Positions 1 through 64,000 of a DNA stretch of 64,000 nt are shown one piece after another. The notes beneath the pieces are model-generated. The model saw only the letters and a program-made list of their open reading frames with translations, did no database searches and was not told the DNA's origin. Location: positions 7,874,001 to 7,938,000 of the forward strand of contig OZ024752.1 of assembly GCA_964016885.1 (NCBI GenBank), given 5' to 3'. The position numbers and the translations under genes were made by a program. Numbering within the stretch: position 1 is the stretch's first letter; each line of letters starts with the position of its first letter. Source of the stretch: Eledone cirrhosa (lineage: Eukaryota).

Positions 1-2
1 AC

Positions 3-116
3 CTTGAGTTAACCGATATGTGACGCCAGGTATGTTGTATTCGTTTGCTCTTTCTGTAGACTTTTCATAAATCCATTTGATATGATCTGGATCATCTCCA
101 TCAATGACAACACTCG
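3..116 (-). CDS. UBA3: UBA3 exon ([38 protein letters not shown]); gene continues left of the window
   Basis: 114 nt, tacAG acceptor, GT at positions 2-1; human [37 protein letters not shown]. Confidence 0.96.
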
Positions 117-183
117 CTGTACAATATAGAAAACATTTATTACATATGAACACTGAGTTAAGTGTTGACAAAACATACATGGG

Positions 184-1136
184 TTAACCGTTTCATTACC
201 TTATTTCTAATGAAAGACCCCGTCTATGTCATTAACCCTTTCATTACCTTATTTCTAATGAAAGATACTGTCTATGTCATTAACCCTTTCATTACCATAT
301 TTCTAATGAAAGATACTGTCTATGTCATTAACCCTTCCATTTCCATATTTCTAATAAAAGACACTGTCTATGTCTTTAACCCTTTCATTACCATATTTCT
401 AATGAAAGACACTGTCTATGTCTTTAACCCTTTCATTACCATATTTCTAATGAAAGATACTGTCTATGTCTTTAACCCTTTCATTACCATATTTCTAATG
501 AAAGACACTGTCTATGTTTTTAACCCTTTCATTACCATATTTCTAATGAAAGACACTGTCTATGTCATTAACCCTTCCATTTCCATATTTCTAATAAAAG
601 ACACTGTCTATGTCTTTAACCCTTTCATTACCATATTTCTAATGAAAGACACTGTCTATGTCTTTAACCCTTTCATTACCATATTTCTAATGAAAGACAC
701 TGTCTATGTTTTTAACCCTTTCATTACCATATTTCTAATGAAAGACACTGTCTATGTCATTAACCCTTCCATTTCCATATTTCTAATAAAAGACACTGTC
801 TATGTCTTTAACCCTTTCATTACCATATTTCTAATGAAAGACACTGTCTATGTTTTTAACCCTTTCATTACCATATTTCTCATGAAAGACACTGTCTATG
901 TCTTTAACCCTTTCATTACCATATTTCTAATAAAAGACAGTCTATGTCTTTAACCCTTTCATTACCATATTTCTAATGAAAGACACTGTCTATGTTTTTA
1001 ACCCTTTCATTACCATATTTCTCATGAAAGACACTGTCTATGTCTTTAACCCTTTCATTACCATATTTCTAATGAGAGACACTGTCTATGTCATTAACCC
1101 TTTCATTACCATATTTCTAATGAAAGAAACTGTCTA
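184..1136 (+). repeat. 48-bp minisatellite (~20 copies), tandemly amplified left end of a TTAA-CCC element whose body continues to ~1322
   Basis: Unit TTAACCCTTTCATTACCATATTTCTAATGAAAGACACTGTCTATGTCA; single related ends at ~32801 and ~33097. Confidence 0.9.
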
Positions 1137-1565
1137 GGACTTTAGAATAATTCTTCAAAATAATGAAGAATTTGGAAGAATCTTATTATTGGGTTGCTGT
1201 TTGGGACATAACTTTACAAAGGTTCTAACATGAGACTATGATGGAAGGTTTTTAGATAAATATAAATACTTTAAAATAAATAGTTTAATATTATAGAAGA
1301 AGCTGTTATCAAAAGAGTTAAGACCATATTGTCTGCCGAGTCTGCGACAGATTTCATATTCTTTAGGGGCGATTTTGAGGCAATGCTTTACAGCCAGATA
1401 TCCTTCATGTTACCAACCTTTTATGGTGCCTCTTACAACACTAGAAATATGGTAATGAAAGATTTTAACCTTTAGCATGCTAGTAACTTTTAGTTGCTTC
1501 TCTTGACACAGCATTATCCATTGAGGGGAGATTACTCTATGGGGCCCTCTGTTGCCGACAGCACG

Positions 1566-2045
1566 TTAACCCTTTACCATTTACATTACTCTATATATAC
1601 TATTGTATTTTCACAATAAAGGCTTTATCTCACATAACATTTACATTTCTCTATATATACTATTGTATTTTCATTGTAAAGGCTTTACCTCACATAATAT
1701 CTCACATAACATTTACATTACTCTATATATACTATTGTATTTTCACAGTAAAGGCTTTACCTCACATAATATCTCACACAACATTTACATTACTCTATAT
1801 ATACTATTGTATTTTCACAGTAAAGGCTTTACCTCACATAACATTTACATTACTCTATATATACTATTGTATTTTCATAGTAAAGGCTTTACCTCACATA
1901 ATGTTGAATCTATGAGATTTTGATATTATTTATTTTGAGAACAATACCTTAACATAAGTATGGGAAGCCAGTTACGGCTGGTTTGAACAGAAAGAGGTGA
2001 GAGAATTCTGGCCAGATATGGCCGGTTTAAATGCTAAAGGGTTAA
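1566..2045 (+). mobile_element. piggyBac-type MITE (TTAA-CCCTTT...AAAGGG-TTAA) with internal 60/72-bp tandem array
   Basis: TTAA on both sides, CCCTTTA terminal inverted repeats, internal CATTTACATTACTCTATATATACTATTGTATTTTCACAGTAAAGGCTTTACCTCACAT units. Confidence 0.8.
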
Positions 2046-2119
2046 AGACTAAAATGTCTGCTGTAAGAGTTTATGACTGAATTTCAAAAACTTCTAGTCG
2101 GATGTGGATGAAATGTTAC

Positions 2120-2222
2120 CTCCAAATGGTTCTTCTTTGGGCCAGAGCAGTAAACGGACATATTCTATACAATGTTCTGGAAGTCTTGGAGTGTGAGCAA
2201 TGGTACAGAGGGGGAAATTTAC
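2120..2222 (-). CDS. UBA3: UBA3 exon with catalytic cysteine ([34 protein letters not shown])
   Basis: 103 nt, tttcAG / GTAACA; PxCT catalytic motif, Cys codon at 2207-2205. Confidence 0.98.
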
Positions 2223-2602
2223 CTGAAAACAACAGAAAGTATCTTTTGTTTAGTAATAGGTGTCTTTGGAAGAAATAACCTTTTCAGGTAAACAAAAACC
2301 CAACAAAAACAAGAAATCCCTAAATTCTAAAGAGTTGTGTACAGAGAGTGTGTGTAAGTGTGTGTGAGTGTGTTTGTGTGCGTGTGAGTGTATGTGAGTG
2401 TGTGTGTGTGCATGTGTGTGAGTGTGAGTGAGTGTATGTTTGAGTGTGTGATGTATGTTTGTATATGTAATGTGTGTGTGTGTGTACGTGTATGTATATG
2501 TATGTGTGTTTCTGTGTATGTGTGTACATGTATGTATATGTATGTGTGTACGTGTATATATGTATGCGTGTGCAATATTTATAAAGGAAGTTTCCAGTAT
2601 AC

Positions 2603-2758
2603 CTGAGGTGGATAAAAATCCAAAGTACATTCAATACAGGCAGACATTCCAGGGAAGATAACTCTGGCATTCCCCTTGAACCCTTCAGTTCCACCGTCGA
2701 CCATTGGAATCACTGACGCTTGATCTAGAATACTGTCTTCATAGTTTAATAAACTTAT
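2603..2758 (-). CDS. UBA3: UBA3 exon ([52 protein letters not shown])
   Basis: 156 nt, tttcAG / [19 protein letters not shown] retains the Arg known as the NEDD8 selectivity gate; CxxC zinc motif. Confidence 0.98.
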
Positions 2759-2868
2759 CTGAAATAACAAAGATTAACCCTTCATTAACATATTTCTCAC
2801 AATTTAACTGATATGGAATTGATGTCTGATATTTTATTGGTTTATGGAATATATCAGGTAAATATAAT

Positions 2869-3476
2869 TTAACTCTTTAGCATTTAAACAGGCCATATCC
2901 GGCCAGGTTCAAACCAACCGTAACTGGCCACTCATACTGACGTTAAGGTATTGTTCTCAAAATAAATAGCATCAAAATCTCATAGATTCGATATTATGTG
3001 AGATAATTATGTGAGGTAAAGCCTTTACTACGAAAATACAATAGTATATATAGAGTAATGTAAATGTTATGTGAGGTAAAGCCTTTACTGTGAAAATACA
3101 ATAGTATATATAGAGTAATGTAAATGTTATGTGAGGTAAAGCCTTTACTGTGAAAATACAATAGTATATATAGAGTAATGTAAATGTTATGTGAGGTAAA
3201 GCCTTTACTGTGAAAATACAATAGTATATATAGAGTAATGTAAATGTTATGTGAGATATTATGTGAGGTAAAGCCTTTACTGTGAAAATACAATAGTATA
3301 TATAGAGTAATGTAAATGTTATGTGAGATATTATGTGAGGTAAAGCCTTTACTGTGAAAATACAATAGTATATATAGAGTAATGTAAATGTTATGTGAGA
3401 TATTATGTGAGGTAAAGCCTTTACTGTGAAAATACAATAGTATATATAGAGTAATGTAAATGTTATGTGAGGTTAA
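2869..3476 (-). mobile_element. Same TTAA MITE family, inverted, ~7 units
   Basis: Reverse complement of the 1566-2045 body and array. Confidence 0.8.
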
Positions 3477-3774
3477 TAGAAAAAGAAAGAAAATCTAGAT
3501 TGAGAAGAATGGAATGTAAAATAGGAAAATATAAAGAAAAAAGAAAAAAAACGGAAGGGGAGGGAAGGGCAAGAACTCTAGTGTCACAGAAGAATGAGGA
3601 GGGGGAGGATGATTGGGCTCTGGGGCTAGGGGCAGTGGTAGAGGGGCTGTGTCCCGCCGACTGACTGTAAAACCATTCCTGCAGACAATGGCCAGTGACA
3701 CTCGCTACAACAGCCACCCCACCTCGCGGGGCCCGCTGACGTTCCAATCTTGAGGAGCTCCACTGTACGGGGTC

Positions 3775-4035
3775 CAACCCAACCAAATCACATACATCAA
3801 CACTATCGAATGATCCCATTGAGACATGAAGTAGTTGATTTTTTTACCTTGGTTACACCATTACTGAAGAGGTGGGTTTTTCTGCAGTGGGTTATGATCT
3901 AAGTCAGGTGGTGTATGGAGTGGCAAACTCCAGCGCTTTATCCAAAAGGGTTGCCAAGATTGTTGGGTAGAAATCCACTATGTCAAATTGGGTGAATTTA
4001 GCTTTGTTAGTGTTGAAGGAGTTAAACCACTTGGT
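3775..4035 (-). pseudogene. Penelope-like element reverse transcriptase remnant (Naiad/Chlamys-like), frameshifted
   Basis: WFNSFNTNKAKFTQFDIVDFYPTILATLLDKALEFA, then IITHCRKTHLF...VKK, then VSMGSFDSVDVCDLVGL. Matches the pattern FIQFDIxxFYPSI...FDVTMGSYDGAEVCELVGL. Confidence 0.75.
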
Positions 4036-4114
4036 AAAAGAGTTTATACATATATATAATATATATACACACATATATACATATAGACATATATATACAC
4101 ATATATGTACACAC

Positions 4115-4155
<41 letters not shown>

Positions 4156-4335
4156 CATATACACTTACATACATATATATATATATATATAAAATCTATG
4201 TCTTGATTTTTTTTTTTTAATTGAGTTTGAATTATTTTCCCATATCTTACGTTAAATATTTTCCATTTTGACGTTATAGTCACTTATATATATTATGAAA
4301 TACTGTTGGCTTCTTGCTCACATTAATTTCTCTAT

Positions 4336-4374
<39 letters not shown>

Positions 4375-4376
<2 letters not shown>

Positions 4377-4625
4377 CAGCAGAGGATAAAAAATTCAAGT
4401 ATGTTTTGCAGTGTGAAGTCCAGAAACATGAAGTGTTCAGGATTGCAAAGCAGTGCATTAGGGACAATTATGATGTCATTGGTGGGAAGTGTGTTGGAGA
4501 TGATGAAGGCACATTTGCCCTCACAGGCGTTGAAAAGAAAGCTGAATGGAAGAGCCATTATGAGAGATTACTGAATGAGGAGAATGCATGCTAGAATGAG
4601 GCCCTACCCCAAGTGGTGGTGGACC
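4375..4625 (+). mobile_element. RTE-type LINE ORF fragment (endonuclease-RT linker)
   Basis: VFRIAKQCIRDNYDVIGGKCVGDDEG...WKSHYERLLNEEN. Confidence 0.7.
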
Positions 4626-4956
4626 CACACCCAAACACATAATTCTGCAGGACACTGAAGCTAGCGGTGTCCTGCAGAATTCTGTGTTTGGGTGTGTGCT
4701 GAATTGAACTCGCTGTGACCTTATAGCATTGTCTGCTGAGGTGGGTGGTGGACTGATGGCTGGGGAGAATCACCTAGGGTTGTAGTAATCTAGGTGGTGG
4801 TTAAGTGGTCAACTGCCCCCACCTCTGCGTCTATGCTGAGCTGTAGGGAAGTTCTACAGTTTACAAGGGAGCGGACAACCCCAGCAAAACCATAATAAAT
4901 GTTTTCAGTCCACTCCCTTGCAGCCATGATTACCATGGAAACGTAACCTTTTACGC

Positions 4957-5118
4957 AATGTTGTTGTCTGATGAAATTATGTTGTTTGATGAAATTATGT
5001 TGTTTAATGAAATTATGTTGTTGTCTGATGAAATTATGTTGTTGTCTGATGAAATTATGTTGTTGTCTGATGAAATTATGTTGTTGTCTGATGAAATCAT
5101 ATTGTTGTCTGATGAAAT
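4957..5118 (+). repeat. 21/18-bp minisatellite (ATGTTGTTGTCTGATGAAATT)
   Basis: About 8 direct copies. Confidence 0.9.
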
Positions 5119-5640
5119 CAGTTCCTTCCTCTTTGAAAGATTTATTATATTTATATGTGTATATAGGTGTGTGTGTGTATATGTACAGTATATAGGTGTG
5201 TGTGTGTGTATATGTACAGTATATAGGTGTGTGTGTGTATGTACAGTATATAGGTGTGTGTGTATATATATACAGTATATAGGTGTGTGTGTGTATGTAC
5301 AATATATAGGTGTGTGTGTATATATATATATATATGTAGAGTATATAGGTGTGTGTATATATATATATATATGTACAGTATATAGGTGTGTGTATATATA
5401 TACACAATGTATGTACAATGAGAAAAGTTGAGTCAAGAGTTGGGTGAAAGATGTGTTTAGCTTCAATAGTTTATTACCAGACATAAGTGACTATCTGGGA
5501 AGAGGGCGGGGAGGGTGGTGGTGAGAGGGGAGAGAGAAAAAACAGGAGTGTTGTATATTACCAAATAGAAAAGGATTGGTTGTTTTAGTCATAAGGAAAC
5601 AGAAGAAAACTTGTAATAAGTATTGTATATACTTTAGTAT

Positions 5641-5916
5641 TGTATATGGTATCTTCTGTATTATACAACCATGTATATGGTATCTTCTGTATTATACAAC
5701 CATGTATATGGTATCTTCTGTATTAACAACCATGTATATGGTATCTTCTGTTTTATACAACCATGTATATGGTATCTTCTGTTTTATACAACCATGTATA
5801 TGGTATCTTCTGTTTTATACAACCATGTATATGGTATCTTCTGTTTTATACAACCATGTATATGGTATCTTCTGTTTTATACAACCATGTATATGGTATC
5901 TTCTGTTTTATACAAC
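5641..5916 (+). repeat. 31-bp minisatellite
   Basis: TGTATATGGTATCTTCTGTTTTATACAACCA, ~9 copies. Confidence 0.9.
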
Positions 5917-5989
5917 TAATATATATATATATATATATAGACTTTAGGACTGTATATAGTATCTATTGTTTTATACAACCAATTTTTGA

Positions 5990-6235
5990 CAAAAAACACC
6001 CAGTGGTCATGTTGGTGCCATGATAAAAAAGCACCCAGTCCACTCTGTAAGGTGGTCATGTTGGTGCCATGATAAAAAAGCACCCAGTCCACTCTGTAAA
6101 GTGGTCATGTTGGTGCCATGATAAAAAAGCGCCCAGTCTACTCTGTAAAGTGGTCATCTTGGTGCCATGATAAAAAAGCGCCCAGTCCACTCTGTAATGT
6201 GGTTGGTGTTAAGAAAGGCATCCAACCATAAAAAT
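5990..6235 (+). repeat. 49-bp tandem repeat from the RTE/SINE 3' region
   Basis: GTGGTCATGTTGGTGCCATGATAAAAAAGCACCCAGTCCACTCTGTAAA x4, running into GGTTGGTGTTAAGAAAGGCATCCA. Confidence 0.8.
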
Positions 6236-6269
6236 GAAGCTAAAATACAGATCGATATAAACAAGTTGC

Positions 6270-7982
6270 TCTGTATTTTCACAGTAAAGTCTTTACCTCA
6301 CATAATATCTCACACACCATTTACATTACTCTATATATACTATTGTATTGTCACAGTAAAGGCTTTACCTCACATAATATCTCACACACCATTTACATTA
6401 CTCTATATATACTATTGTATTGTCACAGTAAAGGCTTTACCTCACATAATATCTCACACACCATTTACATTACTCTATATATACTATTGTATTTTCACAG
6501 TAAAGGTCTTACCTCACATAATATACCACATAACATTTACATTACTCTATATATACTATTGTATTTTCACAGTAAAGGCTTTACCTCACATAATATTTCA
6601 CATAACATTTACATTACTCTATATATACTATTGTATTTTCACAGTAAAGTCTTTCCTTCACATAATATCTCACATAACATTTACATTACTCTATATATAC
6701 TATTGTATTTTCACAGTAAAGTCTTTACCTCACATAACATTTACATTACTCTATATATACTATTGTATTGTCACAGTAAAGGCTTTACCTCACATAATCT
6801 CACATAACATTTACATTACTCTATATATACTATTGTATTGTCACAGTAAAGGCTTTACCTCACATAATATTTACATTACTCTATATATACTATTGTATTT
6901 TCACAGTAAAGGCTTACCTCACATAATATCTCACATAACATTTACATTACTCTATATATACTATTGTATTTTCACAGTAAAGGCTTTACCTCACATAATA
7001 TACCACATAACATTTACATTACTCTATATATACTATTGTATTGTCACAGTAAAGGCTTTACTTCACATAATATCTCACATAATATTTATATTACTCTATA
7101 TATATACTATTGTATTTTCACAGTAAAGTCTTTACCTCACATAATATCTCACATAACATTTACATTACTCTATATATACTATTGTATTGTCACAGTAAAG
7201 GCTTTACCTCACATAATATCTCACATAATATTTACATTACTCTATATATACTATTGTATTTTCACAGTAAAGGCTTACCTCACATAATATACCACATAAC
7301 ATTTACATTACTCTATATATACTATTGTATTTTCACAGTAAAGGCTTTACCTCACATAATATTTCACATAACATTTACATTACTCTATATATACTATTGT
7401 ATTTTCACAGTAAAGTCTTTCCTTCACATAATATCTCACATAACATTTACATTACTCTATATATACTATTGTATTTTCACAGTAAAGTCTTTACCTCACA
7501 TAACATTTACATTACTCTATATATACTATTGTATTGTCACAGTAAAGGCTTTACCTCACATAATCTCACATAACATTTACATTACTCTATATATACTATT
7601 GTATTGTCACAGTAAAGGCTTTACCTCACATAATATTTACATTACTCTATATATACTATTGTATTTTCACAGTAAAGGCTTACCTCACATAATATCTCAC
7701 ATAACATTTACATTACTCTATATATACTATTGTATTTTCACAGTAAAGGCTTTACCTCACATAATATACCACATAACATTTACATTACTCTATATATATA
7801 CTATTGTATTTTCACAGTAAAGGCTTTATCTCTCATGATATAGAATCTATGAGATTTTGATATTATTTATTGTAAGAACAATACCTTAACATCAGTATGA
7901 GTGGCCGGTTACAGCTGGTTTGAACAGAAAGAGATGAGAAAATTCTGGCCAGATATGGCTGGTTTAAATGTTAACGGGTTAA
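6270..7982 (+). mobile_element. TTAA MITE with large array (>20 units) including an internal higher-order duplication (~766-bp offset)
   Basis: Ends CGGG-TTAA at 7982; variant CACATAATCTCACATAAC recurs at ~6791 and ~7557. Confidence 0.8.
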
Positions 7983-8003
7983 AAGAAAAACCCAATTACT
8001 TAC

Positions 8004-8068
8004 CAGCATTCTGTTGATCCATCGACGGGCTACAATGGAGTCTAAACCACACACCACAACATGGAACT
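8004..8068 (-). CDS. UBA3: UBA3 exon ([22 protein letters not shown])
   Basis: 65 nt, cttcAG / GTAAGT, GLDS..ARRWIN motif. Confidence 0.97.
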
Positions 8069-8267
8069 CTGAAGAGAAAATATAGTTTATCAAATAAGTG
8101 TGGTGGGTGGGTATTGATAATGAGAGAGGGGGAGGTATTGGTAATGAGGGAGGGGGAGGTATTGATAATGAGGGAGGGGGAGGTATTGATAATGAGGGAG
8201 GGAGGGGAGATTTAGTGATAATGAGAGAGAGGGAGTTTGCCCTGTGAGGTTGGCATTAGGAAGGGCA

Positions 8268-8475
8268 TCTGATGATGGAGATGATGGTGATAGTTGTGAT
8301 GGTGGTGGTGGTGATGTTAGTGATGGTGGTGATGGTGGTGGTGATGATGATGGTGGTGGTGGTGATGATAGAGATGGTGGTGGTGGTGGTGGTGGTGGTG
8401 GTGATGATGGAGATGATGATGGTGGTGGTGGTGATGATAGAGATGATGATGTTGGTGCTGGTTGTGGTGATGATC
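8268..8475 (+). repeat. (GGT/GAT)n trinucleotide low-complexity tract
   Basis: Direct inspection. Confidence 0.9.
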
Positions 8476-8649
8476 TGCAAAACATGACTGACTGATTGAT
8501 GTACAACATAAATATAGACATACACACACATGTACACACATACATACACACATACTCACACTCACACACTCACAGATTGCTTTTTAATAAGAGAAAATAT
8601 GTTTAGACTTGAAGGGTTCAGTGAAATCTTGAGAACTTTCTAGAATTTC

Positions 8650-9305
8650 ATAGAACATTCTACAGTGTTACTATAGTGTTACTAATTATATAGAAGATTA
8701 TACAGTGTTACTATAGTGTTACTAACTATATAGAACATTCTACAGTGTTACTAACTATATAGAACATTCTACAGTGTTACTATAGTGTTACTAACTATAT
8801 AGAACATTCTACAGTGTTACTAACTATATAGAACATTCTACAGTGTTACTATAGTGTTACTAACTATATAGAACATTCTACAGTGTTACTATAGTGTTAC
8901 TAATTATATAGAAGATTATACAGTGTTACTAACTATATAGAACATTCTACAGTGTTACTATAGTGTTACTAATTATATAGAAGATTATACAGTGTTACTA
9001 ACTATATAGAACATTCTACAGTGTTACTATAGTGTTACTAATTATATAGAAGATTATACAGTGTTACTATAGTGTTACTAACTATATAGAACATTCTACA
9101 CTCAGTCAGGCTGGGGTCATTTTAGTAGAAACTAGTACAGGACAACATACTAGTCAGGTACTCAGTCAGGCTGGGGTCATTTTAGTAGAAACTAGTCAGG
9201 TACTCAGCCAAGCTGGGGTCATTTTAGTAGAAACTAGTACAGGACAACATACTAGTCAGGTACTCAGTCAGGCTGGGGTCATTTTAGTAGAAACTAGTAC
9301 AGGAT
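8650..9305 (+). repeat. Two adjacent minisatellites (AGAACATTCTACAGTGTTACTA-type, then CTCAGTCAGGCTGGGGTCATTTTAGTAGAAACTAG x4)
   Basis: Direct repeats with modular unit-length variants. Confidence 0.85.
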
Positions 9306-9354
9306 GACATGCAGATATTAGGAAATTTTAATAAGATGGTATCTTGTTACTTAC

Positions 9355-9398
9355 GTTGATAGAAGGTTTCAGGAAAGTCCTGGATCTTTGCAAAATGA
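9355..9398 (-). CDS. UBA3: UBA3 exon (HFAKIQDFPETFYQ)
   Basis: 44 nt, AC acceptor, C|GTAAGT donor; human HFNKIQDFNDTFYR. Confidence 0.94.
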
Positions 9399-9558
9399 GT
9401 AGCAATCATTAAGGAAAATATGTGTGTGTATGTCAAAACGCCACCATCAACAGTTTTGCAAGAGATGTCAACATGAATGGACCTGTTATTTTTATCTGAA
9501 GACATTTTTTCCAATTCCACCCCGCCCGTCCCCTCAATTTATCTTATTTCTCATTATT

Positions 9559-9594
9559 TCTTCTGATGAAGGACTAGCGTCCGAAACATTAAGA
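9559..9594 (+). ncRNA. Minimal type I hammerhead-like motif at the 3' end of a Penelope-like remnant
   Basis: TCTT-CTGATGA-A-GGAC tagc GTCC-GAAA-CATT-AAGA. Upstream RCQHEWTCYFYLKTFFP resembles a GIY-YIG C-terminus. Confidence 0.55.
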
Positions 9595-9835
9595 CCCTCT
9601 TGCTGTTATATCAAGCGTTAACCTAATATATCCCTTCCATATACTGTACCAATTGTGTTGTTATTTCTGTTTACCTTTTACATATGTATATATATAAATA
9701 CAAATGTGAGGAATCAAAACATATCACATACTTATCCTTTTTTCCATTCAGAGGGTTTTTTTTTTTAAATCCCAACTAACAGACTAATTCTATGTAGCCA
9801 AATACGGCATAAGCACACGTTACTACCTAATTTTC

Positions 9836-9956
9836 AAGGTATTGTTCTCAAAATAAATAATATCAAAATCTCATAGATTTGATATTATGTGAGGTAAAGC
9901 TTTTACTGCGAAAATACAATAGTATATATAGAGTAATGTAAATGGTAAAGGGTTAA
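9836..9956 (-). mobile_element. TTAA MITE, single-unit partial copy inside the U12 intron
   Basis: Ends GGTAAAGGG-TTAA. Confidence 0.75.
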
Positions 9957-10497
9957 GGTCTTGTACATTAACAAGTACAAAACAGGGAGACACGGTCACC
10001 CGGCCCAACTTGCCTCTAAATGGGACAAACCCGTCTAACCCATGCTACCGTGGAGAAAGATAGACATTAAACAATGATGATGATGATGAAAACAGCACTG
10101 TAACTGTATCACATTAAAACTTCATGTCTTTACTCTAATACTGAAAATTGTCCCAACAGTCTGTCCACTAGTAAAGATACTATAAACATTTGAATTAACA
10201 TCCATTTTTAGATATTTTCTTATCCTGTATGATTTAATAGATATTTTCTATTAAATCATTACAGGATGTTAAACGTTAATCATCATCATCATCGTTTAAC
10301 ATCCATCTTCCACGCTAGCATGGGTTAGACGGGAATTGTGCCATTGGTCGGGTGACCGTGTCTCGCTCGTACAAGACTATCTGGCAGGTTTTCTATAGCT
10401 GGATGCCCTTCCTAACACCAACCACGTTTACAGTGTGGATCAACTACATTTAATAAATTATATATATTAATAGTTTTATTTTATAAACAAAAGATAT

Positions 10498-10578
10498 GGT
10501 TTCACTTTACAGTTGGGAATTCTGGTGTTGATGAATTCTGCTGCCACTTCTGACTTGGATTTACCAACATCTTTAGGT
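10498..10578 (-). CDS. UBA3: UBA3 exon ([27 protein letters not shown]), followed by an AT donor
   Basis: 81 nt, tttcAG acceptor. Similar to human [27 protein letters not shown]. Ends CC|ATATCTTTT. Confidence 0.95.
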
Positions 10579-10649
10579 CTGAAATAGATAGAACATATAG
10601 AATTGAGGAATATTTCCAGACATTAGTAGATGGGAAAGAAATGAAGCTT

Positions 10650-10820
10650 GTATGCTCCGATGGATGAGTAATAGTTATATATGTGAACGGCAAAGCATAA
10701 ACGAACCAAAAGAGAAACTAGGCATAATAGGAATCAGATATAGTGTGCAGGAGAGGAGATTGTGTTGGTGTGGCCATGTGAAGGATGGCAGCTGTATAAA
10801 AAGGTGCAGAGTGCTCAAAG
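10650..10820 (+). mobile_element. RTE LINE 3' ORF remnant
   Basis: MLRWMSNSYICERQSINEPKEKLGIIGIRYSVQERRLCWCGHV, homologous to the 57.6-58.4 kb copy. Confidence 0.75.
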
Positions 10821-11516
10821 TCAATACTTCTACCCTAGTCTGTATACTCAATACTTCCTCCCTAGTCTGTATACTCAATACTTCCACCCCAGTCTGTCAT
10901 GTCTTACTAGCTCTATACAGATGTCTATTGTGTCTCAACAGTAAGAAGTACTCAATACTTCCTCCCTAGTCTGTCAAGGCTTACTAGCTCTATACAGACG
11001 TTTAAAATTGATTAACTAAACAAACATAAGTGTTCCCAGTTAACATCCAGTCTCTCCTCCTCCTTCTCATGGTTGTTATTTTAACAAATTCTCAAAATTG
11101 ATGAGATAATCTTGATAACAATTTTAGGCAGCAACACAATAATTTTATGGAGGAATATTTGTTAAATATACTTTAAAATAAACGGTATGATAGAACCAGG
11201 GCCAGTTTCAGGCAGTCTGGTATCAAAAGGGTTGTCTTCTTGTAAGATAAGGTGCCAAATAATTAAGGATCTACAGAAAGAGGGGAATATAAGATTTCAT
11301 CAATGTTATAGCTAATGAGAGCCCTTAAAACAGGGTCAAAACAGCAACTACACACAGGCTGCTGATCTTGTAGTTTCTACACTCCTCACACATGCACACT
11401 CACCCCCACAGACACACACTCCCCCACCTACACAGACTCACACTCCTCCCACCCCTACCCCCACACTAGTAGCAATGAGATTGAGTTTCCAACAAACCTA
11501 ACATGAATTACTTTCG

Positions 11517-12080
11517 TGTTTTTTCAACACTGGTACAGACATTACAATACAACAGTTTTTTCAACACTGGTACAGACATTACAATACAACAGTTTTTTCA
11601 ACACTGGTACAGACATTACAATACAACAGTTTTTTCAACACTGGTACAGACATTACAATACAACAGTTTTTTCAACACTGGTACAGACATTACAATACAA
11701 CAGTTTTTTCAACACTGGTACAGACATTACAATACAACAGTTTTTTCAACACTGGTACAGACATTACAATACAACAGTTTTTTCAACACTGGTACAGACA
11801 TTACAATACAACAGTTTTTTCAACACTGGTACAGACATTACAATACAACAGTTTTTTCAACACTGGTACAGACATTACAATACAACAGTTTTTTCAACAC
11901 TGGTACAGACATTACAATACAACAGTTTTTTCAACACTGGTACAGACATTACAATACAACAGTTTTTTCAACACTGGTACAGACATTACAATACAACAGT
12001 TTTTTCAACACTGGTACAGACATTACAATACAACAGTTTTTTCAACACTGGTACAGACATTACAATACAACAGTTTTTTA
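11517..12080 (+). repeat. 37-bp minisatellite, ~15 apparently identical copies
   Basis: GTTTTTTCAACACTGGTACAGACATTACAATACAACA. Confidence 0.95.
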
Positions 12081-12248
12081 ATTAAATTTTTTAAAAACTC
12101 TTTCATTATAATATTTCTTAATGAAATATTCTGCCCCTGGTTTTCAAACACTCCTTCCAGTGGGTCCTGTCAGAAGCAACCGTCTCCAACTGACTCTCCA
12201 GCGATTCTTACCCGAGACATTCTAACCCCATATCCATTAACATTACTC

Positions 12249-12285
<37 letters not shown>

Positions 12286-12296
12286 GCAACAGCAGC

Positions 12297-12334
<38 letters not shown>

Positions 12335-12412
12335 CCCCCCCTCCAAAAAAAAAAAATAAATAAAATAAAAAAAACACAATAGTATCCAAAGAATAAGAAA
12401 TGTGCACTTTAC

Positions 12413-12495
12413 CGAAATAAGAACTGTCTGTTGAGATTCGATATATCAATAATGTCCATATCTATAATATCAATGTGACCGATACCCAGGAGAGC
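12413..12495 (-). CDS. UBA3: UBA3 exon (ALLGIGHIDIIDMDIIDISNLNRQFLFR)
   Basis: 83 nt, caacAG / GTAAAG, SNLNRQFLF E1 motif; phase fits both neighbours. Confidence 0.97.
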
Positions 12496-12639
12496 CTGTT
12501 GAAAAGAGGGGGACAAGAAAACAACATTTACATAGAAAATACAAAATATAAACAAAAAAAATATTGTTTTTTAATTGTTATCACCAACAACAACACAACT
12601 ACTACCACCGTGATTCACTCATAGAGAAATGATTTTGGC

Positions 12640-13320
12640 TAGGTTTCTACAGCTGGATGCCCTTCCTAACGCCAACCACATTTGCAATGTGGACTGGGTG
12701 CTTTTTGTTGTGACACCTACACGACCACTTTACAGTGTGGACTGGGTGCTTTTTGTTGTGACACCTACACGACCACTTTACAGTGTGGACTGGTGCTTTT
12801 TGTCGTGACACCTACATGACCACTTTACAGTGGGGACTGGTGCTTTTTGTCGTGACACCTACATGACCACTTTACAGTGGGGACTGGTGCTTTTTGTCGT
12901 GACACCTACATGACCAGTTTACAGTGGGGACTGGTGCTTTTTGTCGTGACACCTACATGACCAGTTTACAGTGTGGACTGGGTGCTTTTTGTTGTGACAC
13001 CTACATGACCACTTTACAGTGTGGACTGGGTGCTTTTTGTTGTGACACCTACATGACCACTTTATAGTGTGGTCTGGGTGCTTTTTGTTGTGACACCTAC
13101 ATGACCACTTTACAGTGTGGACTGGGTGCTTTTTGTTGTGACACCTACATGACCACTTTACAGTGTGGTCTGGGTGCTTTTTGTTGTGACACCTACATGA
13201 CCACTTTACAGTGTGGTCTGGGTGCTTTTTGTTGTGACACCTACATGACCACTTTACAGTGTGGACTGGGTGCTTTTTGTCGTGACACCTACACGACCAC
13301 TTTACAGTGTGGACTGGGTG
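12640..13320 (-). repeat. 47/48-bp minisatellite (~13 copies) grown inside an RTE/SINE 3' tail
   Basis: GACACCTACATGACCACTTTACAGTGTGGACTGGGTGCTTTTTGTTGT, preceded by TTCTACAGCTGGATGCCCTTCCTAACGCCAACCAC. Confidence 0.9.
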
Positions 13321-13574
13321 CCATTAGACCAGACAGTGGTACCATTAGACCAACTAGGCAGCTGGACTTCCACCGTGTTCATCAATCAAATTTCACAATC
13401 CAAGGCTATACGATAGTAGATGCTTGCCCAGGATGCTATGCAATAAGACCAAACTCGAAACCCTGTGGTTGTGAAACAAACCCCTTAACCCCATTAACCA
13501 TACCACCATGACTAACCCTGATGAAATATTTCAAAGAAAGAAATCAACAATTTTATAAATATAGAATCACTTAC

Positions 13575-13655
13575 CAAATTTTTTAAGAGTTCACAACCTA
13601 AACCTCCAGCCCCAACGATGAGGATACGGAATGTTTCTTGCAGGAATATCAAAGT
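13575..13655 (-). CDS. UBA3: UBA3 exon with GAGGLG nucleotide-binding motif (TLIFLQETFRILIVGAGGLGCELLKNL)
   Basis: 81 nt, tttccAG / GTAAGT boundaries, ThiF/MoeB GxGGxG motif. Confidence 0.97.
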
Positions 13656-14492
13656 CTGGAAATAAAATAAAGGGAATGAAGTAATTAATAATGGTTTCTG
13701 ATTCAAGCACAAGGTCAACATTTTGGAGAAGGGGAAAGCCAAGTACATCAACCCCAGTTCTTTACTGGTACTTTATTTTATCAATCTTGTAAGGATGAAG
13801 GGCAAAGCTGACCGTGGCAGGATTTGAACTCAGAACGTAAAGCACCAGAACAAATACTAAACATTTGTCCGATCCTCTGGTTCTGCTAATCGCTACAGGA
13901 ATAATAAAATGCAGAATTAGATATTAACCTTCAGTGTCCTAAAGATTAACTTCCTCACACCTATGAAGCTGGTTAATTAAACCAGGGTTGCCCATTAATT
14001 AAGAACCTCTAGGGCACTGATAGTCCTTGCTACACCATGGGAGTTACTCTCAGTTTGCTAAGAGTACCTACTTATCTATATATCTAACCGTATGGGATAA
14101 TAGGGAAAAAAAACAAAACCATTTTCCAATGTTTCTTAATCTCAAATAAACGTCCCCCTCCCCCGCTTATTAATTTATCAGACCCCCCCCCCCCCCCCCC
14201 CGCCCCATTCCTATTATTGTAAGTAGTAGCATTCCTGCAGCAATTAATTTTCTTTATACATTAAAAAACATTATACAACACAAAAAAGTCCATTATTAGA
14301 AATCTCATTTGTAATAAAATATATAGGTTGGGGTCTCAATATGTAAACTAAATGACAAATTGTGGTTTTAAAACAAAAATCAACAGAGACAACCTAGAAA
14401 CATTACCAATTTTCCAACACCCCACTTATTCCCCACCCCATTTATTTAGGATCTGAGAGTACACACGCAAAATCAAAAAAATTAACCAATAA

Positions 14493-14832
14493 TGGAGGCA
14501 CATGGCTTAGTGGTTAGAGCATTGCCCTTGCAATCGAAAGGTTGTGAGTTCAATTCTCAGACCGGGTGATGTTGTTGTTTCCTTGAGCAAGACACTTTAT
14601 TTCACATTGCTCCAGTTCACTCAGCTGTAGAAATGAGATGATAGGGACTGAGGTCCCTATCATTCCACTGCAAAGTGGTCGTGGAGGTGCCATGGCAAAA
14701 AAAGCACCCAGCACTCACTGTAAATGAGGTTGGTGTTAGGAAGGGCATCCAGCTGTAGAAGTCAAGCCAGAATCAGTTCCCGTCCCACCCTGGCAAGCAG
14801 GGAAAAGCAGACGTAAAATGAAATGATGATGA
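14493..14832 (+). mobile_element. tRNA-derived SINE: pol III head, Meta-like central domain, RTE-like tail
   Basis: A box TGGCTTAGTGG, B box GAGTTCAATTC, CCTTGAGCAAGACACTTTATTTCACATTGCTCCAG, tail ending (ATG)n. Copies at ~15880-16200 (+), ~38430-38580 (-), ~54425-54710 (-). Confidence 0.75.
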
Positions 14833-14917
14833 ATGATGAATACTCCCATGAAAAAACAAAAAAACAAAACAAGAAAGATTGTGTTTTGAGAAAAGAATCA
14901 GAGCAAGAGTAACTAAC

Positions 14918-15014
14918 CTCTGGGCTTGGTTCAAAGTCAGAATGAGTAAATGGTCCAGATCTTTCTAGAATCTTCTTCAGATGACTCCATCGGTCGCACC
15001 ATTCTGACTCCATT
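14918..15014 (-). CDS. UBA3: UBA3 exon, first recognisable coding exon ([32 protein letters not shown])
   Basis: ttttAG acceptor at 15015-16, GAG|GTTAGT donor. Matches human [28 protein letters not shown] at 15013-15011; upstream exon(s) not identified. Confidence 0.93.
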
Positions 15015-15191
15015 CTAAAATATAAAGAAACATTTTCTTGTTGACAACACAGTGATGGAAGGCAGGAGGCTGAGTTAAGTGCAAGAATCACAGGAGCTGG
15101 TGCAGTAACTAGCCAGCTCCAGCATTCAGTAATCAAAAGAAGGAAGGTAGGTGTAAAAGCCAAACTCGTTATCATTAATTTGATATTCGTA

Positions 15192-15382
15192 TGGCGGTGA
15201 ATTGGCAGTATTGGAAGAGGGTCGGACGGCATGCTTTGCAGCAAAGAGTTATGCCCCTTTATGATCTGAGTTCAAATCCCGTCGAGGTTAACTTTGCCTT
15301 TCATCTTTACGGGGTCGATAAAATAAAGCACCAGTAATACACTGAGATAATTTCTGGCCTTGTGCCAAATGTAGAAACAATT
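15192..15382 (+). mobile_element. SINE with Deu/Nin-like domain
   Basis: GAGTTCAAATCC B box plus TTTGCCTTTCATC..GGGGTCGATAAAATAAAG.ACCAG. Copies at ~13700-13860, 16400-16575, 17225-17330, 30560-30735, 32960-33095, 33265-33352, 58900-59075, 60470-60660, 62470-62675. Confidence 0.75.
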
Positions 15383-15384
15383 AA

Positions 15385-15845
15385 TTTGGTATTCGTGCCA
15401 ACCCTTACCTATGGTCATGAACCTTGGGTAATAACTGAAGGAATACGATCGCGAATATAAGCAACCACAATGGGGTTCCCCTGAAGGGTCTTTGAGGTAA
15501 GGTTACTCGATAGAGTGCATAGCTGAGAGATCAGAGAGTCACTCCAGGTAGAGCCACTACTTGTCCGAACTGAGAGATCACAGCTCTGATACTATGGATG
15601 TGGGGTTAGAATGTCTCAGGAAAGAATCGCTGGACAGATTTTACAGGCAAAACCAACCGGCAGGAGACCCAGGAATAGATCCCGAACAAGATGGTTGGAT
15701 AACATCTATGAGTTTGGCTGGTCTCACTTGGGGATCCAGCCAGATCAGTTGGAGACGGCTGTTTCTGACAGGATTCGACAAAAGGAGTGTTTGAGGACTC
15801 TTCCCCCATGACCATCCCAGGAATAATTGGACGAAGAAGAAGACA
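15385..15845 (+). mobile_element. Second RTE-like LINE family, degraded 3' end
   Basis: LTYGHEPWV...RMSQERIAGQILQAKPTGRRPR..RTRWLDNI; related pieces at ~12165-12240 (-) and ~59420-59655 (-). Confidence 0.65.
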
Positions 15846-16571
15846 ACACAACACAAAATGTACGGTATATATATATTTGGGTGATGTGTTGTTTCCTTGA
15901 GCAAGACACTTTATTTCACATTGCTCCAGTTTACTCAGCTGTAAAAATGAGATGATAGGACTGGGGTCCATATCATTCCACTGCAAAGTGGTCGTGGAGG
16001 TGCCACGGAAAAAAAAAGCACCCAGCCCACACTGTAAAGTGGATGTGTAGGCGCCACGGAAAAAAAGCACCCAGCACTCACTGTAAATGAGGTTGGTGTT
16101 AGGAAGGGCATCCAGCTGTAGAAATCAAGCCAGAATCAGTTCCCGTCCCACCCTTGCAAGCAGGGAAAAGCGGACGTAAAATGATGATGATGATGATGAT
16201 TCACACATTCATATAAACACACACACACAAACCCACATATACATATATATACACACATTTATATACTCCCCCCCCCTCTCAAACATTCCTGGCAGCCCCC
16301 TGTCCTGATGTGGTTGGTAATAAGAAGGGCTTCTAGCCATGGAGAGCTTGCCAAGCAACCAAACAAAGGACGTTAAAATGACAATGATGATGATAATGGC
16401 CGTATCGGTAGAGGGTCGGACACCATGCTTTACAGCACAGAGTTACGGCCCTTTACGGTCAAAGTTCAAATCCCACAGAGGTTAGCTTTGCCTTTCATCC
16501 TTAGGGGGTCGATAATATAAAGTACCAGTAATGCACTAGGGTAATTGCTGGCCTTGTGCCAAAAGAAGAAA

Positions 16572-16649
<78 letters not shown>

Positions 16650-16650
16650 A

Positions 16651-16846
16651 ACAAACGAGTTGTGGTAAGTAACCAGATGGACCATAACGCACCAGAGTAC
16701 TCAATACTTAGGGTAGTAGAGTGGGTAATAGGAAAATGTATGACCCCGACGGCAGAGCTCAAGCCGTTTCGACGGCTATTTCTGGACTCCAGAAATAGCC
16801 GTCGAAACGGCTTGAGCTCTGCCGTCGGGGTCATATATTTTCCTAT
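16651..16846 (-). mobile_element. Fold-back element in (TA)n: near-perfect hairpin 16728-16846 plus one-sided tail
   Basis: Arms of ~58 nt around loop ACT (16786-88). Family members at 17414-17605, ~57460-57600, 59847-59992, ~51352-51400. Confidence 0.8.
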
Positions 16847-17180
16847 ATATATATCATCATCATCATCATCATTTTACGTCTGCTTTTCCCTGCTTGCAAG
16901 GGTGGGACGGGTTCTATTCAGCACAGCATCTCCCCCACTTGTCACGGTCCTTCATCATCTCCTCCGTGAGCTTCAGCGATCTGAGGTCAGCTCTCACCAC
17001 CTCCGCCCATGTTTTTCATGGTCTTCCTCTATTGCGTCTCCCTTCCACTGGCATTTTTTTGCATTTCTTTACAGGTGATCATCCTCCATGCGCATCACAT
17101 GTCCATACCATTGCAGTCTTCTCTCCTGCACACTACAACTTATCCCTCTTATACACAGTTTCTCTCTCAACTCATCTATG

Positions 17181-17229
<49 letters not shown>

Positions 17230-17413
17230 TGTTTCTACTTTTGGCACAAGGCCAGCAATTACTGGTACTTTATTTTATCGACCCCGTATGGATGAAAGGC
17301 AAAGTTAACCTCGACGGGATTTGAACTCTATATATAATTATAAACAGGAAGGTCAGTAATTCATTACCACCTTATTACCAGTAAGAAAAAAAAAAAAAAA
17401 ATATATATATAGT

Positions 17414-17602
17414 AAAAGGTTCAGGACCCCGACGGCAAAGCTCAAGCCATTTCGACAGCTATTTCTGGACTAGAAATAGCTGTCGAAACGGCTTGAGCTC
17501 TGCCGTCAGGGTCCTGAACCTTTTCCTATTACCCACTCTACTACCCAAAGTATCGAGTACTCTGGTGCGCTATGGTCCACCCGGTTCCTTACCACACTTT
17601 GT

Positions 17603-17605
<3 letters not shown>
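17414..17605 (+). mobile_element. Fold-back element of the same family, opposite orientation
   Basis: Hairpin 17414-17524 then tail ...TATCGAGTACTCTGGTGCGCTATGGTCC...; flanked by TA runs. Confidence 0.8.
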
Positions 17606-17634
<29 letters not shown>

Positions 17635-17974
17635 GTGGGATTGAACCTGGAAGTTTAGGTATAGCAGACTCGTTAACTATTTGGTGTTACCTTCACATCA
17701 ATATATTCTAACACACCAAATACAGCTCCTTACACTGTCTGCTAGTTCCAATCTTACACGAGATTATATAACACAAGTTTGGTGCATAAAGATTAAAATC
17801 TGATGTATTAAGTTACAGCCCTTAAAAATGTAATGAAGATAAACAGGGGTTGTGCATGTTCATACATATGTGTGTATCAGTGTTGATATGTATATGTGTA
17901 TTTATGTGTGTGTGTATGTGTGTGTATGTATATGTAGTTGAGGGTCTGATCTCTGAATCAAGTGACATGTCACC

Positions 17975-19367
17975 TTAGCCCTTTACCTTTTACATTACTC
18001 TATATAAACTCATATTTTCACAGTAAAGGCTTTACCTCTCATAATATTGAATCTACGAGATTTTGATATTATTTTGAGAATGATACCTTAAGATGAGTAT
18101 GAGTGGCCAGTTACAGCTGGTTTGAACAGTAAGAGGTGATATAACATCAAAATCTCAGATTCGATATTATGTGAGTTAAAGCCTTTACTGTGAAAATACA
18201 ATAGTATATATAGAGTAATGTAAATGTTATGTGAGATATTATGTGAGGTAAAACCTTTACTGTGAAAATACAATAGTATATATAAAGTAATGTAAATGTT
18301 ATGTGAGATATTATGAGGTAAAGCCTTTACTGTGAAAATACAATAGTATATATAGAGTAATGTAAATGTTATATGAGATATTATGAGGTAAAGCCTTTAC
18401 TGTGAAAATACAATAGTATATATAGAGTAATGTAAATGTTATGTGAGATATTATGAGGTAAAGCCTTTACTGTGAAAATACAATAGTATATATAGAGTAA
18501 TGTAAATGTTATGTGAGATATTATGTGAGGTAAAGCCTTTACTGTGACAATACAATAGTATATATAGAGTAATGTAAATGTTATGTGAGATATTATGTGA
18601 GGTAAAGCCTTTACTGTAACAATACAATAGTATATATAGAGTAATGTAAATGTTATGTGAGATATTATGTGAGGTAAAGCCTTTACTCTGACAATACAAT
18701 AGTATATATAGAGTAATGTAAATGTTATGTGAGATATTATGTGAGTTAAAGCCTTTACTGTGAAAATACAATAGTATAGAGTAATGTAAATGTTATGTGA
18801 GATATTATGTGAGGTAAAGCCGTTACTGTGAAAATACAATAGTATATATAGAGTAATGTAAATGTTATGTGAGATATTATGTAAGATAAAGCCTTTACTG
18901 TGAAAATACAATAGTATATATAGAGTAATGTAAATGTTATGTGAGATATTATGTGAGGTAAAGCCTTTACTGTGAAAATACAATAGTATAGAGTAATGTA
19001 AATGTTATGTGAGATATTATGTGAGGTAAAGCCTTTACTGTGAAAATACAATAGTATATATAGAGTAATGTAAATGTTATGTGAGATATTATGTGAGTTA
19101 AAGCCTTTACTGTGAAAATACAATAGTATAGAGTAATGTAAATGTTATGTGAGATATTATGTGAGGTAAAGCCTTTACTGTGACAATACAATAGTATATA
19201 TAGAGTAATGTAAATGTTATGTGAGATATTATGTGAGGTAAAGCCTTTACTGTGAAAATACAATAGTATATATAGAGTAATGTAAATGTTATGTGAGTTA
19301 AAGCCTTTACTGTGAAAATACAATAGTATAGAGTAATGTAAATGTTATGTGAGATATTATTTGAGGT
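17975..19367 (-). mobile_element. Two TTAA MITE copies joined tail-to-tail (short + copy 17975-18140, arrayed - copy 18141-19367)
   Basis: Same 60/72-bp unit, ~17 copies in the - strand member. Confidence 0.75.
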
Positions 19368-21237
19368 ACACACTGAGTTGCTAAACACCTGAGATGGTAA
19401 ACACACTGAACTGGTAAACACACTGAGATGGTAAACACACTGAGATGCTAAACACACTGAGATGCTAAACACACTGAGATGGTAAACACACTGAGCTGCT
19501 AAACACAAATAGTAAACACACTGAACTGGTAAACACACTGAGATGCTAAACACACTGAGATGCTAAACACACTGAGGTGGTAAACACACTGAGCTGCTAA
19601 ACACACTGAGCTGCTAAACACAGATAGTAAACACACTGAGCTGCTAAACACAGATAGTAAACACACTGAACTGGTAAACACACTGAGATGGTAAACACAC
19701 TGAGATGGTAAACACACTGAGATGGTAAACACACTGAGATGGTAAACACACTGAGATGCTAAACACAGATAGTAAACACACTGAGCTGCTAAACACAGAT
19801 AGTAAACACACTGAACTGGTAAACACACTGAGATGGTAAACACACTGAGATGGTAAACACACTGAGATGGTAAACACACTGAGATGGTAAACACACTGAG
19901 ATGGTAAACACACTGAGATGCTAAACACACTGATATGCTAAACACACTGAGATGCTAAACACACTGAGCTGCTAAACACACTGAGATGGTAAACACACTG
20001 AGATGGTAAACACACTGAGATGGTAAACACACTGAGATGGTAAACACACTGAGATGCTAAACACACTGAGATGGTAAACACACTGAGATGCTAAACACAC
20101 TGAGATGGTAAACACACTGAGATGTTAAACACACTGAGATGCTAAACACACTGAGATGGTAAACACACTGAGCTGCTAAACACACTGAGATGCTAAACAC
20201 ACTGAGATGGTAAACACACTGAGATGGTAAACACACTGAGATGCTAAACACACTGAGATGGTAAACACACTGAGATGCTAAACACACTGAGATGGTAAAT
20301 ACACTGAGCTGCTAAACACAGATAGTAAACACACTGAGCTGCTAAACACAGATAGTAAACACACTGAACTGGTAAACACACTGAGATGGTAAACACACTG
20401 AGATGGTAAACACACTGAGATGGTAAACACACTGAGATGGTAAACACACTGATATGCTAAACACACTGAGATGCTAAACACACTGAGCTGCTAAACACAC
20501 TGAGATGGTAAACACACTGAGATGGTAAACACACTGAGATGGTAAACACACTGAGATGGTAAACACACTGATATGCTAAACACACTGAGATGCTAAACAC
20601 ACTGAGCTGCTAAACACACTGAGATGGTAAACACACTGAGATGGTAAACACACTGAGATGGTAAACACACTGAGATGGTAAACACACTGAGATGCTAAAC
20701 ACACTGAGATGGTAAACACACTGAGATGCTAAACACACTGAGATGGTAAACACACTGAGATGCTAAACACACTGAGATGGTAAACACACTGAGATGCTAA
20801 ACACACTGAGATGGTAAACACACTGAGCTGCTAAACACACTGAGATGCTAAACACACTGAGATGGTAAACACACTGAGATGCTAAACACACTGAGATGGT
20901 AAACACACTGAGATGCTAAACACACTGAGATGGTAAACACACTGAGATGCTAAACACACTGAGATGGTAAACACACTGAGATGCTAAACACACTGAGATG
21001 GTAAACACACTGAGCTGCTAAACACACTGAGATGCTAAACACACTGAGATGGTAAACACACTGAGATGGTAAACACACTGAGATGCTAAACACACTGAGA
21101 TGGTAAACACACTGAGATGCTAAACACACTGAGATGGTAAATACACTGAGCTGCTAAACACAGATAGTAAACACACTGAGCTGCTAAACACAGATAGTAA
21201 ACACACTGAACTGGTAAACACACTGAGATGGTAAACA
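19368..21237 (+). repeat. 17-bp satellite (~110 copies) with higher-order blocks
   Basis: AAACACACTGAGATG(G/C)T; recurring CACAGATAGT...CTGAACTGGT cassette. Confidence 0.95.
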
Positions 21238-21524
21238 ACAACAACAGCAGTCATAATTTATCTGAGAGACAACACCTATCAAAAATACATCAAGCATTGA
21301 ATCTAAAGACAGAAACACACATTCCAGAAGTAGTGTGTATGTGTGTGTGTGTGTATGTGTGTGTCTGTGTATGTATGTGTGTGTGTATGTGTGTGTCTGT
21401 ATGGATGTGTGAGAGAGAGAAACGGGGTAGAGAGAGAGATTCTTCATATATGTACCTGTGTCTATGAGAGAGAGTCAGAGAGAGAAGGAGAGACTCATGG
21501 ATGTGCTTGTATATGCATCAACAT

Positions 21525-21797
21525 CTGTGTGTGTGTGTGTGAGCAGATGTATGTGTGTGTGAGTGAGCAGGTGTGTGTGTGAATGAGCAGATGTGTGTGA
21601 GTGAGCAGATGTGTGTGTGTGTGAGTGAGAAGGTGTATGTGTGTGTGTGAGTGAGCAGATGTGTGTGTGTGTGAGTGAGCAGATGTGTGTGTGTGTGAGT
21701 GAGCAGTTGTGTGTGTGTGTGTGTGAGTGAGCAGTTGTATGTATGTGTGTGTGTGTGTGAGTGAGCAGATGTGTGTGTGTGTGAGTGAGCAGTTGTA

Positions 21798-21841
<44 letters not shown>

Positions 21842-22039
21842 TGAGCAGATGTGTGTGTGTGAGTGAGCAGTTGTATGTATGTGTGTGTGTGTGTGAGTGA
21901 GCAGATGTGTGTGTGTGTGAGTGAGCAGTTGTATGTATGTGTGTGTATGTGTGTGTGTGTGAGTGAGCAGTTGTATGTATGTGTGTGTGTGTGTGTGTGT
22001 GAGTGAGCAGATGTGTGTGTGTGTGAGTGAGCAGTTGTA

Positions 22040-22071
<32 letters not shown>

Positions 22072-22347
22072 AGTGAGCAGTTGTGTGTGTGTGTGTGAGT
22101 GAGCAGTTGTATGTGTGTGTGTGTGTGTGTGTGTGAGTGAGCAGTTGTGTGTGTGTGTGTGTGTGTGTGTGAGTGAGCAGATGTGTGTGTGTGTGTGTGT
22201 GTGAGTGAGCAGATGTGTGTGTGTGTGAGTGAGCAGTTGTATGTATGTGTGTGTGTGTGAGCAGTTGTGTGTGTGTGTGTGTGTGTGTGTGAGTGAGCAG
22301 TTATATGTATGTGTGTGTGTGTGTGTGTGTGTGAGTGAGCAGTTGTA

Positions 22348-22393
<46 letters not shown>

Positions 22394-22441
22394 TGAGCAG
22401 TTGTATGTATGTGTGTGTGTGTGTGTGTGTGAGTGAGCAGT

Positions 22442-22487
<46 letters not shown>

Positions 22488-22491
22488 CAGT

Positions 22492-22573
<82 letters not shown>
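21525..22573 (+). repeat. (GT)n microsatellite punctuated by GAGTGAGCAG(A/T)TG
   Basis: Direct inspection. Confidence 0.95.
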
Positions 22574-22574
<1 letters not shown>

Positions 22575-22678
22575 ACCCTATTCCAATTTCTTTCGAACTA
22601 ATTACAGAGAGAATGTGTAAATAAATGGAATTAGACTATTAAGAAGACAAGGAATTCTAGCAGGTAAGGTGGACGTTA

Positions 22679-23556
22679 GGGTGGTGGTGGTGGTGGTGGT
22701 AGTGGTGGTGGTGGTGGTGGTGGTGGTGGTGGTAGTGGTGGTGGTGGTGGTGGTAGTGGTGGTGGTGGTGGTAGTGGTGGTAAGGGTAGTGGTGACAGTG
22801 GTGGTGATGGTGGTAGTGGTGATAGTGGTGATAGTGGTGGTAGTGGTGGTGGTGGTGGTGGTGGTGGTAGTGGTGGTGGTGGTGGTAGTGGTGGTGGTGG
22901 TGGTGGTGGTAGTGGTGGTGGTGGTGGTAGTGGTGGTAGTGGTGGTGGTGGTGGTGGTGGTGGTGGTAGTGGTGGTAAGGGTAGTGGTGACAGTGGTGGT
23001 GATGGTGGTAGTGGTGATAGTGGTGATAGTGGTGGTAGTGGTGGTGGTGGTGGTGGTGGTGGTAGTGGTGGTGGTGGTGGTAGTGGTGGTGGTGGTGGTG
23101 GTGGTGGTAAGGGTAGTGGTGACAGTGGTGGTGATGGTGGTAGTGGTGATAGTGGTGATAGTGGTGGTAGTGGTGGTGGTGGTAGTGGTGGTAGTGGTGG
23201 TAGTGGTGGTGGTGGTGGTGGTGGTAAGGGTAGTGGTGACAGTGGTGGTGATGGTGGTAGTGGTGATAGTGGTGATAGTGGTGGTAGTGGTGGTGGTGGT
23301 GGTGGTGGTGGTGGTAGTGGTGGTGGTGGTGGTAGTGGTGGTGGTGGTGGTGGTGGTAGTGGTGGTATTGGTGGTGGTGGTGGTGGTGGTAAGGGTAGTG
23401 GTGACAGTGGTGGTGATGGTGGTAGTGGTGATAGTGGTGATAGTGGTGGTAGTGGTGGTGGTGGTGGTGGTGGTAAGGGTAGTGGTGACAGTGGTGGTGA
23501 TGGTGAGTGTGGTGGTGGTGGTGGTGGTGAGGGTGATGGCAGCGGTGGTGGTGGTG
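22679..23556 (+). repeat. (GTG)n tract with a recurring higher-order cassette
   Basis: GTAAGGGTAGTGGTGACAGTGGTGGTGATG recurs about six times. Confidence 0.95.
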
Positions 23557-23810
23557 TTGATCATAGTATCTATATGATGATGATGGTGATGATGATAAAT
23601 AGTATCTATATGATGATGATGATGATGATGGTGATGATGATAAATAGTATCTATATGATGATGATGATGATAGTATCTATATAACATAAATAAACTATAT
23701 ATAAATATATCATCATTATCGTATGTCCATTTTTTCAAGCTGGCATGGGTTGGACAGGTCATTACAGACTAAGTCAGTATTTAATCAGAGTTACTGTCCC
23801 CTTAAACCAA

Positions 23811-24376
23811 GACACCAATGTGGAATTAACTGGTCCCTTATAAAGTTTACAGCTGACACCAATGTGGAATTAACTGGTCCCTTATAAAGTTTACAGCTGA
23901 CACCAATGTGGAATTAACTGGTCCCTTATAAAGTTTACAGCTGACACCAATGTGGGATTAACTGGTCCCTTATAAAGTTTACAGCTGACACCAATGTGGG
24001 ATTAACTGGTCCCTTATAAAGTTTACAGCTGACACCAATGTGGGATTAACTGGTCCCTTATAAAGTTAACAGCTGACACCAATGTGGGATTAACTGGTCC
24101 CTTATAAAGTTTACAGCTGACACCAATGTGGGATTAACTGGTCCCTTATAAATTTTACAGCTGACACCCAATGTAGGATTAACTGGTCCCTTATAAAGTT
24201 TACAACTGACACCAATGTGGGATTAACTGGTCCCTTACAAAGTTTACAACTGATACCAATGTGGGATTTACTGGTCCCTTATAAAGTTTACAACAGACAC
24301 CAATGTGGGATTAACTGGTCCCTTATAAAGTTTACAACAGACACCAATGTGGGATTAACTGGTCCCTTATAAAGTT
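23811..24376 (+). repeat. 44-bp minisatellite (~13 copies)
   Basis: GACACCAATGTGGGATTAACTGGTCCCTTATAAAGTTTACAGCT. Confidence 0.95.
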
Positions 24377-25314
24377 GCACCTCATAAGAGATTTCTTGGG
24401 TCTTTTAATAAGGACCTCATCATGAAAATGAATGTGAAATGAAATATCTTGCTTAAGAACACAATGCTCTGCCTAGTCCAAGTATCGAACCCATGATGTG
24501 AACCCTTGTGACCACGAGTCCAACACACACCATTAGGTCATGTGACTTCATTTTATGTCTGCTTTCTAAGCTGGCATGGGTTGGAGGTCAGAGCATATTT
24601 TGGTATGGTTATATTCTAGCATGGGTTAGACAAGTTATCCTGTTGTGAGACAAGCCAGATCAGGTGACCATGTCTTGCTCATACAGAAGAGTTTCTGGTT
24701 TGGTTTCTATGGTTATATTCTAGCATGGGTTTGACAAGTTATGTTGTGAGACAAGCCGGATCAGGTGACCATGTCTTGCCCATACAGAAGAGTTTCTGTT
24801 TTGGTTTCTATGGCTGGATGCCCTTCCTAATACCAACCACCACACAAGGTGTATTGGGTGCTTTTTTTGTGAGACAAGCAACAGCACTTTAGTGGAATAG
24901 GTGAAATTTATGATGACAGCAAGACTAGCAGATTACAAGATGTACTGGATGTCTTTTATTGGAGTACCAGCCCAGGTAGAAATGGTGTTTACAGAAGGAA
25001 AATAACATCTTTTGGCAGAACACCTGATAACAACTATTTTTTCCTCCTTAATCCTTATTTTAAATGTTCACATATTTAGTTATAAGTTATAAGGAAGATA
25101 ACATTTGAAGGGTTTGTGTTACAGTTGAAATATGGAATGGACCTCAGGTGATTTCTATGATGAGCATTCCAGTTGAAATATGGAATGGACCTCAGGGGAT
25201 TTTTATGATGAGCATTCCAGTTGTTCAATTAACAGGGCAACTTGCACATGAAATTAATGTGCAAATGGCTGAGTACTCCAACTCCTCTACCTAAGGCAAT
25301 ATATATATATATAT

Positions 25315-25442
25315 AATTACAACAGTGATATAAACAAGTACTCAAGTTTCATTGCGTTCTGGGCCCCAATTCAACAGGCTGAATGAATTGGGGCCCAGAA
25401 CCCAACGAAACTTGAGTACTTGTTTATGTCACTGTTGTAATT
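25315..25442 (+). mobile_element. Fold-back element hairpin; its tail is displaced to ~26883-26955 by a LINE insertion
   Basis: AATTACAACAGTGA...TCACTGTTGTAATT inverted arms next to a (TA)n run. Confidence 0.75.
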
Positions 25443-26875
25443 CATCATCATCATCATCATCGTTTAACGTCTATCTTCCACACTTGCATAGGTTTAGACA
25501 GGAGTTGTTCCACGTGAGGCAAGATTAGTTGTCTTGCTCGTATAGGACTGTCTGGCAGGTTTTCTACGGCTGGATGCCTTTCCTAACACCAACCACGTTT
25601 ACAGAGTGGACTGGGAGGTTTTTACCGTGTTACCTACACGGCCACATTACAGCGTGGACTGTGTGTTTTTTTGTCGTGACACCTACACGACCTCATTTGT
25701 TTAGGACTGGATGTTGTGGTACCAACATAACTTTACATCAAAAGGGGTGTGTGGATGGGCGTGGGGGTAGTGGGATGGGGGTGTATTTTTGGTTAGGAGG
25801 TGCCTACTGACTGTAGGTTTCGCTTTGTACTTAGGTAAGGTGGGTCTTCTGTATTACTGTGTAGCGCCAAAGATCTCGGTCCAGTGACATGTCTCGGAGA
25901 GGTGTAAGTGTGTAAGGTCGGAATTTATCAAATCGTCCCAGGTTTTTCTGGGTCTGCCTACACCGTAGCTTCTATCTATTTTGATCGCGCTGCACTTTTT
26001 TATACAGCTGTCGTCTTTCATGCGCATCACGTGACCATACCAACGTAGTCTTCTCTCGAGTAGACAACATCTGATCCCTCTTATTCCTAATTTCTCACTT
26101 AGTTCAATTTATGCTTTGCCGTTCATGTATATTACTATTACACATCCAACGGAGCATGCAAGCTTCGTTCCTTTCCAGTCTGCGCAGATCCTCTGCACAC
26201 AATGCCCAAGTCTCACTGCCATGTAACATTGCTGTTCGTATGCAGGCATCATACAGCCTGCCTTTCATTTTTAGAGAGAAACCTTTAGCAGCCAATAGTG
26301 GTATAAGCTCTCTGAACTTTTTCTATCCCGTTCTGACTCTAGCTACTGTACTTTCAGAGCACCCTCCACCACTGCTGATTTTGTCACCCAGGTAACGGAA
26401 GGTGTCCACTATTTCTATAGAACCATCTGGGCAATGGAAGGAGCTAGTATCCTGTGGGCACTTGCTACTACTTATTGCACCTGAGCATCGGCCACATATA
26501 AAATCTATGTTCTTAGTTAGCTTACCTGTGATCATACTACATCTTTTATGCACCCATACTTTGCATTTGGGACATAAAATGGAATTTCTGCCTACTCCTT
26601 TCCTACACACTGAGCATGGCCATTTCCCAGAGGGGACCAGTGCCCTATTTTCCTTCCTACATACTAGAACTTTAGTCTTAGACAAGTTAATTTTAAGGCC
26701 TTTTGATTCTAGGCCATGCTTCCATGTTTGGAATTTCTTCTCTAGTTCAGCCATTGATTCAGCTATGAGCGTTAGATCATCTGTGTATAGGAGTTCCCAT
26801 GGGCAGCCAGTCTTGAACTCCTCTGTTATAGCCTGAAGGGCAATAATAAATAGGAGGGGGCTAAGGACAGAGCCC
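25443..26875 (-). mobile_element. 5'-truncated RTE-type LINE (RT C-terminal half, 3' UTR, (ATG)n tail) with TGTAATT target-site duplication
   Basis: GSVLSPLLFII...WELLYTDDL...MLHGSETW...RLRWYGHVMRM; TGTAATT at 25436-42 and 26876-82; at least one in-frame stop. Confidence 0.9.
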
Positions 26876-27444
26876 TGTAATTATTTATACTAAACTCGTC
26901 CTACGGACTGAGTGCTCTTACTCTTGGATATTTCCACTTAACTTTTACTTCAGTATATATATTGCTTTATGTAGAGGGGCCTAATAAAAAAAAGCATGGT
27001 GTCTGACGCTCTACCGATTCTGCCAATCCATATATAATGAAGAATATAAGAGGTTGTCTGAGGTTCTGATTGGCTAAAAGGTCTTTGAAAATGTGAATTG
27101 CTTCAGTTCCAACAGTTTGATTGTGAAATGAAGGGACTTAGTCAAATAAGAACTGAGAAATACTATAATATATTTGTTTAGGGTAACAAAGTATGACTAG
27201 AACTGTTGAATAGATGAGAGAGGGGGGTAGGGGCAGAGAGGAGGGAGTAGCGGGGGAGAGAGGGTAGCAGAGAGAGAGAGACAGAGAGAGAATGACAAAT
27301 ATATATATAGAGAGAAATAGAGAGAATGAATGGGAGGAGAAAAAGAGAGAGAGTGAGAGAGAGAGAAAAAAAGACAGAGAAAAGAGAGAGTGAATGAGAG
27401 AGAAAAAGAGAGTGAATGAGAGAGAGAAAGAGAATGAATAAATG

Positions 27445-27519
<75 letters not shown>

Positions 27520-27825
27520 GTGTAAGAACTGTCCAGAAAATAGAAGGTAAGTTTGCTAAGCTATAATAGTTTAGGAGCCATCTTAGTTTTATTGATTCCA
27601 ACAGCTGTGGCTAGTTTCTGGTAAATGAGGAGAGAGACCAGTCTAATGGTATAATGGCGCCGACGTTTCTGAGAGTCAGCCAAGAGGTAGATGTTGCTGA
27701 CATATGTATTAAGGTAATCAGTCTATTCTAGAAAGTTCTTTCATCTTTCAACTAAAAAACTATAGCTTGTAGTTCAAAGTGGAAAGGGGAGAGAGAAAAT
27801 CTTGACAAATACAAATGGTGTACAT

Positions 27826-28250
27826 CCACCGCCACCACCACCGTCGCAGCCATCGACACCGCCACCACCGCCGCAGCCATCGACACCACCACCACCACCA
27901 CCACCACCAGCAACACTCCTACAACCAGCACCAACAGCGATATACCACCACCACCGCCACCGCCACCAGTATCAACAACACCCCCTACAACCAACACCAC
28001 TAGCAGTATCAGACCTATTACCACCACCACCATCACCGCCGCCACCACCAGCATCACCAGCATCACCGCCACCACCACCACCACCAGCCGTATCAGCATC
28101 AGACCCACTACCACCACCACCACCACCACCACCAGTATCAGCATCAGACCCACTACCACCACCACCACCAGCATCAAAAACAGCCCCTTCAACCACCACC
28201 ACCACCACCACCACCACCACCACCACCACCACCACCACCAGCAGCACCAG
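27826..28250 (+). repeat. (CCA)n-rich low-complexity tract
   Basis: Direct inspection. Confidence 0.9.
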
Positions 28251-28571
28251 TAGCAGACAACTTTTGGTTAATCAGGTGGGTTGAAATTTGGTAAGTTAGG
28301 CAAGCTAATATGGCTAAAAGGAGAAGTGGAAAAGCATGAAATTAGGGCAATAAAACCTTCCTTTCTCTCACAGCTTCATTTCACTTGACTTTCTTCCTCT
28401 GAAGACAGATCCATTATTCCACACTTGCAGCATTGTTCTTATACAACATGTTATACAAGCTCCATTTTACTAGTTCTTATAAGGAACCACACATACACAG
28501 ATTATTTCACAATATTTCACAGGACAAGCTATAATTGATAGGGCTTTCATCGAACACTTTATATTCTTTGA

Positions 28572-29030
28572 TTGGTTTTAGTCATTAGACTGTGGCCATG
28601 CTGGGGCACCACCTTTAAGGGTCAATTGTAGCAAGTCCAGTACTGTTTTACTGGTTTCAGTCGTTAAACTGTGGCCATGCTGGGGCACCACTCTGAAGGG
28701 ATTTAGTCAATTGTAGTAAGTTCAGTACTCTTTTACTGGTTTCAGTCTTTAAACTGTGGCCATGCTGGGGCACCACCTTTAACGGATTTAGTCAATTGTA
28801 TTGTCCCCAATACAGTTTTACTAGTTTTAGTCATTAGACTGTGACCATGCTGGGGCACTACTTTGAAGGGATTTAGTTGGATTATATTGACCCCAGTAAT
28901 CTTTTACTGGTTTCAGTCATTAGACTGTGGCCATGCTGGGGCACCACTTCAAGGTATTTAGTTGATTGCATCAAGTCCAATACTTATTTTATCGATCTCT
29001 TCTTGCCAACCTCTAAGTTACAAGACATAA
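28572..29030 (+). repeat. ~80-86-bp tandem repeat (5 copies), probably SINE-derived
   Basis: Core ACTGTGGCCATGCTGGGGCACCAC at ~28590, 28669, 28754, 28839, 28925. Confidence 0.75.
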
Positions 29031-29959
29031 ACAAACAGCCAACAAAAACACAGAACACACACATACGTATATACAGACGTGTGTTGTGTGTGTGTGATGG
29101 TCTTCCTGCACAGTCTCCACCAACCAAATTTCCCTCATATAGCATTAGTGAACCTGATTGTTTAACTCTTTCACTAACAAATTTTAAATGTAAGATGTTG
29201 CTTTTATTTTCAGATCATTTTGAAAATAATAAAGAATTTGGAGAGAGTTATGACTGGTACATAGTATCAGCAATGAAAAGACCAATGGAAACATTGTTTC
29301 CTTGGTCTGATTTGACAAGTTCCATTCCACTCAGTAAGTGAATGAAGTCTGGGTTCTTGTTTTTTGACCAATAATAAAATTACTTTCTCTTTATCAAGTT
29401 TCTGATTGGAGCATAACTTAACAAAGGTTCTTATATAAAATTATGATGGAAGGTTTTTAAACAAATGTAAATACTTTAAGATAAACAGTTTTGTGTTTTA
29501 GAAGAAGGAACAGTTTTATGCAGGGTCATATCAAAAGTCCTTTGGTACCAACTGATACTGAAACTGACTACATAGAATACAAAATGACCATTTTAAAGTG
29601 TTTATACTTATATTAAAACATTACATTATAATTTTATTTGAGAACTTTTTGCTAAATTATGTTCTGAAGATCAGCAATAGGTAAGTTAGTCATATTACAA
29701 ATCTATCTATCTAGGGCGGGTAAAATTCCCGAGATAAAAATAAATCCCTCCATTAGAAATACTATCAGAAAACCACCCTCTGGGCAGCTTTCTGCTAGCA
29801 TGTGAGGTGTGTATATTGATATTATACGCAAGTATATACACATGTAGATATGATACATCAAATAAAATCATAATTGAGAGTATACACAGAAATTGGAGAG
29901 AGACTGTTACACTGTCTTCTGTAATCAGTAAAGTCATCCATGATACATTTAAAAAAGAC

Positions 29960-30258
29960 GATATTATATATAAACTGGATTATGGTGATATTATATATAA
30001 ACTGGATTATGGTGATATTATATATAAACTGGATTATGGTGATATTATATATAAACTGGATTATGGTGATATTATATATAAACTGGATTATGGTGATATT
30101 ATATATAAACTGGATTATGGTGATATTATATATAAACTGGATTATGGTGATATTATATATAAACTGGATTATGGTGATATTATATATAAACTGGATTATG
30201 GTGATATTATATATAAACTGGATTATGGTGATATTATATATAAACTGGATTATGGTGA
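29960..30258 (+). repeat. 27-bp minisatellite (11 copies)
   Basis: GATATTATATATAAACTGGATTATGGT. Confidence 0.95.
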
Positions 30259-31017
30259 AATGTTATGAAAACGGAAAAGGAGAAAATGAGAATAATGATG
30301 GAAATATAAACGTTATCATATAACGATACAAATATATGAACGTCTATATATAATGGTATAGAAGAGATGTGATATAGCAATGAAAATATAGTGTACGGTG
30401 AAGTGTTATGATATAATGGACGCTAATGGAAGTGTTGACATTTGAAAATATTAAAAGAAGTGAATCTTGAAATGAGCAATAATTTAAATATAAGAATATT
30501 TATGTTTAATCAAGAGCTAAGAAATTTAGTGGATAAATTACATAATATTCATTAATTATTCAGTATCAGTAGAGGGTCGGACGCCATGCTTTGACGCAAA
30601 GAGTTACGTCCCTTTATGGTCTGAGTTCAAATACGGCGAGGTTAACTTTGCCTTTCATCCTTACGGGGTCGATAAAATAAAGTACCAGTAATACACTGGG
30701 TTAATTGCTGGCCTTGTGCCAAATGTAGAAACAATTATATATAATATGGTAACAAAAGGGTTAACAAACCCCCCACCCACCCCATAGTTACAGACACTGC
30801 TCTTCCTTCCTTGATTAAACAGTAAAAAATAAATAAAAGTTAAAAAACTAAAAATTAAAAGAAAAGGAAAAAAAAGTTCCAAGTGTGTTACCATAACAAC
30901 TGGACAGAACTAGCCAAAGCCAAATAACCATTGTTTTGTCTGGCAACAGTTCAATAGAATTTCACAAAATAATTCTTTATTTTATACCGTACAACTCTAG
31001 TTTCAGTCATAACACAT

Positions 31018-32804
31018 TTAACCCTCTAGTATTTAAACCAGCCATATCCAGCCAGAATTCTCTCACCTCTTTCTGTTCAAACTGCCCATAACCGGCTGCT
31101 CATACTGATGTTAAGGTGTTGTTCTCAAAATAAATATCAAAATCTCATAGATTTGATATTATGAGAGATATTATGTAAGATAAAGCCTTTACCATGAAAA
31201 TATAGTATATATATAGAGTAATGTAAATGTTATGCGAGATATATTGTAAGATAAAGCCTTTACTGTGACAATACAATAGTATATATAGAGTAATGTAAAT
31301 GTTATGTGAGATATTATGAGGTAAAGCCTTTACTGTGAAAATACAATAGTATATATAGAGTAATGTAAATGTTATGTGAGATATTATGAGGTAAAGCCTT
31401 TACTGTGAAAATACAATAGTATATATAGAGTAATGTAAATGTTATGTGAGAAATTATGTGAGGTAAAGCCTTTACTGTGAAAATACAATAGTATATATAG
31501 AGTAATGAAAATGTTATGTGAGATATTATGAGGTAAAGCCTTTACTGTGAAAATACAATAGTATATATAGAGTAATGTAAATGTTATGTGAGATATTATG
31601 AGGTAAAGCCTTTACTGTGAAAATACAATAGTATATATAGAGTAATGTAAATGTTATGTGAGATATTATGTGAGGTAAAGCCTTTACTGTGAAAATACAA
31701 TAGTATATATAGAGTAATGTAAATGTTATGTGAGATATTATGAGGTAAAGCCTTTACTGTGAAAATACAATAGTATATATAGAGTAATGTAAATGTTACG
31801 TGAGATATTATGAGGTAAAGCCTTTACTGTGAAAATACAATAGTATATATAGAGTAATGTAAATGTTATGTGAGATATTATTTGAGGTAAAGCCTTTACT
31901 GTGAAAATACAATAGTATATATAGAGTAATGTAAATGTTATGTGAGATATTATGAGGTAAAGCCTTTACTGTGAAAATACAATAGTATATATAGAGTAAT
32001 GTAAATGTTATGTGAGATATTATGAGGTAAAGCCTGTACTGTGAAAATACAATAGTATATATAGAGTAATGTAAATGTTATGTGAGATATTATGTGAGGT
32101 AAAGACTTTACTGTGAAAATACAATAGTATATATAGAGTAATGTAAATGGTATGTGAGATATTATGTGAGGGAAAGACTTTACTATGAAAATATAGTATA
32201 TATAGAGTAATGTAAATGTTATGTGAGATATTATGTGAGGTAAAGACTTTACTGTGAAAATACAATAGTATATATAGAGTAATGTAAATGTTATGTGAGA
32301 TATTATGAGGTAAAGTCTTTACTGTGAAAATACAATAGTATATATAGAGTAATGTAAATGTTATGTGAGATATTATGTGAGGTAAAACCTTTACTGTGAA
32401 AATACAATAGTATATATAAAGTAATGTAAATGGTATGTGAGATATTATGTGAGGTAAAACCTTTACTGTGAAAATACAATAGTATATATAAAGTAATGTA
32501 AATGTTATGTGAGATATTATGTGAGGTAAAACCTTTACTGTGAAAATACAATAGTATATATAAAGTAATGTAAATGTTATGTGAGATATTATGTGAGGTA
32601 AAACCTTTACTGTGAAAATACAATAGTATATATAAAGTAATGTAAATGGTATGTGAGGTATTATGTGAGGTAAAGACTTTACTGTGACAATACAATAGTA
32701 TATATAGAGTAATGTAAATGGTATGTGAGATATTATGTGAGGTAAAGACTTTACTGTGAAAATACAATAGTATATATGGAGTAATGTAAATGGTAAAGGG
32801 TTAA
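31018..32804 (-). mobile_element. Complete TTAA MITE with ~23-unit array
   Basis: TTAACCCTCTAG ... GGTAAAGGGTTAA; the right TTAA is shared with an adjacent CCC-starting element. Confidence 0.85.
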
Positions 32805-33354
32805 CCCTTTTATGACCAGATCTCTAATGAAATATATAGCCTATAGGTTTCAATTAATTAAAAAAAATAATAAAATATTTGAAGGAATTTAATGAAATAG
32901 TCAGGATTTTCATTGGTAAGCCAGCAATAGTTTGATTTAGACACGATTTTGGGGGAGGGGAAAGACGATTAAATCAACCCCAGTGTGTTACTGGTACTCT
33001 ATTTTATCGACTCTGTAAAGATGAAAGGCAAAGTTAACCTCGGCAAGATTTGATCTCGGAATGTATAGGGCCATAACTTTATGTCACAAAGCATGTTAAC
33101 CCTTTCATGACTGCAATTTCTAATGAAATACACACTATTTCATTTAATTAATGAAAATGTTTGAGAGATTTACTAAAATTATTAATTATTTCATTACAAT
33201 GATAGCAACTTAATGTAAGGTTCTTATATAAAATTGTGATGGAATATTTTTAGATGAATAAATAACTGTTTCTACTTTTGGCACAAGGCCAGCAATTATC
33301 CCTGTGCATGACTGGTACTTTATTTTATCGACCCTGTAAGGATGAAAGGCAAAT

Positions 33355-35225
33355 TATTGTGTACAGTGCTCAGGTGGACTACAACTCATCAAAGGTGCAC
33401 GTATAGTACATAGAATAATGAACAAATGTCAGGAAATTGAACAGTGTCTGAATCATGATATACACACAGATACATGTGTGTGTGTATGGAGGGGGAATAT
33501 CAGGTGTAGTGTTGGTGAATTTCAGGAAGCATGGAGGTTTTAAAGGATGCCGTGTCTCGACAGCTAACAACTGATGTAGGTAGTTTGTTCCATGGAGGTT
33601 TTAAAAGATGCAGTGTCTCGACAGCTAACAACTGATGCAGGGAGTTTGTTCCATGGAGGTTTTAAAGGATGCAGTGTCTCGACAGCTAACAACTGATGCA
33701 GGGAGTTTGTTCCATGGAGGTTTTAAAGGATGCAGTGTCTCGACAGCTAACAACTGATGTAGGTAGTTTGTTCCATGGAGGTTTTAAAGGATGCAGTGTC
33801 TCAACAGCTAACAGCTGATGCAAGTAGTTTGTTCCATGGAGGTTTTAAAGGATGCAGTGTCTCGACAGCTAACAACTGATGTAGGTAGTTTGTTCCATGG
33901 AGGTTTTAAAGGATGCAGTGTCTCGACAGCTAACAACTGATGTAGGTAGTTTGTTCCATGGAGGTTTTAAAGGATGCAGTGTCTCGACAGCTAACAACTG
34001 ATGTAGGTAGTTTGTTCCATGGAGGTTTTAAAGGATGTAGTGTCTCGACAGCTAACAACTGATGTAGGTAGTTTGTTCCATGGAGGTTTTAAAGGATGCA
34101 GTGTCTCGACAGCTAACAACTGATGCAGGGAGTTTGTTCCATGGAGGTTTTAAAGGATGCAGTGTCTCGACAGCTAACAACTGATTCAGGTAGTTTGTTC
34201 CATGGAGGTTTTAAAGGATGCAGTGTCTCCACAGCTAACAACTGATGCAAGTAGTTTGTTCCATGGAGGTTTTAAAGGATGCAGTGTCTCAACAGCTAAC
34301 ATCTGATGCAGGTAGTTTGTTCCATGGAGGTTTTAAAGGATGCAGTGTCTCAACAGCTAACAACTGATGCAGGTAGTTTGTTCCATGGAGGTTTTAAAGG
34401 ATGCAGTGTCTCGACAGCTAACAACTGATGTAGGTAGTTTGTTCCATGGAGGTTTTAAAGGATGCAGTGTCTCGACAGCTAACAACTGATGTAGGTAGTT
34501 TGTTCCATGGAGGTTTTAAAGGATGCAGTGTCTCAACAGCTAACAACTGATGCAGGTAGTTTGTTCCATGGAGGTTTTAAAGGATGCAGTGTCTCGACAG
34601 CTAACAACTGATGTAGGTAGTTTGTTCCATGGAGGTTTTAAAGGATGCAGTGTCTCGACAGCTAACAACTGATGTAGGTAGTTTGTTCCATGGAGGTTTT
34701 AAAGGATGCAGTGTCTCGACAGCTAACAACTGATGTAGGTAGTTTGTTCCATGGAGGTTTTAAAGGATGCAGTGTCTCAACAGCTAACAACTGATGCAGG
34801 TAGTTTGTTCCATGGAGGTTTTAAAGGATGCAGTGTCTCGACAGCTAACAACTGATGCAGGTAGTTTGTTCCATGGAGGTTTTAAAGGATGCAGTGTCCC
34901 GAGAGCTAACAACTGATGTAGGTAGTTTGTTCCATGGGGGTTTTAAAGGATGCAGTGTCTCGACAGCTTACAACTGATGCAGGTAGTTTGTTCCATGGAG
35001 GTTTTAAAGGATGCAGTGTCTCGGCAGCTAACAACTGATGTAGGTAGTTTGTTCCATGGAGGTTTTAAAGGATGCAGTGTCTCAACAGCTAACAACTGAT
35101 GTAGGTAGTTTGTTCCATGGAGGTTTTAAAGGATGCAGTGTCTCGGCAGCTAACAACTGATGTAGGTAGTTTGTTCCATGAAGGTTTTAAAGGATGCAAT
35201 GTCTTGGCAGCTTAAAACTGATGTA
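33355..35225 (-). mobile_element. CR1/L2-type LINE 3' end whose last coding segment is amplified as a 61-bp array (~28 copies, 33530-35225)
   Basis: Unit translates on - as WNKLPASVVSCRDTASFKTSM; 3' UTR-like sequence at 33355-33500. Confidence 0.75.
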
Positions 35226-35616
35226 TAAACACTTTAAAATAAACAGCATAGAATGAGAGAAGCAGGGTTGGTTTCAGATAGTTTGCTATGTAAAGGGTTT
35301 AAATGATAATTTATTCTAGCTACAGATCTCTAACAGCAAGTGATTAATGGTAAGCTATATAGTTGCTCTGCTGATGGTACCAGATGCAAGACAACTTCTA
35401 GTTGTCACCTTGAATTACACATACTTTTCTGGCAGCTGTGCTCAGCATCTATATTAAGATTATATATACTGTGAAATACGATGTCGGCAACATTAACTAA
35501 CCCATGAACTTCCATTTATAGCTTCTTCTTCTTCTTCTTCTTAGGTTTATGTGTTGTCTTCCTCAGGGCCAGGCCAGAGAAAGTTTTCAAGTCTGGTAGG
35601 TGTTGACTGACTGGTC

Positions 35617-35799
35617 TATATATGTCTGTATATGCACACGCACACACATATATATACATATACACACATATATATATACACACACATATACATACATACA
35701 CACATATATACACACACACATATATACACACACACATATATACACACATACATATATATATACACACATATATATACATATATACACATATATATACAC

Positions 35800-35830
<31 letters not shown>

Positions 35831-36350
35831 CATACACACACACATATACACACATACATATATATATATACACACACACATATATATATACATATATACA
35901 CACACACATACATATATATACATATATATATACACACACACATATATATATATATATACATATACACACACGTATATATACACACACACACACACATACA
36001 TATATACACATATATATACATATATACACACACACATATATATACATATATACACACACACATATATATACATATATACACACACACATACATATATATA
36101 TATATACACACCTATATATACATATACACACACACACATATATACATACACACACGCACATATATACATATACACACACACACATATATATGTATATATA
36201 CACGCAAGTATATATATTTATATATATATATATGAGAGAGAGAGACAGACAGACAGAGAGAAGAGAGAGAGAGAGAAAGAGCTAGAAAGAGAGAGAAAAG
36301 AAAAACAACCCAGAATATGGTAAAAATTGAGAATATTAAACGTTCAAATG

Positions 36351-36386
<36 letters not shown>

Positions 36387-36510
36387 GTACACAAATATAT
36401 ATACACACACATGTACACAAATATATATATATATATACACATGTACACAAATATATACATATACACACATGTACACAAATATATATATATATATACACAC
36501 ACATATATAT
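35617..36510. repeat. Compound (TA/CA/GA)n microsatellite
   Basis: Direct inspection. Confidence 0.95.
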
Positions 36511-36564
36511 TTGGGGGTGACAGATATAATAAGGCTGTTGTGGGAAAGTTATTTATTATATATA

Positions 36565-37010
36565 TAGTGGTGGTGGTGGTGATAATGGTGGTGGTGGTTG
36601 TGCTGTAGTGGTGGTGGTGATAGTAGTGGTGGTGGTGGTTGTGCTATAGTGGTGGTGGTGTAGTGGTGGTAGTGATAGTAGTGGTGGTGATGGTGGTGGT
36701 GGTGTAGTGATAGTGGTGGTTGTGGTGTAGTGGTGGTGGTGTAGTGGTGGTGATGTAGTGGTGGTGGTGGTGGTGATAGTGGTGTGGTGGTGGTGATAAT
36801 GGTGGTTGTGATAGTGGTAGTGGTGGTGGTTGTGATGGTGATGGTGTAGTGGTGGTGGTGGTGGTGATAGTGGTGGTGGTGTAGTGGTGGTTGTGATAGT
36901 GGTAGTGGTGGTGGTTGTGATGGTGATGGTGTAGTGGTGGTGATAATGATGGTGGTGGTGGTGGTTGTAGTTGTAGTGATGGCAATGGTGGTGGGTGTAG
37001 TGGTTGTGGA
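36565..37010 (+). repeat. (GTG/GTA)n low-complexity tract
   Basis: Direct inspection. Confidence 0.9.
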
Positions 37011-37220
37011 AGTATATACATGTACTCTCGGGTCCCAAACAATAGGGTGGTGGAGGGAGGGGGGGTTAATTTTTCTAGGTTGTCGACGTTGATATATTTT
37101 TAAAAACCAGAATTAGTCATTTAGTTTACATATTGAGACCCCAACCCATCCTATTTATTTTATAACATATGGGATTTCTAGTAATGGACCTTTTTGGACA
37201 TCTTTAATGTTTTTTAATGT

Positions 37221-37449
37221 CTAACCCTTCAGCATTTACATTACGCTATATTTAGTATGATATTTTCACAGTAAACACTTTATTTCACATAATTATCTCA
37301 CATAATATCGAATCTATGAGATTTTGATACTATTTATTTTGAGAACAATACCTTAACATAAATGTGAGCAGCTGGTTACAGCCGGTTTAAACAGAAATAG
37401 GTGAGAGAGTTCTGGCCGGATATGGCCGGTTTAAATGCTAAAGGGCTAA
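37221..37449 (+). mobile_element. Minimal single-unit TTAA MITE (~230 bp)
   Basis: CTAACCCTTCAGCATTTACA ... AATGCTAAAGGGCTAA; likely the unexpanded form of the family. Confidence 0.75.
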
Positions 37450-37922
37450 AGAAAATTAATTGTCGCAGGAATTCTACCAATTAAAATAAAATTTCACTGG
37501 AGATAGATTAGCAAAATTTAATAACTGGAGGCTGGAAACAATTTGAAAGATTAATAAGCAGGTGGATGGGTTGGCTGGGGGGTATTTGAGACCCGTGGGT
37601 ACGTTAGGAAGGACATCCAGATGTGGAATCCAAGTACAAAGAATTCAAGAGGATGAGGCACTATTTCTACTGCTGGTGCTATGATAAAATGCACCAGGTA
37701 CACTCTGCAAATTGGTTGGCATTAGGAAGGGCATTCAGACATAGCACCCATGCCAAGATTGAAACATATTTGAGTAAGACATCCTTTGATACATTTGGAA
37801 GACAGGAGCTCTGATAAAGTATGAAATTGGTTTCTAATGCCTTGTCAAACCCATACCAGCATGGAAAATTGGAAATATGATGATGCTAATATATGTGTGT
37901 GTAGACATGCAAATAAATATAA

Positions 37923-38112
37923 GAGGCTCATCCAGGAGCCTCTCTTGAAGGCTCATTCTGGAGGCGCATCTTGGAAGCTCATCTTGAAGGCTCATCTCGG
38001 AAGTTCATCTTGAAGGCTCATCCAGGAGCCTCATCGTGGAGGCTCATCTTGAAGGCTCATCTTGGAGGCTCATCTCGGAAGTTCATCTTGAAGGCTCATC
38101 CCGGAGGCTCAT
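37923..38112 (+). repeat. 13-bp minisatellite (AGGCTCATCTTGA-like)
   Basis: Degenerate direct repeats. Confidence 0.8.
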
Positions 38113-38914
38113 TCCGGTTTTCGTGGCTTTAACTGACTGAGAGTACAAGACTACCCCCTGGACAGGACATCAGTCCATCACAGGGTTAAACCCCCAGCTA
38201 TTACTGGTATTCATTTTCAGCTGAGTATACTGGAGCACCATAAAATGAAGTGTTTTGCTCAAGAACACAACACACAACCCAGTCCAGGAATCAAACCCAT
38301 GACATGATTGTAAGTCCAACAGCTTTACCACTAGGTGTGTGTGTGTGTGACAGCTCACACCTATGCAGGTTTAGCTGGCCTCCTCCAAGGTATATCTCGT
38401 TGGAGGTGTCTTGGGTAACTTAATGATAGGGATCCCAGTCCCTATCATCTCATTTCGACAGCTGAGTAAACTGGAGCAACGTGAAATAAAGTGTCTTGCT
38501 CAAGGAAACAACACATCACCTGGTCCGAGAATTGAACTCACAACCTTTCGATTGCAAGCCCAATGCTCTAACCACTAGGCCACCCAACCCAGTTCAGGAG
38601 TCAAACCCACAATGTTATGATTGTAAGTCCAACACCCTTACCACTAGGCCACATGCCTTCACTCATCAACCTCATCACCTATAAATAACACATTTAGCAG
38701 TCGCTAGCAATGGAGAAACCACTGTAGTGAGAGCCCTAGTGTGCTAAACTTTCCAATGTTGAATTAGTCTTTTATCTTCTCAAGGGAAATAATATGTGCC
38801 AATAATATAATCGGATGCTCATTAGTGCTGGCAGCAAGCCAGCTTTGAGGAAACTCTCATCTCAAGTAATAACAGGAGAAAGAAAATGTACAAGATAGAA
38901 GGGAACCACTATAT

Positions 38915-39160
38915 TACTTAGATAGAGAGGTACCTCTCTATTAGTTAAATAGAGAGGTTCCTCTATTTAAATAGAGAAGTATCAATATATTACTTAAATA
39001 GAGAGGTATCACTATACTACCTAAAAAGAGAGGTACCTCTATATTTAAATAGAGAGGTACCTCTATGTTATTTAGATAGAGAAGTATCTCTATGTTATTT
39101 AAATAGAGAGGTACCTCTATGTTATTTAAATAGTGAGGTATCTCTATGTTATTTAGATAT
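38915..39160 (+). repeat. ~26-bp degenerate minisatellite with internal palindrome TAGAGAGGTACCTCTCTA
   Basis: Direct inspection. Confidence 0.75.
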
Positions 39161-39299
39161 AATTTTCAACTAATTTTGAAAATAATCAAGAATTTGGAGG
39201 GATTTAGTAATATAACTAACTTTTTCAATATTAAGGTGTTTGGAATTTAAAGGTTCTTACATAAAATGATGGAAGGTTTTAAGCTGAATATAAAATCCA

Positions 39300-42200
39300 T
39301 CCTGTAAAGTGGTTGGTGTTTGGAAGAGTATCCAAGACAAAATATAGATCTGTTGGAGATAGGAAGGGTATCCAGCTGTAGAAACCAAGACAAAATATAG
39401 ATCTGTTGGAGATAGGAAGGGTATCCAGCTGTAGAAACCAGAATAAAATATAGATCTGTTATAGATAGGAAGGGTATCCAGCAGCAGAAACCAGAATAAA
39501 ATATAGATCTGTTGGAGATAGGAAGGGTATCCAGCTGTATAAACCAAGATAAAATATAGATCTGTTGGAGATAGGAAGGGTATCCAGCAGCAGAAACCAA
39601 AATAAAATATAGATCTGTTGGAGATAGGAAGGGTATCCAGCAGCAGAAACCAGAATAAAATATAGATCTGTTGGAGATAGGAAGGGTATCCAGCAGCAGA
39701 AACCAGAATAAAATATAGATCTTTTGGAGTTAGGAAGGGTATCCAGCTGTAGAAACCAAGACAAAATATAGATCTGTTAGAGATAGGAAGGGTATCCAGC
39801 TGTAGAAACCAAGATAAAATATAGATCTGTTGGAGATAGGAAGGGTATCCAGCTGTAGAAACCAAGACAAAATATAGATCTGTTGGAGATAGGAAGGGTA
39901 TCCAGCTGTAGAAACCAGAATAAAATATAGATCTGTTGGAGATAGGAAGGGTATCCAGCTGTAGAAACCAAGACAAAATATAGATCTGTTGGAGATAGGA
40001 AGGGTATCCAGCTGTAGAAACCAAGACAAAATATAGATCTGTTGGAGATAGGAAGGGTATCCAGCTGTAGAAACCAAGACAAAATATAGATCTGTTGGAG
40101 ATAGGAAGGGTATCCAGTTGTAGAAACCAAGATAAAATATAGATCTGTTGGAGATAGGAAGGGTATCCAGTTGTAGAAACCAGGATAAAATATAGATCTG
40201 TTGGAGATAGGAAGGGTATCCAGCTGTAGAAACCAGGATAAAATATAGATCTGTTGGAGATAGGAAGGGTATCCAGCTGTAGAAACCAAGATAAAATATA
40301 GATCTGTTGGAGATAGGAAGGGTATCCAGCTGTAGAAACCAAGATAAAATATAGATCTGTTGGAGATAGGAAGGGTATCCAGTTGTAGAAACCAAGACAA
40401 AATATAGATCTGTTGGAGATAGGAAGGGTATCCAGCTGTAGAAACCAGGATAAAATATAGATCTGTTGGAGATAGGAAGGGTATCCAGCTGTAGAAACCA
40501 GGATAAAATATAGATCTGTTGGAGATAGGAAGGGTATCCAGCTGTAGAAACCAAGATAAAATATAGATCTGTTGGAGATAGGAAGGGTATCCAGTTGTAG
40601 AAACCAAGACAAAATATAGATCTGTTGGAGATAGGAAGGGTATCCAGCTGTAGAAACCAGGATAAAATATAGATCTGTTGGAGATAGGAAGGGTATCCAG
40701 CTGTAGAAACCAAGACAAAATATAGATCTGTTGGAGATAGGAAGGGTATCCAGCTGTAGAAACCAAGACAAAATATAGATCTGTTGGAGATAGGAAGGGT
40801 ATCCAGCTGTAGAAACCAAGACAAAATATAGATCTGTTGGAGATAGGAAGGGTATCCAGTTGTAGAAACCAAGATAAAATATAGATCTGTTGGAGATAGG
40901 AAGGGTATCCAGTTGTAGAAACCAGGATAAAATATAGATCTGTTGGAGATAGGAAGGGTATCCAGTTGTAGAAACCAGGATAAAATATAGATCTGTTGGA
41001 GATAGGAAGGGTATCCAGCTGTAGAAACCAGGATAAAATATAGATCTGTTGGAGATAGGAAGGGTATCCAGCTGTAGAAACCAAGATAAAATATAGATCT
41101 GTTGGAGATAGGAAGGGTATCCAGCTGTAGAAACCAGGATAAAATATAGATCTGTTGGAGATAGGAAGGGTATCCAGCTGTAGAAACCAGGATAAAATAT
41201 AGATCTGTTGGAGATAGGAAGGGTATCCAGCTGTAGAAACCAAGATAAAATATAGATCTGTTGGAGATAGGAAGGGTATCCAGTTGTAGAAACCAAGATA
41301 AAATATAGATCTGTTGGAGATAGGAAGGGTATCCAGTTGTAGAAACCAGAATAAAATATAGATCTGTTGGAGATAGGAAGGGTATCCAGCTGTAGAAACC
41401 AGGATAAAATATAGATCTGTTGGAGATAGGAAGGGTATCCAGCTGTAGAAACCAGGATAAAATATAGATCTGTTGGAGATAGGAAGGGTATCCAGCTGTA
41501 GAAACCAAGATAAAATATAGATCTGTTGGAGATAGGAAGGGTATCCAGTTGTAGAAACCAAGATAAAATATAGATCTGTTGGAGATAGGAAGGGTATCCA
41601 GCTGTAGAAACCAGAATAAAATATAGATCTGTTGGAGATAGGAAGGGTATCCAGCTGTAGAAACCAAGATAAAATATAGATCTGTTGGAGATAGGAAGGG
41701 TATCCAGCTGTAGAAACCAGGATAAAATATAGATCTGTTGGAGATAGGAAGGGTATCCAGCTGTAGAAACCAGGATAAAATATAGATCTGTTGGAGATAG
41801 GAAGGGTATCCAGCTGTAGAAACCAAGATAAAATATAGATCTGTTGGAGATAGGAAGGGTATCCAGTTGTAGAAACCAAGACAAAATATAGATCTGTTGG
41901 AGATAGGAAGGGTATCCAGCTGTAGAAACCAGGATAAAATATAGATCTGTTGGAGATAGGAAGGGTATCCAGCTGTAGAAACCAGGATAAAATATAGAAC
42001 TGTTGGAGATAGGAAGGGTATCCAGCTGTAGAAACCAGGATAAAATATAGATCTGTTGGAGATAGGAAGGGTATCCAGTTGTAGAAACCAAGATAAAATA
42101 TAGATCTGTTGGAGATAGGAAGGGTATCCAGCTGTAGAAACCAAGATAAAATATAGATCTGTTGGAGATAGGAAGGGTATCAGTTGTAGAAACCAAGACA

Positions 42201-42678
42201 AAATATAGATCTGTTGGAGATAGGAAGGGTATCCAGCTGTAGAAACCAGGATAAAATATAGATCTGTTGGAGATAGGAAGGGTATCCAGCTGTAGAAACC
42301 AAGATAAAATATAGATCTGTTGGAGATAGGAAGGGTATCAGTTGTAGAAACCAAGACAAAATATAGATCTGTTGGAGATAGGAAGGGTATCCAGCTGTAG
42401 AAACCAGGATAAAATATAGATCTGTTGGAGATAGGAAGGGTATCCAGCTGTAGAAACCAAGATAAAATATAGATCTGTTGGAGATAGGAAGAGTATCCAG
42501 CTGTAGAAACCAGGATAAAATATAGATCTGTTGGAGATAGGAAGGGTATCCAGCTGTAGAAACCAGGATAAAATATGTATGACAAAGACATGGTCATCAG
42601 ACCTGACTTGTCTCATAACATAACAACCTGTCTAACCCATACAAGCATGGACAATGGACGTTAAATGATGATGATGAT
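39300..42678 (+). repeat. 53-bp minisatellite (~61 copies, 39330-42575) grown inside an RTE/SINE 3' tail
   Basis: GATCTGTTGGAGATAGGAAGGGTATCCAGCTGTAGAAACCAAGATAAAATATA versus element GTTGGTGTTAGGAAGGGCATCCAGCTGTAGAAA; the tail resumes to GGACGTTAAATGATGATG. Confidence 0.95.
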
Positions 42679-42806
42679 AAACGCTTTAAAATAAACAAGA
42701 CAGTATCATAGACTGCAGGGTTGTTTCATGTGGTTTTGTATAAATGTTAATTTACATGTTATTGAATATAGTGAAGAGTGTGGTAATAACGGTACTGAGA
42801 GAGGGC

Positions 42807-42842
<36 letters not shown>

Positions 42843-43179
42843 CTTGTTGGAAAAACTAGCTTGGGCCTAGTGATAAACAAAGAGAAACACTGAATAAAAT
42901 GCCAAAAATAAATGTTAAAATGTCTCCATATTTGAGTAATTGGAGAAAGATTTATATAATTAGCCATGTGAATTATGTGTAAATGGTCATGTCACTCCAC
43001 TAACACTAATAAATGACTGTAGGTTACCTATCTGTGGAGAGATTCGGTTAGACAAAGAACATTCAGAAATTCAGTATATGGCTAGAATGATGATGATCAT
43101 CATCATGGCTAGAGTGATGTACAGTTTATTTTATAAAGATATAACAGTGACATGAAGCCCAAATATTTTGTGCATAAAT

Positions 43180-43497
43180 AACCATTTACATGACTCTATA
43201 TATACTATTGTATTTTCACATTCAAGGCTTTACCTCACATACCATTTACATGACTCTATATATACTATTGTATTTTCACAGTAAAGGCTTTACCTCACAT
43301 AATATCTCACATACCATTTACATTACTCTATATATACTATTGTATTTTCAGAGTAAAGGCTTTACCTCATATAATATCTTACATCTATGAGATTTTGATA
43401 TTATTTATTTTGAGAACAATACTTTAACATCAGTATGAGTAGCTGGTTACAGCCGGTTTGAACAGAGAGAGGTGAGATAATTCTGGCCGGATATGGC
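43180..43497 (+). mobile_element. TTAA MITE partial copy, 3 units
   Basis: Same unit and body. Confidence 0.7.
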
Positions 43498-43641
43498 ACT
43501 AGCAATCTAATACTAGAAATGTTGACAATGATCTGTAAAGGTACGAAAGGGTAGAAGGACCCTTCGTTATGTCAAAGACAGGACAACCTCTTCTGTGCAC
43601 TCGGTGAAGTGTTGACCATTTATAAGCAACTGTACATTATT

Positions 43642-45279
43642 GAGGTGACATGTGACATCACGGTAACTGTGTAGAGGTGACAGGTGACATCGAGGTAAAT
43701 GTGAAGGTGACAGGTGACATCAAGGTAACTGTAGGTAACAGGTGACATCAAGGTAACTGTGTAGGTGACAGGTGACATGTGACATCAAGGTAACTGTGTA
43801 GGTGACAGGTGACATCAAGGTAACTGTAGGTAACAGGTGACATCAAGGTAACTGTGTAGGTGGCAGGTGACATCAAGGTAACTGTGTAGGTGACATGTGA
43901 CATCAAGGTAACTGTGTAGGTGACAGGTGACATCAAGGTAACAGTGTAGGTGACAGGTGACATCAAGGTAACTGTGTAGGTGGCAGGTGACATCAAGGTA
44001 ACAGTGTAGGTAACAGGTGACATCAAGGTAACTGTGTAGGTGACAGGTGGCATCAAGGTAACAGTGTAGGTGACAGGTGACATCAAGGTAACAGTGTAGG
44101 TGACAGGTGACATCAAGGTAACTGTGTAGGTGACATGTGACATCAAGGTAACTGTGTAGGTGACAGGTGACATCAAAGTAACTGTGTGACAGGTGACATC
44201 AAGGTAACTGTGTAGGTGACAGGTGACATCAAGGTAACTGTGTAGAGGTGATAGGTGGCATCAAGGTAACTGTAGGTGACATGTGACATCAAGGTAACTG
44301 TGTAGAGGTGACAGGTGACATCAAGGTAACTGTAGGTGACATGTGACATCAAGGTAACTGTGTAGAGGTGACAGGTGACATCAAGGTAACTGTGTAGGTG
44401 ACAGGTGACATCAAGGTAACTGTGTAGGTGACAGGTGACATCAAGGTAAATGTGTAGGTGACAGGTGACATCAAGGTAACTGTGTAGGTGACAGGTGACA
44501 TCAAGGTAACTGTGTAGGTGACAGGTGACATCAAGGTAACTGTGTAGGTGACAGGTGACATCAAGGTAACTGTGTAGGTGACAGGTGACATCAAGGTAAC
44601 TGTGTAGGTGACAGGTGACTTCAAGGTAACTGTGTAGGTGATAGGCGACATCAAGGTAACTGTGTAGGTGACATGTGATATCAAGGTAACTGTGTAGGTG
44701 ACATGTGACATCAAGGTAACTGTGTAGGTGACAGGTGACATCAAGGTAACTGTGTAGGTGACAGGTGACATCAAGGTAACTGTGTAGGTGACAGGTGACA
44801 TCAAGGTAACTGTGTAGGTGATAGGCGACATCAAGGTAACTGTGTAGGTGACAGGTGACATCAAGGTAACTGTGTAGGTGATAGGCGACATCAAGGTAAC
44901 TGTGTAGGTGACATGTGACATCAAGGTAACTGTGTAGAGGTGACAGGTGACATCAAGGTAACTGTGTAGGTGACATGTGACATCAAGGTAACTGTGTAGG
45001 TGACAGGTTACATCAAGGTAACTGTGTAGAGGTGACATCAAGATAACTGTGTAGGTGGCAGGTGACATCAAGGTAACTGTGTAGGTGACATGTGACATCA
45101 AGGTAACTGTGTAGGTGATATGTGACATCAAGGTAACTGTGTAGGTGACATGTGACATCAAGGTAACTGTGTAGGTGACAGGTGACATCAAGGTAACTGT
45201 GTAGGTGGCAGGTGACATCAAGGTAACTGTGTAGGTGACATGTGACATCAAGGTAACTGTGTAGGTGATATGTGACATC
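43642..45279 (+). repeat. 30-bp minisatellite (~55 copies)
   Basis: GTGACATCAAGGTAACTGTGTAGGTGACAG. Confidence 0.95.
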
Positions 45280-45449
45280 CCAGTAGTTGACAAGTACCCA
45301 TCTTATCAAACCCTACACTGTTCACCTCAGCAAGGTTTCATCTCAGAATGTAAAATATAAATAAATAAGAGAGAGGAAGAATATATGTGAAATGAGGGCC
45401 ACCTTGGGCCATCTGAGAGATCAATAGCACTGATTGACTATTGATTGTA

Positions 45450-47285
45450 TGGGGGGGAAATATTAGGTGTTGTGTTGACGAATCTCAGGAAGCATGGAGG
45501 TTTTAAAGGATGCAGTGTCTCGACAGCTAACAACTGATGCAGGTAGTTTGTCCATGGAAGTTTTAAAGGATGCAGTGTCTCGACAGCTAACAACTGATGC
45601 AGGTAGTTTGTTCCATGGAAGTTTTAAAGGATGCAGTGTCTCGACAGCTAACAACTGATGCAGGTAGTTTGTCCATGGAAGTTTTAAAGGATGCAGTGTC
45701 TCGACAGCTAACAACTGATGCAGGTAGTTTGTTCCATGGAAGTTTTAAAGGATGCAGTGTCTCGACAGCTAACAACTGATGCAGGTAGTTTGTTCCATGG
45801 AAGTTTTAAAGGATGCAGTGTCTCCACAGCTAACAACTGATGCAGGTAGTTTGTTCCATGGAGGTTTTAAAGGATGCAGTGTCTCGGCACTAACAACTGA
45901 TGTAGGGAGTTTGTTCCATGGAAGTTTTAAAGGATGCAGTGTCTCGACAGCTAACAACTGATGCAGGTAGTTTGTTCCATGGAAGTTTTAAAGGATGCAG
46001 TGTCTCGACAGCTAACAACTGATGCAGGTAGTTTGTCCATGGAAGTTTTAAAGGATGCAGTGTCTCGACAGCTAACAACTGATGCAGGTAGTTTGTTCCA
46101 TGGAAGTTTTAAAGGATGCAGTGTCTCGACAGCTAACAACTGATGCAGGTAGTTTGTTCCATGGAAGTTTTAAAGGATGCAGTGTCTCCACAGCTAACAA
46201 CTGATGCAGGTAGTTTGTTCCATGGAGGTTTTAAAGGATGCAGTGTCTCGGCACTAACAACTGATGTAGGGAGTTTGTTCCATGGAAGTTTTAAAGGATG
46301 CAGTGTCTTGACAGCTAACAACTGATGCAGGTAGTTTGTTCCATGGAGGTTTTAAAGGATGCAGTGTCTCGGCAGCTAACAACTGATGTAGGGAGTTTGT
46401 TCCATGGAAGTTTTAAAGGATGCAGTGTCTCGACAGCTAACAACTGATGCAGGTAGTTTGTTCCATGGAAGTTTTAAAGGATGCAGTGTCTCGACAGCTA
46501 ACAACTGATGCAGGTAGTTTGTTCCATGGAAGTTTTAAAGGATGCAGTGTCTCCACAGCTAACAACTGATGCAGGTAGTTTGTTCCATGGAGGTTTTAAA
46601 GGATGCAGTGTCTCGGCAGCTAACAACTGATGTAGGGAGTTTGTTCCATGGAAGTTTTAAAGGATGCAGTGTCTCAACAGCTAACAACTGATGCAGGTAG
46701 TTTGTTCCATGGAAGTTTTAAAGGATGCAGTGTCTCGACAGCTAACAACTGATGCAGGTAGTTTGTTCCATGGAAGTTTTAAAGGATGCAGTGTCTCCAC
46801 AGCTAACAACTGATGCAGGTAGTTTGTTCCATGGAGGTTTTAAAGGATGCAGTGTCTCGGCAGCTAACAACTGATGTAGGGAGTTTGTTCCATGGAAGTT
46901 TTAAAGGATGCAGTGTCTCGACAGCTAACAACTGATGCAGGTAGTTTGTTCCATGGAAGTTTTAAAGGATGCAGTGTCTCGACAGCTAACAACTGATGCA
47001 GGTAGTTTGTTCCATGGAAGTTTTAAAGGATGCAGTGTCTCCACAGCTAACAACTGATGCAGGTAGTTTGTTCCATGGAGGTTTTAAAGGATGCAGTGTC
47101 TCGGCAGCTAACAACTGATGTAGGGAGTTTGTTCCATGGAAGTTTTAAAGGATGCAGTGTCTCAACAGCTAACAACTGATGTAGGGAGTTTGTTCCATGG
47201 AAGTTTTAAAGGATGCAGTGTCTCGACAGCTAACAACTGATGTAGGGAGTTTGTTCCATGGAAGTTTTAAAGGATGCAGTGTCTT
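45450..47285 (-). mobile_element. Second copy of the LINE-derived 61-bp array (~29 units) with higher-order structure
   Basis: Ends ...FKTSMLPEIRQHNT* on -; identical ORFs in the track offset by 364 bp. Confidence 0.8.
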
Positions 47286-47879
47286 TAAAGAATGACAGTG
47301 AAATATCATAACTTGATGACATGTTTATAACCAACGCCTGTTGATTACAGGATCTTCATAACAGATTCCCTCACCCTTCCCAGAGATGAGATTTCCTATA
47401 AAAGAATATTGATAGGAAGGAAGATCCACCATTTCGAACATGTGGGCAGTACTCCAGCATGGGCCATCATTACTTTGTATAAACGGCTTCACATAAGGAA
47501 AGTTAATATTTTCTTCAGCAGTTGTCTTAAACCTTTTCACTTACTAAAGTGACCCTATTTATTTCGATTCTGCCAAGAACCTCAGACTTTTGAAAGGTCT
47601 GTTTACTCAACAAGTTGGCGGAGACCCCCACGATTTTGAGGACCAAATGCTGAGGACCTCTGTTCTCGACACTCCGCGATAAAATGTCATAAGATATTGA
47701 AGGTTGCTAACCTAAAAGTGTCTGTTTATTATTTAAATACTAGAATGAGACAGAAACAATGCACGTGGAGTGTAGAAATATGTCAAACGAAATTATAAAG
47801 ATGAGATCAATACATAAAATAGGTTATTAAATTGATGATTGGTGAAGAACAATAGCAATCGTTTAAGATAGATCTATAA

Positions 47880-47918
<39 letters not shown>

Positions 47919-48449
47919 GGAGATTTAGAGTAAATTTAAGTGGATATGACGGCCTTTTTTTAATTAGAAGCAGCCATAGTTGGGAAAATAATGAACTGTA
48001 AAATGTAAACACTTTCAACTATTGCTCCGCACACAAAAAACACACAGTATCTATCTTTATATATATATAGTTGAAGGAGAGAACAAACAGAGGTACAAAT
48101 GGTCTTAGTTTCACGCTTTATTTTGAAAAGAGGAAAGAAGTATATATATATATATAAAATATATCCATAACATAAATATTTCATCTGATGAGCGAAGTGG
48201 ACGTTTCTGTTAGAATCGTCCAATTTCATGAAACCTTATATATATTTACATAGTATATATATATGGTATGATCTTAATGTTAATTCGTAGAGCTATAAAT
48301 TGGTGTTTATTTTAGAGAAGGTGAAAGAAAACATTACATTTGACAGAGACAGAGATAGAAAGAGAGAAGATGAAGGTGAAAGAATATATATAAAAAGACG
48401 TAGAGTAAATAATGAACAAAGGAGAAGAGGAAGGAGTAGAAGTGGGACC

Positions 48450-48983
48450 AATAATATAGTAAATAATGTTCGAACGGAACGAACCTTTTCACAGACCAGT
48501 TGGTAGTTGTTTGTTGAGATAACATTGCAGTGAATGTGCCACAACAATCGGTCGTTCGTTCTTTTGGCGGTGTATGACCAACCATCCAACCCAACATAAA
48601 CACTGATGTCTTACTGCCGAACCGGCAAAAGAAAACATTCACTAGATCATTTCATGTGAAATAAATAGAAAACTGTGAAGAAATTCATGCTTACATATCA
48701 TCAATGACTGTTTATATATATATAAATATATATATGCGTGTATTTCTATATATATTTAAATCCCTTGCGCCGGGTATAAAATAGAAGATAGAAGATAAGC
48801 AGGAGCGGATATGAGAAGCAGTGTATATTCCGGTGTCGCTTAAAACAATAACAACAATACATTTACATTGACATTTAGATTTATTGGTGAAACTTTACAA
48901 TAAATTCAGAAATATATTTAATTAATTGCTCAAGTATGTATTTTATATGAGTACATATAAATATGCATCTATATATATATGTC

Positions 48984-49014
<31 letters not shown>

Positions 49015-49089
49015 GTGTATATATAAACACACACACATATATATATATATATATACATACACACTCACATGTAGATAAATATATATGTT

Positions 49090-49125
<36 letters not shown>

Positions 49126-49126
49126 G

Positions 49127-49168
<42 letters not shown>

Positions 49169-49194
49169 GTGTATATATATACATATATATACAC

Positions 49195-49246
<52 letters not shown>

Positions 49247-49249
49247 GTA

Positions 49250-49285
<36 letters not shown>

Positions 49286-49582
49286 CATAAATACATACAT
49301 ACACGTATGTGTGTGCGCGCATATATTATCATGTGCTAGAAAATTCTTCTAATATTAATATTAAAATATATGCGAGTACATAAACGAAATTCATTTATAA
49401 ATTAAAAAAAATATATATATTTAAATTTGTAACGTAACTTTTTAAAAATAATTACTGAATTTCTTATTTTTAAATAGTTTAAACATATATACAAATGTAT
49501 ATTGTAGCTAACGTAAAGTAGAATTGTGAGAGGGGCCAGTGGAACGGCTTTCGATGTTGTAAGCGGTCGGATTACTGATAGA
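48450..49582. promoter_or_regulatory. Probable promoter region of the PRAF gene, possibly bidirectional with UBA3
   Basis: Unique sequence with more CpG than the surroundings, upstream of the PRAF ATG. ETS-like TTCCGG at 48828-48833; minus-strand donor-like AT|GTAAGC at 48694. Confidence 0.35.
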
Positions 49583-49764
49583 ATGATGGCGGACTTGCAG
49601 TTAGCTCCACTGCGACCTATTGGCGATTTTCTCATGGAATCGGCACGATTCCAAATGCCAAACATGGTGGAGGCCGATAAATGGACAAAACGAGTGCTAC
49701 GGAACCTACTTTATTACCAAACAAATTATTTCTTAACGGCTTTATTCGTCTTTTTGATAATCGG
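49583..49764 (+). CDS. ARL6IP5: PRA1-family protein (ARL6IP5/PRAF3-like) first coding exon
   Basis: MMADLQLAPLRPIGDFLMESARFQMPNMVEADKWTKRVLRNLLYYQTNYFLTALFVFLIIG, with the PRA1 hallmark NLLYYQTNY and a GG|GTAAGA donor. Could be co-orthologous to PRAF2/PRAF3. No second exon found in the window. Confidence 0.9.
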
Positions 49765-49805
49765 GTAAGAGTTATGTCAAACTGTTTGTTGTTGGACTCG
49801 TGTAC

Positions 49806-49842
<37 letters not shown>

Positions 49843-49858
49843 TATATGTATGTATATA

Positions 49859-49895
<37 letters not shown>

Positions 49896-50298
49896 TGTGT
49901 GTGTTTCGCGAAGATGGTTATTCGCTATGTTTTTGTCTCTGAAAGCTTCATTAATTAAAATTAACATTGAGTATATATATTTATATCGAATTATTAGTAA
50001 TATATATATTTTTCATGTTCTAGCCGATAAGTTGGGCCCATGTTGGAGCACCGCTACCGTAGCTAGATTTTATATTGCCGTCCTTTATTGATATATGAGG
50101 AAATTAGAGACTGTCGGCCTTAGTTGTGTTTGTGGATTCATCTGGGATCTTAGCAGAATGGAGAGGTGATTCTTGTAAAACATCTGTACCCACCCTATGT
50201 AGATAACTTATGTTTTTGACGGCATATTAAACAGCTAGGGGCCCACGAAACCCAAGCTATTGCAGTATTTGGTCCTTATTCATGTTTCAAATTATATA

Positions 50299-50412
50299 CA
50301 GGGTGTCCCCCCCCCCCCAAAAAAAAAAATGTATCCACACTTCAACAGCATTCTAATAAATATTGCCTATACAGGTAATCAAAGTGTGTATACATTTTTG
50401 GGGGACACCCTG
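50299..50412. mobile_element. Tc1/mariner-type MITE
   Basis: TA-CAGGGTGTCCCC ... GGGGACACCCTG-TA; partial copy at ~51835-51904. Confidence 0.7.
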
Positions 50413-51562
50413 TATATCTCTATATTATTAATACTAATTTAGTTGCGGTTGGTGTACTGTCGATATCTCACCGTAAGATGTGTAAAAGACTTGTTGAACA
50501 TGATGTTGGAGTGTGTTCGGGAATTATTTAGGTTTCCTCGGGTTATGTTGATCCAGATGAAATAATTTATTATCAGTTTTTTATATTAATTCGTGTGAAT
50601 AAAGTTCAAAGTTGATAGACCACCATGACAAGGTTCCCTGTCCAACAGATGTCTCGGTGTTACATTGTCTTTTAGAAAGATAAGGGGGAAATAACAGGAG
50701 TTTTACTCCCACACCCACTTCATTTTGTCCATTTTTTTTTCTGTCAAAAAAGTTGTGTAACTTACATAGGATGGGGCCATGTAGAAAATATGGCTATGGG
50801 CTTGTCACTGATGTTGTCAAACGAAATTTGGGAATATTTGTAATTTGTTAAATGATTTATTTATTAAGAGAATCGATTTTATATGTTAAATGTTTGTTGT
50901 ACAAAACTATAGTTAGATATCAATTATGGAATATAACTGTTAGCGATAGTTATATATGTGTGTGTGTATGTATATATGTGTGTATGTACATGTGTGTATG
51001 TATGTGCATGTATATATGTGTGTATGTATATGTAGTGTGTATGTATGTGTGTGCATGTATATATATGTGTGTGTATGTATGTGTGTGCATGTATATATGT
51101 GTGTATGTATATGTGTGTATGTCTGTGTGTGTATGTATATATATATGGGTGTGTATGTATATGTGTGTATGTCTGTGTGTGTATGTATGTATATATATAT
51201 GGGTGTGTATGTATGTGTGTGTGTGCTATATATATATATATATATATATATATAAGCGGTTTATGCGAAATGAATCGGGTAAATCAGACTAGTTATTGTT
51301 GTCTTCAATGAAAATCTATTGTGAATGATAACCCTGTATACATTATATGAAAGTGTCGGGACCTCGACGGCTGAGCTCTTGCCCTTTCTACAGCTAGTCC
51401 CATATATAGAGAGAAAGAGGTCGAATCCTAACAGTCGGGCTTGTTGGTATTCTACCTCTTCAATATATCAATTCTGCATTTCATGTATTGAGTACTTCTC
51501 TCATCTTCCACGTCCTCACACCCTAGACACACACACTCTCTATGTATATAAATATGTGTGTG

Positions 51563-51628
<66 letters not shown>

Positions 51629-51637
<9 letters not shown>

Positions 51638-51822
51638 AAAGGCTTCTACAGGACTAGAATTGTTTCATTCGGGAGAAATCATCAGGAAGCTTCCTAATGA
51701 TTTCTCCCGAATGAAACAGTTCTAGTCCTGTAGAAGCCTTTTCTATATTAAATATTTATACTCTGCTTTGTATTGAGTACCTTACTTACTGTGGTTACCC
51801 CCGATTGAACCCTAAATAAACT
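51629..51822 (+). mobile_element. Fold-back element in (TA)n: hairpin 51629-51750 plus tail, hammerhead-like core in the arms
   Basis: Palindromic centre AAGCTT; left arm on - reads CTGATGA-TTTCTCCCGAAT-GAAACAATTCTAGTC. Confidence 0.7.
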
Positions 51823-52164
51823 TTATATATATATGTGTCCAAAAAATGTATACACACTTCAACAGCATTCAAATAAATGTGTATACATTTTGGGGGACAC
51901 CCTGTATATATACACACGCACACACCACAGACAGATATATATATTATATACACACAGACACCAGAGACATATGTGTGTGTGTGTGTTAAGTATTTCTGTA
52001 GAAAAGATAAAGGGAAGAAGAGTGCTCTATATTGTACAGAGCTATTTAATTATATAATATTTCTGTAAGGATCGTCTAGTTTCCTGAAACCTTTGGTAAT
52101 GTAATAATTATATTGTGTTGTTTATTATGTCATATATATATAATGTATGTGGTGTCGTTGAGTG

Positions 52165-52930
52165 TCATCATTTAACGCCCATCTTCCACACTAACATGGG
52201 TTGGACGGATATGTCCCACTTGAGGCAAGTTTGGTCGGGTGACCGTGTCTCGCTTGTATAGAACTGTTTCTGGATGGTTTCCTACGGCCGGATGCCCTTC
52301 CTAGCGCCAACCACATTTACAGTGTGGGCTGAGTGCTTTTTGTCCAGTTCCTACATGACCATTTTACAGTGAGGACTGGGTGATTTTTATCGTGTCACTT
52401 ACATGACCACTTTACAGTATGGACTGGGTGTTTTTTGTCGTGTCACCTACATGACCACTTTACAGTGAGGACTGGGTGATTTTTATCGTGTCACTTACAT
52501 GACCACTTTACAGTATGGACTGGGTGTTTTTTGTCGTGTCACTTACATGACCACTTTACAGTGAGGACTGGGTGTTTTTGTAGTGTCTTCTACATAACCA
52601 CTTTACAGTGAGGACTGGGTGCTTTTTTTGTTGTGTCACCTACAAGGCCACTTTACAGTGAGGACTGGGTGCTTTTAGTCATGACACCTACATGACCACT
52701 TTACGGTGAGGACTGGGTGCTTTTACACTTACATGGCCACTTTATAGTGTGGACTGGGTGTTTTTTACTGTGTCACCTACAGGATCACTTTACAGTGAGG
52801 ACCGGATGCTTTTTAGCGTGTCACCTACACAACCACTTTACAGTGTGGACTGAGTGCTTTTTACAGTTTCTGCTACCCGACTACTTTACAGTGTGGACTG
52901 GGTGTTTTGTGGTACCAACATAACTTTACA
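52165..52930 (-). repeat. RTE/SINE 3' tail with internal 48/49-bp tandem array
   Basis: Degenerate GACCACTTTACAGTG.GGACTGGGTG units. Confidence 0.85.
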
Positions 52931-53302
52931 GAGAAAGGGTGGTGTGGAAGGATAGTGTAGGGGGTGTTGTATATATATATATGTGTTTGGTATGTATATT
53001 TAATCTTGATAGTTTGTATAATTTTGTATAATTTTGTACATAGATCTGTTGAATATGCATGCCAATTCTAACACATATATATCCTAGAAACGATCGTTAA
53101 ATAATGAACTTTTTTTGTTTAATATAAGGAACTGTTTCATTGTTTTATTCATTATTTGTTTAATATTTTATCTTGACTCTGTATTCCGTTTATCTTTCAC
53201 CGAAAGTGATTTTTCATTACATCTCTTCTTTCCATGATATCCGGAATACATTGAGTTCTTCATACGGATTGGACACTACCGTAAACTCTTGGTAGATTTA
53301 TC

Positions 53303-53383
<81 letters not shown>

Positions 53384-53440
53384 GTTATAAATTCAATTTG
53401 TTGAATAATCAACAAATTAAATAACTCATTGCTTGCGTTT

Positions 53441-53516
53441 ACAGATTGACTTTGTTAGTTTCAGAAGATCCCGTTAAGGGTGAAAGCAGCGATTCTTTGC
53501 TTAAACTTTAATCTGT
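53441..53516 (+). ncRNA. Degenerate type I hammerhead-like fold between (TA)n tracts
   Basis: AGTTT-CAGAAGA-T CCC gttaa GGG T-GAAA-GCA...TGC-TT-AAACT, with extended stem ACAGATTGA/TTAATCTGT. Core U4 is A. Confidence 0.4.
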
Positions 53517-53523
53517 TATATTA

Positions 53524-53625
<102 letters not shown>

Positions 53626-53885
53626 GTATATATAATGTATGTGCTTTGGTGTGATGTGCTTGTTGTAAACTATTAGTTTCCAGTAGTAACAGTAATATTG
53701 AAACAATCCAGGCCAGACTAGGATGTAACTGATGTGAGAGAAGAAACAACACAGTCGGTCCATATCTCCCCCTCTACATCTTCTACATCTTTCTTTACAT
53801 CTATCTTCCTCTACATCTATCTTCTCTGACTTGTGGCCGTAGCAACTAACTGAAAGGAAACATTTTTAACTAAATACATCGACTG

Positions 53886-53934
<49 letters not shown>

Positions 53935-55363
53935 CCCCCTCTCTCTCTATTTATCTCTATCTATCTCTATCTCTCCCATCATATTTACTTCTTTAATTAC
54001 TTTACACGAATAATTACATCCCCCCCCCCCCCCCGCCCATCTCTATACCTCCGCTTCACATTTCACCCTTCTCCATCTAAACATCTCTCTTTACACCAAC
54101 TTCTACAATATGCAGAAATTGCATTTTCCTCGAAATCTCTAAATTATCGTACACGTAGCTGAAATCGATATAGTATCTGGCTTTGTGTCTGTAATATAGT
54201 AATATATATATATCCGTATGTGGTTGACAGCTGAGTGAAGGGGGTACTCAATACCGAAGTATGGTTTTAATATTCATTTTATTAAGGCTAAATAGTGAGT
54301 CTTGTTACTCTGGAGTTTCACCTGTTTATCAGAGGGTTGTTAGACAAGATCTGATGACAATGTGATAAACGGGTGAAACTTAAAATATATGTGTATATAT
54401 ACATATATATATATACATACATTTTAAGTTTCTTTTCCCTGCTTGCAAGGATGGGACGGGAACTGATTCTGGCTTGATTTCTACAGCTGGATGCCCTTCC
54501 TAATACCAACCTCATTTACAGTGAGTGCTGGGTACTTTTTTGCCGTGGTACCTCCACGACCACTGCAGTGGAATGATATGGGCCCCAGTCCCTATCAGTT
54601 CATTTCTACAGCTGAGTAAACTGGAGCCACGTGAAATAAAGTGTCTTGCTCAAGGACACAACACATCACCCGGTTGCAAGGCCAATGCTCTAACCACTAA
54701 GCCATGTGCCTATATATATATATAAACCGTAAAGCAAAGAATCGCTGCTTTCACTCTTAACGATACTTTGCTTAAACTTTAATCTGTTATTTTAATATAA
54801 CTCACCCACACACACACCCCCAAAAAAGTTTTTTCTCCACACGCCACCCACACCCACAACACGCTTAAACCCCACACACACGTGCTTCCCACCACATATT
54901 TACACCCTCAGCCTCCTGATTCCTCTCCCCCACCCCCCTATCCACACACGCACAGACACTCCGACCCACAAAAACACCCCCCACACACACCTCTTCCTGA
55001 ACATGCAACCCCGTTCTTCCCCCAACCCTTACTTTCACATACACACACACACACCTACACACACACACCACCTTCAGCCCTCCCCGCTCGGACACCCCGT
55101 CTCCCTCTCCCCACTCCACCCGCCACCACCCCTACTCACCCCACCCCCTTCCACCACCTGTTTACCCCCCCCTCTTTTAATTTCAGTTTATTTTGATCAT
55201 GCCTTTATTTTTAAATTTTCTCATTCCTTGTATTTTGATCATGCTTTATTTTTATTTTTTATCTTTATTTGTTAATTTTTCATTCGCACCGTTTCCTTTC
55301 GCTATATGTCTCTCCACCACTCCCCTACACACCTTTTGAACTCTGTTCCCACACACTTCTCAC

Positions 55364-55391
55364 CTGAGGAAGGGCTTATGCCCGAAACGTC
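55364..55391 (+). ncRNA. Penelope-type minimal hammerhead core (stem I lost)
   Basis: CTGAGGA-A-GGGC ttat GCCC-GAAA-CGTC. Confidence 0.5.
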
Positions 55392-55481
55392 CCCCCCCCC
55401 AACCCCCCCTCTCCTGAGCGTGAAATTAATAAACATTTATTGTACTGCCTCTCTGTTCTGCCCCTGTTCATATTTTTCCAT

Positions 55482-55528
<47 letters not shown>

Positions 55529-55703
55529 GTATATGTAGACATTGAAGTTGGTGGTTCATCACTGGTTGGAACTTTTCAATCATGAGGCAATGGTATAAAA
55601 GCACTCAACGTGACGCAACTCCTGCCTCCTGTCGCTTTATTCAATTATATATATATATATATATACAATGATATTAAATAAATGGAAACTATAAAGCCAT
55701 ATT

Positions 55704-55765
55704 TATTTTATTTTATATATTTCAAGGGTACCAAAAACTTTGGTACGCTTTCATCAGATAAAATA
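55704..55765 (-). ncRNA. Type I hammerhead motif with mutated cleavage site
   Basis: TATTTTAT-CTGATGA-AAGCGTACCAAA gtt TTTGGTACCCTT-GAAA-TATATA-AA-ATAAAATA. Confidence 0.6.
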
Positions 55766-56165
55766 CAAAGAGTGTTTTATAAATTTTGACATAGCCAAGG
55801 AAACATACCTTATCAGTTGAATTTTCCTTGGGTAGTGAAATCATCATCATCATCATCGTTTAACCTCCATCTTCCACGCTTGCATGGGTTTGGACGGGGA
55901 ATATATATATATATATGGGATAACAAATTATCGTTATAGGTAATCCAGTTAGAGGTTGTGAGTAGTCTGTACCGTGGATAGTTTTAACGTACTGCGTTCT
56001 TTGACTCAACAAGAGGTTTCCATAGTTAGGTAGCGAGTTCGCGAGAATTCCCATGCAGATCTTTCTTGGAGTGATAATAGTGAAAGAGTGAAGAATAACA
56101 TGGTCGGCTGTACAAAAATAAAACCCCTTTTATACAGCCGACCATGTTATTCTTCACTCTTTCAC

Positions 56166-56202
<37 letters not shown>

Positions 56203-56229
56203 ATCAAAAGATGGTTAAAAGAGTTCCAA

Positions 56230-56302
56230 GTATTTTATTATGCGCATTTCAAAAAGAAATATCATCATGGGATGATATCTGCGTTCTCATCAGATAAAAT
56301 AC
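56230..56302 (-). ncRNA. Type I hammerhead ribozyme motif at the centre of fold-back element 56198-56425
   Basis: GTATTTTAT-CTGATGA-stem II (AGATATCATC ccat GATGATATTT)-GAAA-TGCGCA-TA-ATAAAATAC. Confidence 0.75.
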
Positions 56303-56421
56303 TTGAACTCTTTTAACCATCTTTTGATCTTATATTATTTATACTCCAGTCCTACAAACTGTAGAGTGCTACTTATCCGATATTTGCATTGCTTTATTGT
56401 GCTACAATAAAACTCACCTCC

Positions 56422-56493
<72 letters not shown>

Positions 56494-56899
56494 CTGAATA
56501 TAAAAGAAAAATCGAACACAGACATATACATATATGTGTTCAAATCGTAAGGGACTAGCGAATCTGGTCCCTTACGATTTGAACACATATATCTCCGTGT
56601 TCGTTTTTCTTTTATATTCAGTTATAATATACGGCTCGGAAAAATCTCTTTCCTAGAGCTATTTTATTGTAAGAGACTATTTTGAGTTTCTAACTCAATA
56701 TATACCTTTGATATATATATATACATATAGAAGTTATATTTAATTTGTTGGGATACAACAAGCAAATATTTTTATAACTGATATAAAGCACTCAACAAAA
56801 TTTTTGGTGTAAAAATACAATATATTAACAAATGGAAACTATATTTATAAAACCATATTTATTTCATTATACATATTTCAAGGACACTGATCTATATTA

Positions 56900-56964
56900 T
56901 ATTTTATCTGATGAAAGCGCACCATAATTTGCTTTGGTGTCCTTGAAATATGTATAATGAAATA
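56900..56964 (+). ncRNA. Type I hammerhead ribozyme motif in fold-back element ~56730-56995
   Basis: TATTTTAT-CTGATGA-AAGCGCACCA...TGGTGTCCTT-GAAA-TATGTA-TA-ATGAAATA. Confidence 0.75.
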
Positions 56965-56988
56965 AATATAGTTTCCATTTGTTAATAT

Positions 56989-57051
<63 letters not shown>

Positions 57052-57081
57052 AAATTAAAAGATGGTTTAAAAAGTTCCATA

Positions 57082-57148
57082 TATTTTATTATGCGCATTT
57101 CGAAAACATCATCCTGGGACAAAAATTGTGTTCTCATCAGATAAAATA
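57082..57148 (-). ncRNA. Type I hammerhead motif, left arm of the 57049-57354 hairpin
   Basis: Exact reverse complement of 57255-57321. Confidence 0.75.
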
Positions 57149-57254
57149 AGGTAACATGATATGAGGCCTAAAAACACTTGTCAACAAGAAAGTGATATGT
57201 AGACTGAACACTTTCTTGTTCACAAGTGTTTTTAGGCCTCATATCATGTTACCT

Positions 57255-57321
57255 TATTTTATCTGATGAGAACACAATTTTTGTCCCAGGATGATGTTTT
57301 CGAAATGCGCATAATAAAATA
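57255..57321 (+). ncRNA. Type I hammerhead motif, right arm of the 57049-57354 hairpin
   Basis: Stem I TATTTTAT/ATAAAATA, CTGATGA 57263-69, GAAA 57302-05, palindromic ATGCGCAT stem III, predicted cut after A57313. Confidence 0.8.
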
Positions 57322-57621
57322 TATGGAACTTCTTTAACCATCTTTTAATTTCTTCTTTATATATACTCCAGTTCTACCAACTGTTGAGTGCTACTTATCT
57401 GATATATGCATAGTTTTATTGTTCTACAATATTACTCACCTTCTACATATATATATATATGCTAGATTCAGCTGTCGAAATGGCCAGAGCTCAGCCGTCG
57501 GGGTCCTGACTCTTTTCCCATTGCCCACTCTACTACTCTAAGTAATGAGTACTCTGGTGCGTTATGGTCTACCTGGTATCTTACTATTACTACACCCCCT
57601 TTGTTATATATATATATATAT

Positions 57622-58778
57622 GGGAAAGGCGTAGGTAGAAATTCCATTTTGTGTCCCAAATGCAAAGTTTGGGTTCATAAAAGATGTAGTGGGATCACAG
57701 GTAAGCTAACTAAGAACATAGATTTTACATGTGGCCGGTGCTCTGGTGCAATAAGTAGCAGCAAGTGCCCACAAAATACTAGCTCTTTCAACTGCGCAGA
57801 GGGTTCTATAGAAATAGTGGACAGCTTCCGTTACCTGGGTGACAAAATCAGCAGTGGGGGAGGGTGCTCTGAAAGTACAGTAGCTAGAGTCAGAACTGGG
57901 TGGAAAAAGTTCAGAGAGCTTATACCACTATTAGCCGCTAAAGGGTTCTCCCTAAAAATGAAAGGCAGGTTGTACGATGCCTGCATACGAACAGCAATGT
58001 TGCATGGCAGTGAGACCTGGGCATTGTGTGCAGAGGATATACGCAGACTAGAGAGGAACGAAGCTTGCATGCTCCGCTGGATGTGTAATAGTAATATACG
58101 TGAACGACAAAGCATAAACGAACTAAGGAAAAAATTAGAAATAAGAGGGATCAGATGTTGTTTACTAGAGAGAAGGCTACGTTGGTATGGTCACGTGATG
58201 CGCATGAAGGACGATAGCTGTATAACAAAGTGCAGGGCAATAAAGATAGACGGTAGCCACGGAATAGGCAGACCCAGAAAAACCTGGGACGAGCTGATAA
58301 ACTCCGACCTCACACAGTTACACCTCACCAAGACAATGTCACTGGACCGAGACCTTTGGCGGTACTCAGTAATAGAGAAGACCCGCCTTACCTAAATACA
58401 AAGTAAAACCTACTACAGTCAGTAGGCATCTCTAACAAAATACACCCCCGTCCCACCACCCCCACCCCATCCACACCGCCCCCCCTCTATGTAAAGTTAT
58501 GTTGGTGCCACACCATCCAGGCCGAAACAAATGAGATCGTGTAGGTGTCACGACAAAAAAACACACAGTCCACGCTGTAATGTGGCCATGTAGGCAACAC
58601 GGTAAAAACCTCCCAGACCCACACTGTAAATGTGGTTGGTGTTAGGAAGGGCATCCAACTGTAGAAAACCTGCCAGACAGTCCTATGCGAGCAAGACAAT
58701 CACTCTTGCCTCAAGTGGGACTACCCCCGTCCAAACCCATGCAAGCGTGAAACACGGACGTTAAACGATGATGATGAT
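57622..58778 (+). mobile_element. 5'-truncated RTE LINE, open 3' ORF to 58395, 3' UTR and (GAT)n tail
   Basis: CPKC..WVHKRC..CGRC zinc finger-like segment, FRYLGD, MLHGSETW, RLRWYGHV; highly similar to 25443-26875. Confidence 0.9.
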
Positions 58779-60270
58779 ATAGAGAGATATATCATCTGGT
58801 TCATTGTTTGGGTTCAATAGATGTAGGAAAGTAATTATATCAACTGACATTATGTAGGATGACATGTGACATTAATTCAATCATATTAGAGCATGTAATA
58901 ATTGTTCCTAATTTAGGCACAAGACCAGCAATTACCCCAGTGCATTACTGGTACTTTATTTTATCGACCCTGTAAGGATGTAGGGCAAAGTTAACCTCGG
59001 CAAGATTTGAACTCAGACCGTAAAGGACCATAACTCTATGCTGCAAAGCATGGCGTCCGACCCTCTACTGATACTGATATCTATATGTTCGTGTGTGTAT
59101 ATTCCCCCCCCCCCATTTGTGGGTCACTGTATAAGGCCCCACACATTATATATCTATACATTCGTGTGTGTATATTCCTGCCCCCCCCCCCCTTAATCTG
59201 TGGGTCACAATATAAGGCCCCTCGTATATATTTCTTCACCCTTTATTTATATGTAAGTCCTTGGTTTTTGTTTACTCATCACTTCTCAATATTTACCGAG
59301 TTCATTTTTCCTACGTTAACTTTAAAACAAACATTTTTTTAAATTTATATTCCCCAAAATAATTTTCCTTTGTTTTAAATATATATTTTAAGCATTTATC
59401 TTCTCTTCTTCTTTGGCCCCTTATTCCTGAGAGGGTTGTGTGGGCAGAGTCCTCAAACACTCCTTCCAGCAGGTCCTGTCAGAAGCAACCGTCCCCAACT
59501 GATCCGGCTGGATCCCGAAGTGTGACCAACCAAGCTCATGGATGTTATCCAACCATCTTGCTTGGGGTCTACCCCTGGGTCTCCTGCCAGTTGGTTTGGC
59601 CCATAAAATCTGTCCAGCGATTCTTTCCTGAGACATTCTAACCACATGTCCGTAATTTATAATCTTCAAGATATATGTTAGTTAGGAAGTATTTAACAAG
59701 AGTGAAGTGTGGACTGGATGCTTTTTGTTGTGACACCTACATGGCCACTTTACAGCGGGGGTGAGTTGGGGGGACATATTGTATATATGCTTCAGCTTTG
59801 GCCTGTACCGGTGGGAAGTTGAGATATACATATATATATATATATAACAAAGGAAATGTGGTAAGGAACCAGATGGACCATAATGCACCAAAGTATTCAA
59901 TACTTAGGGTAGTAGCTTGGGTAATAGGAACGAGTAGGACGTAGCCGTCGAAACGGGTTGAGCTCAGCCGTCGGGGTCCTACTCGTTCCTATATATATAT
60001 ACTAGACCGCCTGTGATCCATTGGATCTTGTTCACTTAAAAGTATTTTTTTTAAATCGTGAAATGAAATTGGAAGGCCCATATATATATATATGTGTGTG
60101 TAAAAGATAAACAAATAACAACACAATCGGTACAGTATATGGAAGGGATATATTAGGTTAATGCTTGATATGTGGCTGTGTTATAATTTCATTCAACTAA
60201 ACCACCAGCTTCCATTTTCCTTCTCTCTCTTTCAATCTACTCTCCCACAACCACTATCTCTTCCGTTCTA

Positions 60271-60313
<43 letters not shown>

Positions 60314-60973
60314 TTATGAAAGTACCCAGAAAAACCCGTATCTTGGGAACCTGTGCCCTGATTTACACAAAACCTGTTTTCTTCCATTTGTATTCCAATT
60401 TCAGAGGCAATTTCCTTTCAAAGTATTTTCCCATTATGCGCCGCTGAGGCTGTATTAAATTACAGAATAGGGCGGTGGATTGGCAGTATCGGTAGCGGGT
60501 CGGACGCCATGCTTAGACGCATAGAGTTATGGCCCTTGCCATTCTGAGTTCAAATCCCGCTGAGGTTAACTTTACCTTTCATCCTTATGGGGTCGATAAA
60601 ATAAAGTACCAGTAATGCACTGGGGTAATTGCTGGCCTTGTGCCAAAAGTAGAAACAATTAAATTACAGACAAGTACACAACCACAGAGTTTTAGTAGTA
60701 TATATATATATATGAATAAAATTAGTCCTTCATCAGTTATCTTCCAACTTTCATTGGTATTTCATCGCTTTAAAAATCATATGCCTCTAGTTGGCGCGAG
60801 TAATAAAGTTATTGGGACAAGTAAAATAGGGTGAAACGAGCGAGACATGTAAACAAACAAAGATGGTATTGCAATGGAAAGATAGAGACAAGTACACGAT
60901 ATCTGTAAGCTTAAGCTTGGTGAATTCATGGACGAGAGATATAGATCATCCGACATGGGCGAGATGTGAGCGA

Positions 60974-61009
<36 letters not shown>

Positions 61010-62144
61010 TGTATGAGAACTAAAGATGGTGTGTTTACATCATATAACCTGGATCTTCTAATGACACTTGCTTATCTCATTGTTACGGCAGTATCTCGTA
61101 TTTGTTATATTGAATGGGACATTGACGAAGTATTGTTAGGATTATCCAGTACAGTGTAAGTTAGGATGGAAGAAGTTGATTGATAAGATCCCAGACCTCA
61201 TTCACATCATGATACTATCTACTGCTAGCAACTATTGGCAGAAGGAGCAACATGAAATAAAGTGTCTTGCTCAAGGACATAACGCATCGCCCTGTCTGGG
61301 AATCAAACTCACAACCTCACTATTGTGAACCCCATTCTCTAACCATTAAGCCATGTACCTTCAACTGTTTAGGTTTTACCTTATATTTCGTGATATGTTG
61401 TGCCAGTTGCAATCAGGACGTCCTCCCTCGACCTCCAGACTGCAAAATTGGGATGGGTTCACCCCACTCTGATGAAAGAGGAGCTACATGAGGTAGCATG
61501 GATGATGTAGCACAAGCATGTCAAACTGAGGGTCCCCCGAGGGCCAGATGGGTCACATATGTGTTGTCTGAGGGCCACACACGACAACTAACTGCGCACA
61601 TTACAATTAATTTTACCAAGATAAAACATGCTCACGCTGTAACAACCTTTGTGTGGGCCGCAGGTGTGCCTGTAAAGGGCCACATGTTTGACATGCCTGA
61701 TGTAGCGGGTATTGCTAGCTATTCTTTGCAGCAATTCACTATCTTGTCTACAGGGCACAGCTGAGATGTACTACCCGGCCAAAAGTTTAGGGTTTGTCCC
61801 CTTCCTTCTATTTTGTTCCTTAATTTTTCTCCCCAAGCCCCACCCTTCTTTCTCTCTCTCTCTCTCTCTCTCTCTCCTCCTTTTAATATTTTAATCCCCT
61901 TTTTTTATATTTTCACTAACAAATATGTTATTTGAGAGTCAAGACCCATTTTTCCTCAAATTTCATCATCATCATCGTTTAACGTCTATCTTCCACGCTA
62001 GCATGGGTTAGACTGCATCATACTGGCTTTCTTTCACCAAACAATCCTAACCACATATTTTACAATACTTCCTAGAAACTATTTTACTTAATTCATTCTT
62101 AAAGTTAAGAGAAGAAATGTATTACAGAAAACCCTTGGTTTAAT

Positions 62145-62356
62145 ATTTAAACCAGCCATATCTGGCCAGAATTCTCTCACCTCCTTCTGTTCAAACTGGT
62201 TTGTAACTGGCCACTCATACTGATGTTAAGGTATTGTTCTCAAAATAAATAATATCAAAATCTCATTCGATATTATGTGAGATATTTATGTGGGGTAAAG
62301 TGTTTACCATGAAAATACAATAGTATATATAGAGTAATGTAAATAGTAAAGTGTTA
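62145..62356 (-). mobile_element. TTAA MITE, single-unit copy
   Basis: Body plus AGTAAAGTG-TTAA end. Confidence 0.7.
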
Positions 62357-63069
62357 ATGAACCCAATGATGATGATGATGATGATGATAATAATAATATA
62401 AATATGTGAAGTTGTATATCTGGCGACATGGTTTGTTTATAAATAAACATGTCCTTATAACAATAATGATTTCTAGTATAGGCACAAGGCCAGTAATTTG
62501 GGGGAGGGAGAAGTCGATTAAATTGACCCCAGTACGTTACTGGTGCTTTATTTTATCGACCTCGTGAGGATGAAAGACAAAGTTAAACTTGGCGGGATTA
62601 GAACTTAGACTATAAAGGGCCGTAACTCTATGCTGTAAAGCATGGTGCCAACCCTCTATCGATTATTGCCAATCCATAAAGCTGTACTATCACTATAGTC
62701 ACAGCAAATTATACTTCTACACTATCAAAATTGAAATAAAAATGACATATTTTTAATAGAATTGAATCATTTTCTATTGCACATCATCATCATTTTACGT
62801 CCACTTTTCCCTGCTTTCAAGGGTGGGACAGGTCCTATTCAGCACTCATGTATTAAAGCTTTAGTCTCATTAAAACTGTAAAAATGAGCCCAAGATTACT
62901 TTAGATTTGACATACTTTCCCTCCAATTAGGGACCTTTAAATTGGAGGTTTATTGTATTTTAAATCCTTTGAGAATTAGTAAGTCTCTAACTCCGGTGTA
63001 CATAAAGCAATTCATTAGATAAACAGCTGTGTTGTGTCTGTATGTGACTCATACATTATATTTTTAATC

Positions 63070-63929
63070 ATTTAACCTGGCCATATCTGACCAGAATTCT
63101 CTCACCTCTATCTGTTTAAACCGGCTGTAACTGACTGCTCATACTGATGTTAAGGTATTGTTCTCAAAATAAATATCAAAATCTCATAGATTCGATATTA
63201 TGCGAGATATTATGTGTGATAAAGCCTTTACCATAAAAATACAATAGTATATATAGAGTAATGTAAATGTTATGTGAGATATTATGTAAGATAAAGCCTT
63301 TACCATAAAAATACAATAGTATATATAGAGTAATGTAAATGTTATGTGAGATATTATGTAAGATAAAGCCTTTACTGTGAAAATACAATAGTATATATAG
63401 AGTAATGTAAATGTTATGTGAGATATTATGTAAGATAAAGCCTTTACTGTGAAAATACAATAGTATATATAGAGTAATGTAAATGTTATGTGAGATATTA
63501 TGTAAGATAAAGCCTTTACTGTGAAAATACAATAGTATATATAGAGTAATGTAAATGTTATGTGAGATATTATGTAAGATAAAGCCTTTACTGTGAAAAT
63601 ACAATAGTATATATAGAGTAATGTAAATGTTATGTGAGATATTATGTAAGATAAAGCCTTTACTGTGAAAATACAATAGTATATATAGAGTAATGTAAAT
63701 GTTATGTGAGATATTATGTAAGATAAAGCCTTTACTGTGAAAATACAATAGTATATATAGAGTAATGTAAATGTTATGTGAGATATTATGTGAGGTAAAG
63801 CCTTTACTGTGAAAATACAATAGTATATATAGAGTAATGTAAATGTTATGTGAGATATTATGTAAGATAAAGCCTTTACTGTGAAAATACAATAGTATAT
63901 ATAGAGTAATGTAAATGGTAAAGGGTTAA
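63070..63929 (-). mobile_element. TTAA MITE with ~10 homogeneous 72-bp units
   Basis: Ends GGTAAAGGG-TTAA at 63929. Confidence 0.8.
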
Positions 63930-64000
63930 TCAGAGGGAAGGTGGTGTCAATAGCCCTTTCTTATGGCCTCCCATATTGATGGGGAGAGAGAGAGAATGGA

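Follow-up and report, generated by a model that had tools for sequence, protein, structure and literature searches.

Fold-back units with type I hammerhead motifs between (TA)n tracts: probable truncated 3′ ends of Penelope-like retrotransposons

Insertions of Penelope-like elements (PLEs) often consist of an inverted 5′-truncated copy with a tail at one end (PMC8557442, PMC3846280), and the PLEs of the Hydra clade are described as carrying a canonical hammerhead near the 3′ end and as inserting into (TA)n (PMC8557442). Among cephalopods, Hydra-1_Obim from Octopus bimaculoides is recorded with both a (TA)n preference and a canonical hammerhead (PMC8557442, Files S1 and S2), 235 hammerhead-1 loci were assigned by Rfam in the giant squid (PMC6962438), and 31 recently active PLE families are reported for O. 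vulgaris (PMC13282606). The insertion mechanism of PLEs and the role of their hammerhead are treated as open questions in the field (PMC8557442, PMC11167929). The purified protein of PAc, a Poseidon element of Anolis, was found to cut and extend both strands; two internal starts of reverse transcription define the PAc tail, and the PAc hammerhead was active only with the protein, and insertion in vitro did not require it (Frangieh et al. 2024, PMC11167929). Cervera and de la Pena (2014, PMC4209133) described the hammerheads of animal PLE pLTRs as type I motifs with a weak palindromic helix III suited to dimers and a variable stem II, which truncated PLEs leave mostly singly or in opposite-strand copies; the non-LTR retrozymes are non-coding, AT-rich, PLE-related sequences of 150–450 nt with a type I hammerhead (Cervera and de la Pena 2020, PMC7229834).

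The units analysed here resemble both of the latter groups in these traits and differ from the described systems in others. Compared with the minimal pLTR form they have a stem III of 2 bp with a 4-nt loop, and the canonical G10.1-C11.1 pair is found in only one of them, B2 (PMC4209133). Retrozymes are head-to-tail arrays giving circular RNAs, whereas the units are arranged head to head with a tail and are known from DNA alone (PMC7229834; Li et al. 2026, 10.64898/2026.07.22.740005). PAc belongs to the Poseidon clade, has an AT-rich target and a tail lying in the start of its ORF, whereas the units lie in (TA)n and their tails look non-coding (PMC11167929). As in the Hydra clade (Craig et al. 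2021, PMC8557442), the hammerhead of the units is of type I and lies close to the 3′ end, stem III is self-complementary about an odd or even centre, an AT/TA tract precedes the tail, and there is the inverted 5′-truncated copy noted for Penelope-13_HM. The Hydra hammerheads of File S2, however, mostly have a stem II of 3–7 bp and a GUH site, in contrast to the long stem II and AUA site of the units, whose hammerhead sequence is unlike all rows of that file, Hydra-1_Obim included (PMC8557442); furthermore, Hydra-clade elements have ORFs, whereas the units have none that is visible. Naiad elements are recognised by the lack of a canonical hammerhead, whereas two families of the cluster, A and B, carry complete motifs, and when the final ~600 nt of three Naiad consensi from octopus were inspected by eye, no likeness was apparent.

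Taken together, the cluster probably consists of truncated 3′ ends of several high-copy families; their likely source is Penelope retrotransposons resembling the Hydra clade, and the hammerheads are likely passengers. What the data show directly are the motifs, the head-to-head duplications, the one-sided tails, a hairpin shared by the tails, flanks of TA and, for family B, a high copy number and a conserved core. Three motifs of the window gave no match in the supplement of PMC8557442, where line breaks can hide matches, and a literature search found no paper on these particular families, which the O. vulgaris repeat library (PMC13282606) may already contain. An initial sequence-only reading had taken the elements for undescribed in cephalopods, which may hold for these families; the class is not new there, since Hydra-1_Obim has already been published (PMC8557442) and the giant squid loci are on record (PMC6962438).

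The DNA of the window, by which the whole 64-kb stretch that was analysed is meant, is rich in AT and in microsatellites and belongs to a large genome; a cephalopod source, as assumed at first reading, is plausible. Its part from 55.5 to 57.6 kb is a run of short non-coding units separated by (TA)n tracts, with the following features:

55482–515, 55646–65, 55901–16, 56169–200, 56425–88: bounding (TA)n tracts, first part
56711–23, 56993–57048, 57447–60, 57605–21: bounding (TA)n tracts, rest
55532–55645, minus strand: u0, probable tail fragment, recognised by eye
55666–55842, minus strand: A1, 3′ end of family A without inverted arm
55704–55765, minus strand: hammerhead A1, with A at 16.1
55917–56168, minus strand: C, 90-nt fold-back and tail, no hammerhead
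56201–56424, plus strand: B1, inverted arm, main copy and tail up to the TA tract
56231–56301, minus strand: hammerhead B1, complete, G-U at 10.1-11.1, palindrome AUGCGCAU
56343–56367, plus strand: tail hairpin of B1, with ACTC, 4-bp inner stem, 2-nt bulge and GAGT
56489–56710, plus strand: D, fold-back of ~140 nt and tail, third family
56730–56992, minus strand: A2, main copy (on the minus strand) and tail
56900–56964, plus strand: hammerhead A2, complete, A-U at 10.1-11.1, palindrome AUAUGUAU, predicted cut after 56956
57049–57446, plus strand: B2, head-to-head duplication with one-sided tail, high-copy family
57082–57148, minus strand: hammerhead B2-left, in the inverted arm
57255–57321, plus strand: hammerhead B2-right, in the main copy, G-C at 10.1-11.1, predicted cut after 57313
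57365–57389, plus strand: tail hairpin of B2
57461–57604, plus strand: E4, further family, truncated in stem II

The short TA-bounded units, each a hairpin with a one-sided tail, that had been noticed at first reading are real, and the pattern continues past the cluster, in the adjoining unit at 57461–57604 and in several units elsewhere in the window. One unit, A1, has its upstream side broken by another, unrelated repeat with an ATC tail (about 55840–55900) and not by a TA tract. In u0 the descriptor scans found no full tail hairpin; what it has is the 3′ half alone (TT-GAGT-GCT), and u0 and A1 may be one element split by an expanded TA tract. D lacks a hammerhead core, and its internal hairpin was ruled out as a hammerhead remnant, there being no GAAA in register; E4 has only the 3′ half of the hammerhead together with a tail hairpin (57527–57550). 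The ORF beside the cluster (57466–58395) is not of PLE origin, being a PHD-bearing fragment of a LINE-type repeat of which another copy matches RVT_1, and no reverse transcriptase (RT) or GIY-YIG gene was found among the six window ORFs scanned.

Scanning both strands of the whole window with a hammerhead descriptor, in a looser version run with no shuffle control, gave five matches, all within the cluster and at the places where five hammerheads within 1.9 kb had been claimed. A stricter descriptor, with a Watson-Crick stem I of at least 4 bp and a short stem III, matched three times in the window, whereas block-wise dinucleotide shuffling (200 shuffles) gave no match; A2 escaped it through a G-U pair in stem I, and A1 was not matched either. 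Hammerhead positions are numbered here (16.1, 10.1-11.1 and so on) in the usual way. Four of the five motifs (B1, A2, B2-left and B2-right) are complete, each with CUGAUGA, GAAA, A15.1-U16.1, an AUA triplet and an 8-nt self-complementary stem III/loop III, so that CUGANGA, GAAA, A15.1-U16.1, NUH and the stem order expected of type I are all found in these four. The claim of five hammerheads falls short at 55704–65, where A1 lacks U16.1; the A at this position leaves it with no in-register NUH cleavage triplet, and A1 is by prediction probably inactive. The predicted cuts lie after 57313 and 56956 on the plus strand, in agreement with those proposed beforehand, and at 57090 and 56239 on the minus strand. 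Stem I is AU-only and 8 bp long, the cleavage site is AUA, stem II is long with an internal loop, and the pair 10.1-11.1 is A-U in family A, G-U in B1 and G-C in B2.

Pairwise, the motifs are identical at 55 of 65 positions for A1 and A2, 58 of 71 for B1 and B2, and 49 of 71 for A2 and B2, with a single two-sided change in stem II between A1 and A2. B2-left and B2-right are the arms of one inverted duplication and therefore not independent; judged from the sequences, the five motifs represent four insertions of two families, A and B. Searching with hammerhead models, as had been suggested, succeeded with the descriptor (five matches) and not with Rfam, which gave no hammerhead match either at the gathering score or at E ≤ 10. 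The microRNA-precursor matches that Rfam did return are generic hairpins, all below the gathering score. Pattern scans of viral contigs, metagenome contigs and prokaryote genomes were likewise devoid of any match, and the six loci found in metagenomes with a looser pattern were judged to be chance, none of them having the stems, TA runs or BLAST likeness.

In all motifs stem II was predicted to start with 3 bp, followed by an internal loop and a distal stem. The statement that the stems II differ in sequence and still pair is borne out for A1 (−9.0 kcal/mol), A2 (−8.2 kcal/mol) and B1 (−6.9 kcal/mol) and less so for B2, which is weak at −2.5 kcal/mol and in its lowest-energy fold draws in G8/A9 of the core. 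Monomer hammerheads were predicted at −0.8 to −6.3 kcal/mol and double hammerheads at −21.5 to −28.5 kcal/mol, the double fold being 12–20 kcal/mol more stable than two forced monomers and lying 2.5–7.6 kcal/mol above the best co-fold, in a folding model that disregards tertiary contacts of the core. PLE hammerheads are reportedly cleaved as dimers (Lunse et al. are said to have found this in 2017). For a read-through transcript of B2 the prediction leaves no base of the core single-stranded (unpaired probability 0.00), and dimers of A2 with B2-right or of B1 with B2-left are therefore unlikely here, which makes dimer cleavage within the cluster unlikely according to the model. The best candidate for a motif that may still be cleavable is B1, in which stem I is predicted to be lengthened by the fold-back.

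Read in the sense of the element, the units are composed of an upstream piece, the hammerhead, 27–57 nt leading to an AT/TA tract, the tail and genomic (TA)n; the distance from cut site to tail hairpin is 27–57 nt in most units and 77 nt in one. Where an inverted arm is present, it spans only from the junction to the AT/TA tract and does not include the tail. An inverted 5′-truncated copy with a tail at one end was found in B1, B2, A2, C and D, and elsewhere in the window in E1, E2 and E5, which belong to family E, as well as in the first of two further units:

51631–51823: F, fold-back in stem I
53083–53305: H, starts in stem II, tail hairpin with long loop

Family E has five copies, at 16.7, 17.4, 51.35, 57.5 and 59.9 kb, all with the 3′ half of the hammerhead only, and two of them fold back exactly in a long hairpin positioned like stem II. 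In B1, the inverted arm (56201–56301, minus strand) contains the entire hammerhead, and the main copy begins at 56294, the first base past the predicted cut, the two arms (37 of 38 positions identical) being joined via an 8-nt repeat of stem I. The junction of B2 is situated 46–60 nt upstream of stem I, between arms of 146 nt at 57049–194 and 57209–354 (143 of 146 identical). In A2 the main copy starts, truncated, inside stem II, and the inverted arm on the plus strand holds the entire hammerhead; A1, of the same family, has no inverted arm. Raw reads of family B revealed two further strand-switch joints, at 57240 and 57277, with four reads each. The near identity of the arms in B1 and B2 indicates that these insertions are young, and the variation of the fold-back point within one family fits a fresh truncation and inversion at each insertion of an ordinary PLE.

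The same variation is hard to reconcile with MITE-like DNA transposons having long terminal inverted repeats at TA and only an incidental hammerhead. Such elements would account for the fold-back shape, the TA flanks, the non-coding sequence and the high copy number, and would leave the one-sided tails and the missing inverted arm of A1 and E4 without explanation; as the hammerhead was matched in none of the 200 shuffles and its core is spared by variants, this explanation is largely refuted and has hardly any probability left. The common fold-back centre of E1 and E2, on the other hand, also fits a copied master. Breakpoints frequently lie within hammerhead stems, which is as yet no sign of a cause, because the hammerhead occupies much of each short insert.

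The tails begin just past the AT/TA tract with a hairpin consisting of RCTC, an inner stem of 4–5 bp, a loop, a 2-nt bulge and GAGY. A strict descriptor of this hairpin matched six times in the window (B1, B2, D and three E copies), versus a mean of 0.135 and a maximum of 2 in 200 shuffles; in the cluster it matched three times, and three or more matches occurred in none of 2000 shuffles of that region. The descriptor was written after the motif had been seen, so the significance is overstated for B1, B2 and D, whereas the matches in the E copies played no part in its design. All six strict hairpins are located in TA-bounded units; their inner stems are of four kinds, and the outer pairing is ACTC/GAGT in some and GCTC/GAGC in others, among them D (56634–56659). 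When long loops were allowed, the matches numbered ten in all, adding C (56004–56072), H and two in copies of the LINE-type ORF, which were counted as chance; A2 (56790–56810) and F have decayed or shorter forms. Within family B, none of 40 variants falls in the 16 stem positions of the hairpin and three fall in its 7-nt loop (P 0.06). The hairpin is the lowest-energy fold in three of seven tails and exceeds shuffled sequences in stability in one of seven, the evidence for it being comparative in nature. Measured from the start of the hairpin, tails are 64–82 nt long in six of the seven measured and 130 nt in H, compared with 30–40 bp usual for PLEs and 50–69 nt estimated by eye for the Hydra consensi.

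By eye, the same hairpin architecture is present in four of the six Hydra-clade consensi in File S7 of PMC8557442: it follows the hammerhead in Hydra-2_Amil, Hydra-2_Ajap and Hydra-1_Crog (with one outer mismatch), at 38–47 nt from the cut site in these three, and the Hydra-1_Ajap consensus begins with it. It was not seen by eye in the Hydra-1_Amil or Hydra-1_Obim consensi of that file. As a Hydra-specific mark the hairpin is not proven, the comparison having covered these six Hydra consensi. The words 'hairpin' and 'stem-loop' are absent from the main text of PMC8557442, and no description of a tail hairpin was found in a literature search whose coverage lay outside most subscription journals and Repbase; the shared tail hairpin looks to be the new part of the finding. 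Among the features of the Hydra clade, (TA)n insertion and a canonical hammerhead near the 3′ end are present in the units, and membership of that clade, of which the protein criteria are RWK, DKT, a CxCX5C linker, no CCHH and the RT phylogeny, appears likely from the DNA.

A parent from another EN+ PLE clade (Neptune, Nematis or Penelope/Poseidon) is improbable, and so is an origin of the inversions by a self-priming fold-back. The inverted pLTR, the tail and the hammerhead are common to all canonical EN+ clades (PMC8557442), opposite-strand hammerhead pairs 100–700 bp apart are known in Schistosoma (PMC4209133), and self-priming was proposed earlier from palindromes at inverted junctions (PMC3846280). 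The combination of (TA)n targeting, the hammerhead and the tail hairpin of four of six Hydra consensi nevertheless points to Hydra, and self-priming alone does not account for a tail that is retained in the main arm and missing from the inverted arm, which ends at the TA tract.

Family B was surveyed with 57190–57446 (the B2 main arm) at 80% likeness in four of 14 runs (X1, X12, X5 and X6). It was represented by 1727 contigs in X1, whose contigs total 1.4 billion letters and which is possibly the window's own sample, and by 3475 raw reads in X12, which has the same species label and comes from a different study; under two other species labels, 21 contigs were found in X5 and 10 in X6. The summed depth of family B in X1 peaks at 1.1 million, versus 5–32 for eight long contigs, which suggests roughly 10^4–10^5 family B arms in X1, a rough figure since depth is no copy number.

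Such a very high copy number would also be expected if the units were dedicated non-autonomous, SINE- or retrozyme-like families, in which short RNAs of a few hundred nt, comprising the hammerhead and tail and lacking an upstream ORF, are transcribed and then mobilised in trans by the protein of a Hydra-like PLE; at first reading the elements had been called non-autonomous. Precedents exist in Chlamys MRC1 (PMC8557442) and the retrozymes, and the common fold-back centre of E1 and E2 is in keeping with them. The divergent stem II of B2 is present in both arms, so the divergent source copy itself would have served as template. In X1, the depth 65 nt upstream of the CUGAUGA box is ~200-fold lower (183,000 to 934), a drop confounded by divergence and by the edge of the query stretch. 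Against this, 20 contigs with loose ends before 57195 indicate that family B continues upstream in AT-rich sequence, for only ~30 nt past 57195 and without reaching RT or GIY-YIG; moreover, the 5′ ends are ragged and not fixed, and the window units are single or head to head, head-to-tail hammerhead tandems being absent from the 64 kb. Dedicated families therefore seem unlikely to us, the more so as fold-back points vary between copies; of that first reading, the PLE origin and the presence of at least two families are retained. That the 3′ half of the hammerhead appears 4- to 13-fold more often than its 5′ half, and the core than the tail, was not accepted as proof of truncation: 662 and 1618 loose-end reads continue into intact stem II and tail, and the excess is thus partly an artefact.

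Under the favoured reading, that of truncated 3′ ends of Hydra-clade-like elements, an autonomous RT/GIY-YIG protein encoded elsewhere would cut (TA)n on both strands, and each DNA end would prime reverse transcription, with two start sites on the RNA of the element, namely the end of the tail and the AT/TA tract just before the tail hairpin; this two-end priming step we infer. Both cDNAs would stop within about 250 nt and be joined head to head, often via the hammerhead's own repeat in stem I or stem II, the outcome being a hairpin with a one-sided tail. Each insertion would leave TA on both sides and hence fresh targets, which would explain the clustering. The parent RNA would be cut by its hammerhead at AUA, either as a dimer through the 8-nt palindrome or with the help of protein, while the hammerheads in the present copies are by prediction mostly disabled, that of B2 being masked in a long duplex, those of the A2 main copy and E4 halved and that of A1 mutated.

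The units are most likely an expected by-product of a known class of PLE already recorded in octopus, and ordinary as a ribozyme discovery. Their value would lie in many short, young inserts with readable ends and junctions, by which two-end priming could be tested against self-priming genome-wide and an accumulation of breakpoints at the cut site or in stem II could be looked for. The tail hairpin, which together with the junction statistics is the lead to follow, offers a concrete candidate for an RNA signal recognised by Hydra-type proteins. A possible but doubtful extension is that in Hydra-type PLEs from corals to octopus an undescribed cis-acting hairpin, RCTC-stem-loop-stem-NN-GAGY, marks the site of protein binding and RT start, and that at least eight families are present here as tens of thousands of 150–400-nt fold-back inserts with junctions set by hammerhead stems; if true, the shape of the insertions would be determined structurally by the ribozyme, and the inserts would form a large, dispersed reservoir of long dsRNA. 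For annotation it is relevant that units of this kind can easily be taken for MITEs, SINEs or microRNA hairpins.

Within family B, none of 40 variants falls in the 29 positions formed by the core (13) and stem I (16), where 4.5 were expected (P 0.005), in a test that used 40 of 85 variant places and a uniform draw and is crude, since similar reads are favoured; for the core alone, also free of variants, P is 0.10. Twelve of the 40 variants lie in stem II. In X12, however, 1181 of 1969 one-direction reads, with 22 different starts, carry a loop III change by which the palindrome is lost. Two further units of the window have a stem III resembling published Hydra ones:

54214–393: G
25316–443: I

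Unit F, in turn, has the form CUGAUGAU...UGAAA, as in the Hydra magnipapillata rows of File S2 (PMC8557442).

Besides the hammerhead-bearing, probably Penelope-like 3' ends, additional repeat units in the window carry partial hammerhead sequence, among them five related pieces, designated family E, that adjoin TA tracts:

16651-16843, family E
17412-17607, family E
about 51255-51400, family E
57461-57604, family E
59847-59989, family E
25316-25443, unit I, with a TA tract on one side and an ATC-tailed repeat on the other
51631-51823, unit F, a 118-nt fold-back plus tail
53083-53305, unit H, a TA-bounded piece that contains hammerhead remnants
54214-54393, unit G, a TA-bounded piece that contains hammerhead remnants

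The 3' half of the hammerhead is present in all five copies of family E in the window, and in the intact copies stem III has 5 bp and the site is GUC. A tail is found in four of the five pieces, three of which fit the strict descriptor of the tail hairpin (RCTC-stem-loop-stem-NN-GAGY), and two of the five are folded back at the same long hairpin. Unit I has a long GC-rich hairpin at the centre of its fold-back and the hammerhead 3' half on each arm. In unit F, both arms bear a nearly whole hammerhead of the type CUGAUGAU...UGAAA, in which stem I is without its 5' strand. Unit H contains a perfect 8-nt palindrome and a tail hairpin with a long loop; the core of unit G is decayed and its stem III is Hydra-like.

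A small hairpin 5' of the hammerhead is common to A1 (55769-55830) and family B (57209-57229), both probably Penelope-like 3' ends, and its ACACTT/AAGTGT is conserved in the parts of other copies that continue beyond the aligned stretch. On its upstream side, A1 is interrupted by an ATC-tailed short repeat (55840-55900), which occurs at least seven times (also at 10279, 25444, 42634, 52165, 58725 and 61963).

LINE-type repeat fragments, with a PHD finger following the RT domain, were located as follows:

57620-58395, forward strand, Pfam match to PHD only, near or below the cut-off
26323-26880, reverse strand, Pfam matches to RVT_1 and PHD
10607-10969, forward strand, no Pfam match

A short stretch of higher complexity surrounded by simple repeats (49402-49760) looks like a coding exon; a Pfam search of two of its frames gave no match. 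Several separate arrays of a minisatellite of about 70 nt are found on both strands (1487-7820, 18088-19344, 31216-32823 and 63176-63960).
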